Below, in pieces: positions 1 through 64,000 of a stretch of 64,000 bases of DNA; position 1 is the stretch's first letter; the number at the start of each line of letters is the position of its first letter. The stretch is from Chloroflexota bacterium (lineage in GTDB: Bacteria > Chloroflexota > UBA11872). The stretch spans positions 636,310 to 700,309 of the forward strand of contig CBDAOU010000001.1 in assembly GCA_965198185.1 (NCBI GenBank). The letters run 5' to 3'. The notes under the pieces are model-generated. The model was not told the DNA's origin. It worked only from the letters and a program-made list of their open reading frames with translations, and made no database searches. Both the position numbers and the translations under genes were made by a program.

Positions 1-709
1 TTTCGTGATGCGGAAAGATGAGGTCGGCGCCGCCGCCGTGGATGTCGATCTGCTCGCCGAACGCCGTCTGGATCATGGTGGAGCACTCGATGTGCCAGCC
101 GGGGCGCCCGCGTCCCCAGGGACTATCCCAGCCGATCTCGTCCTCCGGGGCGAGCTTCCACAGCGCGAAATCCCGCGGATCGCGCTTCTCCGGGTCCACC
201 TCCACACGCGCGCCGGCCTCGACGCCCACATCCTCCGTGCGTCCGGACAGTGAGCCGTATTCCGGGAATGCCGGCACCGAGAAGTAGACGCCCTGCGAGG
301 TGGGATAGGCATAGCCGCGGTCGATGAGGTGCTCCACCGCCGCCACGATTTCGGACATGGAACCGGTAACCGTGGGGTACTCGTGGGCATGGCGCACGCG
401 CAGGCGGTCGAGCACTTCGAAGTAGGCCCGCGTCTGCTCCTCGGCGTAGGCGAGCGGGTCCTGTCCGGCGGCCCGCGCGCGGTCGATGATCTTGTCGTCG
501 ATGTCGGTGAAGTTCTGGAGGTGCCGCACCTCGTAGCCGCGGTATTCCAGATAGCGCCGGACCACGTCCATGTGGACGAACATGAAGCCGTGACCGACGT
601 GGGGCGGGGCCTTGGGCGTCATGCCGCAGACGTAGAGGCGCACCGGCTCGTCGAGCGGCGCGAAGGGGCGTCGCTCTCCCGTGCGCGTGTCCGAGATGTG
701 TAGCGTCAC
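1..709 (-). CDS. cysS: cysteine--tRNA ligase, N-terminal part (gene runs off the window start)
   Basis: Own minus-strand translation from GTG at 709: 'VTLHISDTRTGERRPFAPLDEPVRLYVCGMTPKAPPHVGHG...', the class-I aaRS HIGH-region signature of CysS. Synteny ispD-ispF-cysS. Not in the ORF track because the stop lies outside the window. Confidence 0.8.
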   Translation of the reverse strand, partial: MTLHISDTRTGERRPFAPLDEPVRLYVCGMTPKAPPHVGHGFMFVHMDVVRRYLEYRGYEVRHLQNFTDIDDKIIDRARAAGQDPLAYAEEQTRAYFEVLDRLRVRHAHEYPTVTGSMSEIVAAVEHLIDRGYAYPTSQGVYFSVPAFPEYGSLSGRTEDVGVEAGARVEVDPEKRDPRDFALWKLAPEDEIGWDSPWGRGRPGWHIECSTMIQTAFGEQIDIHGGGADLIFPHHE

Positions 710-742
710 CGTGGCTGACCGTGGGCGATGCGGCGGCGAATT

Positions 743-1216
743 CTACCGATGGCGCCGCGCCAGCAGGACCACCGCGTGGCAGGCGATGGCGCGGCCCTCG
801 CCCACGGCGTCCAGACCTTCATTGGATGCGGCCTTGACGCTGACGCGATCGGCACCCACGTCGAGGCACTCCGCCACGCGCTGCTCGATGGCGGGCACGT
901 GCCCGGCGAGCTTGGGCCGCTCCAGCAACACGGTGGCGTCCACGTTCACCGGTTCCCAGCCGGCGTCGCGGGCACGGGCGGCAGTCTCGCGCGCGAACCG
1001 TGAGCTGTCGGCGCCGCGCCAGGCGGGATCGCTGTCCGGATAGTGCCGGCCGATGTCGCCGGCCTTGAGCGCGCCCAGGACGGCGTCCACGATGGCGTGC
1101 AGCAGCACGTCGGCGTCCGAGTGGCCCACGGCGCCGTGCTCGGACGGAACTTTCACACCGCCGATCAGCAGCGGGCGGCCGGCGGCGAGCCGATGGATGT
1201 CGTAGCCGTGGCCCAC
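743..1216 (-). CDS. ispF: 2-C-methyl-D-erythritol 2,4-cyclodiphosphate synthase
   Basis: ORF 743..1360 contains 'VGHGYDIHRL...GHSDADVLLHA', an IspF motif. Likely start is GTG at 1216 (V49 of the listed ORF), giving ~158 aa, typical for IspF. Confidence 0.9.
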   Translation of the reverse strand: MGHGYDIHRLAAGRPLLIGGVKVPSEHGAVGHSDADVLLHAIVDAVLGALKAGDIGRHYPDSDPAWRGADSSRFARETAARARDAGWEPVNVDATVLLERPKLAGHVPAIEQRVAECLDVGADRVSVKAASNEGLDAVGEGRAIACHAVVLLARRHR

Positions 1217-1254
1217 GCGCAGCTCGGGCAGGGGCTCTGACGCCTCCGTGCCGC

Positions 1255-2175
1255 CTACCAGTAGTCCTCCGTGATCACCTGTGACTCGCGGCCGGTCGTG
1301 GGAAAGCCCTGGCCGGCGAGCACCTCTTTCACGTCGCTGATCATGCCCGGATTGCCGCACAGGTAGGCCGCGCTGCCGGCAACCGAGAGCCGCTCACGCA
1401 CCTGGTCGTGGATCTCGGCGGGCAGGTAGGGGGCCACGCGGCCGATCGCGGGCTCGCCGCAGATCATCCGCAACACGTCGTTCAGCCGCCCGCGGCCCAT
1501 TGCTTCCTCGTACCCGGGGTCTTGGGTGGGGCGGCTGACGACGGGCACGTAGAGCAACTCGAATCCGGCGTCGGCGGCCAGCGCTTCCAGCTCGGCGCGA
1601 TAGCCCAGCTGGCTGGCGTAAGACACCCCGTGCAGCACGGTGAGGCGACGCGGCGTGCGGCCGACGCGCTGATAGTCCTGCCAGAAGACGCGGGCCATCG
1701 AGACAAATGGGGCGAGCCCCGTGCCGGTGGCGGCGCAGACCAGGTCGTGCTGGGTGGTGCGCGAGGGCACAAAGCGGCCGGCTGGGCGCGGCATATAGAG
1801 CACCTCGTCGCCGGGTGCATGGCGCCAGAGCGCGCCGGTGAAGACGCCCTGGCGATTGCTGCCGTCCTCGTCGGCGTCGCGCACCAAGATGACGTAGAAC
1901 TCAAGCGACTCGCGCTCGGCGGACGTCGACGCGATGGAGAACTGACGCGGGCGCGGGTCGTCCGCCGGTTGGTCCCAGAAGGCGAGCTGGGTGTACTGGC
2001 CGGGCTCGAATTCGGCGAATGGCTCGCCGTCGGGGCGATCGATGGTGAAGATCGCGAGATCGGGGTCGTCAAGCAGCTCCCAAGACGCCAGCCGTGCGCG
2101 CTCCATACGCTCGCGAATGTCGCGGCGTCGGCGCCTTGGGGTAGCCGCCGGGGCCTGATCCGCGCCAGCCGTCAC
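1255..2175 (-). CDS. ferredoxin--NADP+ reductase-like FAD/NAD(P)-binding oxidoreductase
   Basis: 306-aa ORF with FNR-family features: 'AATGTGLAPFVSM' NAD-binding motif and C-terminal 'YLCGNPGM'. Sits between ispD and ispF. Confidence 0.75.
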   Translation of the reverse strand: MTAGADQAPAATPRRRRRDIRERMERARLASWELLDDPDLAIFTIDRPDGEPFAEFEPGQYTQLAFWDQPADDPRPRQFSIASTSAERESLEFYVILVRDADEDGSNRQGVFTGALWRHAPGDEVLYMPRPAGRFVPSRTTQHDLVCAATGTGLAPFVSMARVFWQDYQRVGRTPRRLTVLHGVSYASQLGYRAELEALAADAGFELLYVPVVSRPTQDPGYEEAMGRGRLNDVLRMICGEPAIGRVAPYLPAEIHDQVRERLSVAGSAAYLCGNPGMISDVKEVLAGQGFPTTGRESQVITEDYW

Positions 2176-2908
2176 TGCTGCCCACCGTGTGCGGTCATCG
2201 CGTCAGGATAGCCGGGCATGGCCGCCGCGACGCGGGCCTGCGCCGCGCGCAAGTCGGCGGGCCGCGTGATCTTGACGTTGCCGGCGTCGGACTCGAACAC
2301 GTGCACGGGCACGCCCTCGTGCTCCAGCAGCGCCACGTCGTCGGTGAACGCCGCCAGGCGGTCGCGGTTGCGCCGGTGGGCCCGGAGCAGGGCGTCCAGG
2401 CGACCGATTTGGGGGGTCTGGGCCAGCCACACCTGCTCGCGCGGCAGCGTGCGCCCACGCGGCCCGCGGGCGTCACGAGCTTGACGGTGTCGACGGACGG
2501 GACGGCGGCCACGGCGGCGCCGTGCGCCCGGGCCGCCTGGACGCCGCGCGCGATGATGTCCGGGGTCACGAAGGGGCGCGCGCCGTCGTGGATGACGGCG
2601 AACGCCGCGCCGCCGACGACGAGCGTCTCGAGTCCATGGAGGACCGACTCGGCGCGCGACGCGCCGCCCAGCACCACGCGCGTCACCTTGGTCAGGCGCG
2701 CGGCGCGAATGACGTCGGCGATCTGGTCGCGGTTGGCCGCGCTTGCCGTCACCACCACCTGGCGAATCTCAGGCGTTTGCTCGAAGGCGCGCAGGCTCCA
2801 GACGATCAGCGGCGCGTCAGCCAGCGGCGCCAGCAGCTTGTCCTCTCCGCCCATGCGGGTCGCGCCGCCAGCGGCGAGCACCACGGCGTCCACGGGGCCC
2901 GCGGTCAT
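2172..2908 (-). pseudogene. ispD: 2-C-methyl-D-erythritol 4-phosphate cytidylyltransferase, interrupted by a frameshift
   Basis: N-terminal two thirds ('VVLAAGGATRMG...AVIHDGARPF...VDTVKLVTPAGRV') lie in the frame of ORF 2195..2908. The C-terminal third ('TLPREQVWLAQTPQ...FTDD...NVKITRPADL') lies in the frame of ORF 2172..2432. The two frames switch within ~2450-2458 in a GC-rich run. Confidence 0.75.
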
Positions 2909-4239
2909 GGCAGCGCGAGGGCCAGGGCTTCGGCCAGATTTGCCGCCCCGAGGCCCTCGGTCGCGCCGTTGCGTTCGCCGGCGGCCGGCACCAGGCAGCG
3001 GGTGAAGCCGAGACGCTCGGCCTCGCGCACGCGCACCGCGGCGGAGGGCACCGAGCGCAACTCGCCGGACAGCCCCAGCTCCCCGATCGCCGCGACCTGC
3101 GGCCCGGGCGCCTGGTCGCGCGCGCTGGACGCGATCGCCACGGCCACCGCCAAGTCGACCGCGGGCTCGCGCAGCCGCAAGCCGCCGACCACGTTCACGT
3201 AGACATCGTGATTGCCAAGCTGGACCCCGGCGCGGCGGCCCAGCACCGCCAGCAGCATGTGCAGCCGGTTGAGGTCGAATCCCGTGGCGAGGCGCTTCGG
3301 CAGGGCATAGGCCGTCGGCGCCGTCAGCGCCTGAATCTCGACGACCAGCGGTCGCGTGCCCTCCAGCGGCACCGCAACCGCCGAGCCCGGCGCGCGGGCG
3401 TCCCGTTCGGCGAGGAACAGCGCGGAGGGATTGGGCACCTCGTGCAGTCCGTCGCCGCGCATCTCGAACACGGCCACCTCGAAGGTCGGGCCAAAGCGGT
3501 TCTTCACCGACCGCAGCAGCCGCTGGGCGTGAAAGTCGTCGCCTTCCAGATACAGCACCGTGTCCACGATGTGCTCGAGGGTGCGCGGCCCGGCCACCGT
3601 GCCTTCCTTGGTGACGTGGCCCACCAGCATCACGGGCGTCTGGGAGGCCTTGGCGAACTGCATGATCTGGAGCGTGGCCTCGCGCACCTGGCTGATGCTG
3701 CCGGGCGCCGCCGCCAAGCCCTCGACGCGCACGGTTTGAATTGAGTCGACGACCACGAGGCCGGCGCGCAGTCGCTCGGCTTCGGCCAGCGCGCCGCCGA
3801 CCTCGGTATCCGGATAGATGTGAATGGCGCTGGACTCGAGGCCCATGCGCCGGGCGCGCATGCGGACCTGCTGGGGCGACTCTTCCGCCGCGGCGTAGAG
3901 CACCGGGCGCCGGTCGGTCCCCAGGGCGGCGGCCGCGCGCAGCACGAGGGTGGACTTGCCGATGCCAGGATCGCCGCCGATGAGGATTAGCGCGCCGCCG
4001 ACCAGGCCGCCGCCCAGCACGCGATCAAACTCGCTCATGCCGGTCGAGCGCCGCACGGCGGCATCGTCCTCGACGGCACCCAGCGGTACGGCGGCAACGG
4101 AAGCGGAAGACGACGCCGCGCGCGGCGGGCGGTGCTCGATGATGCTATTCCAGGCGCCGCAGGCGCCGCATTGGCCGCTCCACTGCTGGTGGCGCGCGCC
4201 GCAGTCCTCGCAGATGTAGCTGCTGCGCGCCTTAGCCAT
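2905..4239 (-). CDS. radA: DNA repair protein RadA/Sms
   Basis: N-terminal zinc ribbon (CEDCGARHQQWSGQCGACGAW), Walker A 'GDPGIGKST', Lon-like C-terminal domain. 444 aa. Confidence 0.9.
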   Translation of the reverse strand: MAKARSSYICEDCGARHQQWSGQCGACGAWNSIIEHRPPRAASSSASVAAVPLGAVEDDAAVRRSTGMSEFDRVLGGGLVGGALILIGGDPGIGKSTLVLRAAAALGTDRRPVLYAAAEESPQQVRMRARRMGLESSAIHIYPDTEVGGALAEAERLRAGLVVVDSIQTVRVEGLAAAPGSISQVREATLQIMQFAKASQTPVMLVGHVTKEGTVAGPRTLEHIVDTVLYLEGDDFHAQRLLRSVKNRFGPTFEVAVFEMRGDGLHEVPNPSALFLAERDARAPGSAVAVPLEGTRPLVVEIQALTAPTAYALPKRLATGFDLNRLHMLLAVLGRRAGVQLGNHDVYVNVVGGLRLREPAVDLAVAVAIASSARDQAPGPQVAAIGELGLSGELRSVPSAAVRVREAERLGFTRCLVPAAGERNGATEGLGAANLAEALALALP

Positions 4240-4302
4240 TTGGGCTAGCGCGAAACGCGCTGGGAAGGGTTGGCGCGCCGACGGCGCGGCGCGCGGGCCC
4301 GG

Positions 4303-6758
<2,456 letters not shown>

Positions 6759-6762
<4 letters not shown>

Positions 6763-7313
6763 CTGACATCCCCTGCAGCGGCCCCGGTGTCAGCCGTGGG
6801 CGGTGTCCTTGGCCTCAATTGTCGCACGATAGTCGGCCTCTGGCCCTCGCCGCGGCCGAGTTGGATCGAGCTCTGGCTCATCAACTGCGCGACCTGCGCC
6901 CGCACCTCTTCCAGGTTCACACCCAGACTCTCGAGCACCCCGGGGCCGGTTCCCCCGCCCTCGCGCAGGAGCCCCAGCAGCAGGTGCTCGGTGCCGATGT
7001 AGTTGTGGCCCAGCCGCCGCGCTTCCTCGATGGAGAACTCGATGACCCGCTTCACGCGGGGCGTCAGCCTGAAATTGCCCACCATCCTGGCCTCGCCGCG
7101 GCCGATGACAAACTCCACCGCGTTTCGAACCGTGCGCAACTCAACCCCCTGGTTGGTGAGCACCTGCGCGGCGATGCCCTCGCCCTCGCGCACCAGCCCC
7201 AGCAGCAAGTGCTCGGTGCCGATGTAATCGTGGTTGAACCGCGTAGCCTCGTCTTGGGCGAAGACCAAGACCTGCTTGGCGCGCTCGGTGAGTTTATTCA
7301 GGCGGTCGTTCAC
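6759..7313 (-). CDS. stand-alone Clp N-terminal (Clp_N repeat) domain protein, a recent duplicate of the clpC 5' end
   Basis: 184 aa, ~85% identical to ClpC residues 1-150. GTG start in the same 48-nt leader context as clpC. Its TGA stop overlaps the clpC GTG start (GTGA). Confidence 0.8.
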
Positions 7314-7340
7314 CTGACATCCCCTGCAGCGGCCCCGGTG

Positions 7341-8483
7341 TCAGCCGTGGGCGGTGTCCAAGCTCCCCATTGTCGCACTCTCGCCGGCGTCGGTTGGTAA
7401 CGGCGACAACCGAATCCGCCGCCGGCCGGCGTCGATGCTCAGGATTTGGAACTTGCCGAAGTCCCCCTCGCGCATCGAGTCCAGCGCCGCGTCCCCCAGA
7501 TCGGAGGCGTGGGCCAGTCCTTCGATGCCGTCCGTGAGCCGCACGAAGGCTCCAAACGGCGCCAGCTTGGTCACCTCGCCCTCGACGATTTCGTTCACGC
7601 CGTACTTGGACTCCAGCGACTGCCAGGGGTCCTTGGTCGCGCGGCGCAGGCTGAGGGCGATCTTCTTGTCCTCGCGGTCCAGCGAGAGCACGTAGACCTC
7701 GATCTCCTGGCCCGGCTTCAGAATCTCCTCCGGGCTTTCGACCCGGCTCCACGAGAGCTCCGAGATGTGGGCCAAGCCGTCGGCGCCGCCCAGGTCGACG
7801 AAGGCGCCAAAACTGCAAATGTTGCTCACGATGCCCTGCCGCACCTGGCCGACCTGGAGCTCGTCCAGCAGCACCTCGCGGCGGCGCGAGCGGACCTCGC
7901 GCTCAGCCACGCGCTCGGAGAGGATCAGGCGATTGCGGCGACGGTCGAGCTCAATGATCTTGACGTTGATCTTGCGGCCCACCAGTTCCGCCAGCCGCGC
8001 GGCCAGCTCGTCCTCGGTCTCGTCGCTGGCCCCGCGCCGCAGGCTGGTGAGCTGCGACAGCGGCACGAAGCCGCGCGGCCCCACGTCCACCAGGACGCCG
8101 CCCTTGTTGTATTCGAGGATCGTGGCGTCGATGATCGTGCCGTTCTCGAACAGCTCCTCGGTGGCGCGCCACACCTTTTCCTGCTCGGCGCGGCGGAAGG
8201 AGAGCATGGCGCGGCCGTCGCCTTCCGGCTGCACCACGTACACCAGCACGGTCTCGCCAAGCGAATGAACCGGGCGCGGTTCCTCCAGCCGGGTGTCCCA
8301 CTGCTCGCGCTCGGGCACGAAGCCTTCGGCCTTGAGCCCGATGTCCACGAGAATCTCGTCGGGCTCGATGCCGACCACCACGCCTTCAAGCACGTCGCCG
8401 CGGCCGATGCTCGGCAGCTGCGAACTTGCGTCCTCCAGAAGGTCTTCCATGGACTCGAGCACCGGCATCTCATCCGGCGGCAT
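7341..8483 (-). CDS. rpsA: 30S ribosomal protein S1-like, four S1 domains
   Basis: Four S1 RNA-binding repeats (GxV.G.V....G.FV..G). The long ORF 7341..8624 probably starts at an internal Met near 8483, 8468 or 8450. Confidence 0.75.
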   Translation of the reverse strand: MPPDEMPVLESMEDLLEDASSQLPSIGRGDVLEGVVVGIEPDEILVDIGLKAEGFVPEREQWDTRLEEPRPVHSLGETVLVYVVQPEGDGRAMLSFRRAEQEKVWRATEELFENGTIIDATILEYNKGGVLVDVGPRGFVPLSQLTSLRRGASDETEDELAARLAELVGRKINVKIIELDRRRNRLILSERVAEREVRSRRREVLLDELQVGQVRQGIVSNICSFGAFVDLGGADGLAHISELSWSRVESPEEILKPGQEIEVYVLSLDREDKKIALSLRRATKDPWQSLESKYGVNEIVEGEVTKLAPFGAFVRLTDGIEGLAHASDLGDAALDSMREGDFGKFQILSIDAGRRRIRLSPLPTDAGESATMGSLDTAHG

Positions 8484-8703
8484 CGTCTCCGCGACGGCGC
8501 CGGCGGCCGGCGCTTCGTCGGTTGTGGTCAAGGGCGCACCTCTACTGGTTCGGTATCGAACAACTTTCGCAGCGGACCCGAGTATAGCAACGCCATCCTG
8601 GGTTTCTGGTGAAGTCGCGGCCATTTCACTCGCCGCGCAGTGCCGGTGCGGCGTCGCCCCGAACCGTTGCGCCTGGGTCGGTGCGACCCAGGCGCCGGCC
8701 CGT

Positions 8704-9471
8704 TCAGGGCATCTGGAACCCGCCGTCGTAGCTGATGTTCTGCCCGGTGATGTAGTCGGCTTCCTCCGACAGCAGGAACGCGGTCATGGTGGCCACGTCC
8801 TCGGGCTGCTCGGCGCGGCCCAGCGGGACCAGCTTGATCATCTCGGCGAACACCTCGCCCTCCTGCCGCCCCTGGCGCGCGCCTTTTTCGCGGTCGATCT
8901 TGGCCCACATGTCGGTATCCACGAGCCCGGGGCTGACGGCGTTGACGCGCACCTGATGTGGGCTCAACTCCAAGGCCAGGTTGCGCGTCAGCCCATGAAG
9001 CGCGGTCTTGCTGGTGCTGTAGGCGCCCAGCCACTCCGAGGGCCGGCGGGACGATGCGGAGGAAATGATGACGATGCTGCCCCGGTTTCGCGCCGCCATG
9101 ACCCGCCCCGCGGCTTGGGTAAAGAAGAACGCGCCATCGAGATTGACCGCCATCAACCGGCGCCAGTCCTCGGGAGCCATCTCCAGCAGCGGCCGCACCA
9201 TCAAGATGCCGGCGTTGGCCACCGCGCCGGTCAGCCCGCCCAGGTCCGCATCCACCTCATTCACCCAGGCCGACACGGCGTCGGGGTCGGTGACGTCCAA
9301 CGCGTCGCCGCGCGCGCGACCGCCGCCCTGCTCGATCGCGACCGCCACTTCGGCGGCGCTGTCGCCGTTGATGTCGGACACCGCGACGGCCCAGCCCTCC
9401 CTGGCCATGCGCAACGCGATCGCTCGACCGATGCCGCGTCCGGCGCCGGTGATGGCAAGTGCCCCCGCCAT
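8704..9471 (-). CDS. SDR-family oxidoreductase (short-chain dehydrogenase/reductase)
   Basis: 'TGAGRGIGRAIA' Rossmann motif, 'NAG' motif and a catalytic YxxxK ('YSTSK'). 255 aa. Confidence 0.85.
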   Translation of the reverse strand: MAGALAITGAGRGIGRAIALRMAREGWAVAVSDINGDSAAEVAVAIEQGGGRARGDALDVTDPDAVSAWVNEVDADLGGLTGAVANAGILMVRPLLEMAPEDWRRLMAVNLDGAFFFTQAAGRVMAARNRGSIVIISSASSRRPSEWLGAYSTSKTALHGLTRNLALELSPHQVRVNAVSPGLVDTDMWAKIDREKGARQGRQEGEVFAEMIKLVPLGRAEQPEDVATMTAFLLSEEADYITGQNISYDGGFQMP

Positions 9472-9627
9472 TTGTTCCCCCTGCGTCTTGTCCGTGGCTC
9501 CCGACTCGGCGCCGCCGGCGGCCTGGAACCTCTATATGAACTTCGCCGCGACGATCTCAGTGCGCCATCGTACGCGCCGCGGTGGATCGCCGCGGCGTGA
9601 CGCGAAGAGCGGCGCGGTCGGCAGTCC

Positions 9628-10143
9628 CTATGCCGACCCGGTTTCGACAAAGGCCACGCGCGGAAGCAGTTGCTCGTCGAACTCTCCCACCCGCTCTGGT
9701 CCCAGCTCTTCGAGCGCCGCCAAAACCCGGGCCGCCACAACCCTCAGCGCCGTCACGTCGACACCCAGGCACACCGGCTCGAACGGCTCCAAGCGCGCCA
9801 AGCCGTAGCGCAGCAGGTTGCAGGCGCCGCGATGGTTCCCGCGCGAGAGGTGATAGCACCCGACGCCGACCTGCAAGATTCCGCGGTACAGATCGCGCAC
9901 GGGTCCGGTTTCGGCGCGCCAGGCATCTTCCAAGACCTCGTGCTGGGCGTAGAAGGCGCGGTGATTGAAGAGCGCCGCCCCTCGGAGCAGCGCCTCGTCC
10001 GGCGGCCCCTCGCAGCCGCAGGGCACGGAGTCCTTGTCACGCACGCCGCTCCCCCTCACCTCACTCCGGTTTGTCTCAGGCCGGGCGCCAGACGGGCATC
10101 GGCGCACCGGCGTCAGCGCAGAGCCAGAATAGCCAGACGGCAT
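9628..10143 (-). CDS. DUF309 domain protein (start uncertain)
   Basis: The core 'GAALFNHRAFYAQHEVLEDAWR...LYRGILQVGVGCYHLSRGN' matches the DUF309 helical domain. The N-terminal ~40 aa of the listed ORF may be untranslated. Confidence 0.55.
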   Translation of the reverse strand: MPSGYSGSALTPVRRCPSGARPETNRSEVRGSGVRDKDSVPCGCEGPPDEALLRGAALFNHRAFYAQHEVLEDAWRAETGPVRDLYRGILQVGVGCYHLSRGNHRGACNLLRYGLARLEPFEPVCLGVDVTALRVVAARVLAALEELGPERVGEFDEQLLPRVAFVETGSA

Positions 10144-10205
10144 TGGCGCTCCGAGGCGCAGCGCGGGCTTGCGCCGAGCAGGCCCGGCTATACTTCAGAG
10201 AAGCT

Positions 10206-10293
10206 GGAGGGGTGTCCGAGTGGCTTAAGGAGGTGGTCTTGAAAACCACTAGGCGGCTTGCCCGCCTCGTGGGTTCGAATCCCACCCCCTCCG
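10206..10293 (+). tRNA. tRNA-Ser (anticodon TGA)
   Basis: Cloverleaf: acceptor GGAGGGG/CCCCTCC, D-arm 'GTCCGAGTGGCTTAAGGAGG', anticodon loop cTTGAaa, long variable arm and a T-arm 'GGGTTCGAATCCCAC'. CCA is encoded at 10294-10296. Confidence 0.85.
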
Positions 10294-10324
10294 CCAGTCG
10301 CCCCGTCCGGCCCGGTCCGATCTT

Positions 10325-10417
10325 GGAGGAGTCGCATAGTTGGTCTAGTGCGGCCGCCTGCTAAGCGGTTACCGGGGGTGTCCCCCTCGGTCGTGGGTTC
10401 GAATCCCACCTCCTCCG
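10325..10417 (+). tRNA. tRNA-Ser (anticodon GCT)
   Basis: Acceptor GGAGGAG/CTCCTCC, anticodon loop CTGCTAA, long variable arm 'TACCGGGGGTGTCCCCCTCGGTC' and a T-arm 'GGGTTCGAATCCCAC'. No encoded CCA. Confidence 0.85.
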
Positions 10418-10623
10418 CCGGCAGTCTCGCTGCGGCCTAGCGCGCGTGTTTGCCGCGCGGCGGCACCCTCGGTGGATCTGCGCCGCCCCACCGATTTCGA
10501 CGCGGCTGCTGGCGATCTCCACCGCGCGGTGACGACGCTCTTACCAGCTTGCGGCACCGACGGTTCCCGCATCTCCAGCACTCGCGCAGCCGACGGTGAG
10601 GCTGCCTGCGATACTATGCATAC

Positions 10624-10881
10624 TTGTATTCACTGCAGTCGGGGACAGACCTCCTGGCGACCTCGATCCGCCTGGCTCCCGAAACCGAGGAGCGACTTCG
10701 CTTCCTCGCCGCTCAAACCGGGCGCTCCAAGGCCTTCTACCTGCGCGAGCTCATCGAAAACGGCATCGATGAGCTTGAGGACTACTACCTGGCCGCCAGT
10801 GTGCTCGAGCGCGTGCGCAAGGGGCGGGAGCGCCTGCATCCGGCCGCCGACGTGAAGGCCGACCTTGGCCTGGACGGTTGA
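10624..10881 (+). CDS. relB: RelB/ParD-type ribbon-helix-helix antitoxin
   Basis: 'TSIRLAPETEERLRFLAAQTGRSKAFYLRELIENGIDELEDYYLA' is an RHH antitoxin signature. The TTG start at 10624 is uncertain. Immediately precedes a RelE/ParE toxin. Confidence 0.65.
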   Translation: MYSLQSGTDLLATSIRLAPETEERLRFLAAQTGRSKAFYLRELIENGIDELEDYYLAASVLERVRKGRERLHPAADVKADLGLDG

Positions 10882-11131
10882 GTACACCGAGACGTCGCTA
10901 GGGCAACTGCGCAAGCTCGACAAACGCATGGCGCGGCGGGTCATCGAGTACATGGACGAGTTGGTCGCGGTCCTCGATGACCCACGGCGACGCGGCAAGG
11001 CATTGACCGGACCCATGGGCGGCTTGTGGCGTTATCGGATAGGGCGGTGCCGCGTAATCTGCGACCTTCAGGATCAGGTGCTGCGCGTACTGGTGCTGCG
11101 TGTCGCGAGGCGGGACCGGGCCTACCGCTGA
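10865..11131 (+). CDS. relE: RelE/ParE-family toxin
   Basis: 88 aa. 'LRKLDKRMARRVIEYMDEL...LWRYRIGRCRVICDLQDQVLRVLVLRVARRDRAY' is a RelE/ParE fold signature. Overlaps the antitoxin 3' end. Confidence 0.75.
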   Translation: MAWTVEYTETSLGQLRKLDKRMARRVIEYMDELVAVLDDPRRRGKALTGPMGGLWRYRIGRCRVICDLQDQVLRVLVLRVARRDRAYR

Positions 11132-11165
11132 CTCGCCAGCGCCGCCTCCCACCAGAGCGTGTCGC

Positions 11166-11570
11166 CTAGAGCCAATTCTCGACGGCCAGCCCCGGAACCC
11201 GCTCGAAGTGCCGCACGTTTCCGGTGACCACTGTCAGGCCCCGCGCGAGCGCGATGGCAGCGATGCGCAGATCGGCGTCGCCCAGGGGCGTGCCGCGCCG
11301 CTCCAGCTCGGTCCGCACTTCCCCGTAGCGCCTCGCGGCAGTGGTATCGAACGGAAGGACCGGCAGCTCCGGCAGGAGCCTGGTTTCGATCTGAGTTAGC
11401 AAGTCATCGGCCTGGGGACCCCGCCGCCGTGCTCCATAAAGCAACTCTCCCAGCGTGATGCTGGAGGTGAACTGCGACTCCGCCGGCACGGCGGCCAGCT
11501 TTGTGATCAGGCTCATCGAGGGGGAACGCTTCAGCAGATTGCTCAGGACGTCGGTATCCAGCAGGTACAT
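11166..11570 (-). CDS. vapC: PIN-domain toxin VapC
   Basis: 134 aa. 'MYLLDTDVLS' N-terminal acidic residue; PIN catalytic Asp/Glu pattern. Downstream of a Phd/YefM antitoxin with a 1-nt overlap. Confidence 0.85.
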   Translation of the reverse strand: MYLLDTDVLSNLLKRSPSMSLITKLAAVPAESQFTSSITLGELLYGARRRGPQADDLLTQIETRLLPELPVLPFDTTAARRYGEVRTELERRGTPLGDADLRIAAIALARGLTVVTGNVRHFERVPGLAVENWL

Positions 11571-11860
11571 CAGTCCTCGAGCGCCACCTCTCGCCCGGTG
11601 TCGTGCTCCCGCGCGGCATAGATGTCGTCGACCATCGCCTCGATGTCGCGGTCGTCGATGTTGCCCCAGGCGCCGATCAAGGCCAGAGCGCCACGCGGCC
11701 GCGCCACGGCCGCCCGCTCGCTCGCGATCTGTTCCAGGTCGTCCACGCTCACCAGCGCGGCCATGGGCTTGCCGCGGCGTTCGATCACGACGTGTTGTCC
11801 CTGGTAGGCAACCGCCGCCATCAGCGACGAAAGCTCGGCTTTTGCCCGCGCCACACTCAC
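11570..11860 (-). CDS. vapB: Phd/YefM-family antitoxin (VapB)
   Basis: 96 aa. 'VVIERRGKPMAALVSVDDLEQI' is the Phd/YefM signature. Its stop overlaps the vapC start. Confidence 0.8.
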   Translation of the reverse strand: MSVARAKAELSSLMAAVAYQGQHVVIERRGKPMAALVSVDDLEQIASERAAVARPRGALALIGAWGNIDDRDIEAMVDDIYAAREHDTGREVALED

Positions 11861-12182
11861 CGTTCTGGTCAGGCTTCGCCTCCGGTACTTCGAAATGGCC
11901 TGCTCACCGTCATGACCATGATGACATATAGGTCAAAAGTAATGCGCTACGCCTTGTAGCAAGCCGCCAGCTGCCCTGAGCCCTTGTCTTCGGGCGGCGC
12001 ATGGAGTCTGTCACGGCAAGAGTCGTCGGATACTGAATGGCGGCACGTCGTACACAGGCGCAGTGCTTGGCGGCGCTTCGGGCTATCTGCCAGCCCGCTT
12101 GGCAGACTTGATCTGGGTATGGAATTCGGTGTCTGCGCCCGCGAGGCCCGGACGCATCAGGCAATGGATTGTCAGTTTGTCG

Positions 12183-12476
12183 TCACGGCGCCTCGGCGAG
12201 AACAGGTTCGACGTGGATGTCGTGCGACCGCTTCATCGCCTGCGCTAAGTCGTAGGCGGCCTGCAGCTGGTACCAGGTGGCCGCGCCGCCGCCGAAGGCC
12301 TTGTCCAGGCGAATCGCCATCTCGGGTGAGATCCCGGAACGACCGTTCACGACGTCCGACAACTGCTTGCGGCTGACGCCGAGCCGCCTTGCTGTCTCCG
12401 TGACGCTCAGGTCGAGCGGCTCCAGACAGTCGAACCGCACCGACAGCCCAGGATGCGGCGGATTCTTCATGGGCAT
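12183..12476 (-). CDS. higA: HigA-like XRE-family HTH antitoxin/antidote protein (no cognate toxin seen)
   Basis: '[43 protein letters not shown]...[10 protein letters not shown]' is the HigA/VapI antidote signature. Only ~90 nt upstream and ~250 nt of ORF-free DNA downstream. Confidence 0.7.
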
Positions 12477-12567
12477 GTGTATGTCCTTCTAGTGATAGTC
12501 AACGAGATTGACATCGCAGGTGTCCGCCCCGCGAAAGCTGAAGACGAAGCGCCGGGGCGATTGGCCG

Positions 12568-12924
12568 TTAGACCATCAGCCCTTCCACAGGCACGAGCCG
12601 CTTGGCGACCGGGTCGACGCCCATGAACACGCCCTCGAGCGCGAGCGCGCCAAGCAGGGGCAAAGTTCCCTCTTCGTTGAACAGCACCAGCGTGACGACC
12701 TCACGCCCCTCGATGCGCACCCACGTCTGGCCAACGTCCATGAGCCGGACCTCGCCCTGCCCAAACTGAAAGCTCTGACGAGTCAGCGGCGCCACGCCCA
12801 GTTCACGCAGCACCGACGCCGGGACCGAGGTGATAGATGCGCCGGTGTCCACTAGCGCATCCAGCGTCGTCCAACGCTCGCGTTCCTGGTCACCGATGCC
12901 GATCGGAATGCTAAACGTTCCCAT
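12568..12924 (-). CDS. retropepsin-like (clan AA) aspartic protease
   Basis: 118 aa with 'LVDTGASITSVP' (DTG catalytic motif), as in bacterial retropepsin-like TIGR02281/TIGR03698-type proteins. Confidence 0.7.
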   Translation of the reverse strand: MGTFSIPIGIGDQERERWTTLDALVDTGASITSVPASVLRELGVAPLTRQSFQFGQGEVRLMDVGQTWVRIEGREVVTLVLFNEEGTLPLLGALALEGVFMGVDPVAKRLVPVEGLMV

Positions 12925-13030
12925 GTGTGGATGGTGTCAGACGGCGCACAGGCCGGCAACCCGGCGAAACGCTGTGCCGGCAACCTGGGCGACCGATTAG
13001 GGGCTGAACAACGCGGGGAACGCAAGCCGG

Positions 13031-14077
13031 CTACGCCTTGTAGCATCCTAGCCGCCAGCTGGCCTTGTAGCAGGCCGCCAGCTGCCCTTCTCCCTTGTCC
13101 TCAAGCGGCGGATGGTCGTTGTCGCGGCAGAAGTCGTCGGCGATGGGGCAGCGGTCGTAGAAGCGGCAGCGGGGCGCGGGGTCCACGGGCGTCGAGACGC
13201 CGCCGGCGATTCTGACCGGGGCGCGGATGACGGTGGGATCGGGGATCGGCACGGCGGAGAGCAGCGCCTTGGTATAGGGGTGCTTGGGGTGCTGGAGCAC
13301 GGACTCGGTCTCGCCCATTTCCACGATCTTGCCGAGATACATGACCGCGATGCGGGTGCACATATAGCGGGCCACGGCCAGGTCGTGGGTGATGTAGAGA
13401 TAGCTGATGCCCAGGCGGTCGGCCAGGCCCTGCATCAGTTGCATGACGCCGGTTCGGATCGAGACGTCCAGCATTGACGTGGGCTCGTCGGCGACCACGA
13501 AGATCGGCTCGATGACCAACGCCCGCGCAATGGCCGCGCGCTGCCGCTGGCCGCCGGAAAGCTCGTGGGGATACCGGAACAGGTACGCCGCGGGCGGCGT
13601 GAGCCCGACCAACTCCAGCATGCGGGACACGCGCTCCAGGCACTCATGCGGTCCGCAGGCGTTCTGGACCTTCAGCGGCTCGGCGACGGTGTCGAAGATC
13701 GTGCGGCGCGGGTTGAGCGACTCGTAGGGGTCCTGAAAGATCATCTGCGCCTGGCGTCGAAAGGCCTTCAGATCCGCCCCGGTCAGGGTGGTGAGGTCGG
13801 TTGGTGCTCCGCTGCCGTCGTCGAAAAGCACGCGCCCGTCGGTCGGCTCGGCGAGTCGGACCAACAGGCGGCCCGTGGTCGTCTTGCCGCAACCCGACTC
13901 GCCGACCAGGCCGAAGCTCTCGCCACGCGCCAGCTCGAACGAAACACCGTCCACGGCGTGCACGAAGCTGCGGCTGCGCTCGAACATGCGGGTGGAGACG
14001 GGGAATCGCTTTTGAAGCCCCTCGATCTTGACCAGGGAATTGGTTCCGACGGACGACACCGGTGCGGCGGTGGCCAT
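13031..14077 (-). CDS. dppF: peptide ABC transporter ATP-binding protein (DppF/OppF-like)
   Basis: Walker A 'GESGCGKTT', signature 'LSGGQRQR', Walker B 'ILVADEPTSMLD' and an OppF-type C-terminal extension. Real start is the Met at 14077 (aa 91 of the listed ORF), overlapping the dppD stop. Confidence 0.85.
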   Translation of the reverse strand: MATAAPVSSVGTNSLVKIEGLQKRFPVSTRMFERSRSFVHAVDGVSFELARGESFGLVGESGCGKTTTGRLLVRLAEPTDGRVLFDDGSGAPTDLTTLTGADLKAFRRQAQMIFQDPYESLNPRRTIFDTVAEPLKVQNACGPHECLERVSRMLELVGLTPPAAYLFRYPHELSGGQRQRAAIARALVIEPIFVVADEPTSMLDVSIRTGVMQLMQGLADRLGISYLYITHDLAVARYMCTRIAVMYLGKIVEMGETESVLQHPKHPYTKALLSAVPIPDPTVIRAPVRIAGGVSTPVDPAPRCRFYDRCPIADDFCRDNDHPPLEDKGEGQLAACYKASWRLGCYKA

Positions 14078-15099
14078 CAGACCGCCTGGCCGTCGAGGGG
14101 ATGCCAGCAGGCCGCCCAATGCGTGCCGGAGCGCACCGTCGGCGGCTCTTCCGAGCGGCAGACGTCGGTGGCGTAGGGACAGCGCGGGTGGAAGCGACAG
14201 CCGGGCGGCGGCGTGAGCAGGTTGGGAGGCTCGCCGGTCAGCATCCCCAGCTTGTGCTTGGGGCCGGTGACGCTGGGAAAGGCCGACATCAGCGTCTGCG
14301 TGTAGGGATGGATGGGGTGGTGAAAGACATCCACCGTCTCGCCCCACTCCACGATCCGGCCCGCGTACATCACGCCCACGACGTGGCTGACCTCGGCGAT
14401 GACCGCCATGTCGTGCGAGATGTAGATCAGGCTCATGTGCAGCTGCTGCTGGACCTTCCGCAGCTCCTTGAGAATGCGGTCCTGGACGATGACGTCCAGC
14501 GCCGTGGTCGGCTCGTCGGCGATCAACAGGTCCGGTTCGCAGGCCAGGGCCATGGCGATGCCGGCGCGCTGTTTCATGCCGCCGCTGTACTCGTGCGGAT
14601 AGCGCGGGATGAAGCTCGGATCGAGACTCACGAGGTCGAAGAGCTCCCGCACGCGCTCCATGGATACGTCGGGGGTTGACTTGATGTGGACGTCGAGGGC
14701 CTCGATGATCTGATCGCCGACCCGGTAGACGGGGTTGAGCGCGTTCATCGCGGCCTGGAACACCATGGCGATGTGATTCCAGCGGTGCGGCCGCATCTCG
14801 TCGTCGGAGAGCGGGGCGAGGTCCGTTCCGTTCAGCAGCATCTTGCCCCCGATGAGGCGCGCGTTCTCCGGCAACAGCTTCAACAGGGCCATGGCGATGG
14901 ACGACTTGCCGCAGCCGGACTCTCCCACCAGGCCGACGGATTCCCCGCGCTGGACGGCGAATGAGACCCCGTCCACGGCGCGCACGTCGCCGGCCCGCGT
15001 CGCGTAGTACATGGTGAGGTCCTCGACGGCGAGAACCGGGTCGGGCGTGGCGACGCTATTCGTTGGCGCGGCGGCCGCTGGTTGAGGGTTCGTGTCCAC
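14077..15099 (-). CDS. dppD: peptide ABC transporter ATP-binding protein (DppD/OppD-like)
   Basis: Walker A 'GESGCGKSS', 'YSGGMKQR', '[12 protein letters not shown]'. 340 aa. Confidence 0.85.
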
Positions 15100-15108
15100 G
15101 GTGGTTCG

Positions 15109-15309
15109 CTAGGTGACTCGAACCGGATGCGGGACGGGTTGATTGAAGAGATAGCCCTTCTCGTTGAAGGGAATCTCGTCCGGTTGCGTGTTGCCCGCCG
15201 CGGTCGTCGGCAATGCGTCCGGATCGCCGGGACCCATACATGCCGCCAGCACCGTGAACGCGCCGGCGGCGGAGAGCGCCTGTAGGAAGCGTCGGCGGTT
15301 CAGGCCCAT
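15109..15309 (-). CDS. 66-aa ORF with a twin-arginine signal peptide and lipobox (MGLNRRRFLQALSAAGAFTVLAAC...), embedded between dppC and dppD
   Basis: Own translation from ATG at 15309: Tat motif RRRFLQ, hydrophobic h-region, 'LAAC' lipobox, then a 40-aa Pro/Thr-rich tail ending 9 nt before dppD. Not in the ORF track as a separate entry because it is hidden inside ORF 15109..15990. Confidence 0.4.
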   Translation of the reverse strand: MGLNRRRFLQALSAAGAFTVLAACMGPGDPDALPTTAAGNTQPDEIPFNEKGYLFNQPVPHPVRVT

Positions 15310-15410
15310 CTGCCGCACCGGGTGCCTGCGTCGGGCAGCGTCGCCGGAGCCCCGACCCGGTTCGACAGGTGCTTGGTCCATCGTCATGCGTTTTCCCATA
15401 TGGCGTTTGC

Positions 15411-16361
15411 TCATATCCGTCGCAGCCGCGGGTTCACGACTTCGTCCAGCGATCGACCGAGCAGGTAGAACGACGAGCACAAGAGGGTGATGGACAAGCT
15501 GGCGGGAAATATGAGCCACCAGTACTCGCCGACTTGCAGCAGGTATCCGGCGGACTCGGTGGTGTGGATCATCAGGCCCCAGCTCATCCGGACGTCCAGC
15601 AGTCCCAGGAAGCTGAGCACGGCTTCCGAGAAGATGGCGCTGGTGACGGTGAACATCATGTAGAGGAATGAGAGCGGCAGCAGGTTGGGGACGACGTGGA
15701 CGAGCAGGATGTGCAGCGTTCCGCCGCCCGCCGCTCTGGCGGCCTCGATGTAGGGCTTGACGACGACGGAAAGCGCTTGGGATTTCAGCACGACGCCGGT
15801 GCCGCCGAATCCCGAGAGCAGGCCGATCAGCACGGCCAACTCCAGATGCCCGACCTCGAACAGGGCGCTCAGCACGATGAGGATGCTGATCGCCGGCATC
15901 ATGATCATGATGTCGGCCAGCCGCATCAGCAGCGTGTCCACCCAGCCGCCGTAGTAAGCGGCGATCGCGCCGACCATCGTGCCTATGCACACGGTCATGA
16001 GCGCCGCGAGCAATCCGAGCAGGAACTCCGACCGCGTGCTGAACATGAGCTGGCTCAGGATGTCCCGGCCCAACGGATCGGTGCCGAGCGGGTGGCTCAG
16101 GCTTGGCGGCGCGGGCTGGTCGGGCTCGTCAAAGGCGTAGCCCACGATCGGGTCGTAGATGCGCTCGTCCCAGACCGTGTGCATCAGGATTGGATGCGCC
16201 GCGGCCAGCAGCAGATAGAAGAGGATGATCGCCAGTCCCAAGACGCCGATGCGCGTGCCGAGAAACAGCGACCAGTTCTGCCCAAGGCTTCGTCCCGCCA
16301 GCGCCAGGCGCATCTTCCACAGCGACGGCGCGGCGGCGGCATGCGTGGCTTCCAGGGTCAT
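15411..16361 (-). CDS. dppC: peptide ABC transporter permease (DppC/OppC-like)
   Basis: 316 aa, six TM segments and a binding-protein-dependent transport EAA-like loop. Confidence 0.85.
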   Translation of the reverse strand: MTLEATHAAAAPSLWKMRLALAGRSLGQNWSLFLGTRIGVLGLAIILFYLLLAAAHPILMHTVWDERIYDPIVGYAFDEPDQPAPPSLSHPLGTDPLGRDILSQLMFSTRSEFLLGLLAALMTVCIGTMVGAIAAYYGGWVDTLLMRLADIMIMMPAISILIVLSALFEVGHLELAVLIGLLSGFGGTGVVLKSQALSVVVKPYIEAARAAGGGTLHILLVHVVPNLLPLSFLYMMFTVTSAIFSEAVLSFLGLLDVRMSWGLMIHTTESAGYLLQVGEYWWLIFPASLSITLLCSSFYLLGRSLDEVVNPRLRRI

Positions 16362-17509
16362 CGATACCGGACTCTCGGGTCGAGATAGGCGTAGAGGACA
16401 TCAGCTGCCAGGTGCGCCACGAGCACGAATACGCCCACAAAGACGAAGGCCCCCACCGCCAGCGGGAGGTCTTCGCTGACCGTCGCCGACACCAGCGTTT
16501 GCCCCATCCCGGGCCAGGAGAAGACGGACTCGATGATGACGCCGCCGTCGATGGCGAAGGCCAGGCTGAAGACAAAGCTGGTCACCACCGGCAGCAAGGC
16601 GTTGCGGGCGACGTGTTTGTCGCGCACGTCCTTTTCCGGCAGTCCCTTGGCGCGGGCCACCATCACGTGATCTTCGCGAATGACCTCCAGCATGCTGTTG
16701 CGGGTCAGCAACATGGTTCCGGCAAAGCTGATGAGCGTCAGCGTGGCGATGGGCAGGATCATGTGCTTGACGAGGTCCAGCGCCAGGTAGCCGACGCCCG
16801 ACGCCAGCCACACGCCGATCACCGCCACGGCAGCGGCGGCGATGCTCCCCGCCTGGATGAGCGGCGCGGCGGTCAGACGCTTATTCCTGGTCGCCAGAAA
16901 GATGGCGAACACGACCACCGTCACGCCGGCGACCGTTGCCAGCATGAGATTGAAGATCGAATTCGAGTCCGTCGGCGCATCGCGCCACAACACCGGGTCC
17001 AAGAACTTGCCGATGGGCAGCCAGCCGGCCTTGAAGGCGAAGAGCCAGATCATCATGAGCCCGAACCACGGGGTGAATACCGTGTACAGCGAGACGCCGC
17101 CGATGGTTGAGGCGTATTCGACCCAGCCGCCGCGGCGCCAGGCGATGATCTTGCCCAGCGCGAATCCGAGATAGAAGGAAATCACGGTTGCCGTCGCGAA
17201 TAGCACGAGCGTTCGCGGCAGGCGCTCCAGGATCACGTCGCCAACGGTCCTCGGATAAAGGCTGAAGGAGACGCCGAAGTTACCGGTGACCGTGTTCTTG
17301 AGATGGACCAGGTATTGCTTCCAGAGCGGCTCGTTGACGCCGAAGAGCTCCTGGAGGCCCGCGCGGGTCTCCGGCGGGAGACTGGGGTCCATGGAGTAGA
17401 GGCGGGTGATATCGCCGGGCTGGGCGCTGACGAGAAAGAACACGATGGTCAGGAACACGAAGAGCGTCAGCAGGATTTGCACGGTGCGACGCAGGAGATA
17501 GGCAGCCAT
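16358..17509 (-). CDS. dppB: peptide ABC transporter permease (DppB/OppB-like)
   Basis: 383 aa, an N-terminal 'LLRRTVQILLTLFVFLTIVFFL' TM segment typical of DppB, multi-TM. Overlaps the dppC start. Confidence 0.85.
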   Translation of the reverse strand: MAAYLLRRTVQILLTLFVFLTIVFFLVSAQPGDITRLYSMDPSLPPETRAGLQELFGVNEPLWKQYLVHLKNTVTGNFGVSFSLYPRTVGDVILERLPRTLVLFATATVISFYLGFALGKIIAWRRGGWVEYASTIGGVSLYTVFTPWFGLMMIWLFAFKAGWLPIGKFLDPVLWRDAPTDSNSIFNLMLATVAGVTVVVFAIFLATRNKRLTAAPLIQAGSIAAAAVAVIGVWLASGVGYLALDLVKHMILPIATLTLISFAGTMLLTRNSMLEVIREDHVMVARAKGLPEKDVRDKHVARNALLPVVTSFVFSLAFAIDGGVIIESVFSWPGMGQTLVSATVSEDLPLAVGAFVFVGVFVLVAHLAADVLYAYLDPRVRYR

Positions 17510-17592
17510 TCAAATCACCCGTGCGATCGCGATTCGGCCACTCATGCCGGGAATACGCCCATCCAGCCCCGCAATCTCAGCGCGGTCAAACG

Positions 17593-19686
17593 CTACTTGA
17601 TCAGCACCAGGTGTTGCAGCCCCTGTTGCTGCGCCATGCCGCCAAGCACCGAGGTGTAGGCGTACTCGACCCGCGACGGTCGGAACACGTCCACCTTCGG
17701 CGTCGTGAACAGCGTCACGTAGGGCAGGTCGTCCGCGAGCAGTTCCTGCATCTGATGGATCTTTTCGCGCGCGCCCTCGATGGTGGTCTCGGACAGCAGG
17801 GCAAAGGCCAGGGCATCGAATTCGGGGTTGGCGTAGCCGCCCCAGTTGTAGCCGCCCTCCTCGTTCTCGGGCGCGTGGCGGCTGTGGAAGATGTTCTCCA
17901 GGTGGTTGGGGAAGATGCTGAAGCCCCAGCCCAGGATCCACATGTCAAGGTCCTCGGCCACCGTCTCGCTGAACAACCGGTCGACGAGGACGTTGAAGCC
18001 CACCAACTGCGCCCGAACGGGAATGCCCAAGTCGTTCAGCCAGCGCTCGATCCAGATGGCGAAGGTGGACCGCAGGGGATCGTAGCCGGCGCTGGGCGCT
18101 ATCAACTCGAGCTTGGGCACCTCAGATCCGTCGGGCATTCGCAGCCCCTTGCCCGGCGTGGACACGAAATCGCCGTCCTCGCTGACCTCCGGCTCCTGCT
18201 CATAGGTGAACCCGGCGTCTTTTAACAGCGCCACGGCCTGTGCGATTCGCTCGCCTTGGCTCAGCCCCTGACCGATCTTGGACGTGGCGTCGTTGTGCCA
18301 AAACGTGTTCCCTTCGGGGACCATGGCGTACATGGGGATCGCCGCGTCCTGCAGGATGGACCGCGACACAAACTCCTTGTCGATCACAGTCGCCACGGCC
18401 TGCCTGAACGCCTTGGAGCTCATCGGGCCCTTGCGCGTGTTGAATCCCAGATAGAACACGCCGTTGTCGAGATTGGTCACGACCTCCAGATCGGGCGCTT
18501 GGCGGACGCGGTCCAGGAAGCCCTTCTCAAGCCCCAACGGGTTGAAGAGGAAGTCGATATCGCCCGTGGTCAGGGCGAGGATCGCCGAATCCTGGTTGCC
18601 ATAGATGCTGAAGATCTCGGTCTCGAAGTGCGGGCCGATCTCGTACTCGAGAACTTTGTCGCCGGTGGCTTCACCGTAGGCGACCTCGGAGTAGCCGAGC
18701 CTCTCGTTCGTCTCCATGTACGCGCCGCTCTCGAACTCGCTCACGACGGCGCCCATCTGGAAGTAGCTCGGGACCGTCTCGTTCTCAAAGAAGGCGCCCG
18801 GTTCCCATTGGCGGTACGCGAGACCGTTGGAAGTGGGCTCGCCGTCGGGCACGTGCGCGAACAGGGCCTCAATCTGCTGAGCCATTTCGCCGGCCTTCTT
18901 GGCCTCCTCGACCACGGGCGCCCAGTAGTGCTCGGGGAGAATTGGCATGAACGCCAAGCCGAACTGCCACACGCTGAGGCCGGGCGTCTGTGGGTTCCCC
19001 TCGGCGTCGGTCGCCTTGAAGTAGATCTTCAGTCGATGGCTGTCGACGGCTTCCACCCGGTCGATGAACGCAGAATGAACCAGCTGGGCCCAGTTGCCGC
19101 CGAGCTGCAGGTCCATGACGGTGTTGACCGTGAAGACGAAGTCAGCCGCCGTCAGCTCCTCGCCGTCGCTCCAGGTCACGCCCCCTTTGAGCGAGACTTC
19201 GGTCGTCCAGAACTCGGCGCCGTCGACGGTCTGCTTTGCCAAGGGCGTCGGGAAACCGTCCGCGGCCACCGGGACCCAGTCGAACCGTTGCGCGGAATAG
19301 CCGTAGAGCTGCGTGGCGTAGCCACTGATCACGTATCCGGTCCAGACCGACCCAGCCGGCCCGCCCAGGTAGTTCCAGATATTGCGCGAGATCGGATCCT
19401 CGAACAGCCCCATCTTGTAGATGGCCGGTCCGGTGGGGGCCGAGGTTTCGGCCGCCTCCGTGGCCGCCGGAGTCGGGGTGGCCTGGACGATGCGCTCGAC
19501 CTCCACGATCTTCTCGACCTCGACCGGGACTTCCACAATTTTTTCGACTTCGACGGTGACGGTGACGATCTTCTCGACCGGTGGAGGCTCGGCGGTGTCG
19601 CCGCAGGCAAGCGCCGAAGCGGCGACGACAAGACTGCCTACAAGGAATACCAGTGGTGCGCGCATGAGCCTGCCCATGAAAGCCAC
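17593..19686 (-). CDS. ABC transporter substrate-binding lipoprotein, family 5 (peptide/nickel)
   Basis: Signal peptide with lipobox 'ALAC', an (EKIVEV)n repeat linker, then an SBP_bac_5 fold. 697 aa, start possibly at an internal Met. Confidence 0.85.
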   Translation of the reverse strand: MAFMGRLMRAPLVFLVGSLVVAASALACGDTAEPPPVEKIVTVTVEVEKIVEVPVEVEKIVEVERIVQATPTPAATEAAETSAPTGPAIYKMGLFEDPISRNIWNYLGGPAGSVWTGYVISGYATQLYGYSAQRFDWVPVAADGFPTPLAKQTVDGAEFWTTEVSLKGGVTWSDGEELTAADFVFTVNTVMDLQLGGNWAQLVHSAFIDRVEAVDSHRLKIYFKATDAEGNPQTPGLSVWQFGLAFMPILPEHYWAPVVEEAKKAGEMAQQIEALFAHVPDGEPTSNGLAYRQWEPGAFFENETVPSYFQMGAVVSEFESGAYMETNERLGYSEVAYGEATGDKVLEYEIGPHFETEIFSIYGNQDSAILALTTGDIDFLFNPLGLEKGFLDRVRQAPDLEVVTNLDNGVFYLGFNTRKGPMSSKAFRQAVATVIDKEFVSRSILQDAAIPMYAMVPEGNTFWHNDATSKIGQGLSQGERIAQAVALLKDAGFTYEQEPEVSEDGDFVSTPGKGLRMPDGSEVPKLELIAPSAGYDPLRSTFAIWIERWLNDLGIPVRAQLVGFNVLVDRLFSETVAEDLDMWILGWGFSIFPNHLENIFHSRHAPENEEGGYNWGGYANPEFDALAFALLSETTIEGAREKIHQMQELLADDLPYVTLFTTPKVDVFRPSRVEYAYTSVLGGMAQQQGLQHLVLIK

Positions 19687-19863
19687 ACCGCCATTGGAGT
19701 CTGGGACCGCGTCCCAATAGTACGCAGTGTCGTTCCGGCGTCGCGAGTCGAGGTAGCAAATCTTCCCGTTGCTCGCGTTCCCTCTAGCAGACCGAAACCG
19801 GCGCTACCAGAGAATGGGCGCCGGGTATCGGGCGATCGCCGGGTCGGGGATCACAATGGTCGA

Positions 19864-20529
19864 GTGGTTGAAAAGGAGATCGTGGCCGAGATTGAGGGCT
19901 TACAGAGAGTCATCGACGGCGCTCGCGCAGTCATCGACAACTTCCGCCCCCACATCCCCATCGACCCTGAATGGCCGGTGGTAGAGCTGGGCAAAGTCGC
20001 ACGCCTTATCAACGGACGAGCCTATACGCGGTCTGAGCTACTGAAAGACGGACCAACGCCGGTTCTGCGCGTGGGGAAATTCTTCTCCAACCGGGAATGG
20101 TTTTACTCGGACTTGCAGCTCAATGACGATAAATATTGCCGGGCCGGAGATCTATTGTACGCATGGTCAGCCTCATTTGGTCCTAGAATCTGGCACTGTC
20201 CAAGAGCAATCTTCCATTATCATATTTGGAAAATCGAAACTACTGAAGATATGAATAAGAAATTTCTCTACTACCTGCTTGATATGGAGTCTGAGAAAAT
20301 CAAAGCAGATGGTCACGGCATCGCTATGATGCACGCGACCGAATCGGGCATGGAGCGTCGCGGATTGCCTCTTCCCCCTCTTGCCACACAGCAGTCAATC
20401 GTTGCGGAACTCGATGAGGAAGAGGGCCTGATCTCCGCCAATCGCAATCTGATCGACCGATTTGAGCGTAAGATCCAAGCCGCCATCGCCCGCGTCTGGG
20501 GCGATGGCGCTAGCCGAACAGTCGCGTAA
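19864..20529 (+). pseudogene. hsdS: type I restriction-modification specificity subunit (HsdS) remnant: a single target-recognition domain flanked by conserved helices
   Basis: 'VAEIEGLQRVIDGARAVIDNF' and 'LPPLATQQSIVAELDEEEGLISANRNLIDRFERKIQA' are the HsdS conserved coiled-coil regions, bracketing an AT-rich TRD. No hsdM/hsdR, no TRD1 and no ATG start. Confidence 0.6.
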
Positions 20530-21133
20530 GCCAAGCGACGAATCTCTGACAGAGATCGCCATCCACGTCGAGGTCTCGGGCTCGGATAGCCAGGCCCATT
20601 TGCCTAGGATCTTCCCGGGCAGCCAGCCAGGCATACAGCTGTGCCCGCACGGTCTTGCTCGCGGCGAACGGCGGGTTAGGTATCTCGTCGATATACCGCT
20701 GCGAAAGCGGCCACACCGGATCGTCCGCCGGGACCATCTGGATCACGAAGTTTTCAAGCTCACCGGCTGAATGGTTGTCAGGCATCACCCAGACTCCGAT
20801 GCGGGGCCTGTCGCTGGTGCTATTGATGATGGTTCCTGACGCTTCGGGTGAGCTTGGGATGCAAACGTCCTCGTCGGCAAGGCGATCTCTTACGGCGTCC
20901 CAGCGAGCCGGGACATTGTGGTTGGCGTCTACGACGATCCCGATCGACTGACGCCCTGGAGCAAGGATGTCCGCGCCAAGATCATCCAGCAGCGTATCAA
21001 TGCCACCCTTTGGCTCAACGTGAAAGGACGTTGACGGTTCGCAGCGCTCACATATCCGCGCCACGACATGCTTCTCATCCGGACCTTCGACAATGAGCAC
21101 ACGGCTCAGCGACGCTGACCCAGGAAGCGACAC
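20510..21133 (-). CDS. DUF4276-like (Toprim/OLD-nuclease-like) protein, partner of the upstream ABC-type ATPase
   Basis: 207 aa with an N-terminal 'VLIVEGPDEKHV' (EGxDE motif, as I recall for DUF4276). Starts 4 nt after the ATPase stop. Lower GC. Confidence 0.55.
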   Translation of the reverse strand: MSLPGSASLSRVLIVEGPDEKHVVARICERCEPSTSFHVEPKGGIDTLLDDLGADILAPGRQSIGIVVDANHNVPARWDAVRDRLADEDVCIPSSPEASGTIINSTSDRPRIGVWVMPDNHSAGELENFVIQMVPADDPVWPLSQRYIDEIPNPPFAASKTVRAQLYAWLAAREDPRQMGLAIRARDLDVDGDLCQRFVAWLTRLFG

Positions 21134-21136
21134 AAG

Positions 21137-22231
21137 CTATCTGACTTCGATACCGCTTCTGGCTGCGGCCTTGAGGTTCAGCTCCGAGTACTCGACCGCG
21201 CGGACGGCATCACCGTCCCTCTCGAGTCGCACAAGGGCGGCTTCCACTTCATCGACGTCCTCCGCCGCCTGCGCAAATCCCCTCACACAGTCCCAGCCAT
21301 GTGTGGTAGCCAACACCTGCACGTTGTTCGCCTGCGCCGTCTTTAGCACCATGGTCCAGAAATCACGCTGAATCGAGTGATGGATGCCGTTTTCCACTTC
21401 ATCAATTAGCAAGAACCCGTCTTTGCAGTTGGCGAGGGCTAGTGCAACGCCGAATATGCGCATAGCTCCGTCGCCGAGACTTTTCAAGGGAACCGGACTG
21501 TGATCGCCTACAATTCTTACAAATGGACGCTGGCTATAACCGCCTATATAACGCCCGTCACTGCTAACCATGGCGATACGTTCAATCTGGTCGCCAAGAG
21601 CTGCATTCAAGGCTTGGATCGCTCGCTGCTCGTCATCGGTAAGGACCGCTCTATCCCAGAATCTCGATACAGTATTATTGTCCAAGATATCCGGGCCTAG
21701 ATATTCATAGACAATCTCATTTGTTCCTGTCATCTCTGGAATGCTTTCTCGAAATCGTTTAAGAGTGATATGCGGGTGGTCAGTTAGCGTAATGCTTCGC
21801 TCGCTACCCTGGAATTCAGCGGTCAGAAGATGTCCCATATATTCTCCAAATGCTCCCTCTTTGGCCATTGGCGTGGTAACGCATACTTTGTCGGAGCTTA
21901 TCGGCCCTACTGAAAAAAAAGTGTCAGGATGGATGGTCCTGCCGTTGAATACAGCCTTCCAATTCAATACTATGATTAGATCGCCGTCATCATCGACGCC
22001 CTCTCCGTGCTCTTGTCGGTCATACAATATCTTCGATATGACAGAGTAGTCCCCGCGTGATGCAAAAACCCTTACGGCGTCAAGCAAGGTCGTTTTACCT
22101 ACGCCATTTTTGCCGGCGAACAGCGTCACGCGACCCAAGCGTCGAATCTCAAGATCGTCGATCCCGCGAAAACCGTTAATCGACAAGCTGGGAAGGTGCA
22201 GTGCTTCGGCGGTAGCTAGTATTTTAGACAT
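21137..22231 (-). CDS. ABC-type (AAA_21/AAA_15-like) ATPase
   Basis: Walker A 'GKNGVGKTT', Walker B 'LLIDEVENGIH', D-loop/H-loop 'LATTH'. 364 aa. Noticeably AT-richer than flanking genes. Confidence 0.8.
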   Translation of the reverse strand: MSKILATAEALHLPSLSINGFRGIDDLEIRRLGRVTLFAGKNGVGKTTLLDAVRVFASRGDYSVISKILYDRQEHGEGVDDDGDLIIVLNWKAVFNGRTIHPDTFFSVGPISSDKVCVTTPMAKEGAFGEYMGHLLTAEFQGSERSITLTDHPHITLKRFRESIPEMTGTNEIVYEYLGPDILDNNTVSRFWDRAVLTDDEQRAIQALNAALGDQIERIAMVSSDGRYIGGYSQRPFVRIVGDHSPVPLKSLGDGAMRIFGVALALANCKDGFLLIDEVENGIHHSIQRDFWTMVLKTAQANNVQVLATTHGWDCVRGFAQAAEDVDEVEAALVRLERDGDAVRAVEYSELNLKAAARSGIEVR

Positions 22232-22443
22232 CGCGCCGCCCCTTCCCTATCGGCGACTTGCGAAATGTGCGTGTGCACTGGCAGCCAAGGGAATTGTAGC
22301 CGCCTTTCGGCTAGCCTCTAATCCGCGCCGGAATCGGCCCAACCGCGCGCTGTGCCATCCAGGCGGATACCCTGGCCTTTCAAGATTGGCTGACGGGATT
22401 AGGCGCTCGTTCGGCGCCTGGCATTGTGCGAGCGGGCCGCGCG

Positions 22444-23364
22444 TCAAACCTCCCCCTCCGCCCACGCCCGGATCAGATGGTGCGCGATGGCGAAATTGCC
22501 GGGCACGCGTAGCTCGGGATCGGCGCCGGCGAGGGCTCGCAGCACGGTGGCGCGGTCGAACCAGCGCACGGCCTGCATCTCCACGTCGTCGGGGCGCAGG
22601 TCAAGCGTGAGCGCGTCGGCGTGGCAGCCGATCATCAGCGACGAGGGAAACGGCCAGGGCTGCGACGAGTGGTAGCGCACCGCGCCCACCTGGATGCCGG
22701 CTTCCTCGGCCACTTCGCGCCGCACGGCTTCCTCGATGGACTCTCCCTGGTCCATGAATCCGGCCAGCGCCGAAAACATGCGCTGGCTCGCCAGCCGGCC
22801 GCGGGATTGCCCCAGCAGGCAGCGGTCGCCGTCGGCGACCACCACGATCACCACCGGGTCCGTGCGCGGGAAGTGCTCCGCGCCGCAATGCCCGCAGCGG
22901 CGCTGCTGGCCGCCGCGCAGCGGCGCGGTGGGCTGGCCGCACCGGCTGCAAAAGCGATGGCGCGCGTGCCAGTCCACGTTCGCGCGCGCCTGCGCCGCGA
23001 TGCCGGCCTCGGCGGCGGGGAGCAGGACCGCGGCCCCGCGCAGCTCAATAAAGCGCCGCGCGCCGCCTTCGGTCAGGTCGCCGGGATGGTCCGAGACGTC
23101 CACGGCAAAGTGCGCCACGCCGTCCCCGAGCCCCAGCAGATAGCGCGGGCCGTCCACCCGCATCTCGACCAGCCAGCGACCCGTCCGCCAGGCCAAGCGC
23201 GTGGCGGCGGTTTCGTGCACCAAGACTTCCAGCCGTCGCAGCGGCAGGAAGACGCTGGCCGGGTCCCGCTCGCGCCGCGCGATCCACGCCGGGTCGCGCC
23301 GCTCGTGCTCGGCGCGATCCAGCCGGTTTCCGCTGAAGGTGTGTGGACGAGTCACAGGCGGCAA
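22444..23364 (-). CDS. nudC: NAD+ diphosphatase (NADH pyrophosphatase)
   Basis: Zinc ribbon 'CSRCGQPTAPLRGGQQRRCGHCG' followed by a Nudix box 'GFMDQGESIEEAVRREVAEEAG'. Confidence 0.8.
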   Translation of the reverse strand: MPPVTRPHTFSGNRLDRAEHERRDPAWIARRERDPASVFLPLRRLEVLVHETAATRLAWRTGRWLVEMRVDGPRYLLGLGDGVAHFAVDVSDHPGDLTEGGARRFIELRGAAVLLPAAEAGIAAQARANVDWHARHRFCSRCGQPTAPLRGGQQRRCGHCGAEHFPRTDPVVIVVVADGDRCLLGQSRGRLASQRMFSALAGFMDQGESIEEAVRREVAEEAGIQVGAVRYHSSQPWPFPSSLMIGCHADALTLDLRPDDVEMQAVRWFDRATVLRALAGADPELRVPGNFAIAHHLIRAWAEGEV

Positions 23365-23406
23365 CGCATGCTGCTAGCGGTCATTTGTCTCGTGTTGGAG
23401 AACGTC

Positions 23407-23721
23407 ATGCCGCGCATCGCTTTTGCCCTGCCGATCAAGCCCGACAAGATTGACGCCTACCGGGAGACTCACGCCAACGTGTGGCCCGAGTTGCTGGCCG
23501 AGAATACCGTCGCGGGCCTTCGCAACTACACCATCGTGCTCTTCGGCCATCACGCCATCGGCCTGCTGGAGTGCGACGACTGGGATGCCGCGACGGCGTA
23601 CCTGGCGAAGTCGGAATCGCAGCTGCGCTGGCAAGAGCTGCACAAGGACATCCTGGACGTGGACATGAGCACGGGCCTGGTGCCGCTGGAGATGCTGGAC
23701 GAGCTTTTCCACCAGGACTGA
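23407..23721 (+). CDS. L-rhamnose mutarotase-like (RhaM/DUF718 family) protein
   Basis: 104 aa. 'MPRIAFALPIKPDKIDAYRETHANVWPELLAE...NYTIVLFGH' resembles RhaM 'M.R.AF.M.V.P....Y...H.PIWPEL'. Confidence 0.6.
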   Translation: MPRIAFALPIKPDKIDAYRETHANVWPELLAENTVAGLRNYTIVLFGHHAIGLLECDDWDAATAYLAKSESQLRWQELHKDILDVDMSTGLVPLEMLDELFHQD

Positions 23722-23841
23722 CGGGGAAGTTCGTCCGGCGTGGCGCTGCGGGATATATCATTCGTGACTGCGCGATTCAGCGCGCCGCCGGTGGCGGGCC
23801 CGCGCCCGCGACCCTTTTCCTGACTTCTCAAAGGACCTGCC

Positions 23842-25530
23842 ATGCCTCCGTTGCCGCGACCCAACAGCGCCGCCATGACCGAAGGCCCGGCGCGCGCCCC
23901 CGCACGCTCAATGCTCAAGTCCATCGGCTTCGCCGACGAGGACCTGCGACGTCCGATCGTCGGTGTGGCGCACCAGTGGATCGAGACCATGCCGTGCAAC
24001 TTCAACCACCGCGAGATGGCCGAGCACGTCAAGGCCGGGGTGCGGGCGGCGGGCGGCATGCCGGTGGAATTCAACACCATCTCCGTCTCCGACGGCGTGG
24101 CGATGGGCACCGAGGGGATGCGCGCATCGCTGGTGAGCCGCGAGGTCATCGCCGACTCGATCGAGCTGGCGGCGCGGGGCCACTGCATCGACGCGCTGGT
24201 GGTGCTCGTCGGCTGCGACAAGACCATTCCGGCGGGCGCGATGGTGCTGGCGCGGCTCAACCTGCCCGGGCTGGCGTTCTACACCGGCAGCATCGCCCCG
24301 GGCGTTCACCGCGGCCGCGACGTCACCATTCAAGACGTGTTTGAAGGCGTGGGCTCGCACGCGGCGGGGCGCATCGACGACGCCGAGCTGTTGGCCCTGG
24401 AGGACGCCGCCTGTCCCGGCGCCGGGGCCTGCGGGGGGCAGTTCACCGCCAACACCATGGCCACCGCGCTGGAGTTCCTGGGTATAAGCCCGGCGGGCGC
24501 CAACGCGGTTCCGGCCACCAACGCGGCCAAGGCGCAGGCGGCGGTTGCCGCCGGCGAGCTGGCCGTCGACCTGCTGCGGCGCGATGTGCGCCCGCGCGAG
24601 GTCATCACCCGCGCGTCCATGGAGAACGCCATTGCCTCGCTCGCGGCGACCGGCGGCTCGACCAACGCGGTGCTGCACCTCATGGCCATTGCCCACGAGG
24701 CCGGCGTTGCGCTCGAGTTGGAGGACTTCGACCGCATCGCCGAGCGCACGCCGATCATCACCGACCTCAAGCCCACCGGCCGCTACGTGGCATCGGATGT
24801 CCATGCGGCCGGTGGCCTGGCCGTCGTCGCCGCCGAGCTGGCGTCGCGCGACTTGCTGCATGCGGACGCGCGCAACGTCGACGGCCGGACCGTGGCGGAG
24901 ATTGCCGCCGCCGCGCAGCGGTCGGACGCCGCCGGTGACGTGATCACGAGCATCGACGCGCCGGTCAAGGCCAGCGGCGGGATCGCCATTCTGCGCGGCA
25001 ATCTGGCTCCCGACGGCTGCGTCGCCAAGGTCTCCGGACAGGAGGCGACGCCCTTCAGCGGGCCGGCTCGGGTCTTCGACGGCGAGGCCGCGTGCTACGC
25101 GGCTCTTGAGGCTGGTCAGATTGCTCCCGGCGACTTCGTGGTGATTCGCTACGAGGGGCCGGTGGGCGGTCCCGGCATGCGCGAGATGCTGCAGGTGACG
25201 GGCGCGCTGCAGGGCGCGGGCCTGGGCGACTCCGTGGCCCTGATGACGGACGGACGGTTTTCGGGCGCCTCCCACGGCCGCATGGTCGGGCACGTGGCGC
25301 CCGAGGCCGCCCATGGCGGGGCCATTGCGATCGTGCGCGACGGCGACCGCATCACCCTCGATCCCGTGGGTCGCCGGCTGCAGGTTGCTCTCTCGGACGA
25401 GGAAATCGCCGAGCGCCTGGCGGCCTGGAGCCCGCCGCCGGCGCGCTATCCCGGCGGCGTGATGGCCAAATACGCCGCGCAGGTGTCGTCGGCGAGCGCG
25501 GGAGCCGTGACCAGCATCTTCACGCCCTAG
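23842..25530 (+). CDS. ilvD: IlvD/EDD-family dehydratase (dihydroxy-acid or sugar-acid dehydratase)
   Basis: '[10 protein letters not shown]' and '[16 protein letters not shown]' Fe-S cluster motifs, C-terminal 'SGASHG'. Start possibly at the internal Met at 23875. Confidence 0.85.
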
Positions 25531-25559
25531 GAAGGGTCTGTCTTAGGCCCTTGGCTTGA

Positions 25560-25611
25560 CCCCAATCCGTTCGGTGACCCCTTCGACAAGCTCAGGGCGA
25601 ACGGATTGGGG
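25560..25611. repeat. REP-like palindromic element: 14-bp arms CCCCAATCCGTTCG / CGAACGGATTGGGG around a 24-nt loop
   Basis: Perfect 14-bp inverted repeat between convergent genes (ilvD stop / GPP34 stop). A second copy lies at 29620-29671. Confidence 0.7.
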
Positions 25612-25677
25612 CCCTACGTGCGACGGGTCTCTACTTGCTTAGAGGCCCCCTAGTCGCCCGCCGCCCGGGGGCGGCTG

Positions 25678-26328
25678 CTACATGGGCGGGTGCAGGGCCA
25701 TTGCCAGGGACGTCTCGATGTCCCAGACGGCCTGCGAGATGGCCTGGCCGATCAGGTCCAGCTTGCGCACCTGCTCGATGCGCGCGGACGCGAGCGCCAG
25801 CTCACGGCTGGACAGCAGCGCCTGGAAGATGCCGCAGGCCTCGGCGAGGCAGACGATGACGATGTCGCGCGGGTCGGGAATCTCGTCGCTGAACAGCACG
25901 GCCATGATCCGCAGCTTGACCTCGCGGTCGGCCTTGCCGTCCACGGCCGGGTAGCGCCGCGACTTGAACACCCACAGAAAGCTCTCGTCCCGACGCTCGA
26001 GGATGCCTTGATCGACGAGGCGGCCCAGCGCGCGGTCGCGAATCTGGTCGGTGTGTCTAGCGGTCTGGTGGACCCAGTGGGCGGCGTCGTGCGTCTTGTC
26101 GGCCTGCGCGATTCTGGCCAGCGTCGGGTCGAGCAGATCGTCGCCGACCGGCGTCGCGTCGACCAGGACGAGCTGCTTGAGGTCGGTGTCGATGCGGTTC
26201 TCCAACGCCAGGTCCATGAGCACCGCGCCCGCCAGCGCGCAGCGCAGCGACCAGTCGGAGACGTGGAGGAAGTCCCCGCCCTCGTCATCGAGCATGAGCA
26301 GCATGATCTCTTCGGCGAATCTCAGCAC
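25678..26328 (-). CDS. GPP34/GOLPH3-family protein
   Basis: 216 aa. 'EEIMLLMLDDEGG...' resembles the GOLPH3/Vps74 (GPP34) family. Confidence 0.65.
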   Translation of the reverse strand: MLRFAEEIMLLMLDDEGGDFLHVSDWSLRCALAGAVLMDLALENRIDTDLKQLVLVDATPVGDDLLDPTLARIAQADKTHDAAHWVHQTARHTDQIRDRALGRLVDQGILERRDESFLWVFKSRRYPAVDGKADREVKLRIMAVLFSDEIPDPRDIVIVCLAEACGIFQALLSSRELALASARIEQVRKLDLIGQAISQAVWDIETSLAMALHPPM

Positions 26329-26657
26329 CGGCCACGCTCCTTGTCGCGCTTCACGAACCTGGCAAGCCTGCCGCTAGCATATCGCTCCACCCGCGACGGT
26401 GTCCGAGTTGGGCTCGGCGGGAAGGAGCGGGACGAGCCCACGCTCGGGTGCCGAACGTTCCGGAGTCGTCGGTCAGGCGACGGCGGGCCCGATCCATAAT
26501 GTCCGCTGGTGACGATATGGGCGTGGAAGCCGTCCATAGGTGCGGCTGCCGATAATATGGCCGGTGCTGGATCCCTATAAATGCTGCTAGTGATAATAAG
26601 GAGCCCAGTTTTCCCCATACATACCCGAAGTGATAGCATGAGGACGGCCCTACCCCC

Positions 26658-27890
26658 ATGTTGCTGGTTCCGAACATATGGAAAAGCCCCGCCGCCGGAG
26701 ACGCCATGTCCGCAGTTGAGGCAACCAACGCAGCCACCGGTCAGCGCGCCGGGCGCTACGTTACCCAGCCGCAGGGCTATCGAGCGTTTATGCCATTCCC
26801 GTTGCCCCCGGAGCCGCCGGTGCGTCTGGAAGCCGAGCTGCAAACCCTGCTCTCCCAAGCGGACCAAGCCCTGGGCCGGCTGGACGGCTCGATCCAAACG
26901 CTGCCGGACCCGGACCTCTTCGTGTTCATGTACGTGCGCAAGGAGGCCGTGCTCTCCAGCCAGATCGAGGGCACGCAGAGCTCCCTGCAGGACGTGCTGG
27001 CCGCCGAGGCCCGAATCCGCTCGCCGGACCGGCCGCGCGACGTCGACGAGGTCATCAACTACGTGACCGCCATGAGTCACGGCCTGGACCGCTTGCAGAC
27101 GCTGCCGCTGTCAATTCGCTTGATCCGGGAGATTCATGCCCGGCTGTTGCACGGCGTTCGCGGATCCCGGATGCAGCCGGGCGAGCTGCGCACCAGCCAG
27201 AACTGGATCGGTCCTGCCGGATCCACGCTCAATGACGCCATGTTCATCCCCCCGCCGCCGCGGGAGGTGCCGCACGCACTCGGAGCGCTGGAGGGCTTTG
27301 TTCACAGCCCCAGTGAGTTGCCGGTGCTGGTCCAGATTGGCCTGATCCACGCTCAGTTCGAGACGATCCATCCGTTTCTTGACGGAAACGGCCGTGTCGG
27401 CCGGCTGCTCATCACCTTCCTGCTGTGCCAGCGCGGAATTCTCGGGCAGCCGGTGCTCTACCTCTCGCACTTCTTCCGGCAGTACCGCAGTGAGTACTAC
27501 GATCGGCTGCAGGCCGTGCGGGACAGCGGCGATTGGGAAGGCTGGCTGGCCTTCTTCCTGCGCGGCGCGGCGGCGGTTAGCGCCGAGGCCGCGCAGACGG
27601 TGCGCCGCATCCTCACCCTGCGTGAGGAACATCGAACCCTGGTCACGGAGCGCCTGGGCCGCGCCGCCGCCGACGGCCATCGCGTGCTCGGCCACCTGTA
27701 CCGGCGGCCGTTCCTCACCGTTGCCCATGTGCCGGCAATCACGGGGACCAACTATCCCGCCGCCAACCGCCTGGTCGCCCGGCTCGTCCGGATCGGGGTG
27801 TTGGAGGAGATTACGAGCAGCCGGCGCAACCGCGTGTTCCGCTACGGTCCGTACTTGCGGGTCCTGGAGGGCGGCGAGACGGACGAGTAG
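26658..27890 (+). CDS. fic: Fic-family protein (adenylyltransferase/AMPylase family)
   Basis: Canonical Fic motif 'HPFLDGNGRVGRLL' and an N-terminal 'GYRAFMPFPLPP' region typical of class-III/long Fic proteins. Start at 26658 or 26706. Confidence 0.85.
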   Translation: MLLVPNIWKSPAAGDAMSAVEATNAATGQRAGRYVTQPQGYRAFMPFPLPPEPPVRLEAELQTLLSQADQALGRLDGSIQTLPDPDLFVFMYVRKEAVLSSQIEGTQSSLQDVLAAEARIRSPDRPRDVDEVINYVTAMSHGLDRLQTLPLSIRLIREIHARLLHGVRGSRMQPGELRTSQNWIGPAGSTLNDAMFIPPPPREVPHALGALEGFVHSPSELPVLVQIGLIHAQFETIHPFLDGNGRVGRLLITFLLCQRGILGQPVLYLSHFFRQYRSEYYDRLQAVRDSGDWEGWLAFFLRGAAAVSAEAAQTVRRILTLREEHRTLVTERLGRAAADGHRVLGHLYRRPFLTVAHVPAITGTNYPAANRLVARLVRIGVLEEITSSRRNRVFRYGPYLRVLEGGETDE

Positions 27891-27977
27891 CCCGCCCTCG
27901 TCTCATTCGCGAGCACCGTCTCCGTCACCAGCACCCGCACGCCCGCCCAGCCCTTGGCCTGAGCGCGGGGTGCCAGC

Positions 27978-28913
27978 TCAGCGTGCGTCGAGGGTGATGG
28001 TCTCGAGAAACACGCCGAGGCTCGTGAGATCCAACTCGTCCCCGTCCTGAGTAATCGCGACCATCCGGCGTGCGTATTCGCCGGGCGGCAGCGGCCCGCC
28101 GCTTGTCTCCGAGGCAAGGTCTTCGGGCAGCGGGACGCCGAAACTCAGCGACGGCGGGTCGATTTGGAAGACTTCCGTATAGGTCTGGGCGCCGCCGGCC
28201 AGGGTCAAGGAAACTCGGGCGATGGGCTTGTTGAATCGGCAGCCGACCCTGTTGGCGCTGTCAGCCGCTGTGCGCAGCCGGTCGTCGAGTGAGCGCAACA
28301 CGATGCTCAGGTCGCCTCCGATGTCTGTGCTGTCACACCCGCCGGTCAACTCGACCGCGCCAGGGACGTGCAGGCCGAATTCGTAGGCGACCTCGTTGTA
28401 GCGCCGACCGAGGGGAGCGCTGGCGTCCGTGTATTGCCATTGCCCGATGACGCGGATGTGGTAGTCCCCGGGGTCCAGGTCGAGATCGAGCGCGGGATAG
28501 TTCGGTCCCAGTTGCAGGAAGTCGACCATCAGGTTCCCGTGCCGGGTGAACACCTGCGCGAATACGTTGTCGGGCCTGGTCTCGGACTCAATCGTGACGG
28601 GAATTCGCTTGCCAGGGACGGCCTCGGGGTAGGCATTCACCCCCGACCAGATGTCGTATTCGTGGCAGACGCGACTGGACTCGGTTCCGAGGGGCCAGCA
28701 GTAGGAGTGGGGCGAGCCCCAGATCGACCCGCTGGGATGCACCAGCCACATCACCGGCAGCGGAGGGACCGGCCAACTGTCCGGCCACACCCGCGTGGTT
28801 GCCGGCATGGCGTCGTCGCGTGCGGCCGGCTGCGCTCCGCCGTCCGGGCCGCACGCGATTGCCGGCAGCGTCACGACGAGGGCCGCCAAGAATCCCTTCA
28901 GCGCGCGTGTCAT
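27978..28913 (-). CDS. hypothetical secreted lipoprotein
   Basis: Start at 'MTRALKGFLAALVVTLPAIAC' (signal peptide plus lipobox) inside the longer ORF 27978..29075. No recognisable domain. Confidence 0.5.
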   Translation of the reverse strand: MTRALKGFLAALVVTLPAIACGPDGGAQPAARDDAMPATTRVWPDSWPVPPLPVMWLVHPSGSIWGSPHSYCWPLGTESSRVCHEYDIWSGVNAYPEAVPGKRIPVTIESETRPDNVFAQVFTRHGNLMVDFLQLGPNYPALDLDLDPGDYHIRVIGQWQYTDASAPLGRRYNEVAYEFGLHVPGAVELTGGCDSTDIGGDLSIVLRSLDDRLRTAADSANRVGCRFNKPIARVSLTLAGGAQTYTEVFQIDPPSLSFGVPLPEDLASETSGGPLPPGEYARRMVAITQDGDELDLTSLGVFLETITLDAR

Positions 28914-29032
28914 GCGTGCAATCCCAATCCGTTGGGTGCGGGCCACCGGCCGTCCGTTGTGACTGCCGATTGTATGGCGCCCTCCCGCGTGTATGTTGCG
29001 GTGTCGGTGGGCCTTGATGGTTGGCGTGCAAC

Positions 29033-29542
29033 ATGACGGACATTGCGATCGAGGACTGCCGACCGGGCGATCCATACGACCAAGCGGCGCACGACCTCGC
29101 CGAGGCTTTGGGCCAGGCTGAGTACTTCGCGTATGACGCCGAGTGGCACCTGGAAACGCACACGCTGATCTCGGTCGCCTCAGGCTGTTTGGTGGGGTTT
29201 CTCCGCTTCGCCGTTCAGGAGATCGGATCCGACTGTGACCGACCCAGCCTTACCCTGCGCGGCAAGCCCATGCGCGAGGCATACGTTCTGGCATTTGGCG
29301 TCGCGGAGGATCACCGCCGCCGCGGCGTGGGAACCGCGCTGCAGAATGAGTTGATCGAGAGAGCCACAGCCCTCGGCTGCTTTCAGGTGCGCTCGCGGAG
29401 TGCCGGTGAGCGCCTGGCCAATCACGCGCTTAAGGTCTCGCTTGGATTTGGCGTGCATCCCACCAAGGCCACGGATGGCGCCGTGTTCTTCGTGCTGCCC
29501 TTGCCGGAGGCGGCGCGATCACGAGACGGGCTTCGAGACTAA
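29033..29542 (+). CDS. GNAT-family N-acetyltransferase
   Basis: 'AFGVAEDHRRRGVGTALQNELIERA' is the acetyl-CoA binding motif A (R/Q-x-x-G-x-G/A). Confidence 0.7.
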   Translation: MTDIAIEDCRPGDPYDQAAHDLAEALGQAEYFAYDAEWHLETHTLISVASGCLVGFLRFAVQEIGSDCDRPSLTLRGKPMREAYVLAFGVAEDHRRRGVGTALQNELIERATALGCFQVRSRSAGERLANHALKVSLGFGVHPTKATDGAVFFVLPLPEAARSRDGLRD

Positions 29543-29619
29543 GGGCCGCAGTATTTGGGAGCGCCCTGATCGATCCCGAGGAAACCTGTGAGCAAGTAGA
29601 GCCCTATGGCGTACATGGA

Positions 29620-29671
29620 CCCCAATCCGTTCGATCACCCCTTCGACTGGCTCAGGGCGAACGGATTGAGG
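29620..29671. repeat. REP-like palindromic element, second copy (one arm mismatch)
   Basis: CCCCAATCCGTTCG...CGAACGGATTGAGG between the convergent GNAT and Gfo/Idh/MocA genes. 'TAGAGCCC' occurs on both flanks (29598-29605 and 29673-29680). Confidence 0.7.
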
Positions 29672-29700
29672 TAGAGCCCACGGCCTTGCTCAGACCTTTC

Positions 29701-30681
29701 CTAGATTCCGCCCCCAAGCGGCTGCCCAAGGGCGTCGAGCCGGCAGACTTGCTCCAGCAGCCGCATGCTGTGCACCACGTCGTGGATGCTGGTGAGCGGC
29801 TCGCGGCCCTCGCGCACGCAGTCCCGGAAATCACGGTGCAGGGCAGCCACCCCATCGTCCAGCTGCCCGTGCGGGTCGCCGGTGAGGCTGGCGGCGTCGA
29901 GGATTTCGGGCGCGTCGGCGCCGTCGGCGAAGACCTCGCCATAGGAGGGCGGGCGCAAGTAGGCGCTGATGCCGTTGCCGTGCAGCTCGATCCGGTAGTA
30001 ACGGCTGCCGGCGTGACCGATGGCCGTGTGCACCGCCAGCGCGCCTGACGTGAACGCGATGACGGACTGGCTGGCGTTCATCCAATCGGTGTAGGCGTTG
30101 TCAACGCGGGCGTGCGCCTCGTCCCACTCCCCGCCGCACACCCAGCGGATGAAGTCGACCATGTGGATGTCGCGGTCGTACATCACGTTGATCCGCAGCG
30201 ACTCCGGCGGCTGCTGCGCGGGGTGCTTGTTCATGCCCGCCAGCACGAAGCGGATGGGGCCGCGGGCCTCCAGGCGTTGCTTGGCGGCGCGGATCAGCGG
30301 CGTCCAACGCCGTTGCAGCGCCACGCACGCCAGCCGGTCGTTGCGCCGGGCGGCCGCGGCAATGCGGGCCGCCTCCGTCGAGTTGGCGCCGGGCGGCTTC
30401 TCGACCATCACGTGCTTGCCCGCGTCCAGCGCGTCCACGGCGACCTGGCAGACGTGGTAGGGCTGCATGATGGCGTAGACCACGTCGCAGTCGACCTCGT
30501 CGAGCATGCGGCGGTAGTCGGTAAATCGCCGCGGGATGTCAAAGGTATCCCCGGCGCGCGCCAGCCGCTCCGGGTCCAGGTCGCAGACGGCCTCGAGGCT
30601 GACGTCGTCCGCGTCCGCGAGCTGGGGGTAGTGCGCCCGCGTCGCCCGTCCTCCGGCCCCGATCATGGCGGCCTTGAGCAT
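29701..30681 (-). CDS. Gfo/Idh/MocA-family NAD(P)-dependent oxidoreductase
   Basis: N-terminal Rossmann 'MIGAGGRATRAHYP', 'EKP' motif (VMVEKPPG) and a C-terminal alpha/beta domain. Confidence 0.85.
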   Translation of the reverse strand: MLKAAMIGAGGRATRAHYPQLADADDVSLEAVCDLDPERLARAGDTFDIPRRFTDYRRMLDEVDCDVVYAIMQPYHVCQVAVDALDAGKHVMVEKPPGANSTEAARIAAAARRNDRLACVALQRRWTPLIRAAKQRLEARGPIRFVLAGMNKHPAQQPPESLRINVMYDRDIHMVDFIRWVCGGEWDEAHARVDNAYTDWMNASQSVIAFTSGALAVHTAIGHAGSRYYRIELHGNGISAYLRPPSYGEVFADGADAPEILDAASLTGDPHGQLDDGVAALHRDFRDCVREGREPLTSIHDVVHSMRLLEQVCRLDALGQPLGGGI

Positions 30682-30745
30682 GGCCCGCTCCCGGTCGCTG
30701 TCGTTTACGCGCAGAGTCTAGTATGGACGGCCTCGCGCCCGCGGA

Positions 30746-31933
30746 ATGCAGCCCGTGTCCTATCAGCAGGTCCTAGCCCGGCTGGACCCCGAGGCCATCG
30801 CGCGGGACACGCTGGCCTTTGTCCAAGTTCCCAGTGAGACGGGCGCCGAGGGTGCCGGCGGCGAGTACTTTGCCGCGCTGTGCCAGCGCGCCGAGCTCGA
30901 AATCGAGATCGACCGATTCATCGCCGACCGGCCCAACGTCTACGCACGCCTTCCGGGGACCGAGCGGGGACGTCCGTTGATGTTGAACGGCCACGTGGAC
31001 ACGATTCCGCGCGGCGACAGCGATCCGCCGGAGCTGCGGGACGGCTGGGTGGTGGGGCGCGGCGCGGAGGACATGAAGGGCGGGCTGGTGGCGATGGTGC
31101 ACGCGGCGTCGGCGCTGCGGCGCGCCGGAGTGCGGCTCGGCGCGGACCTTTGGCTGACGGGAGTCGTCGGTCACGAAACGCCGGTGGGCAAGAAGGAAGG
31201 ACCGAAGCGACTGGTGGAGCGCATCCGCGCGGGCGACATCCCGGCGGCGGCGGTGATCATCGCCGAGGGTCCGCACGCCATCTGGACGGCCGGGCTGGGC
31301 GCGGCGATGTTCCGCATCACGCTGAGCAGCGCGCGGGGCATCGTGCACACGCTGCACGTGCCCTACGCCGACAACCCGGCGCGCTGGGCGGGCGCGATGC
31401 TGGAGGAGTTCGCGGCTTGGGAAGCGCGGTTCGAGGACGAGACGCCGCATCCGCTCTGTGGGCGGCAGCGGGTCGACATCGGCCTGGTCGCGGGCGGCGA
31501 CTATCCCAACCGTCTGCCGACGCCCCTCACGCTGCGGGGCACGCGGCGCTGGCGGCACGGATTGACGGCGGCGGACATTGAGTCGGAGCTGCGGGACCTC
31601 TGCCGGCGCATCGAGGAACGGTCGGGGCTGCAGGCGACGTTTTCGCTGGACGCGCCGCACGAGCCCTTCGAGACGCCCGCGGACCACGCGCTGGTGCGGG
31701 CCTTGGAGGCCGCGGCGACGACCGCCACCGGCGCCACGCTGCCACGGATCGGCCTGGGCCTGGTGACCGACGCCAACATCTACGCCAACGACGCGTCGCT
31801 GCCGGTGGTCTGCTGCGGCCCCGAGTACGCCACGGCCCACTCCGACAACGAGCGCGTGTCGGTCGAGCGTCTGCACCGAACCGCCGCGCTTTACGCGCTC
31901 GCGGCTATGGAGTTCTGCGGCGTCGAGGGCTGA
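30746..31933 (+). CDS. M20-family metallopeptidase (ArgE/DapE/acetylornithine deacetylase-like)
   Basis: 'LNGHVDTIP', 'GAEDMKGGL', 'HETPVG' metal-binding motifs. 395 aa. Confidence 0.8.
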   Translation: MQPVSYQQVLARLDPEAIARDTLAFVQVPSETGAEGAGGEYFAALCQRAELEIEIDRFIADRPNVYARLPGTERGRPLMLNGHVDTIPRGDSDPPELRDGWVVGRGAEDMKGGLVAMVHAASALRRAGVRLGADLWLTGVVGHETPVGKKEGPKRLVERIRAGDIPAAAVIIAEGPHAIWTAGLGAAMFRITLSSARGIVHTLHVPYADNPARWAGAMLEEFAAWEARFEDETPHPLCGRQRVDIGLVAGGDYPNRLPTPLTLRGTRRWRHGLTAADIESELRDLCRRIEERSGLQATFSLDAPHEPFETPADHALVRALEAAATTATGATLPRIGLGLVTDANIYANDASLPVVCCGPEYATAHSDNERVSVERLHRTAALYALAAMEFCGVEG

Positions 31934-32279
31934 CGACACGGGCCTGAAGCCGGGGAGTCGCGGTGCGCGACGAGCGGTGGAAACACGTGGACTACCGCGG
32001 CTTTGCGCCGTGGCTCTTCGACCGGGTGGACGACCCGGAAGAGCGCCACGACTTTGCCGCCGACCCGAAGTCGGACGGCTTGACTTAGTGGGAATAAGAC
32101 GTTGGGCCAAGAGATTATTCCCTTGACCAGTGGTATGCATTGCATTATCCTCCTCTAGCAAGGGAGTAGTCCATTGGTGAGGCGCATGAAATTCAACTTC
32201 ACCGTGGATGTGCGCGGCATTGATACCGATTCTCTTTTCCGGCGCCTCTACGAGGTCCGCACGCACGGTGGGCAATCCC

Positions 32280-33083
32280 ATGTCTGACCGGCGCTACACG
32301 ATGGCTAAGCCGTACTGGCGCCAGCTGCTGGACTCGGCGCGTGTCGTGCGAGGTGTCTTGGGGGCGGCGCTCGCCCTGTGGGTCATTCTGCGCATGTTGG
32401 GGATTCTCGACGCTTGGGACCTGCTGACACTCACTTTGGTCATCGCCGGTCTCGCCTGGCTGATTGACCTCGGCCCGCGCAACCCGTCCGGGTGGCTTGT
32501 GGTCGGCGCCGGCATCCTGGTGCAGGTGAGCCATCGCGGCGCGTTCAGCGGCGGCGTGCAGCTGGGCATTTGGCTGGCCTTCGCGATCGTTGCCTTGGGC
32601 GCCCTGTGGCAAAACGGGACCATCCGCACGCGTCGCACGGTGCGCTTGCGAGGGTGGAAAGACAGCCACGTGGATCTCAATTACACCGGGGGCACGCTGC
32701 GCGCCAGGGGCGACGTCCGGCGGGGCGAGATTACCTGTCGGCTGTGCGACGTCGTTGTCGATCTGCGGTACGCCGACATCACCCGTCCGCCGGCGATCCT
32801 CGATGTGACGTGCGTCGTGGGCCGGCTGGATTTGGTGGTACCGATCTGGTGGCGTGTCGGCCAAAACGTCAACACCACGCTCTCGCGCCTGGTGCTCGAG
32901 GCGCGCCTTGCCGGGGAACACGGCAGTCCCAGGTCCGGCTCGTGGATTGGGCGCATGCGGCCGGTCGGAAGCCGTAGGCGCGGCGTCCGCGAGGGCGGAG
33001 ACCCGGAGCCGGACGCGGGCTTCGTGAACCTGCTGGTGCAAGGGTCGTCGCACCTGGGCCGCATCCGGATTCGCCACACCTGA
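32280..33083 (+). CDS. membrane protein with a LiaF-like/DUF2154 beta-rich C-terminal domain, copy 1
   Basis: N-terminal TM helices, then repeated beta-strand segments 'NYTGGTLRARGDVRRGEITCRLCDVVVDLRYADI...DVTCVVGRLDLVVP'. Start at the Met at 32280 or 32301. Confidence 0.55.
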   Translation: MSDRRYTMAKPYWRQLLDSARVVRGVLGAALALWVILRMLGILDAWDLLTLTLVIAGLAWLIDLGPRNPSGWLVVGAGILVQVSHRGAFSGGVQLGIWLAFAIVALGALWQNGTIRTRRTVRLRGWKDSHVDLNYTGGTLRARGDVRRGEITCRLCDVVVDLRYADITRPPAILDVTCVVGRLDLVVPIWWRVGQNVNTTLSRLVLEARLAGEHGSPRSGSWIGRMRPVGSRRRGVREGGDPEPDAGFVNLLVQGSSHLGRIRIRHT

Positions 33084-33307
33084 CGACCGGCGTTCGCTAG
33101 GACGGGCCACTCATCGATCCTCCGGTTATTCGGAGCGCCAGCGAGGAATCTGCGGCCATCCCGGTGACCTCGATGGCTGCCGGTGGTCTGCTGCGGCCCG
33201 GAGTACGCCACGGCCCACTCGGACCATGAGCGCGTGTCGGTCGAGCGCCTACACCGGACCGCCGCGCGGTACGCCCTGGTGGCGATGGAGTCTTGCGGCG
33301 TAGAGGG

Positions 33308-33475
33308 CTAAGGCGAATCCGTCGGCGGCCAATTGCGCGACCTGCTCTCGTGCTCCTTACTGAGCCATCCGAGGTACCGGAAGACACGCCACAGCACCGC
33401 CACCAATAGAAAGAACCCCAGCGCCAGCACCACGTACACGGCGATGATCAGGATCTCGAGCGGTCCGAGCGGCAT
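33308..33475 (-). CDS. small hydrophobic protein (55 aa, one TM helix)
   Basis: 'MPLGPLEILIIAVYVVLALGFFLLVAVLWRVFRYLGW' preceded by GGAGG 6 nt upstream of the ATG. Lies in the spacer between the duplicated segments. Confidence 0.35.
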   Translation of the reverse strand: MPLGPLEILIIAVYVVLALGFFLLVAVLWRVFRYLGWLSKEHESRSRNWPPTDSP

Positions 33476-33711
33476 TTCTAACCTCCGCGTCATTGGCCTG
33501 GTGGACGCCGCACGCCGTCCAAGCTAGCGCGCCGGCGGGCTCCGTCGCGCGGTCCGACCAAATCGACGCTTTGCTAGGCTCCAAATTGAGGAGTGCTGCA
33601 TGCAATTCACCGGGCATCTGTCACGGGACGAGCGCAGGTTCAGCACCGGCGCAATGCGCGATTCCTCGAAGGCCGGTCGCACGATCCAATGCGCCCACAA
33701 GGGTCGTCCGA

Positions 33712-34515
33712 ATGCCTGACCGGCGCTACACGATGGCTAAGCCGTTCTGGCGCCAGCTGCTGGACTCGCCACGTTTCATGCGAGCGGCCTTTGGCATGTC
33801 CGTGTTCTTTTGGATCATCCTGCGCATCACCGGGGTCCTCGATATCTGGGACCTGCTGACGATGATGCTGGTGCTCTTTGGTCTCACCTGGATGAATGAC
33901 CTCGGTCTACTCAATCCGGTCGGATGGCTTGCGGTTGGCGCCGGAATCCTGGTGCAGGTGAGCCATCTTGGCGAGTTCAGCGGCAGCGTGCAGCTGGGCA
34001 TTTGGCTGGCCTTCGCGATTGTTGCCTTGGGCGCCCTGTGGCAAAACGGGACCATCCGCACGCGTCGGACGGTGCGCTTGCGGGGGTGGAAAGACAGCCA
34101 CGTGGATCTCACCTACACCGGGGGCACGCTGCGCGCCAAGGGCGACGTCCGGCGGGGCGAGATCACCTGCCGGCTGTGCGACGTCGTTGTCGATCTGCGC
34201 TACGTCGACATCACGCGTCCGCCGGCAATCCTCGACGTGACGTGCGTCGCGGGTCGGCTGGATTTGGTCGTCCCGATATGGTGGCGCGTCGGCCAAAACG
34301 TGAACACCACGCTCTCGCGCTTGGTGCTCGAGGCGCGCCTCGCCGGGGAACACGGCAGCCCCAGCCCGCGCACGTGGTTTGCGCCGATTCGGCCGGGCGG
34401 CAGCGGTAGACCCGGCGTCAGTCAAGGCGGCGATCCGGAGCCGGACGCGGGCTTTGTGAACCTCTTGGTGCAGGGGTCGTCACACCTGGGCAGGGTGCGG
34501 ATTCGCCACGCCTGA
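33712..34515 (+). CDS. membrane protein with a LiaF-like/DUF2154 C-terminal domain, copy 2 (tandem paralog)
   Basis: ~85% identical to copy 1. C-terminal halves are near-identical at the nucleotide level. Confidence 0.55.
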   Translation: MPDRRYTMAKPFWRQLLDSPRFMRAAFGMSVFFWIILRITGVLDIWDLLTMMLVLFGLTWMNDLGLLNPVGWLAVGAGILVQVSHLGEFSGSVQLGIWLAFAIVALGALWQNGTIRTRRTVRLRGWKDSHVDLTYTGGTLRAKGDVRRGEITCRLCDVVVDLRYVDITRPPAILDVTCVAGRLDLVVPIWWRVGQNVNTTLSRLVLEARLAGEHGSPSPRTWFAPIRPGGSGRPGVSQGGDPEPDAGFVNLLVQGSSHLGRVRIRHA

Positions 34516-34787
34516 CGACGGGCGGTCGCTACGACGCGTCCACCCGTCCACTTCCGGTCATTCCGAGCGCCAGCGAGGAATCTGCGGCCGTCGCGGTGAC
34601 CTCGGCGGCAGCCGGTGACTCATCCCTGCGCCTCGGGTCGAACGTCTGAGATTCCTCGCGATGCTCGGTATGACAACCGGGGCAATCGGAACGCGAGCGA
34701 AGGGACCGAGTTCCCAGGCTGCACGCAGCCCGGGCCACCGGGAAGCGTGGGCCACCGGCCGAGGCTCGAAGTTGAGATAGGAAGCGA

Positions 34788-35639
34788 TTAGCCTTCGGGC
34801 GCGATGAGGATCTCGTTGCGGGCGCGGAGGGCCAGCGTCTCGTTGTAGAGCGTGGGCGGTCGGCGTGGCAACGGCGGCGCGGTGGGCGTTTTGGATGGAT
34901 CGCGGAGCGCCCGGCGGTCCCGCCCCCGCACTTCCCACCACCAGTGCTCAGTTGCCAGCGGCTCGACCTCCCGGCGGAGAATGAACTCCGCGCGGTCCCA
35001 GGCGCTGAAGGCCGCGTGGGCCAGAAAGACCCGCGACACCATGGCGCCGTCCCACTCTTCGAGATCGGGCAGCGCCAGCGGCCCCGTGTCGACTTGAAAC
35101 TGGCCCTTCGTCCGCTCGATGTTGATCGTGCGAATCGGGTATTCCAGCGTGACGGTCAGCCCCCGCGCGCCGTCGTGGTAGGTCGTGCGGGCGTTCAAGC
35201 GTTGCCCAGCCCGCACCGCGCGCATCACCTCGCGGGTGTCGCGTGTCGGCTTCGAGCCTGAAACCACGTGGGTCGTGAAATGCGTGCCGGCGAAGCGGCC
35301 GGCGTGAGGCGTGGGGGCGGTCGGCTCGCGCTCCGCAGACGGGCGCGTGGCGATGGGGATGCCGTGCGTGCGGCTGAGCACCACCCGGAACTCCTGGCTG
35401 GGGACCTGGAACAGGTTGCGGTCGGCGATGGTGTACTCGGCAAGACAGGGTTGCAGCAGGAAGATTTCAAGCGGCGGCGCGTCATCCTCGCCGCGGATCG
35501 TGCACACGGCGTCGTAGCCGATGCGCACGTGATAAGCGTCGCCCGGCTGGCCCACGAAGCCGCCGGGGTACTTGTAGACCGGGTCCGGCCGGTGGGGCAG
35601 GTGGTCCCAGGTGAAATGCGAGCGCGCGAAGTCGATCAT
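34788..35639 (-). CDS. hypothetical protein, 283 aa, unknown family (paralog A)
   Basis: No motif I recognise. Shares 'MIDFxRSxxTW...PDPVYxYPGGFVGxPG...NLFQVP...RLNARxTY...FLAHAAF...EFILRR' with the upstream gene. Confidence 0.55.
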   Translation of the reverse strand: MIDFARSHFTWDHLPHRPDPVYKYPGGFVGQPGDAYHVRIGYDAVCTIRGEDDAPPLEIFLLQPCLAEYTIADRNLFQVPSQEFRVVLSRTHGIPIATRPSAEREPTAPTPHAGRFAGTHFTTHVVSGSKPTRDTREVMRAVRAGQRLNARTTYHDGARGLTVTLEYPIRTINIERTKGQFQVDTGPLALPDLEEWDGAMVSRVFLAHAAFSAWDRAEFILRREVEPLATEHWWWEVRGRDRRALRDPSKTPTAPPLPRRPPTLYNETLALRARNEILIAPEG

Positions 35640-36487
35640 TGGCGCACCGATTCAGAGGCCCGCAGGATGGTGTTGACCGCCGCCAATTCCCAGGTTTCGT
35701 AGTAGCCGGACGCGCGCGGGCGGGGCCGTTCGGGTTCGACTCCCGGCACGTGCCGCTCGTACCGATCACGCCCGCGCACGGCGGCCGCCCAGGCCAGGTC
35801 GTGCTCGGCCACCTCGATGCTCCGCCGCAGGATGAACTCCACGTGATCGTCGGCGGCGAAGGCCGCGTGGGCCAGGAAGACCCGATCGACTCCAGCGCCA
35901 TCCCAAGTGGTCAGGTCTGGGAGCGCCACCGCGCCGGTGCACACCTGATAGCGGCCGCCGCCGGCGTGCAGGTTGATGAGCTTTATCGGGTATTCGACGG
36001 TCACCGCGAGGCCCTGCACGTTATCTCGGTAGGTGGATCGGGCGTTGAGGCGGTCGCCCGCCAGGGAGGACGCGACGATCGCGTCGTCGGTCACGAGCGC
36101 CGCGGCATCGAGCGTGCGCACGTCGATGGCGACTCCGCGAACCGCGCCGCCGATGGGCTGCCGCCGCGTGCCCTCGTCATGCCAGCTGGGCTCGGCGGCG
36201 ATGGGGACCGTGAACGCGTCGCTGACGGCGGCGCGGAACTCGCCGTTGGGCACCTGAAACAGGTTGTCGTCGGCGATGATGAACTCGGAGCGGCAGGGCG
36301 CGGTGAGATAGATCGTGCACGCGGTACCCCGCGCCTCATCGACGATCTCGCAGCCGGCGTCGATCTGGAGTCGGCTGGTGGTGGCCTCGCCCGGCTCGCC
36401 GACAAAACCGCCCGGATAGGCATAGACCGGGTCGGGCTCGGCCCACTCGATCGTCCAGGTGATGAAGGATCGGTTGAAGTCGATCAT
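35636..36487 (-). CDS. hypothetical protein, 283 aa, unknown family (paralog B)
   Basis: ~45% identical to paralog A with the same length. Stop/start ATGA overlap at 35636-35639. Confidence 0.55.
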   Translation of the reverse strand: MIDFNRSFITWTIEWAEPDPVYAYPGGFVGEPGEATTSRLQIDAGCEIVDEARGTACTIYLTAPCRSEFIIADDNLFQVPNGEFRAAVSDAFTVPIAAEPSWHDEGTRRQPIGGAVRGVAIDVRTLDAAALVTDDAIVASSLAGDRLNARSTYRDNVQGLAVTVEYPIKLINLHAGGGRYQVCTGAVALPDLTTWDGAGVDRVFLAHAAFAADDHVEFILRRSIEVAEHDLAWAAAVRGRDRYERHVPGVEPERPRPRASGYYETWELAAVNTILRASESVRQ

Positions 36488-37103
36488 GGATCAGCCGGCG
36501 GAGCCTGGCGCATCCCCCACGGTGGACCTCTCCCTGCCACGGCGCCCGGGCTGGTGAGGATAGCCCGGCGGCGGCGGGATCGACTATCCATCGGCGCACG
36601 CCGTAGCTGTCCGGTCCCGGATCGCGCCACGAGCGGGATGTCCGCGAACGTATCGATCTCGAAGCTCCTCCGGTGCCTTATTGCTTGACGAACGCGGCGG
36701 GGAGTCCACCACCCGAGGTTCCCTTCGTAGGGATGCGCTGCCAAGCAGCAGCGCGTGAGTGGGGTGGAATCCGCTGCGAACTGGAAGCCCGAGATCGTGT
36801 TTGACAAGTTACCGCTCGAACATTCGCAGGCCATAATAGACACCAAGAACTCAAGTGTTCATAGGCGGTGGACTTGAAGCTGGTTCGAAGTGGAGTGTGA
36901 TCTTTCTCGCATGTGGTATCGCGACCTACGTCCACGGTTCAAGCCACGTTTTCGGTCGGCCTATATGCCCCCGTGTGCGGTCCTTCTTCGTTGTCTCGCA
37001 CTCCCGCAAAGTGGTAGCATGGTAGATATCGGGGAGTGCCGTGAGAGGGGGGCGTATGCGTGACGCGGAGACCACGGTGCCTATCCAAAGAAGGAGGACC
37101 GCC

Positions 37104-37373
37104 ATGCCCCCACGGCGCCCACGTGAAGAGGCGGTCCGCCTCGGCAAGGAGAAATACCACCGGGACATCCTGCCTCAGGTCGAGGCTGACCACTTTGGAG
37201 AGTACGTCGCCATCGACATTGAGACCGGGGACTGGGCCGTTGCCGACACGACCCGCGTTGCGGTGGAGCGGCTGCGAGCGCGGCGGCCCGATGCTGTCGA
37301 TGTCTTGTGTGAGCGCGTCGGATACCGGGCGTTGCGCAGCTTCGGGGCCGGGTCCCTGCGGAAGACCGGGTGA
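37104..37373 (+). CDS. small hypothetical protein (89 aa) co-transcribed with a retropepsin-like protease
   Basis: AAGGAGG Shine-Dalgarno 7 nt upstream of the ATG at 37104. 'EADHFGEYVAIDIETGDWAVADTT'. Stop overlaps the protease GTG (GTGA). Confidence 0.6.
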   Translation: MPPRRPREEAVRLGKEKYHRDILPQVEADHFGEYVAIDIETGDWAVADTTRVAVERLRARRPDAVDVLCERVGYRALRSFGAGSLRKTG

Positions 37374-37741
37374 TCGAGGGGGTTGTGAATGCCGCCCGTG
37401 AAGCAGTGGTTCCCCTACACCTACAGGGGCCAGAGGGGCGGACCCGGGAGATCGAGGCCGTGGTCGACACCGGCTACAGCGGTTTCTTGACGCTGCCAAC
37501 TGCGTTGGTGGACGAGATAGGGTTGCCGTTCGCTTACATTGGCCAGGCGCTTCTGGCCAACGACGCTGCGGTCGATTTCGACGTTCACTACGTCACCGTG
37601 CTCTGGGACGGCCAACCGAGAGACATCGAGGCCGACGCGACGGGCAGCACCCCTCTCGTGGGCATGCTGCTCCTAGACAGGCATGACCTGAGCATCCAGG
37701 TTCGGGACGGCGGGCGAGTCCTCATTCAGGCTACGGCATAG
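37370..37741 (+). CDS. retropepsin-like (clan AA) aspartic protease
   Basis: 123 aa with 'VVDTGYSGFLTLP' (DTG motif). Second copy of this family in the window. Confidence 0.7.
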   Translation: MIEGVVNAAREAVVPLHLQGPEGRTREIEAVVDTGYSGFLTLPTALVDEIGLPFAYIGQALLANDAAVDFDVHYVTVLWDGQPRDIEADATGSTPLVGMLLLDRHDLSIQVRDGGRVLIQATA

Positions 37742-37755
37742 ATAATGAATATCGC

Positions 37756-38793
37756 ATGGCTGATGGGATGAGCGAACGGCTGGACATTGCCTACTACTAT
37801 CCCGCGCCCTTTTGGGGCATGGGCGAAGGCAGCTGGATAGAGTCGCTGCTCCTGTTCTTCGATAAGGTCTCCATCCTGCTGCCGGGCTATATATACGGGC
37901 GACATCATTCCGCCGACCCCGTGTTGGCCGAGCCGCTGGAAGACTAAGGTTTGCTGGAGGTGCTCGAACCCAACAAGTGGATAGACCAGGACATGACGAA
38001 GAAGCTGGTAGAGACTGTCAGCGACCTGCTTGCTAACGGTGTGTTCGACAACCTTCCCGGAGAAGTCTATTTCCACGAATTGTCTCAGTCCCGCATGGGC
38101 TACGGGGCCGATGTTGATCTGGCTGAGTCGCTGATATCGAGACTTCGGGCGAAGGGGCTTGCGAAACCGAGCGAGGATGGCGTCTCGATACCCCTCCACC
38201 CGACCGTACGCACGACCATCCTCGTCATCCTCGCCCAACTTGCGCGCTCGGCAGGCAACAAACATAACCTGTCCGTCCACCCTGCTACCCAAGACGGACG
38301 CGCCCTCAAAGACCTCATTGATACCTTATCGAACGAGCGGATGCCTTCCCGCGGCAATGTAGTTGCCCTTGACCTCGAACCCGTCAGCTTCAACCTGGAC
38401 CCAGTGCCTCTTGACGAACTCCTACAATTCCGAGCCGAGCACCATGAGGCGCACCGGGTTTATATGCGTAACCTGCGAGGGTTCATGATGGAGCTTTCCG
38501 ACATCGATAGCCTGGAGGATAGAGCGGCCCTTCTCCTACAGCGACGCCAGGAAATCTCCGACGCTGCTCACGAACTCCAACGCTCTACTCGAATAGCACT
38601 GGGAGTAAACCTTGCCTCATGGTCCCTGGGAATCGCTGGCAGCGCATGGTCGGCTACGACTGGCGACCCGCTCGGAGCCGTGCTTGCGACGTTGGGGCTA
38701 GGCTCAAGCATCGTCGGCTTGGTGGCCACGTCCTCGAACAAGGTCACCGCTTACTCCTATCTGTTTCACGTGCAACGCACCTTTGCGGGGTAA
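37756..38793 (+). pseudogene. 345-aa unknown-function ORF interrupted by a single in-frame TAA (37945-37947)
   Basis: ORFs 37756..37947 and 37951..38793 are in the same frame: '...AEPLED*GLLEVLEPNKW...'. N-terminal 'YYYPAPFWGMGEGSW', C-terminal Gly/Ala/Ser-rich hydrophobic segment. Low GC (~50%). Confidence 0.45.
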
Positions 38794-38889
38794 CCACACG
38801 CAGTTCCGTCCTGCCGACGATCCAATGAAACGGTCCCACGGCGGTTCCGGGAGTACCCTAGGCCCCATGCCGCACTTCCAAAACCCGGC

Positions 38890-40578
38890 ATGAGCAGCCT
38901 CACCGGCGCGGTGTGGGACATCCGCCGCCGCGCGCCGAAGGAGCTCTTTGCGCGGCTGGGGGACGTTCCGCCGCTGGCGGTGCAACTGCTGCACAACCGG
39001 GGCTACGGCGACGAGGCGGCGATCCGCGAGTTCCTGGACGGCCCGCTGCCGCCGCACGATCCCTACCTGCTCGACGGCATGGACGCGGCGGTGACGCGCG
39101 TGGCGCAGGCGCTCGCGCAGGGCGAGCGCGTCTACGTGTACGGCGACTATGACGTGGATGGCGTCACCGGCACGGCGCTGCTGCTGGAGACCTTCGAAAT
39201 GCTGGGCGCCGCCGCCACGCCCTACATTCCCGAGCGGCTGACCGAGGGCTACGGCCTCAACCACGACGCGATCGACGCGATTGGCGCTCAGGGCCCCGGG
39301 CTCATGGTGACGGTGGACTGCGGGATCGGCAGCGCGGATGTGATTGCGCGCGCGCGAGCGCACGGGATCGACACGATCGTGACGGATCACCATATCGGCG
39401 ACGGCGCTGACAGCGGCGCGGTGGCGGTGCTGAACCCCAACCAGCCGGGCGGCGCGTATCCGTTTCCGGGGCTCTCCGGCGTGGGCGTGGCCTACAAGCT
39501 GGTGCAGGCGCTGGCGGAGGAGATGCCGGAGCGCCTGCCGTATCCCGAGGAGTTTCTCGACCTCGTGGCCCTGGGCACCGTCGCGGACATGGCCCCGATC
39601 CGGGACGAGAACCGCACGTTCGTGGCCGAGGGTCTGGAAGCGCTTCGCAAAACCCAGCGCCGAGGTCTGCACGCGCTGGGTGAGGTTGCCCGTCGTCCCG
39701 TTTCACGCATCGACGCCGCCGACATTGCCTTTGGCTATGCGCCGCGACTCAATGCCGCCGGCCGGCTGGCGCGCGCCGATCTGGCGCTGCAATTGCTGCA
39801 AGCTCGCCAGTCAGTCGAGGCCGAATCGGTGGCCCACGAGCTGGACAACCTCAACATCGAGCGCCGCCGCCTGACGCAGCTGGTGATGGACGCGGCCGCG
39901 GCGCAGATCGACCCGGCCGAGCCCTTGGTCTTTGCCATCGGCGAGGAGTTTCCGCTGGGCGTCGTCGGGTTGGCGGCGGGCCGGCTGGTGGAGCAGACGG
40001 GGCTGCCCGCGTTCGTGGGGGCGCATGTGAACGGTGTCGTGCGCGGATCGGCGCGGGCGCCGGAGGGCGTTGGCCTAGCCGACGTGCTTGGCACGCAGGC
40101 GGAGGTACTTGATGCCTGGGGCGGGCACACCCAGGCGGCCGGGTTCACCGTGCGGCCCGAGCGCGTGGATGAGCTGCGCGATGGCCTGGCACGAGAGTTG
40201 GAGCGCGCCGGCGTGAAGGCGCCGGCCGAGCCGCGCTTGGACGCCGACTGCCGTGTCTATCCACGCACGGTGACCTGGGAGACCTACGAAATGACGCAGC
40301 AACTCGGGCCGTTCGGCGAGGCGCATGCCGAACCGCGGTTCGTGGTGGAGAATATTGCTATCGACGAGACGCGCGTCGTCGGCTCGACGCATCTGGCGCT
40401 GCGCTTCGCGGAACTGGGCGCCGATGTGGAGGGGATCTGGTTCGGGCAGGCGGACTTGCGCGCTGCGCTGCCGCCGGGTCGGCGCTGCGACGCCGCGTTT
40501 CGTCTAAATCTGCGCACGTTCAACGGCGAAACGCGGTTGCAAATGCTGATCGACGACATCCGCCACACGGCGGCCTAG
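38890..40578 (+). CDS. recJ: single-stranded-DNA-specific exonuclease RecJ
   Basis: DHH motifs 'VYVYGDYDVDGVT', 'TVDCG', 'VTDHH' and a DHHA1 domain. 562 aa. Confidence 0.9.
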   Translation: MSSLTGAVWDIRRRAPKELFARLGDVPPLAVQLLHNRGYGDEAAIREFLDGPLPPHDPYLLDGMDAAVTRVAQALAQGERVYVYGDYDVDGVTGTALLLETFEMLGAAATPYIPERLTEGYGLNHDAIDAIGAQGPGLMVTVDCGIGSADVIARARAHGIDTIVTDHHIGDGADSGAVAVLNPNQPGGAYPFPGLSGVGVAYKLVQALAEEMPERLPYPEEFLDLVALGTVADMAPIRDENRTFVAEGLEALRKTQRRGLHALGEVARRPVSRIDAADIAFGYAPRLNAAGRLARADLALQLLQARQSVEAESVAHELDNLNIERRRLTQLVMDAAAAQIDPAEPLVFAIGEEFPLGVVGLAAGRLVEQTGLPAFVGAHVNGVVRGSARAPEGVGLADVLGTQAEVLDAWGGHTQAAGFTVRPERVDELRDGLARELERAGVKAPAEPRLDADCRVYPRTVTWETYEMTQQLGPFGEAHAEPRFVVENIAIDETRVVGSTHLALRFAELGADVEGIWFGQADLRAALPPGRRCDAAFRLNLRTFNGETRLQMLIDDIRHTAA

Positions 40579-40590
40579 CGGAGGCGTCGC

Positions 40591-42987
40591 ATGCCGGTCT
40601 CCGTGACGGCCACGCTGGCGCCGATGGTGAGCGCGGACACGCCCGCGCTGGCGGTCGATGAGTTGCTGGAGCGGGTGGCGGCCTATACGTCCGCCGACGA
40701 TCAACCGGAGGTCAGCGACCTCGTGCGCCGGGCGTACGACGCCGCCGAGCGGGCGCATGCGCCGCAGAAGCGGTTGTCCGGCGAGCCGTACATCCAGCAC
40801 GTGCTGGCGGTGGCCATGCTGCTGGCCGATTTGCACCTCGACTCCGACACGGTCGCCGCCGGTCTGCTGCACGACGCCGTCGAGGACACCAGCCTGAGCC
40901 TGGACGGGATCCGGCGGCAGTTCGGGAGCGCGGTGGCGGACATGGTCGACGGGGTGACCAAACTGGAGCGCGTCACCGTCGCCAGCCTGGACGAGCAACA
41001 GGCACAGAACCTGCGCAAGGTGCTGCTGGCGATGGCGCGCGACGTGCGGGTTGTGCTCATCAAGCTCGCCGACCGGCTGCACAACGTGCGCACGGCCTGG
41101 GTGTATTCGGCTGAGAAACGCGCCCGGTACGGGCAGGAAACGCTCGAGATCTTCGCGCCGCTGGCCGGGCGGCTCGGCATTGAGGAATGGCGCTGGCAGC
41201 TCGAGGACTATGCCCTCAAGCTGTTGGACCCCGATCGCTACCGCGATCTGGCCCGCTGGCTGCTCGCCGAGCGGCGCGCGCGCGAAGCCGCCATCGCCGA
41301 GGTGCAGGAACAGCTGCGACGCGGGCTCGACGAGGCGGGCATCGACGCGCAAATCCAAAGCCGGGTCAAGCACATCTACAGCATCGAGCGGAAGATCCGG
41401 CGCAAGGGGGCCGACCGCGAGTCGATCTACGACATTCTGGCGATCCGCGTCATCGTGCACTCCCAGCAGGACTGCTACGGCGCGCTGGGCGTGGTGCACG
41501 GCGCCTGGCGCCACATTCCGGTCGAGTTCGACGACTACATCTCGGCGCCCAAGGAGAACGGCTACCAGTCGCTGCATACCGCGGTGCTGGGGCCTGACGG
41601 GAAGCCGCTGGAAGTGCAGATCCGCACGCGCGATATGCATCAGAACGCGGAATACGGCGTGGCGGCGCACTGGCGCTATAAGGAGGGCGGCCCGCTGGGA
41701 CCGGAGGCCTTCCTGGACAAGCTGGCCTGGATCCGGCAGATCCTCAGCTGGCAGGAAGACGGCGACTCGGCGGGGTCCTTCGTGGATGCCGTCAAGACCG
41801 ACTTCTTCAGCGACACCGTGTTCGTGTTCACGCCCAAGGGCGAGGTCAAGGACTTCCCCATCGGCAGCACGCCGCTGGACTTCGCCTATCGCATCCACAG
41901 CGACGTGGGCCACTCCTGCATCGGGGCCAAGGTCAACCGCCGCCTGGTGCCGCTGGACCACGAGCTGGAGAACGGCGACGTGGTGGAGGTTCTGACGAGC
42001 ACGAGCAGCAAGGGACCAAGCCGGGCGTGGCTCTCGCTGGTGCGCACGGCGCATGCGCGCGACAAGATCCGCCGCTGGTTCAAACAGCACGAGAAGGCCG
42101 AGAACGTCGTCTCGGGCCGCGCATTGCTCGACCGGGAATTGCGGCGCGTGGGCCAGGGCGGCGTCGCGAACGTGCCCGAGGCCGACCTGAAGGCGATCGC
42201 GACCGCGCTGGGCTACCTGGATGTCGAGAGCTTGCTGGCCGGCGTCGGCTACGGCGCCACGACGGTGCACCAGGTGGTCACGCGGCTGCGGCTCACCCCA
42301 GAGGTGGCGGAGCCGGAGGTGCCGGAAACGCTGGAGCCGGACGAGCGGCGCGACGTGCAGCCGCTGGTCAACGTGCTCGGCGCCGGCAACCTGCTCACGC
42401 GCGTCGCGGCCTGCTGCCATCCGCTGCCGGGGGACGACATCGTGGGGTTCATCACCCGCGGTCACGGGGTCAGCATCCATCGACGCAACTGCGCCAACGT
42501 GCACAACGTGTCCGAACCCGAGCGCCTGGTGCCGGTGTCATGGGCCGACCGATTGGTTGAGACCGACTCCGACCTGCCCGTCCGTCTGGCCGGCTGCTGC
42601 ACCCCGAGACCCGGCGGACACATCGAGGGCGTGGCGACGAACGGCGCGATTGAGGTGCACCGGCGCAGCTGCCGCGCGCTGGCCGGCGAGGCCGACGCGC
42701 GCGTGCCGGTGCGTTGGATCGAGGACGATACCCAGAGCCTGCCGGTCAGCATCCGCGTGGTGGCGCACGACCGCGAAGGGCTGACGCACGACGTCACCGG
42801 AATCATTCGGGAAGAAGGGCTCAACATCGCCACCATGTCGGTGCGAACGAACCGGCGGCAGGAGGCCACGTTCCGGCTCACCGTGGCGCTGCGCAGCGTG
42901 GCGCAACTGGCCCGACTGCTGCGGCGCATCGAGACCGTTCGGGGTGTCGTTGCCGTCTCACGTGAGGGTGCGCGGGCGCGGCAATAG
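40591..42987 (+). CDS. relA: bifunctional (p)ppGpp synthetase/hydrolase RelA/SpoT
   Basis: HD hydrolase domain 'HDAVEDT', synthetase domain 'RVKHIYSIERK...YQSLHT', TGS and ACT domains. 798 aa. Confidence 0.9.
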   Translation: MPVSVTATLAPMVSADTPALAVDELLERVAAYTSADDQPEVSDLVRRAYDAAERAHAPQKRLSGEPYIQHVLAVAMLLADLHLDSDTVAAGLLHDAVEDTSLSLDGIRRQFGSAVADMVDGVTKLERVTVASLDEQQAQNLRKVLLAMARDVRVVLIKLADRLHNVRTAWVYSAEKRARYGQETLEIFAPLAGRLGIEEWRWQLEDYALKLLDPDRYRDLARWLLAERRAREAAIAEVQEQLRRGLDEAGIDAQIQSRVKHIYSIERKIRRKGADRESIYDILAIRVIVHSQQDCYGALGVVHGAWRHIPVEFDDYISAPKENGYQSLHTAVLGPDGKPLEVQIRTRDMHQNAEYGVAAHWRYKEGGPLGPEAFLDKLAWIRQILSWQEDGDSAGSFVDAVKTDFFSDTVFVFTPKGEVKDFPIGSTPLDFAYRIHSDVGHSCIGAKVNRRLVPLDHELENGDVVEVLTSTSSKGPSRAWLSLVRTAHARDKIRRWFKQHEKAENVVSGRALLDRELRRVGQGGVANVPEADLKAIATALGYLDVESLLAGVGYGATTVHQVVTRLRLTPEVAEPEVPETLEPDERRDVQPLVNVLGAGNLLTRVAACCHPLPGDDIVGFITRGHGVSIHRRNCANVHNVSEPERLVPVSWADRLVETDSDLPVRLAGCCTPRPGGHIEGVATNGAIEVHRRSCRALAGEADARVPVRWIEDDTQSLPVSIRVVAHDREGLTHDVTGIIREEGLNIATMSVRTNRRQEATFRLTVALRSVAQLARLLRRIETVRGVVAVSREGARARQ

Positions 42988-43135
42988 CAGGGGCTGGCAG
43001 GCCCCGAAGCTAACCGGACACGGGGCCGGTTGCGCGGTGCCATGTCCACCGTGACGCTGTAAGCGGGCGTCGAGGCGCGCGCGGGGTACCGTGAGCCGAG
43101 TCCGGCGAGCGACGCACCACACCATTGGAGAAGTC

Positions 43136-44038
43136 ATGGCGAATCAATTGGCGACCGCGACGTTGGGACGAACGGGTCTGGAAGTGACGCGACTGGGTTA
43201 CGGCGCCATGGAGGTTCGCGGCGGGCCGCGAGGGCGTGCCACCACCGATGCCGAGGCGGAGGCCATCCTCGCGGCGGTGCTCGACGCCGGGATCACCTAT
43301 ATCGACACCTCCAACGACTACGGGCTGAGCGAGGAGCTGATCGGCCGGTACATCTCCGACCGGCGGGACGAGTATTTCCTGGCCACCAAGTGCGGCTGCG
43401 TGGGGCCCGCCGGCGGTCAGCACGTTTGGACGCGTGAAAACTTGATGCGCGGGCTGGAGCAGAGTTTGGAGCTGCTGCGAACCGACTACGTCGACGTGAT
43501 GCAGCTACACGGCGCATCCATTGAGGAATCGGAGCGCGAGGGCGTGGTGGACACGCTGAACGAGATGCGCGAGCAGGGAAAGGTGCGGCACATCGCCACC
43601 TCGACCTCGGTGCCGAACCTGCCGACATTCATCGAGTGGGGGGCGTTCGATCTCTTTCAGATCCCCTATTCGGCGCTGAACCGCGAGCACGAGGAGTGGA
43701 TCAGCAAATCGGCTCAGGCGGGGATCGGGACCGTGATCCGCGGGGGCGTGCAGAAGGGCGAGCCCGGCGAAGGTGGCGGCCGGGCCGATGCCTGGGTCAA
43801 GTTCGAGCAGGCCAATCTCGACGAGCTGCGCGCCGAGGGCGAGAGCCGCACGGCCTTCATATTGCGGTACACGCTGAGTCACCCGGACGTGCACACGATC
43901 ATCGTGGGAACGAAGAACCCGGCTCACCTGCGGGAGAACCTGGCAACGGAGCAGCGCGGTCCGTTGGCCGCGGAAGTCTACGCCGAGGCCAAGCGCCGGC
44001 TGGACGCCGTCGGCGAGACGCCAGAGAGCGCGGGGTAG
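43136..44038 (+). CDS. aldo/keto reductase
   Basis: 'LGRTGLEVTRLGYGAM', 'IDTSNDYG', catalytic tetrad context. Start at the Met of 'MANQLATATLGRTG'. Confidence 0.85.
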   Translation: MANQLATATLGRTGLEVTRLGYGAMEVRGGPRGRATTDAEAEAILAAVLDAGITYIDTSNDYGLSEELIGRYISDRRDEYFLATKCGCVGPAGGQHVWTRENLMRGLEQSLELLRTDYVDVMQLHGASIEESEREGVVDTLNEMREQGKVRHIATSTSVPNLPTFIEWGAFDLFQIPYSALNREHEEWISKSAQAGIGTVIRGGVQKGEPGEGGGRADAWVKFEQANLDELRAEGESRTAFILRYTLSHPDVHTIIVGTKNPAHLRENLATEQRGPLAAEVYAEAKRRLDAVGETPESAG

Positions 44039-44372
44039 CTAGCGTCGGACGCGGCGGTGCGGCTATGTCGGCGGCCCCTCAATCAGGGCGGATGGTGCGT
44101 CACGGCGCGGGTACCGGAGTGGCCGCGAGAACGTGATTCACAGACCCGATCCGTCGTGTGTGGGCAATGAGCCGGGGGGAACTGCACGCGCGGTCCCGGC
44201 GATTGTGTCGACTGTTGCTGACCGGCTTGGGGAAGCCCCACGCTGCACGCAGCGCGGGCCACCGAAGCTCGGATCGGGCCGTCTGGCGCGCTCCGTCTCC
44301 GCGTACACCGCTTTGACCCAAGCGCCTTACTGAAATAGCCTATTCGGTAAGGTAGACCCTCAGGAGGCGACT

Positions 44373-44615
44373 GTGCGGGTCAAGATCACGTCCAAGCGCC
44401 AGGTCACCTTTCCCGCACATGTGCTGGATGCCCTGGGTCTGCAGCCGGGCGACCGGCTCGACCTTGAGGAAGGGCCGGACGGCTTCTTGCTGCGCCCCGT
44501 GCGAGTCGATTCGACCCGCCTCGCACCGCTGCGCGACAAGCTCCAACGCGGGATTGGCGCCTTCGATCTTGAGAAGTTCCGGGAGCAACGCCATGACCCA
44601 GCGCTTCGGGATTGA
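44373..44615 (+). CDS. vapB: AbrB/MazE/SpoVT-family antitoxin (VapB-like)
   Basis: 'VKITSKRQVTFPAHVLDALGLQPGDRLDLEE' is a swapped-hairpin AbrB-fold signature. GTG start. Confidence 0.7.
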   Translation: MRVKITSKRQVTFPAHVLDALGLQPGDRLDLEEGPDGFLLRPVRVDSTRLAPLRDKLQRGIGAFDLEKFREQRHDPALRD

Positions 44616-44991
44616 CACGTCGGTCCTCGTGCGTTTGCTGACGGGAGAGCCGGAGGCCGAATTCGATCGTTGCGCTGCCAGACTGAGGGCGCAGGTCGAG
44701 GACGACGGTGCAGAGATATTCGCCTCGAACCAGGTCATTGGCGAGACGTACATCGCCGTTCAGCATCACTACGGGGTTTCGAAGCGGGACGCGCGCGCGG
44801 CGCTGCTCGACGTGTTGGGCAGCGGTCTGGTCGCTCCCCTCAATGGGTATTCGGCGCTGGCGACCATTGGATCGTCGTCGGGTGCGGGCCTGCTTGACCG
44901 GCTCATTGCGGACGACTATGCGCGCGCCGGACTTACGACGCTGACCCTTGACGCAAAAATGGCCTCGCTACCCGGCGCCGATCGACTATGA
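44593..44991 (+). CDS. vapC: PIN-domain toxin VapC
   Basis: 'MTQRFGIDTSVLVRLLTGEP...' N-terminal PIN aspartate. Start is an internal Met of ORF 44419..44991. Overlaps vapB by 23 nt. Confidence 0.8.
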   Translation: MTQRFGIDTSVLVRLLTGEPEAEFDRCAARLRAQVEDDGAEIFASNQVIGETYIAVQHHYGVSKRDARAALLDVLGSGLVAPLNGYSALATIGSSSGAGLLDRLIADDYARAGLTTLTLDAKMASLPGADRL

Positions 44992-45826
44992 AGAGGCGGC
45001 CTTAGGCGACACGTCCTCGCCGTGCAGCCAGCGGAGGCCGCCCGGCCAGCCGCGCGCGGACTGCTCCAGGATCGAGCGGATGTAGGCGTTGAGCGCGCTG
45101 ACCGTGAAGTCGTACCTTTCGGCTTCCCACACGAAGTAGTTCACGATGGCGACGCCCAGGAACTGCGCCGCCGAGCTGTATCCACCGTGGGGCCGGCGGT
45201 GGGCGGCAATGAGGTGCGGGGCGCGCTGGAGATCCCAGGCCGACGCCGGCGCGCCGTCTTGGTGGCGGTAGACGACCCCGTGCACGACGTCGACACAGCC
45301 CCAGCGTCCCTGGCGAAGCACTTCGACGATGGCATGACCGCTGTAGGCCGCCGTCGTGTTGAAAAGATCAACCAACCTGGCCGGCAAGCCCGGCGACTTG
45401 GCACAGCACGCAGCCAACGCGGGCCAGGTCGGTGCACCAGTCGGTGCCGCGTTCGACGATGGCCTCCTCGGTGCCTCCCAGCCTGAGATCGTCGAGGCTG
45501 ATCGTCGGCGGCCTGCGCGATGGCCGCGCACCAGCGGGCGATGCCGTCGACATCTCGTCCGGGGTTGTGGCGCCGGCGGTCGCCTCGCCCAGGAAGCGCT
45601 CCAGCTCAGGCCGTGATCCGTGGCGATAGCGCAGCGTCGTGGGCGTGTAGGACGTATAGAGATAGTCGGCGGTCGCCGTGCCAAGCCGGATCATGCGCTG
45701 GGAGAGGACACGGTCGACCGATCCCGGGGCATGGGCGTCGCCGGCCAGCATGATCTGGTAGGCCGGCCCGAACTGGTCTTCGCCGACGTACTCGGCGATC
45801 TCAGGTGGAGTGTTGGGCACGGGCAT
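44986..45826 (-). pseudogene. transglutaminase-like cysteine peptidase family protein, single frameshift
   Basis: N-terminal part in ORF 45368..45826 ('RGTDWCTDLARVGCVLCQVAG') and C-terminal part in ORF 44986..45684 ('LPARLVDLFNT...GHAIVEVL...GCVDVVHG') lie in different frames. A 1-nt indel near 45385-45395 restores 'CQVAGLPARLVDLF'. Confidence 0.5.
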
Positions 45827-46032
45827 GTGTCGAGATCCCGCGGCACCGGTCCGCTACCCGGCCAAGCGCCCCTGGAGTTGGGCACCCGAGCGCCCATCTG
45901 GTGAGTTGCCAAGACCCTTCATCGGACCGATGCCAGCCTGGGGCAACGGATTGGCGAGCAAGTCTATGCCGCGCTTAGGACGAGTGTCCGGCCTCGTAGG
46001 CTCAGTGCAGCCCACGAGCTAGGTTGCGGACT

Positions 46033-48658
46033 CAGGCGGCGTCAGGCACGACGCGCCATAGTCGCCCGGTGGGACCCGGGTTTACGCCTTGCGGGATATC
46101 GGCGCTGAATTCCAAGAAATACAACCCGTCCGCCAGATAGGCCACTCCAGTAATGGGCGCCAAGCCGTGGCCGACATACTTCACGAACGTCATCGGACGT
46201 CCCGCCACGGCACCGGTGGCGTCCAGCTTGATTTCCCAGATCTCCTTGCGTGGTCGATGGTCCCTCTGACGAAGCTATGCGGCTCCGGCCCGAACGCGCC
46301 CACGTAGAGATTGCCCTGACGGTCCGCCGCAAACGGCCCGCCAACGGCAAATGCAACGCCCACGGGTGCGATGGCCGGGCTGAAGAACCACAGCCCGCGC
46401 TGCAGGAGGCTGCTATCGGTCCCGGCGTAGCCATAGTTTTGCCCCGCCTCCAGGCGCAGCAGGCGATCAACGTCATAGCCGTTCTCTGCCGTATAGATCG
46501 CGTCGTCGCCAGGACGCTGAGCCAGGGCGACGAAGTTGCGCAACCCCTTGGCCCACTGATAGGACACCGGCGCTTCAGGTTGTGCGGGGTCAAAGCGGGG
46601 ATTGTCGGCAGGCGCGCTGCCATCCCGATTCAGCCGGAGCACCTTGCCGCCAAAGTAGGCGTCGTCCAGCCCCCGCGTGAGTGTGCAACCGCCCCGTTGC
46701 CGACCGCCACGTAGAGCTGGCCATCGACCGTCCGAAGACCCGCAGCCCCTGAATCTGCGTGCGGAGGGTTCCGTCGCTTCGCCCTCCATGCGCAACACGT
46801 CCACGGCGCGCGCCGCCGTTGCGGCCGCGTGTCGTGCGACTCTCCAAGCGCACCCGATCTTGTTATAAAGCGATGGATCTCCGTCGCGGTAGGTCATCGA
46901 TCATAGACGTCGACCTGGCTCGTGGATCGACCGCAATCAATAGATTCCCGGTTTCACCCTCGAACTCCGTGACCGGCGCCGAGGGCTGCTCGTTGAGGAT
47001 GTTCGTCGCATAGGTCCACACCGAGCCATCCCTTCCAAGCGCCTTGACCGACCCGGCGAGTTCGGTGACGTACGCCACGGGGGCGTCCGGGGCGTCGGTT
47101 GGCAATGGCACCGGCGCCAGCAGCACCGGCAGTGTGAACCCGCCCGCCACCAACTCGACCCGAAATTCCTCACGCACCCTCCATGGCACCGCCGGCTGGC
47201 GGGCCTGTGCGTGCAAAAACAGCTTGGGTTCCGTGTCAGCCCGGTCCAGCGGCGTGTCGTCCGGCTCAAAGTGGAAAGCCCCCCTGGCCGTCGGCGCGGC
47301 GATCAGCACCGCGCCGGGGTCAAGCTTCAGCCAGGGCAACCACGCGAACCGCCGCACCCCCGTCGCATCCAAGAAGGACAGTTCCGATGCCGGGGTCTCG
47401 AGCCCATCCGGGCCCGCCTCAAACTTGAAGAACACGCTCGCGTAGCGCTCGGCTGGTTCGAAGTCGCGCATCACGTTGCCCGTGGCCGTGCCGGTGATCT
47501 CCTGCAGTCCGCCGACCGGGCTGGTGATCTGCAGCGTGGCGCCGGCGGTCAGCGCGACGGGCGTGCCGTCGTCATGCCTGCGCCAGCGGACTATGCGGCT
47601 GAATGTCACCCGTGTCCGCATCGGCTTGGTGATCGGAACTTGTCTTGCTCGACGTCCACGGCCATCCACAGATCCGACCACGCCTTCACTCGCTGAGCGG
47701 ATCGCCGCTGGAATCGCGGTGGCGCGCACGGATGGCGTAGGCCGTCTTGTGCCTCAGGCCCATCCGCCCCGCCAGCGGACCCTGGAAGACACCGCGTTCA
47801 AGCGTCGCCTGGTCGAGAGGACCCGTTGTCACTATGGCCGTCCACACCCGCGTATGGCGGTGCAACTCCCAGATCCCAAACTCCGTCGCCGTGTGGCGGT
47901 CGCCCGGGTCTGCGTCGACGAACGGCTCCGTCTGCAGCGTGACGAATACGGGGGAGAGCCCGTCGCGCAGGAGCACAGTCGCCGGCTCAATCAGGGGAGG
48001 CGCCTGCGGCGGCGTGTTGCCGCTGGCCGCCGGCGTGAGCACCGGCGCCACCCGCGGCGTCGGTGCCGGCAATTCCGCGGCGGTCACAGCGGTCGCGTCC
48101 TCTGGCGCCAGCAAGGTGTCGTCGGCCAAATCAATCGTGAGGTTTACGTCGCCGTCCAACACACCGCGCTGGTTGAGGATGAAGGCGGTGATTTGCAGAT
48201 ACTCGGGGTTAATGAGGCCCCCGGGACCCACACCTCCGGCGGGCATACGATTGCGGATGTAGTCGTAGAGGTCGAGTGCCGTGGCATAGCGCTCGGTGCA
48301 GCTGCAGGTCCAGCGAGCGTCGGGACGGTGCCTCGGCCAGGTCGTCCCCATGACCACGGCGCAGTGCTCCGCGTACGGATCAATGTCCGCATCTCGACTT
48401 CGATTCAGGAGTCGCCGCGGCCGTCGATTCAGCTGGTGCTTCGACGGTCGCGCCAGGCGTCGGCCCAGCCGTCGGGGCCGTCTCCAACGGCGATGCCGAC
48501 TCGCTGCTCGGGCCTTCCAGTGCCAGCACGAGCAGCAGCGCCGCAAGCCCGAACGCCGCCACCGCGATGCCCGGCGATGCGCGGGCCAGCGTCTCCCGGC
48601 TCATGGGCGTCCTCTGGTCATGCCCGGCACCCCGAGGTTTCGGCGCTCGCCATGTCAC
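46033..48658 (-). pseudogene. membrane-anchored cytochrome c – PQQ-dependent sugar dehydrogenase (glucose/sorbosone DH family), at least 3-4 frameshifts
   Basis: Four pieces in different minus-strand frames. (1) A signal/TM plus PT-rich linker (48658-48380). (2) A cytochrome-c-like 'LYDYIRNRMPAGGVGPGGLINPEYLQITAFILN' (to 47686). (3) GSDH segments 'DGQLYVAVGNG', 'GGKVLRLNRDGSAPADNPRF', 'TAENGYDVDRLLRLEAGQNYGY'. (4) A C-terminal 'EIWEIKLDATG...RVVPDAA*'. Confidence 0.5.
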
Positions 48659-49084
48659 CCCACCTAACTGTTCGCCACTGGCGTCGCTCTAGCCCCGATC
48701 CGGGGCATGATGCCAGCCCACCCAGCTCCCGTCGCAGTCCGCGCATCGCCGGACAGCCGGAACCGGACTTTTCAAGGGCGGGGCGTTGCTGAGGTCCCGC
48801 ACGTCGCTGGCAACGAATTGTCCCGAGGAGTGTCTGATCTTTCGGCCTGATCGACGTTGTCGTCAGGGCGTCGCGGACGAGGCTGCGCATCTGCAACGCG
48901 ATGCATGGTAGGCAGGCGCGACGGCGTACGCTGTCAACGCCCGGTGGGAGTGGTCCATCATGCCTGGCCGGATTCTTCGAGCCGCGAGTCGCCCCATGGC
49001 AGCCATCCCTGGATCGCGCCACCGACCCGGTGGTCGCGCGCACCTGACTCACCCGCGCTTGCGGCTGAACGCCCCGTCCCGGCC

Positions 49085-51067
49085 ATGAGCGCCGTCGTCA
49101 CCGACACCCGCCGTACGCCCGGGGTCAGGGTTCAGCCGGTGCCCATCGAGGCGGTGCGGGTTGGGTCCGGGTTCTGGCGCGGCTGGCTTGACCGGCTCTA
49201 CGACGTCACGCTGCCTTCGCAGCACGCGCAGTGCGAAGCCACCGGCCGCCTCGACAACATCCGGCGCGTCTCGGGCCGCGTGGATGCGCCGTTTCGGGGG
49301 CGCTACTACGACGAGTCCGACGTCTACAAGTGGCTCGAGGCCGCCAGCTGGGCGCTGGCGGGGCGCGAGGATCGGCGGCTGCGGGCGCTGGTGGACGCGC
49401 TGGTCGATGACATTGCCGCCGCGCAGCAGCCGGACGGCTATCTCCATACCTATTTCGCGCTGGAGCGGGCCGACGAGCGCTACACCGACCTCATCAACAA
49501 GCACGAGCTGTACTGCGCCGGGCACCTGATCCAGGCGGGCATCGCCCACCGCCGTGCGACGGGTACGGAGGCGCTGCTGGACGTGGCGGTGCGGCTGGCC
49601 GATCACATCTGCGTCGAGTTCGGCCCCGAGGCCCGCGAAACGGCGGACGGGCATCCCGAGATCGAGCTGGCGCTGGTCGAGCTGGCGCGCGAAACCGGCG
49701 AGCGCGTCTACGCCGAGCGCGCTCGGTTCTTCTTGGACCAGCGGGGACGGCAGCCGCCGCGGCTGGGCGGATACCGCTATCTCCAGGACCACGAGCCGGC
49801 GGCCGAGCAACAGGAGATTGCGGGGCATGCGGTGCGGGCGGTCTACCTGGCGTGCGGCCTGGCCGACGCCGGCCTGGAACTCGAGGACCGCGCGCTGTGG
49901 GCGGCGTCCGAGCGGCTCTGGCGCAGCGCCTACGAGTCCAAGGTCTTCGTCACCGGCGGCCTGGGGGCGCACTACGCCGGCGAGTCGTTCGGCTCCGCGT
50001 TCGACCTCCCGAATCGCAACTCCTACGCCGAGTCGTGCGCGGCCGTGGCGGGGGTGATGTGGAACTGGCGCCTCCTCGCCGGCACGGGCGAGGCGCGCTA
50101 CGCCGACTGGATGGAGACCACGCTCTACAACGGCATGCTGGCGGGGCTGTCGCTGGACGGCGAGCACTACTTCTATCCCAACCCGCTCAGCGCGGCGGTG
50201 GGGCACGCCCGGGTGGCGTGGTTCGACTGCGCCTGCTGTCCGCCCAACCTGGCGCGCCTGCTCGCCAGCCTGCCCGGCTACCTCTACGGCGTGTCCGAGC
50301 GGGCGCTGTGGGTGCATCACTTCGCGGCGGGTCGGGTGGATGCGGACGTGCCGGGCGCGGGTCGTCTGTCGCTGGAGGTGGACACGGACTACCCATGGTC
50401 GGGCAATGTCCAGTTCTCCGTGCGCCAGGCGCCGGGCGGTCCGGTGGAACTGCGGCTGCGCGTGCCAGGTTGGTGTGACGGCGCCGGCCTTGAGCTGGTC
50501 CCAGCCGACCCCGCCGAGTCCGCCGCCGACCTCAACCGTCATTCCGGCGAAGGCCGGAATCCACCGAATATGTCCCCCGCGCCGACATCCGATGTCCGCT
50601 CCCTGGCCGCCGGCGACTACGCCACGCTGCGCCGCGTGTGGGCGACCGGCGACCAGGTCACCCTGCGGCTGCCCATGCCGCCGCGCCGCTTGGTCAGCGA
50701 CCCGCGGGTGACGGCCAACGTCGGCCGCGTGGCCCTGGCCCGTGGACCGCTGATCTACTGCGTCGAATCCCACGACCGCCCGGGACTGGAGCAGGACGCC
50801 TTCGCGCTGCCCGACGACGCAGCGGTCACCCCAGGATCCGCCGACGACCGTCTGCCGGGAATGACGCTGCTGGACACGACGGTCGTCCCGCTGCCCGGAA
50901 CGCCCCGGCGCGGCGCGCTCTATCAATCGGCTACGGGCGACGCCCAAGCGGCCGATGCTCCCACGGACCCGGTGGCCATCCGCGCCATTCCCTACTTCGC
51001 CTGGGCCAATCGAGGGCCGGGCACGATGGACGTGTGGCTGCGCCGGCAGGAGGCGGTTTCCGCTTAG
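49085..51067 (+). CDS. glycoside hydrolase family 127 (beta-L-arabinofuranosidase-like, DUF1680)
   Basis: GH127 core 'HELYCAGHLIQAG', Cys-rich 'WFDCACCPPNLARL' zinc site. Start at the Met of 'MSAVVTDTRRTPG' (49085). Confidence 0.85.
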   Translation: MSAVVTDTRRTPGVRVQPVPIEAVRVGSGFWRGWLDRLYDVTLPSQHAQCEATGRLDNIRRVSGRVDAPFRGRYYDESDVYKWLEAASWALAGREDRRLRALVDALVDDIAAAQQPDGYLHTYFALERADERYTDLINKHELYCAGHLIQAGIAHRRATGTEALLDVAVRLADHICVEFGPEARETADGHPEIELALVELARETGERVYAERARFFLDQRGRQPPRLGGYRYLQDHEPAAEQQEIAGHAVRAVYLACGLADAGLELEDRALWAASERLWRSAYESKVFVTGGLGAHYAGESFGSAFDLPNRNSYAESCAAVAGVMWNWRLLAGTGEARYADWMETTLYNGMLAGLSLDGEHYFYPNPLSAAVGHARVAWFDCACCPPNLARLLASLPGYLYGVSERALWVHHFAAGRVDADVPGAGRLSLEVDTDYPWSGNVQFSVRQAPGGPVELRLRVPGWCDGAGLELVPADPAESAADLNRHSGEGRNPPNMSPAPTSDVRSLAAGDYATLRRVWATGDQVTLRLPMPPRRLVSDPRVTANVGRVALARGPLIYCVESHDRPGLEQDAFALPDDAAVTPGSADDRLPGMTLLDTTVVPLPGTPRRGALYQSATGDAQAADAPTDPVAIRAIPYFAWANRGPGTMDVWLRRQEAVSA

Positions 51068-53322
51068 GGACCGGCCGCGGCGTCTGGACGGCAGCACCGA
51101 GGGACTGGTATTTCACGTGATCCCTTGGGCCGGAGGTCTGCCGCCAGCAGCAGCGCCATGCCCATGGCCGCCAGCGCGCCAGTGAGGGTTTGATAGGCCG
51201 CGCCGGCGGAATCGCCGTGGAGGTCGAAGGGGGCGTACCAGGCGAACAGCTCGCGGCGGAAGCTCAGGTAATCCAAGTCGCCGCGGGGCAGGTCGAGGGG
51301 ATGGGCCCAGAGTTGGGGCGCGTTGACGTAGATATCAGCGGGCAGGAGACTGCCGCCCCGGTCGTGCGCGTAGGCCTCGGGTGTGCCGAGCACATAGAGG
51401 CTGCCGGCGGTCAGATAGACAACTAGGGCGAGCCCGGCCGCGGCGGCGATGGTGCGCGCGGCCGCGCCCCGTTGCGCCGCCAGAGCACCCAGCGCCGTCG
51501 CGCCAAGCGCGGCCAGCACCGCCATGATCGGAGCCGGATAGGCGATGTGGCGCACGAACTCCTGGGCGTCGTGGGGGCGAACGGTGTAGGAGTCGATGCC
51601 GAGGGTCACGACCACGTTGACGCCCGCCGCCAGCGGCAACACGGCAAAGGCCCAGTGGCGGCGGGTGCCCGCAACGGCGCCGATCGCGGCGAGAGCGAGG
51701 AGGACGGCGATGAGGAGGGGGAAGCGAACGTCTTCAAGGAGTACATCACGGGAGATCTCATGCCAGGTCGTGCCGCCCACGAGGCCGGCATGGTCGGCAA
51801 TCCTGTTGAGGGCGAACTCGCGCGCGGCAGTGGGCCACGGGCGGCCGAGTTGCACCTGACTAAATAGCGCCAGCGGAGTCAGCAGGGCGGCCGCCATCAG
51901 CGCGCCGGCAACGGTCCAGCGCGAGCGGATGCCGACGAGTGCGCCGAGAACGAGCAGGCCGCCATAGAGCAGGCCCTCGGGCCGGGTACCGGCGAGCACG
52001 GCTGCGAGCACACCGAGCACCGGCAGGGATGCCCGCGGGTGGGGGGTCCGCAGCACGTGTGCGAATACCCACACCGCGCCCGCCAGCCAGGCGATGAACA
52101 CCGGATCGGGCTCGGCGGAGCCCAGGCTTGCAATTTGGACCGGTGGCAGCAGCACCAACCCGACGGCGGCGGCGAAGGCCGCGGCACGCGCGGCGCCGGC
52201 GGCCAGCGCAGCGCGATAGATCAGCCACGGCAGCAACACGTTGGCCAGGAAGAGGGGGGCCAAGGCCGCAGGATAGGTGTAGCCCAGGACCGTGAAGGCC
52301 GCCAGCTGCAGCAGCGGCAGGCCGGGCAGGCTGAGCCAGTCTCCCCAGATGGGATAGCGTGCCTGGCCCAGGGCGTAGGCCGTGCTCCAGAAGTGGCCGA
52401 GGTCATCCATGGTCACGGCGATATAGGACGCGGCCTGCAGGCCGCCGATCAGCAGCAGCGACAGCGTGGCCGCGGGCGCTGCCAGGCGTCGCAGGGTCAG
52501 GCGCCAGCCCTCCCAAAGCCGGCTGGGTGCGGCGCGCTCGCCCCACCAGACGGTGGCAGCGGTCAGCGCCAGCCCAACGGCGAGCGTCACCGCCAGCACC
52601 TGTGCGCCGGCGGAGGTGGCCAGCTCGTGCCGGGGCGCCGCCGGGACGGCGGTGATGACCGCCATGACCCACGCGGCGGCGAAGGGCAGCGTCCGCCAGG
52701 CCACTCCTTGCGACGTGCGCGCCGCCGGCTGCGGGGGCAGCCGTGCCAATCCTCCGGTCACCGCCGCCCCGAGCACCCAGCCGATCAGCGCCCACGGTGG
52801 CTCGAAACTGGAAGAATCAACCACGGCCACTTGCAGCAACGCCGCAATCGCCACGCCGGCGGCCCCGCCGTAGGCCAGATCAACGCTCGCGCTGGAACCG
52901 CCGGCCCGCTGAGCGGTCAGCACAATGCTCAGCGGCAGCACGGCGACCAGCACCCAGTTCAGCGCGCTCAGCTTCATCATCAGATGGACTAGGTCCGGGC
53001 TGAAATGCATCGCGGCGGCGACGCCGATCAGAGGCAGGGCGAACAGAGGGGTGACGGCGGGCGACCGGCGCCAAGCGACGACGGCGGCCAGCGCCGCCAG
53101 CACCGCGCCGGTCGCCAACACGTCCCAGGACGCGCGGAGGCCGGCCCCGATCGGCCCGCCCACGAGGAGCGCGCCGAGCAGGCCGTGCCCGGCGGCACTG
53201 AGCACGACGAGGCTTGCGGCTACCGGCGGCCTCCAGGTACGCCGCGTGAGGTTCTGGGTGATTCCGAAGTGGGCGTCGCCGTCAGGAGCGCTTGGGATCG
53301 CTTCGCCTGGTGAAGCGGACAA
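51064..53322 (-). CDS. large polytopic membrane protein (752 aa), putative GT-C-type glycosyltransferase
   Basis: More than 14 predicted TM helices, Ala/Leu-rich. Sits next to two GT2 polyprenol-phosphate glycosyltransferases and GH127. Confidence 0.55.
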   Translation of the reverse strand: MSASPGEAIPSAPDGDAHFGITQNLTRRTWRPPVAASLVVLSAAGHGLLGALLVGGPIGAGLRASWDVLATGAVLAALAAVVAWRRSPAVTPLFALPLIGVAAAMHFSPDLVHLMMKLSALNWVLVAVLPLSIVLTAQRAGGSSASVDLAYGGAAGVAIAALLQVAVVDSSSFEPPWALIGWVLGAAVTGGLARLPPQPAARTSQGVAWRTLPFAAAWVMAVITAVPAAPRHELATSAGAQVLAVTLAVGLALTAATVWWGERAAPSRLWEGWRLTLRRLAAPAATLSLLLIGGLQAASYIAVTMDDLGHFWSTAYALGQARYPIWGDWLSLPGLPLLQLAAFTVLGYTYPAALAPLFLANVLLPWLIYRAALAAGAARAAAFAAAVGLVLLPPVQIASLGSAEPDPVFIAWLAGAVWVFAHVLRTPHPRASLPVLGVLAAVLAGTRPEGLLYGGLLVLGALVGIRSRWTVAGALMAAALLTPLALFSQVQLGRPWPTAAREFALNRIADHAGLVGGTTWHEISRDVLLEDVRFPLLIAVLLALAAIGAVAGTRRHWAFAVLPLAAGVNVVVTLGIDSYTVRPHDAQEFVRHIAYPAPIMAVLAALGATALGALAAQRGAAARTIAAAAGLALVVYLTAGSLYVLGTPEAYAHDRGGSLLPADIYVNAPQLWAHPLDLPRGDLDYLSFRRELFAWYAPFDLHGDSAGAAYQTLTGALAAMGMALLLAADLRPKGSREIPVPRCCRPDAAAGP

Positions 53323-53508
53323 GCTAGTCGCTGTCGCGCGCGACGCGGCCGCCGCGCAGGTTCACGATCTCCGCCATGATGGCCAGCGCGATCTCGGCCG
53401 GTGTGCGGCGGCCGGAATCCAGGCCGATCGGGGCGTAGACGCGGCGGAACTTGTCGGGCGACGACCCGCGTTCAGCGGTCGCATCGGCGGCGCGCAGCCT
53501 TGCGACAG

Positions 53509-54669
53509 TCAGTCGGGGGCGGCGCCGAGGAACGCGATGAAGGCCAGATGCACGCCACTGATGATGAGCGCCTGGGCCAGGGCGGCGAGTTGGGCGCCGG
53601 CCGTGGAGGCGGCGCCGCCAACCCACTGGACGAAGATGAACACGTCGATGCCGACCCCGCCGAGAACCGCGAGGGTGGCCAGCGCCAGGGCGGTTTCCAG
53701 GTGCACAAGCGGATAGATGCGCGCCAGCCAGCGCGAGGGCCGCGCCAAGCCGGTCTGGACCAGACGGCGGTGCGCCACCAGACCGAAGGCGAGGCCGCTG
53801 ACGCCCAACACCCAGAAGATCGGCCCGGCGAACACAGGTTGCCACCGCAGGCCGCCGATGTCCGCGCTCGAGGCGGTGAAGCCGAGCACGAAGGTCAGGC
53901 TGCCCAGCGTGAGGAGGATCGCGCTGGGCAGCACGTACAGCAACGCGGGCGTCAGCAGCAGGATCAGTCGCAGATGGCGCCAACCGTCGCGCAGAGTCCG
54001 CAGCTTGCTCTCCCCCTCGCGGGGACCATAGGACGTCGGGATTTCGGCGATGCGCAGACCTTGGATGGCAGCCTTGGCGATCATCTCGGAGGCCAGCTCC
54101 ATACCGCTGGACCGCAGACGCAGCCGGTCGATGGCTGGGCGGGTCAACGCGCGGAGGCCGCTTTGGCTGTCGCGAATGTGGACACCGTAGGTGCGCCGCA
54201 ACACCCAACTGATGAGCGGGGTGCCAATGCGACGATGCAGCCAGGGCATGGCGCCCGGCTGCACGCCGGCCAGGCGATTGCCTAGGGCCAGGTCGAAGCC
54301 GTCCTACAGCGGCGTCACGAGCGCCGCCAGGCTCGCAAGGTCGTAGGTGTCGTCCGCATCCGCCATCACAATGAACCGGCCGCGAGCCTCCGTAAAGCCG
54401 CGCCGCAACGCCGCGCCATAGCCGGGGCAGGCTTCGCGCACCACTCGTGCCCCCGCCGCTTCGGCGAGCGCCGCTGAGTCGTCCGTCGAGCCGTTGTCGA
54501 CGACCAGCACCTCCCCAGGCAACCCCGTGCGCGCGACGCCCAGATGCGCTGCCCGCACGGACGCGGCCACCGTCTGGGCTTCATTCAGGCAGGGAAGGAT
54601 GACCGAGATCGCTGGGGCAAGGGTGTCGACCGTGACCTTCTGGCGAGGCGACGAGGGCATTGGGGGCAC
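53509..54669 (-). pseudogene. GT2 polyprenol-phosphate glycosyltransferase (GtrB/Ppm1-like with a C-terminal TM domain), interrupted by an in-frame TAG
   Basis: N-terminal ORF 54304..54669 ('ISVILPCLNEAQT...VVDNGSTDDS...MADADDTYD') and C-terminal ORF 53509..54264 share one frame: '...LVTPL*DGFDLALGNRLAGVQPGAMPWLHRR...'. A single amber codon sits at 54304-54306. Confidence 0.7.
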
Positions 54670-54779
54670 GTCTGTGAGTTCCGCACCGTGCGGCTACCTG
54701 AGGTGCCCCGATGGTAGTGGATTGCTGAGCCCGCAGCGCAAGCGGCGTCTGGCTATGACAGCCGGCGGCGCGCGGTGGC

Positions 54780-55544
54780 ATGCTGCGGCGGATGTCGCTG
54801 TCCAGTCCCCCGCACGTCTGCTTCGTTGTTCCCACCTACAACGAGGCAGCCAACATCACACCGCTGCTGGAGCGGGTGACCGGGCTGTACCCCAGCGGCG
54901 ACACGGCGGTTCTGATTGTGGACGACCGCAGCCCCGACGGCACGGGGGACTTGGTGCGGGCCTTCGCTACCGGCGATCGGCGCGTGCATCTGCTTGAGGG
55001 TCCCCGGTGCGGCCTGGGCCGCGCCTACGTGCGCGGCATCCGGCACGCCCTTGATGAGCTGGGGGCCGAGGTGATCGTGCAGATGGACGCCGATTTCTCG
55101 CATGATCCCGCCGACGCGCGCCGGCTGCTGGATCGTCTCGGTGCCGGTGCCGACGTGGTGATCGGGAGCCGCTATGTCGCCGGCGGCGGCATCGACAACC
55201 GCTGGAGCCTGCGCCGCCGGCTGCTGTCGGGATGGGGCAACCAACTGACGCGCTGGGTCGCGGGCTTGCGACGCGTGCGGGACTGTACGGCGGGATTCAA
55301 GGCCATCAGCGCCAACGCGCTGCGCGCAGCCGACATCGACGGCATCACGGCGCGGGGGCAGGCCTTCCAGGTCGTGTTGCTGCACCGCCTGACCCGTGGC
55401 GGCGCGCGCGTCGTGGAGGAGCCAATCTTCTTCCGCGAGCGCGATCGCGGGCGGACCAAGCTGGGCTGGCGGGACATCGTGGAGTGTCTGCTCGTCATAT
55501 GGCGGCTGCGACTCACCGACCTTCTCCGGTCGCGCCAGACGTGA
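54780..55544 (+). CDS. GT2 polyprenol monophosphomannose synthase-like glycosyltransferase
   Basis: 'FVVPTYNEAANI', 'IVDDRSPDGT', 'MDADFSHDP', 'VIGSRY' are dolichol-P-mannose synthase-type motifs. Confidence 0.85.
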   Translation: MLRRMSLSSPPHVCFVVPTYNEAANITPLLERVTGLYPSGDTAVLIVDDRSPDGTGDLVRAFATGDRRVHLLEGPRCGLGRAYVRGIRHALDELGAEVIVQMDADFSHDPADARRLLDRLGAGADVVIGSRYVAGGGIDNRWSLRRRLLSGWGNQLTRWVAGLRRVRDCTAGFKAISANALRAADIDGITARGQAFQVVLLHRLTRGGARVVEEPIFFRERDRGRTKLGWRDIVECLLVIWRLRLTDLLRSRQT

Positions 55545-55625
55545 GCGACGCGCTCAGTAGCTAGCACCCCGCAGGGTGAGCGCGCATTGCCATGGAGGCC
55601 CGTTGGTTTACTGATCAGTTGTTGA

Positions 55626-55639
55626 CGTTACATTTGTAA
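55626..55639. promoter_or_regulatory. perfect palindrome GTTACAtttGTAAC overlapping a TTGACG -35-like hexamer, upstream of the phage-like module
   Basis: AT-rich 60-bp stretch 'tttactgatcagttgttgacgttacatttgtaacgatctaggattagg' in otherwise GC-rich DNA. Also contains a TGATCA palindrome. Confidence 0.45.
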
Positions 55640-55711
55640 CGATCTAGGATTAGGGCTGTAGCACGCAGGCGCCTGCCTCGCTCGGCGCGCCAATGACACC
55701 AGGAGGCCCTC

Positions 55712-57400
55712 TTGCCCGAGTCCCGTCCCGACGCGTTGCCCCCACCGTCCGAGTCCTATGTGCAAGAGCTGGAGCAGCATCTGCTCACCGAGTTCGGCGG
55801 CCGCAACGCGCGCATTGAGCGCTTGCGACGGCTGCGGTTCATGGAGGAGCCGGTCGACATTCCGGCGGCCTATCGGGCCACGACGCGCGAGGTGCGGACG
55901 CCGCTGGCCCGGGAGCAGCTCAAGCGGGTCGTGGGCAGCCTGACCGCCAACCACCCGACCATCAGCGTGCCGCCGGCCGATCAGACGTCGGAGAGCCGAG
56001 CCAACGCCTCGCGTCGCGAGCGTTGGACGGCCGCCGCCCTGCGGCGCATGAAGAACGACGCCGAGCGCGACATCTTCGGCATGTTCGTGGACGCGCTGGT
56101 GGCCGACGGCACAGGGGTGATGAAGCTGGTCTACGTCCCCGAGCGCTGGGCGGGGTATCCGAGCCGCGGCGACGCCGGGCCGGAGACCGACGCCGCGTTC
56201 AACGAGCGGTCGACTCGCTTCAAGCGCGCCGCGCCGTTCCCGCTGGCGTGGCGCGACGTGGACGTGCTGACCTTCTATCCCCTGATCGGCGACGACGGGA
56301 TCGAGGCCTGCCTGGAGATCGCCGAGCGGCCCAAGTGGCTCATGATGCGGCGCTACGGCCTCGTCGAGGACCGACGCACCGGTCGCCTGGCGCCCGCGGG
56401 CCGCGCGTCGGCGGCGGAGGGTCCGGCAGCCGCCGGCGGCACCGTGCGCGTGGTCGAATACTGGGACCGCGAGCATTTCGCCTACCTGGTGGACGGCCAT
56501 CTGGTGCGGCGCGGCCGCCACGCCTACGGCGCGGTGCCTTATGTGATGGCGCACGGCAACCAGTCGCCCAGCCGCGACCCGGCCAAGGCCGGCGAGTCGA
56601 TGCTGGCGTCGGTCGAATACCTGGTGCCGCTGCTCGACCGGCTGCTGACCATGAAGCAGAACGCGGTGCACCTCTACGCCTACCCGACGCCCAAGCTCAC
56701 CGGCTTTGCGGGCGGCGACGGCGCCCTCGGCGAGGACGGCCGCCCGCCGCCGATCGAGTTCCGGCCGGGCGAGATTCTGCCGTTGTTCCCCGGTGAGGAT
56801 CTGAGCTTGCTGCAGTGGTCGGGCACGCCACCCGATCTGGACGAGCTCATCGCCCTTACGCGCTCGATGATCGATCAGGCCGGCGTACCCACGGTGCTCT
56901 TCGGCATCGCGCCCGGCGGCAACACGAGCGGGTACTACCTGAACCAGCTGATCAACGCGGCGCGCTTGTCGTTCAACCAGATCACGCGGCACGCCGAGCA
57001 GGCGCTGGAGCGCATCGTGCAGCTGGCCTGGCGTCTGGTCGAACACCGGGTGCGCGAAACGGTGTATGTCTACGGCGACGACGACGCCGCGTGGCTGGGC
57101 CTGTCGCCGCGCGACATCAGCGGCTACTACGCCGTGCGCGCCAAGCTGGAGGCCCTGGCCCCGGCGGATGAGATCGCCCAAGGCACCTATGCCGCGAACC
57201 TGGTGGCGGCCAAGCTGGCGTCCCGGCGCTGGGCCATGCAGGAGAAGCTGGGCATCGCCAACGCGGCGGAGATGCAGGCGGAGATCATGCGCGAGGAGAT
57301 GCTTGACGATCCGGAGGTCCGGCGCGCCCTATGGCGCCGCGAGGGCGCCGTATCCGCGGCGGCTGACGCCGACCGCGCGGCCCCGGCGGACGGATCGTGA
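55712..57400 (+). CDS. phage-related protein, possibly portal (562 aa)
   Basis: Large acidic protein immediately upstream of a small ORF and a large terminase. No signature I can name with certainty. Confidence 0.4.
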   Translation: MPESRPDALPPPSESYVQELEQHLLTEFGGRNARIERLRRLRFMEEPVDIPAAYRATTREVRTPLAREQLKRVVGSLTANHPTISVPPADQTSESRANASRRERWTAAALRRMKNDAERDIFGMFVDALVADGTGVMKLVYVPERWAGYPSRGDAGPETDAAFNERSTRFKRAAPFPLAWRDVDVLTFYPLIGDDGIEACLEIAERPKWLMMRRYGLVEDRRTGRLAPAGRASAAEGPAAAGGTVRVVEYWDREHFAYLVDGHLVRRGRHAYGAVPYVMAHGNQSPSRDPAKAGESMLASVEYLVPLLDRLLTMKQNAVHLYAYPTPKLTGFAGGDGALGEDGRPPPIEFRPGEILPLFPGEDLSLLQWSGTPPDLDELIALTRSMIDQAGVPTVLFGIAPGGNTSGYYLNQLINAARLSFNQITRHAEQALERIVQLAWRLVEHRVRETVYVYGDDDAAWLGLSPRDISGYYAVRAKLEALAPADEIAQGTYAANLVAAKLASRRWAMQEKLGIANAAEMQAEIMREEMLDDPEVRRALWRREGAVSAAADADRAAPADGS

Positions 57401-57633
57401 CGGCGGCAAAGCGACGGCCGTCGCCCCACGAGCTTCCCGCGCGATTTCGCACGCTGGCCGAGGAGCACACGGACGAGATCTGTGCGGCTGTCATCGACCG
57501 CGCGCGCAAGGGCGAGCGCTGGGCGACCGAGCTGGTGATGCAATACGCCTTCGACCGCTCAGCCGCAGCCTCCGAGGACGCGCTCGTGACTCTGCTGGAG
57601 GACATCCGCGCCCGCCTTGCGCACAGCGCGTGA
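57397..57633 (+). CDS. small hypothetical protein (78 aa), possibly a small-terminase/DNA-binding component
   Basis: Overlaps the upstream gene stop (ATGA) and the terL start. Basic N-terminus. Confidence 0.35.
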   Translation: MTAAKRRPSPHELPARFRTLAEEHTDEICAAVIDRARKGERWATELVMQYAFDRSAAASEDALVTLLEDIRARLAHSA

Positions 57634-58909
57634 GGCGCTGTGGCGGCGCGTGGGCTACGCGCCGAGCCCCGAGCAGCGGCGGGCGCATGACTCGCCCGCG
57701 CGCATTCGCCTGATCGCCGGCGGGGAACGTGCCGGCAAGAGCCGCAGCGCCGCCATGGAGCTGTTCGGCCGCTGCCTTGAAGGCCGGCTCTACTGGCTGG
57801 TCGGCCCGGACTATGAGCTCTGCCGGCCCGAGTTCCGTTATTTGGCGGAGGCGTTTGGGGCCATCGGCGCCGTCGAGAGCCTGAGCTTCCCGTCGTCGGA
57901 GCAGTGTCGCCTGACGTTGCGCACCGGGGCGCGGATCGTGACCAAGTCGGCCCGCGATCCGGCGCGGCTGGCCGGCGAGGCGCCCGACGGAATTCTGGGC
58001 TGCGAGGCAGCCCAGTTGCCCTATGAGGTCTACCTGCGCCTGAGAGGCCGCGTGGCGGAGCGCCGCGGCTGGCTCTGGCTGAGCGGCACGTTCGAGGGCT
58101 CGCGCGGCTGGTACGCGGACCACTTCAGCGCCTGGCAGGTGGTGAACGCCGACGGCGCGGCGGCGTTCTCGATTCCGACCTGGTCCAACCGCACACTGTT
58201 TCCGGGCGGGCGCGCCGACGCCGAGATCGAGGCGCTCGAAGCGACCTATCCAGCGTCGGTGTTTCGGGAACGATTCGGCGGCGTGCCCTGCCCGCCCGCG
58301 ACCCTGGTGTTTCCTGAATTCGAGCCGGCGCGCCACGTGGCCGCCGTCGATCCGGCTGCCGTCGAGACCGTGGAGCTCGCGATCGACCCGGGATATGCCG
58401 GCGCCTATGCCGTGCTCGCGGTGACCGAGGCCGCCGGCGAAGTGCGGGTGATCGACGAGGTCTACCACCGCCGCATGGTGGCCGCGGAGATCATCGCGGA
58501 ATGCCGGCGACGCTGGTGGTGGCCGCGGGTGAGCGGCGGGGTGATCGACGTCGCCGGTCGCCAGCACCACGCCAGCGCCAGCCAGGTCGAAATCTGGCAG
58601 GCCCTAGCTGGGCTGCGCCTGCGGTCCCGCCCGGTGCGGGTCCAGGACGGCATCGATCGCCTGCGCACCTTCCTCCGCGACCCGGCCAGCGGGGAGCCGC
58701 GACTCACCCTGGCGCCGGCCTGCCGCGCGCTCATGCAGGAATTTGGAAGCTATCGCTACCACGAGATGCGGGACGACCGCCCAATCTCGGAGCTGCCCAT
58801 CGACCGCGATAACCATGCCATCAAGGCGCTGGCCTACTGGCTCTATGACCGCTTTGGGCCCGTTGCACGGCCGGCGCGGGCGTACCGGTCGTTCGCTCTG
58901 GTGGGCTAA
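57617..58909 (+). CDS. terL: phage terminase large subunit
   Basis: Walker A 'GGERAGKS', Walker B-like 'LWLSGT', RNase-H-like nuclease motifs 'IDPGYAGAYAV' and 'DRDNHAIKALAYWL'. Confidence 0.75.
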   Translation: MRTAREALWRRVGYAPSPEQRRAHDSPARIRLIAGGERAGKSRSAAMELFGRCLEGRLYWLVGPDYELCRPEFRYLAEAFGAIGAVESLSFPSSEQCRLTLRTGARIVTKSARDPARLAGEAPDGILGCEAAQLPYEVYLRLRGRVAERRGWLWLSGTFEGSRGWYADHFSAWQVVNADGAAAFSIPTWSNRTLFPGGRADAEIEALEATYPASVFRERFGGVPCPPATLVFPEFEPARHVAAVDPAAVETVELAIDPGYAGAYAVLAVTEAAGEVRVIDEVYHRRMVAAEIIAECRRRWWWPRVSGGVIDVAGRQHHASASQVEIWQALAGLRLRSRPVRVQDGIDRLRTFLRDPASGEPRLTLAPACRALMQEFGSYRYHEMRDDRPISELPIDRDNHAIKALAYWLYDRFGPVARPARAYRSFALVG

Positions 58910-58991
58910 CGGTCGCTATCGACGCGACGACCGCCGCGTCGATAGCCCTTGCTACCATTCAACGCCGGGGTGCGCCGCAGCGAGGGTCGGG

Positions 58992-59348
58992 ATGGCGAAG
59001 AACCCGCGTCAGCCGAACGAGCTCTCGCTGAAGCTCGAATGGTCGGGATTCGAGGACCAGCCGGTGCACTTCGTGAACCGGTTTGCCGTCCAGCACGACG
59101 CGCAGGCGAACGAGTTCTATCTCAACGTCGGCGCCGTGTCGCCGCCACTGATCATGGGGTCCGACGCGGACCGTATCGCCACAGCCGCCAAGCTGCAGGA
59201 GCGCGGCACGATTCCGGTGCATCCGGTGGCCCGCCTGGCACTGACCCCGGAGCGCGTCCTTGAGTTGATCAAGGCGTTGCAGACGAATTACCGGAACTAT
59301 CAAGAGGCCTTGGCGCGCCGCCAAGCAGACGCCGACGCCGGCGACTGA
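58992..59348 (+). CDS. hypothetical protein (118 aa)
   Basis: Starts at 'MAKNPRQPNELSLKLEW' within the longer ORF 58743..59348. Unknown function, follows terL. Confidence 0.4.
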   Translation: MAKNPRQPNELSLKLEWSGFEDQPVHFVNRFAVQHDAQANEFYLNVGAVSPPLIMGSDADRIATAAKLQERGTIPVHPVARLALTPERVLELIKALQTNYRNYQEALARRQADADAGD

Positions 59349-59516
59349 CCCTGATCGGACAGCCGGACCGCGGAGTGGACTGCTTATGGGACGCTGTCGC
59401 GACGTTCGTTTCACGATGCGAGCGATCGGGATCGAGGGTCGGCGCCGAGCCGCTGGCGCGCGGCGAGCAAGCCCGGAGATACTCGCAGGCACTGCTTGGT
59501 TCAAACGCGGTGATCG

Positions 59517-61133
59517 ATGTTGGGGCCTCAGGCAAGAGCCGTTACGGGTGTCGTATTCGCCAGGCAGCGGATGGCGAGCTTGGCGTCGCGCCGGTGGTTT
59601 CTGCCGATCGGCTCGGTGGTGAAGGACGGCGTCCTGGAAAGCAACGCCTGGAGCCTCGATGTGGCTCGCGCCGCGGTGCTGACGCTGCTGGCGGGCCTGA
59701 TCTATCTGCTTTCGTCCGGAGCCCACGCGTACAGCGTCGACGAGATCACCAACTACGCATCGGCCCGAGCGCTGGTGGAAACGGGCAGCCCGGACCTGTC
59801 AGGCGAGCAACCGTTTCCCCGCGAACAGTTGCTGACGCTGCGGCACCCGTCCATGGACAGGGTGACCGGACGCTATGGCCTGCTCTCGTGGGTGGGGATG
59901 GCACCGGCCTACCTCGTGGCTCGCTGGACCGATTCAATGCCGCCGCCGCCGTCGCCGACGTTTCCCCAACCGAGCGCGGTGCGGCCGGTGGCCGCGCTCC
60001 TCTACGCGCCGGCGATCGCTGCGCTCCTGGTGGGCGCAACCTATCTGCTTGGGCGCAACCTTGGCCTGCGACCCCGCAACGCTGCCGCGGCGGCGCTGGT
60101 GCTGGCGTTTGCCAGTCCTCTCTGGGTGTACGCGCAGGGCCTGGCCAACATCCCGCTCGCCGCGCTGTTCAGTGTGCTGGCGTTCGTCGCGGTCACCGGA
60201 TCGCGCTCGGGCTCGGGCGCATGGGCGGTGGCCGGCGGGCTCGCCGGTCTTGCCGCGCTCACGCGGACCGAATTCGTGGTCCTTGCGCCTGCGGTCGGCG
60301 CGTTGAGCGTGTTCCGCGGTGAGCGACTTTCGCGGGCCGGGCTCACCCGCGGGCTGGCGTTTGCGGTGGCATGGGCCGTCGTGGTCGTCCCGGGCATCGG
60401 GCTGTGGAACCTGTACCGAACGGGGGACTTCTTCGACGTCGGCTACCGGTCGGCCTCAATCCTCTGGCAAACGGACCGGGCCCATATCGGAATCTTCGGG
60501 GTGCTGGCCAGTCCGAGCTTTGGGCTGATGGTTTTCATGCCCGTCGCCGCAATCGGCCTGTGGGGGATGCTCGGCGCGACGTCCCGCCGGCCGATCTGGC
60601 TGACCATGCTGGCGCTGATTGTTCTCGCGGTTATCGGCTACGGGTCGTTTGACGACTGGTCCGGTGGGGTCTCCTGGGGACCTCGATACCTGACGGCCGT
60701 CACGCCGTTCTTGGCGCTAGGCATCGGCCTGGCTATGCAGGCGCCGTCAACGACCCTGGGTATGCGCCTTGTCACGCTGGGGCTGGCGGCGTGGTCGACC
60801 GGAGTTTCGGTGCTGGGCGTGCTCTTCGACTACCAATCGGGCTGGCGAAATCTCTGGGAGCACACGTCGCGTCTTGAACAGATCGAGTGGAATCCCCATT
60901 TCTCGTTGATCGGCGCCCACCTGCGGCTGGCCCGCCAGTGGGTCGACGGACTGATCGGCCCCGATCTGTTCGTGGTGCACCGGCTCGGCGCCTGGACGAT
61001 CGCCGTGCTAGCAGTGGGGCTGGTGGTGGTTCTGGGCCTAGCCGTGGCCATTGAGACCCGCAGCGTTGTGCTCGGCGGGCGGCACCGTAAGGACGCGCTA
61101 GCGGGACCGACGACGGATGTTCACGCTGGCTGA
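59517..61133 (+). CDS. polytopic membrane protein, putative GT39/GT83 (PMT/ArnT-like) glycosyltransferase
   Basis: N-terminal 'YSVDEITNYASARALVETGS' resembles the PMT/ArnT loop-1 motif. More than 10 TM helices. Start possibly at the Met at 59571. Confidence 0.55.
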   Translation: MLGPQARAVTGVVFARQRMASLASRRWFLPIGSVVKDGVLESNAWSLDVARAAVLTLLAGLIYLLSSGAHAYSVDEITNYASARALVETGSPDLSGEQPFPREQLLTLRHPSMDRVTGRYGLLSWVGMAPAYLVARWTDSMPPPPSPTFPQPSAVRPVAALLYAPAIAALLVGATYLLGRNLGLRPRNAAAAALVLAFASPLWVYAQGLANIPLAALFSVLAFVAVTGSRSGSGAWAVAGGLAGLAALTRTEFVVLAPAVGALSVFRGERLSRAGLTRGLAFAVAWAVVVVPGIGLWNLYRTGDFFDVGYRSASILWQTDRAHIGIFGVLASPSFGLMVFMPVAAIGLWGMLGATSRRPIWLTMLALIVLAVIGYGSFDDWSGGVSWGPRYLTAVTPFLALGIGLAMQAPSTTLGMRLVTLGLAAWSTGVSVLGVLFDYQSGWRNLWEHTSRLEQIEWNPHFSLIGAHLRLARQWVDGLIGPDLFVVHRLGAWTIAVLAVGLVVVLGLAVAIETRSVVLGGRHRKDALAGPTTDVHAG

Positions 61134-62530
61134 TGCGTTGGGGACCGAGCAGAGATGGGCGGCCGCGGGCGGACGCTTGCCACGAGGAGGACTGGAATGA
61201 GGGTGATCATGGTCAGTGCGATGACTAGGTCCGCCGCCAGCAACCACCAACGCGGATCGGTGGTGAGAAGCCGCCATATCGCGGCCAGCTTGCTCAGGGT
61301 TGGCTCGGGCGCGCTGTAGGCCACGAATTCCAGGTTCTGGTCCGGCCACGCCAACGCGCCGTTGATCCAGAGCCGGCCATCCGCATAGCGATCACCTTTC
61401 GTCGCGCCAACGCCAAGCTCGGCGCCGGTCTGGACATCGGCCGTTACCTGTAGGGCCAGCAGCTGGCCCTCGGCGGCGCTGACTGGCGGCAGAAGCTCAA
61501 TGTCTTTCCAGCGCGGGCAGTCACCAGCCGGGACCTCGACGGACCCTTCAGCATGAGTGCGGTCTGGCGCTTCGAGGGGGGTGACGCGAACCGCGACCGT
61601 CGCGGGACCGCCCCGCTCGCAATTTGACAGAAGGAGCCTGATGCTCTGCACGGGCGTGGCGGGCATGCGGAGCTCCTGAACCACAGCTTCGTGCCGCTGG
61701 AGGCTCAACCCAAAGGCGCCCGAGCGCATGTTTGGGGCCAGCGCCTCCGCCAACGGCGCACGGAAGAGGAAACCCACCGCAAGGCCGCCAAGCACGGCCA
61801 GCGCCGCGATCGACGCGACGAGCGACCGGTGCCAGCGGCCGCCGAAGAGGGGATAGGGCGGCAGACGTCCCTCTCGCAACACGATGACCGCGCTCAGTCC
61901 AATCAGCAGCGTTCCGCTGTACTCCAGGGTCTCTTCGACCACGAAAGCCAACGCCAACGCTCGCCCGCCGAACAGCCACTGATCAAGCGCATCCTGCACG
62001 AGCGCCAACACCCAGCAGGCGATCCCGAGCGTCAGCGGCGCGCGGGTCGCCGGCCCGCCCAGCCCGTTGCGGACGAAGATCCACATCGCCAGCACAAACG
62101 CGACGACCAGCGGACTCACCAGGACCTGCCACGACAGGCCCAGGCGTTCGGCGTGCCCGACGACCGAGATAGGACCAGCCCTCTTGAAGTCAAAGAGCTC
62201 TCCATAGGTCAACGCCGCCGCCGTCAGCGCCAGCGCGGCCCAGCCCCCAACGGCAATCCAGCCGGCCGAGCGGCGGCGGCTGATCACGGCCGCGGCGAGC
62301 GCAAGCACCGTCACGCATGCCAAAGTGGCGGCGGCCACCGAGTTCGCAATCGTGCCTTCGCTGTTGGCGTCGAGCCGGCCCAGGGTGGCGTCCCAGGGCG
62401 GGAGCAGCGCCGGGAATGCCAGGCTGAAAAGATGGGTCCCGACGTAGCCGCCCCACCAGAAGGCCACCACGCCCAGCAGCAGCAGCCGTGCAGTGCAACC
62501 CACCAGCCGCCAGGCAGAGCCTCGGGTCAT
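61121..62530 (-). CDS. membrane protein (about 9 TM) with a C-terminal extracytoplasmic domain, paralog 1
   Basis: 469 aa. N-terminal TM bundle then a soluble domain 'VRVTPLEAPDR...GDCPRWKDIELLP...GATKGDRYADGRLW'. Confidence 0.6.
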   Translation of the reverse strand: MTRGSAWRLVGCTARLLLLGVVAFWWGGYVGTHLFSLAFPALLPPWDATLGRLDANSEGTIANSVAAATLACVTVLALAAAVISRRRSAGWIAVGGWAALALTAAALTYGELFDFKRAGPISVVGHAERLGLSWQVLVSPLVVAFVLAMWIFVRNGLGGPATRAPLTLGIACWVLALVQDALDQWLFGGRALALAFVVEETLEYSGTLLIGLSAVIVLREGRLPPYPLFGGRWHRSLVASIAALAVLGGLAVGFLFRAPLAEALAPNMRSGAFGLSLQRHEAVVQELRMPATPVQSIRLLLSNCERGGPATVAVRVTPLEAPDRTHAEGSVEVPAGDCPRWKDIELLPPVSAAEGQLLALQVTADVQTGAELGVGATKGDRYADGRLWINGALAWPDQNLEFVAYSAPEPTLSKLAAIWRLLTTDPRWWLLAADLVIALTMITLIPVLLVASVRPRPPISARSPTHQPA

Positions 62531-62743
62531 CGGGCGGTTGGTCGGCTCATGTCAGGCGGCACTGGCGCGTCTTGGGCGCTCGGGCGGATGGCACGCACTG
62601 CTGAGCCTACAGCGGGCGGCGCACCGAAGCCGGCGAGACGACGCCACCCGCCGCTCCATCTCGGCGGAGCCAAGCGCTGAGATGGAAGCGAGAACTGCCC
62701 ATGAGCCCTGTGGACGTGCCCCATCGGATCCGGCCACGGCTAT

Positions 62744-64000
62744 TCACGCTGGCTGATGCGTTGAGGAACGAGCAGCGATGGGCCGCAACGGGCGGAGGCT
62801 CACCACGAGGAGGACTGGAATAAAGATGATCATGGTCAGCGCGACGGCGGCGTCCGCCGCCAGCAGCAGCCAGCGCGGATCGGTGGTGAGAAGCCGCCAT
62901 ATCGCGACCAGCTTGCTCAGGGTCGGCTCGGGCGCGCTGTAGGCGACAAACTCCAGGTTCTGATCCGGCCAGGCCAACGCGCCGTTGACCCAGAGCCGGC
63001 CATCCGCATAGCGATCGCCTTTCGTCGCGCCAACGCGAAGCTCGGCGCCGGGCTCAACGTCAGCCGCTACCTGCAGGGCCAGCAGCCGGCCCTCGGCGGC
63101 GGTGAGTGGCGGCAGGAGCTCAATGTCTTTCCAGCGCGGGCAGTCACCTACGGGGACCTGGACCGACCCCTCGGCAAGGACACGGTCGGGCGCCTCGAGG
63201 GGGGTGACGCGAACTGCGATCGTTCCCGAACGACCGGTTGGCTGACAATTCGACAGGAGCAGCCCAACGCTCCGCACCGGTGTGGCGGGCATGCGGAATT
63301 CCTGGACCACGGCTTCCTGCCGGCTGAGGCTTACGCTGAAGGCGCCCGCGCGCGTGTAGGGCGCCAGCGCCTCCACCAACGGCGCGCGGAAGAGGAAACC
63401 CACCGCAAGGCCGCCAAGCACGGCCAGCGCCGCGATCGACCCAACGAGCGACCGGCGCCAGCGGCCGCCGAATAGGGGATACGGCGGCGGATGGCCCTCT
63501 CGCAACACGATGGCCGCGCTCAGCCCAATCAGCAGGGTTCCGCTGAACTCCGCGGTTTCTTCGAGCACATACCCCAGCGCCACCGCTCCACCGGTGGGCA
63601 TCCACCGCCCGATCGCCTCCTGCGCGAGCGCAAACACCCAGCAAGCGACTCCGAGCGTCAGCGGCGCGCGGGCAGGCGGCACGTCTAGACCCTTGCGGAT
63701 GAAGATCCACATCGCCAGCACGAATACGACGACCAGCGGACTCACCAGAACGGGCCATGGAAGCCCCACGCGTCCCGCCTGCTCGAAGAGAGAGATCGGA
63801 CCCCGCTCTTTGAACTCGGCAAGCTCCTCGAAGGTCAAGGCCGCCGTCGTCAGGGCCACCGCAGCCCAACCGCCAACGGCAATCCAACCGGCCGAGCGGC
63901 GGCGGTTGACGACGGCCGCGGCGACCGCGAGCAGCGTCACGCACGCAAAGGTCGCGGCGGACACCGTGTTCGCAATCGTGCCTTCGTTGTCCGCATCCAA
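62744..64000 (-). CDS. membrane protein, paralog 2 (N-terminus beyond the window end)
   Basis: ~80% identical to paralog 1 over 418 aa. Shares the upstream leader. Runs off the window. Confidence 0.6.
   Translation of the reverse strand: MDADNEGTIANTVSAATFACVTLLAVAAAVVNRRRSAGWIAVGGWAAVALTTAALTFEELAEFKERGPISLFEQAGRVGLPWPVLVSPLVVVFVLAMWIFIRKGLDVPPARAPLTLGVACWVFALAQEAIGRWMPTGGAVALGYVLEETAEFSGTLLIGLSAAIVLREGHPPPYPLFGGRWRRSLVGSIAALAVLGGLAVGFLFRAPLVEALAPYTRAGAFSVSLSRQEAVVQEFRMPATPVRSVGLLLSNCQPTGRSGTIAVRVTPLEAPDRVLAEGSVQVPVGDCPRWKDIELLPPLTAAEGRLLALQVAADVEPGAELRVGATKGDRYADGRLWVNGALAWPDQNLEFVAYSAPEPTLSKLVAIWRLLTTDPRWLLLAADAAVALTMIIFIPVLLVVSLRPLRPIAARSSTHQPA

Follow-up and report, generated by a model that had tools for sequence, protein, structure and literature searches.

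What is a phage DNA-packaging operon doing among the glycosyltransferase genes of a bacterial chromosome? The question is raised by a 64,000-nt stretch of DNA (hereafter the window) from a Chloroflexota bacterium (UBA11872; GCA_965198185.1, CBDAOU010000001.1, positions 636,310-700,309, forward strand). An earlier note, made from the letters alone, had read the locus as a domesticated or remnant packaging cassette, satellite- or GTA-like, inserted into a glycosyltransferase cluster; the open reading frames that it described are all present in the window, at the positions that it gave. We propose that positions 55712-58909 are probably an operon that serves DNA packaging within a set of particle genes descended from a podovirus and endogenised long ago, a set vertically inherited under purifying selection in a sponge-associated Chloroflexota clade and a candidate gene transfer agent (GTA) or 'viriform'. 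Every genome compared here is a MAG.

The packaging operon and its control region

The operon comprises three overlapping genes (Table 1). The product of the first, of 562 aa, is by its predicted fold a phage portal. Its sequence matches portal families weakly (PHROG_156 and, among its homologues, Pfam SPP1_portal, P22_portal and Phage_portal_2), and the best 50 Foldseek PDB matches of its AF2 model (pLDDT 58) are all phage portals, led by those of N4, DEV, Pan3 and SU10 (E 2.6e-11 to 3.4e-10). The suspicion that this protein is portal-like is thus borne out by the fold search. It had also been remarked that such a gene ahead of terL is unusual, and aptly so: the portal-before-terL order is a derived, clade-specific rearrangement, because outgroup phage-like contigs carry the order terS-terL-x-portal.

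Table 1. Features of the locus, given as positions in the 64,000-nt window.
Feature	Position	Strand	Remarks
Upstream chromosomal flank	48857-55544	.	
GH127-family glycoside hydrolase	48857-51067	+	
752-aa membrane protein	within 48857-55544	-	
Split GT2 gene	53509-54669	-	
GT2 gene (GT2a)	54780-55544	+	
Sigma-70-type promoter	55622-55650	+	-35 TTGACG, 17-nt spacer, -10 TAGGAT
Operator-like palindrome GTTACATTTGTAAC	55627-55640	.	Core TTAC-N4-GTAA; inside the promoter spacer
5' leader, ~55 nt	55651-55711	+	GC-rich hairpin GGCGC...GCGCC; AGGAGG ribosome-binding site at 55701-55706
Portal protein, 562 aa	55712-57400	+	TTG start; preceded by the AGGAGG site
s78, 78 aa	57397-57633	+	GTG start overlaps portal stop as GTGA; translationally coupled to both neighbours
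terL, 430 aa	57617-58909	+	TTG start; 17-nt overlap with the s78 gene
GC-rich hairpin, perfect 12 bp	58914-58945	+	5 nt past the terL stop
118-aa accessory gene	58992-59348	+	Coding-like, GC3 0.85
Lineage-specific cellular insert	59517-64000	.	Separates the packaging genes from the capsid module, which is expected past the window end
Putative membrane glycosyltransferase	59517-61133	+	
Tandem paralogues of unknown membrane protein (m469)	61121-62530 and 62744-64000+	both -	

That terL encodes a genuine large terminase, as originally claimed, is confirmed by its matches to PHROG_2 (E 6.5e-23), to the TerL of Thermus phage P74-26 in the PDB (E 2e-7) and to actinophage terminases (25-27% identity over 93-96% of its length). 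An N-terminal ATPase with the Walker A motif GGERAGKS is followed by a C-terminal RNase H-like nuclease with IDPGYAGAY, VIDEVY and DRDNHA; GGERAGKS, IDPGYAGAY and DRDNHAIKALAYW, all present in the window's terL, are conserved across 33 distinct homologues. The hairpin beyond the terL stop is a candidate terminator or operon 3' end. It is predicted to fold at -24.1 kcal/mol (z = -4.0; none of 200 shuffles folds as well) and has no U-tract. Its sequence is unconserved in relatives, because variable inserted DNA begins at the post-terL junction.

The small protein between portal and TerL, s78, has no direct family match in Pfam, PHROGs or NCBIfam. Its gene adjoins terL in every clade, and its sequence (35-93% identity) keeps an invariant GERWA.EL motif. 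Because the whole of s78 aligns with the C-terminal half of a DUF5681-like ORF directly upstream of terL in viral relatives, albeit with weak profile scores (hmmsearch E 0.019; hhalign E 1.6e-4, probability 51%), we consider it a candidate truncated small-terminase-like subunit: it looks like a protein in the small-terminase position that is without its basic N-terminal arm.

Transcription of the operon is likely to start from TTGACG-17-TAGGAT, the sole promoter-like site in 55300-59700 (shuffled sequence averages 0.3 such sites). The AT-rich stretch that had been singled out here, with its TTGACG and palindrome, is real (GC 0.40 at 55600-55649 against ~0.69 nearby), and both promoter and palindrome are meaningful because they are conserved in relatives. 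All 9 other close-clade genomes keep the promoter architecture, with the -35 TTG and the -10 TAnnnT retained. The palindrome core occurs once in 64 kb against 0.02 expected, with a match in 2 of 100 shuffles, and the 10 close-clade genomes all have its TTAC and GTAA half-sites but differ in the 4 nt between them, so that it is probably the binding site of a dimeric regulator. The sequence CTGATCAG at 55611-55618 is present in the window and has no conservation in relatives. For the leader hairpin, RNAalifold predicts 11 pairs over 10 close-clade leaders, 3 of them with changes on both sides, which lends the structure weak support; a more distant clade has another conserved leader, GCCAGCGATGTCCC plus a hairpin.

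Capsid and tail genes in relatives

The locus is not an intact prophage, as had been concluded: tblastn with the relatives' genes gave no capsid or tail match within the 64-kb window, and no integrase gene was found there. The window ends, however, ahead of the position at which relatives carry a capsid and tail module. In those genomes, genes for a capsid of HK97/N4 type, a podovirus tail nozzle and a tail fibre follow terL at a distance of 2-9 kb, which speaks against a satellite-like, stand-alone packaging cassette. Judging from relatives 93-96% identical, the capsid module of the window genome presumably lies just beyond position 64000.

The capsid protein of the relatives matches Pfam Phage_capsid_4 (1.9e-9), a PHROG major head protein (2.6e-12) and the NCBIfam N4-gp56 capsid family (2.8e-9). 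A 776-aa protein is, by its AF2 model (pLDDT 75), a podophage tail nozzle or hub, since its best PDB matches include the A4, Pa223, LME-1, VP1 and Pan3 tails, P22 gp10 and T7 gp12. The tail fibre matches PHROG_892 (1.4e-9). In two relatives these genes are followed by that of an M23+SLT enzyme of lysin type, whose PHROG matches include 'internal virion protein with endolysin domain'; the gene is absent from the L049 locus. No scaffold gene, maturation protease or regulator was found in the window's own clade, and the block of XRE-HTH, 243-aa and scaffold-like genes of other clades gave no HMM match in the window, nor in 10 loci of the close clade.

The two modules share control signals. A second promoter, TTGCAT-17-TAGAGT, stands 389-393 nt ahead of the capsid gene in 7 relatives, and its spacer again holds the operator-like palindrome (core TTAC-N4-GTAA); an eighth relative, L047, has ATTAC-N4-GTAAT, with symmetric changes at the two outer bases. 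The clade at 64-70% identity has GTACTC-N5-GAGTAT, which overlaps the TATAAT -10 of the portal promoter and also adjoins an element-linked XRE-type HTH gene. It is found again upstream of terL in 6 genomes where insertions of 5-8 kb part terL from the portal gene; a terL so displaced has a separate copy of the promoter and operator specific to its clade. The virus-particle genes would constitute a scattered, co-regulated set resembling a GTA, of which the packaging operon is one part.

Inheritance, selection and competing readings

Homologues of the operon occur in 35 species-level Chloroflexota MAGs, many of them sponge-derived, at a syntenic chromosomal site (one locus listed per genome), with GH127 conserved upstream and Sua5 downstream. 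Identity to the window ranks the genomes alike for the portal (93-96, 72 and 64-70%) and for GH127 (79-86, 51-52 and 47-49%). In most clades GH127 precedes the portal gene, always with a lower identity (47-86%) than the portal has. Among close relatives dS is 0.31-0.44 and similar for element and flanking genes, whereas dN/dS is lower for terL (0.04-0.09), the most constrained gene, and for the portal (0.06-0.10) than for the flanking cellular genes (GH127 0.17-0.27, GT2a 0.17-0.28, the GT-like gene 0.14-0.20, m469 0.31-0.37); s78 has values of 0.15-0.29. For the capsid gene dN/dS is 0.09-0.17, and genomes that share 63% identity in sulfatase and 53% in Sua5 share 86% in the capsid. Tail genes evolve fast (0.25-0.6), and the C-terminus of the fibre is variable. 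With purifying selection this strong, and with synteny in 35 species, the domesticated, GTA-like option is the better of the two that the earlier note had offered.

These comparisons also reverse the proposed direction of insertion. The phage-derived genes are the older conserved framework; the cellular genes, the putative glycosyltransferase included, went into the element and not vice versa. In the close relatives L003, L005, L011 and L012/L047 the GT-like gene and the m469 paralogues (85-87% mutual identity) are found after terL and before the capsid gene. In more distant clades they are absent from this position, which holds MR_MLE, bPH, sulfatase and BNR genes instead. The GT-like gene and the m469 paralogues, together with toxin-antitoxin, Fic and RM genes, are lineage-specific insertions between terL and the capsid module. 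The label 'GT39-like' is weakly supported: no Pfam match was found, and the match to the NCBIfam LA_3751/LA_3752 putative glycosyltransferase family (E 1.2e-18) lies far below the family cutoff. Nor does the 118-aa ORF belong to the module, as had been thought, being carried by only 5 close genomes, in one of them (L035) at a different position; it has no family match in Pfam, PHROGs, NCBIfam or PADLOC. Upstream, the genes scanned in the window are housekeeping genes, GT2a is confined to the close clade, and a 96%-identical relative (L003) lacks the 752-aa and split-GT2 genes at this place.

Could the element still move? A temperate phage or capsid-forming satellite that integrates site-specifically beside GH127 in many species would suit the phage-like ancestry, the close outgroups in phage-like contigs and the Cro/CI-type XRE regulator of more distant clades. 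We consider this very improbable and largely refuted, since no integrase, excisionase, primase or replication gene was found in or beside the element in any locus (called-gene tables covering the element and ~10 kb either side) and a search for att-like repeats, which had been suggested for the locus, found none. Element dS equals flanking dS, the ranking of divergence matches that of the flanks, GC3 is fully host-like (portal 0.91, terL 0.87), and the cellular genes between the modules are nested by lineage; IMG/VR contains relatives only at ~35% identity and no member of the 52-96% identity group. A functionless cryptic-prophage remnant, decaying and kept by chance, is barely credible and is refuted by the selection analysis, although the element is fragmented by insertions and the window holds no capsid or tail gene. 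The portal gene is frameshifted in L035, which could be decay or assembly error, and a 52%-identity relative (L051) has an IS insertion and a truncated, inverted terL, so the element can decay. Yet dN/dS of 0.04-0.10 is below that of neighbouring cellular genes, terL is intact in 37 of 37 loci, with no internal stop, and the portal in all but L035 while flanks have diverged to ~48% identity, and promoters and operators are conserved; 'remnant' is thus not an apt description.

Two further readings accept selection and differ in what is selected. That portal and terminase were exapted on their own for a non-virion role, as an anti-phage packaging decoy or a DNA-translocation device, with the nearby capsid and tail genes being separate, seems improbable to us. 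The packaging operon is indeed a separate transcription unit, and relatives have accumulated genes of defence type (type ISP RM, Fic, toxin-antitoxin pairs) at the post-terL junction. The capsid operon, however, has the portal operon's operator, is under no weaker constraint and accompanies the packaging genes in every genome whose sequence extends far enough, and PADLOC gave no match for portal, s78 or terL. It is unlikely, but conceivable, that a domesticated defective prophage is kept for a role other than gene transfer, either as a PBSX-like killer particle or for programmed lysis or DNA release by a subpopulation (extracellular DNA, delivery within the sponge matrix). The structural evidence is the same for this reading as for a GTA-like element; the M23/SLT enzyme would fit particles that adsorb to target cells, and the variable fibre and fast tail genes would fit adsorption, but both fit transfer equally. 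A killer-only particle needs no strongly conserved portal and terminase nuclease and ATPase, yet terL is the most constrained gene. Because PBSX packages DNA too, the difference from the GTA-like reading lies mainly in the selected benefit.

Proposed mechanism and closest known systems

With no integrase or replication gene in the sequence covered, and interrupted by cellular genes, the element cannot propagate as a virus; its maintenance implies a benefit to the host. Particles would be made and would carry and transfer DNA, and the benefit would most likely be the packaging and delivery of host DNA. A GTA is defined by particles that carry random host DNA, have room for less than their own locus and transfer the DNA to recipients. 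We propose that a regulator would bind the TTAC-N4-GTAA palindrome in the promoter spacer of the packaging operon. On its relief, the portal-s78-terL operon would fire together with the second operon bearing the same operator, which in relatives encodes the capsid, a 75-aa protein, a 391-aa protein, the tail nozzle and the fibre and, in some, the M23/SLT lysin. The portal would seed a capsid made of the HK97/N4-type coat protein, on which TerL, possibly with the help of s78, would dock; its ATPase would pump DNA in and its RNase H-like nuclease would cut it. Nozzle and fibres would then finish a short-tailed particle, with the M23/SLT enzyme serving in lysis or cell-wall penetration.

General properties of GTAs are outlined in PMC10883770 and PMC6363796. 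The element resembles the RcGTA-type GTAs of Alphaproteobacteria in several ways: phage-derived head, tail and packaging genes are kept and those for replication or integration are missing, the genes sit in the chromosome at more than one co-regulated locus, and they pass vertically under purifying selection. The small terminase of RcGTA is without the usual DNA-binding specificity, a trait paralleled by the proposed N-terminal truncation of s78. Unlike RcGTA, a siphovirus-like system that has a tape measure and a tail tube, the element is of podovirus type and has a nozzle but no gene for a tube or tape measure; it also differs in its host phylum, in its gene order portal-s78-terL and in having no sequence homology beyond generic TerL, portal and HK97 folds. 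The PBSX-type defective prophages of Bacillus are likewise conserved at one chromosomal site and unable to propagate, and a repressor-controlled promoter governs the genes for terminase, portal, capsid, tail and lysis that they retain. They form one contiguous cluster of myovirus type, whereas the element is short-tailed and split by cellular genes. Dd1 of Desulfovibrio, reportedly short-tailed, VSH-1, BaGTA and VTA are independent GTA domestications of different tailed phages, each in one host lineage; they are alike in origin and unrelated to the element, and our literature searches found none reported from Chloroflexota.

Satellites of the cf-PICI type (capsid-forming phage-inducible chromosomal islands) resemble the element in their small size and in encoding a terminase, portal and capsid of their own while being less than a whole phage. 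They have integrase and replication genes, no tail genes and move horizontally, whereas in the element genes for a tail nozzle and fibre are present, none for integrase or replication were found, and inheritance is vertical. The structural relatives of its ancestor are the N4-, T7- and P22-like podoviruses: the portal fold is nearest to N4, DEV, Pan3 and SU10, the capsid to the N4-gp56 family, and the nozzle resembles those of A4, Pa223, Pan3, P22 (gp10) and T7 (gp12). The fold alignments are at 7-15% identity, and the element differs from these phages in having no polymerase or other early genes, a rearranged gene order and ~12 kb of phage-derived genes left.

Portal, s78 and large terminase

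The four plus-strand open reading frames described in the earlier note are all found (see the table), and we assign the 430-aa product of the third, from its sequence, as a large terminase (TerL). It matches PHROG_2 over residues 15-416 (E 6.5e-23) and the TerL ATPase domain of Thermus phage P74-26 in the PDB (E 2e-7), and it is 25-27% identical to actinophage terminases across >90% of its length. Homology to known TerL extends over both the ATPase and nuclease domains; 125 phage records with 25-27% identity align to 80% or more of the query, and no Pfam or NCBIfam family matches at E <=0.01. The Walker A and acidic nuclease motifs first read from the window are well founded, as GGERAGKS, LSGTFE, (I/V)DPGYA, DEVY and D(R/A)DNH are kept in 33/33 distinct homologues.

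Based on its predicted fold, the 562-aa protein is assigned as a portal, which it had been thought to resemble. An AlphaFold model built from 20 homologues is of moderate confidence (pLDDT 58, pTM 0.57), and its best 50 Foldseek matches in the PDB are all phage portals (E 2.6e-11 to 3.4e-6), headed by those of the podoviruses N4, DEV, Pan3 and SU10. The protein itself matches PHROG_156 only weakly (E 0.0037) and no Pfam family; 3 of 20 homologues match Pfam SPP1_portal (best 4.7e-6), with weaker matches to P22_portal and Phage_portal_2. Searches with the 562-aa sequence against phage genomes (tblastn) and PDB sequences (single sequence and profile) yielded nothing usable.

The 78-aa protein s78, with its invariant GERWA.EL motif, is encoded beside terL in every clade. 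It has no direct family match, and a homologue search returned close relatives only. A weak profile alignment (hmmsearch E 0.019; hhalign E 1.6e-4, probability 51%) links s78 to the C-terminal half of a DUF5681-like ORF that viral relatives carry immediately before terL; in other relatives a canonical Terminase_2 TerS stands in place of that ORF. We infer that s78 may be a shortened form of the protein that occupies the small-terminase position. The overlaps of 4 nt and 17 nt among portal, s78 and terL suggest that the three are translationally coupled. The 118-aa ORF s118 appears coding and, since it is confined to five close genomes and lies elsewhere in one of these, we read it as an accessory gene. 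GC3 of portal, s78 and terL (0.84-0.91) is the same as that of the adjacent cellular genes. The surrounding chromosome has a high GC content (~0.69), and the upstream part of the window carries housekeeping genes (ClpC-like, IlvD, RecJ, RelA/SpoT). The downstream GT-like gene, a putative membrane glycosyltransferase called GT39-like in the earlier note, has no Pfam match and matches the NCBIfam LA_3751/LA_3752 putative glycosyltransferase family below its threshold (E 1.2e-18; 67 bits versus a cutoff of 200).

Coordinates of the element and of neighbouring features, in the window and in loci of related Chloroflexota genomes (L numbers)
Feature	Sequence	Coordinates	Strand	Product or content
tRNA genes	window	10206-10293; 10325-10417		Rfam RF00005
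low-GC island	window	20510-22231	-	AAA_15/AAA_21 ATPase, DUF3226 protein
split GT2 gene	window	53509-54669	-	ORFs of 251 aa and 121 aa; in-frame stop near 54265-54303
portal	window	55712-57400	+	562 aa
s78	window	57397-57633	+	78 aa
terL	window	57617-58909	+	430 aa
s118	window	58992-59348	+	118 aa
GT-like gene	window	59517-61133	+	putative membrane glycosyltransferase
m469 paralogues	window	61121-62530; 62744-64000	-	~470-aa membrane protein
insertion hotspot	window	58910-59516
insertion hotspot	L001	12208-19900
insertion hotspot	L003	13254-15667
insertion hotspot	L047	887-1510
portal lesion	L035	10690-10714		short deletion, frameshift
rearranged element	L051	3640-21633		portal, scaffold-like gene, capsid
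XRE/243-aa/scaffold-like block	L001	1878-4012
XRE/243-aa/scaffold-like block	L037	13512-15639
XRE/243-aa/scaffold-like block	L013	5790-7896
RHH-like gene	L047	6617-6871	-
RHH-like gene	L009	7874-8511	-
capsid leader	L047	7100-7491		no ORF
capsid leader	L049	about 7230-7630		no ORF

Head, tail and lysis genes in relatives

Genomic context beyond the window was read from the relatives' loci, and all genomes compared are MAGs. The protein collection holds 51 homologues of the portal, many on megabase-scale contigs, and the portal is found in 35 species-level Chloroflexota MAGs (GTDB); several isolate labels among the element-bearing MAGs presumably denote sponge metagenomes. Portal identity to the window is 93-96% in nine other species (the close genomes, or window clade), ~72% in two species, 64-70% in about twenty, 52% in loci L034 and L051, and 35% in Anaerolineae contigs, the only group to which IMG/VR relatives belong. 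An exhaustive profile search gave as nearest outgroup a phage-like contig with the order TerS-x-TerL-x-x-portal, and further outgroup contigs likewise place terL ahead of portal. The order of the window, rightly singled out as unusual, is reversed relative to these contigs, and because they carry terL before portal we regard portal-before-terL as a derived rearrangement of the sponge-associated clade.

In at least 14 relatives terL is followed, at a distance of 2-9 kb, by a gene for a 284-aa capsid protein, which matches Pfam Phage_capsid_4 (1.9e-9), the N4-gp56 capsid family and PHROG major head proteins. The layout is best seen in the closest complete genome, OZ244789.1 (loci L012 and L047), where GH127 and the GT2 gene GT2a are followed by portal, s78 and terL. 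Next come inserted cellular genes (a PIN/Phd toxin-antitoxin pair, the GT-like gene, an m469-like gene, a sulfatase and a small RHH-like gene), then the head, tail and lysis genes (capsid, 75 aa, 391 aa, 776 aa, 224 aa, 110 aa, 334 aa, 82 aa, an M23+SLT enzyme and 86 aa), and finally a flank of an NYN-domain gene, a 505-aa gene and Sua5. The best matches of a model of the 776-aa protein (pLDDT 75) include podophage tail nozzles or hubs (cyanophage A4, Pa223, LME-1, VP1, Pan3, P22 gp10, T7 gp12), and PHROG_892 (1.4e-9) identifies the 224-aa product as a tail fibre, conserved at its N-terminus and variable at its C-terminus. From the identities of the capsid, nozzle, fibre and M23+SLT genes it follows that ~12 kb of phage-derived genes would specify a short-tailed particle and a cell-wall hydrolase. 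The M23/SLT gene is missing at the locus of one distant genome, and the window's clade yielded no scaffold, protease or regulator gene. The NYN-domain gene, considered as a further member, is adjacent in many genomes yet absent from the window and variable in position, and was rejected.

The earlier observation that no capsid gene follows the packaging genes is correct for what is visible, but it arises because the window stops at 64000, short of the capsid module that relatives carry. That end falls inside the second of two m469 membrane-protein paralogues, which in the closest relatives is the region ahead of sulfatase and capsid, and we infer that the window's genome carries the capsid module beyond it.

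What lies between terL and capsid varies with lineage: MR_MLE alone in L013; MR_MLE, bPH, sulfatase and BNR genes in L002 and L049; toxin-antitoxin, GT-like, m469 and sulfatase genes in the window clade; and Fic in L003. Insertions of 5-8 kb also part terL from portal and s78 in six genomes, and that between s78 and terL in L001, the sole annotated example of the six, includes a type ISP restriction enzyme. Because a sulfatase sits between the modules in nearly all clades, the split between packaging and capsid modules is old. The packaging genes had been pictured as inserted inside a glycosyltransferase cluster; the comparison of loci points in the opposite direction, with lineage-specific cellular genes having entered the element between terL and capsid. 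Immediately behind terL or s78 lies a hotspot for insertions, which has collected defence-type and addiction-type genes that differ between genomes; examples are a type ISP restriction-modification enzyme accompanied by a pentapeptide-repeat protein, a PIN/PhdYeFM pair, Fic and HicB.

Promoters, operators and leaders

The AT-rich palindromic promoter proposed in the earlier note is present: a stretch of GC 0.40 holds the region's only promoter-like site, TTGACG-17-TAGGAT, and the palindrome GTTACATTTGTAAC lies within its spacer. The promoter is kept in 9/9 other close genomes, with invariant TTAC/GTAA half-sites around four variable central bases, a pattern that would be expected of a dimeric-protein site; the TTAC-N4-GTAA core occurs once in the window versus 0.02 expected. 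The nearby CTGATCAG, also remarked upon before, is not conserved. Seven relatives have a second copy of the palindrome in the spacer of a TTGCAT-17-TAGAGT promoter 389-393 nt upstream of the capsid start, and in an eighth, L047, both outer bases of this copy are changed symmetrically to give ATTAC-N4-GTAAT.

In the 64-70% clade another palindrome, GTACTC-N5-GAGTAT, takes its place and overlaps a consensus TATAAT. Its sites are the portal promoter, the intergenic stretch that separates a pair of genes (243-aa and scaffold-like) from a divergently transcribed, element-linked XRE-type HTH gene, and the DNA upstream of the displaced terL in 6/6 genomes, where the same GCCAGCGATGTCCC leader follows. 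The position of these operators in the spacer or over the -10 element suggests repression and, because the same promoter-operators recur at separated genes, the dispersed pieces would form a regulon. Each displaced terL (L001, L017, L019, L021, L025, L026) thus comes with its own promoter, operator and leader; its open frame has an N-terminal extension, which in L001 contains an HTH-like segment (RRALCRRFGIAPATAYKWL).

The XRE-type HTH gene is associated with the element in the more distant clades only. It is divergent from the 243-aa gene and the 240-aa scaffold-like gene, and the 64-72% clades carry this block with the element (three examples, of more, are tabulated), either directly after terL or 7-8 kb upstream of portal and inverted. 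In L034 and L051 the ORFs that separate portal from capsid are homologues of the 240-aa gene, and a search of the window and the close-clade loci for the block gave no match. In the window clade a small RHH-like gene lies between the sulfatase and the capsid promoter, divergent from the latter; because it is paired with a PIN-domain gene in L009, it probably encodes a VapBC-type antitoxin and not the regulator of the element.

The ~390-nt capsid leader includes a ~100-nt GC-rich block conserved across clades, for which RNAalifold predicts 24 nested pairs, 7 with compensatory changes, making it a candidate cis-regulatory RNA; no Rfam family was matched in the portal or capsid leaders. A hairpin after terL was considered as a conserved terminator and ruled out because its sequence is not conserved.

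Descent, selection and class of the element

A GH127 hydrolase gene lies upstream of portal in most clades, and its identity to the window's copy is always lower than that of the portal (79-86, 51-52 and 47-49% versus 93-96, 72 and 64-70%). The capsid is 86% identical between clades; the sulfatase is 63% and Sua5 53% identical between the same clades. Computed against the window within the close clade, where dS is unsaturated (0.31-0.44), dN/dS is 0.04-0.09 for terL, 0.06-0.10 for portal, 0.15-0.29 for s78, 0.14-0.20 for the GT-like gene, 0.17-0.27 for GH127, 0.17-0.28 for GT2a and, at the neighbourhood's maximum, 0.31-0.37 for m469. For the capsid gene of the relatives dN/dS is 0.09-0.17. The terL, portal and capsid genes are under purifying selection (0.04-0.17), and the element is syntenic, with dS and a divergence order that match those of the flanks. 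Because dS is similar in element and flanks, the divergence order is the same, GC3 is host-like and the flanks are fixed, we argue for one ancient integration, after which the element would have descended vertically under strong constraint.

The most economical reading is that the window encodes the packaging motor of a domesticated, non-propagating particle system of podovirus origin, for which gene transfer agent (GTA) or viriform is the candidate class. We applied the definitions of these classes given in PMC10883770 and PMC9953437. Structural, packaging and lysis genes occur without replication or integration genes in L012 with L047 and in L001 with L049, relatives whose loci together span the complete element, of which the window shows the packaging part, and vertical inheritance under purifying selection is indicated by synteny, dS, divergence order and dN/dS. 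The element differs from RcGTA, whose siphovirus-type cluster includes a tape measure, a tail tube and a hub, in having a podovirus nozzle-type tail and no tube or tape-measure gene; the one RcGTA-related signal is a sub-threshold Phage_BR0599 match over 50 residues of the 391-aa protein. We consider it plausible, though somewhat short of probable, that this is the packaging module of an undescribed, independently evolved podovirus-derived GTA, the first in Chloroflexota, whose dispersed genes form a shared promoter-operator regulon and which mediates DNA exchange among dense marine-sponge symbionts.

Second to gene transfer we rank a PBSX-like role in killing or lysis, for which the sequence would look alike. 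An active phage or satellite is contradicted by specific results. Integrase and replication genes are absent from the annotated loci, and neither the window nor the ~10-kb flanks in relatives contain an integrase, att repeats or replication or lysogeny modules contiguous with the structural genes, which bears out the original view that this is not an intact prophage; the only long repeats around the module are the m469 paralogues. The suggestion of a satellite-like cassette fares less well, since tail nozzle and fibre genes are present and the element is syntenic and co-diverges with its flanks, whereas capsid-forming PICIs and satellites have integrase and replication genes, lack tail genes and move horizontally. 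Two tRNA genes in the window are distant from the element and are not its integration site. Decay into a remnant, the other part of the initial reading, finds some footing in a frameshifted portal in L035 and an IS disruption in the 52% relative L051, but is contradicted by the dN/dS of terL and portal and by terL frames free of internal stops in 37/37 loci. Exaptation of portal and terminase alone is likewise contradicted by specific results.

The portal ORF is intact in all loci but L035, a complete MAG in which terL and s78 are intact; the lesion there, within a low-complexity, variable segment, reflects either genuine decay or a mistake in the assembly. L051, on a 175-kb contig at 3x coverage, has portal, a scaffold-like gene and capsid contiguous, terL truncated and inverted 5.6 kb upstream, and an IS3-family transposase that breaks the tail region, an arrangement that may represent an intermediate stage of the element or its decay.

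The GTA-type reading would make the element a candidate for a new, independently derived domestication. To our knowledge only a handful of independent GTA lineages exist, none of them from Chloroflexota, and a full-text literature search of incomplete coverage found no GTA-like element described in Chloroflexota or sponge Chloroflexota. If DNA-filled particles are made, an independent domestication from a short-tailed phage would be added, and with it a concrete, testable route of horizontal gene transfer among uncultured sponge symbionts. The element also appears to be a natural example of a viral gene set that is split by cellular insertions yet stays functional, each separated piece retaining or regaining the same promoter-operator. 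For annotation, what looks like an orphan terminase plus portal can be the visible piece of a larger conserved system.

Three further features of the window deserve mention. The GT2 gene upstream of GT2a is split in two by an in-frame stop, as a pseudogene or through a sequence error, and together with an adjoining 752-aa membrane protein it is missing at the equivalent position in the 96%-identical relative L003. The m469 paralogues are in tandem (85-87% nucleotide identity) and have no family match; a third, distant paralogue (~29% identity) flanks the element in L047. Finally, a low-GC island (0.53-0.56 versus ~0.68) encodes an ATPase, which also matches AbiLi, and a DUF3226 protein, which as a pair match the candidate defence pair PDC-M38A/B (E 2.6e-72 and 8.1e-40).
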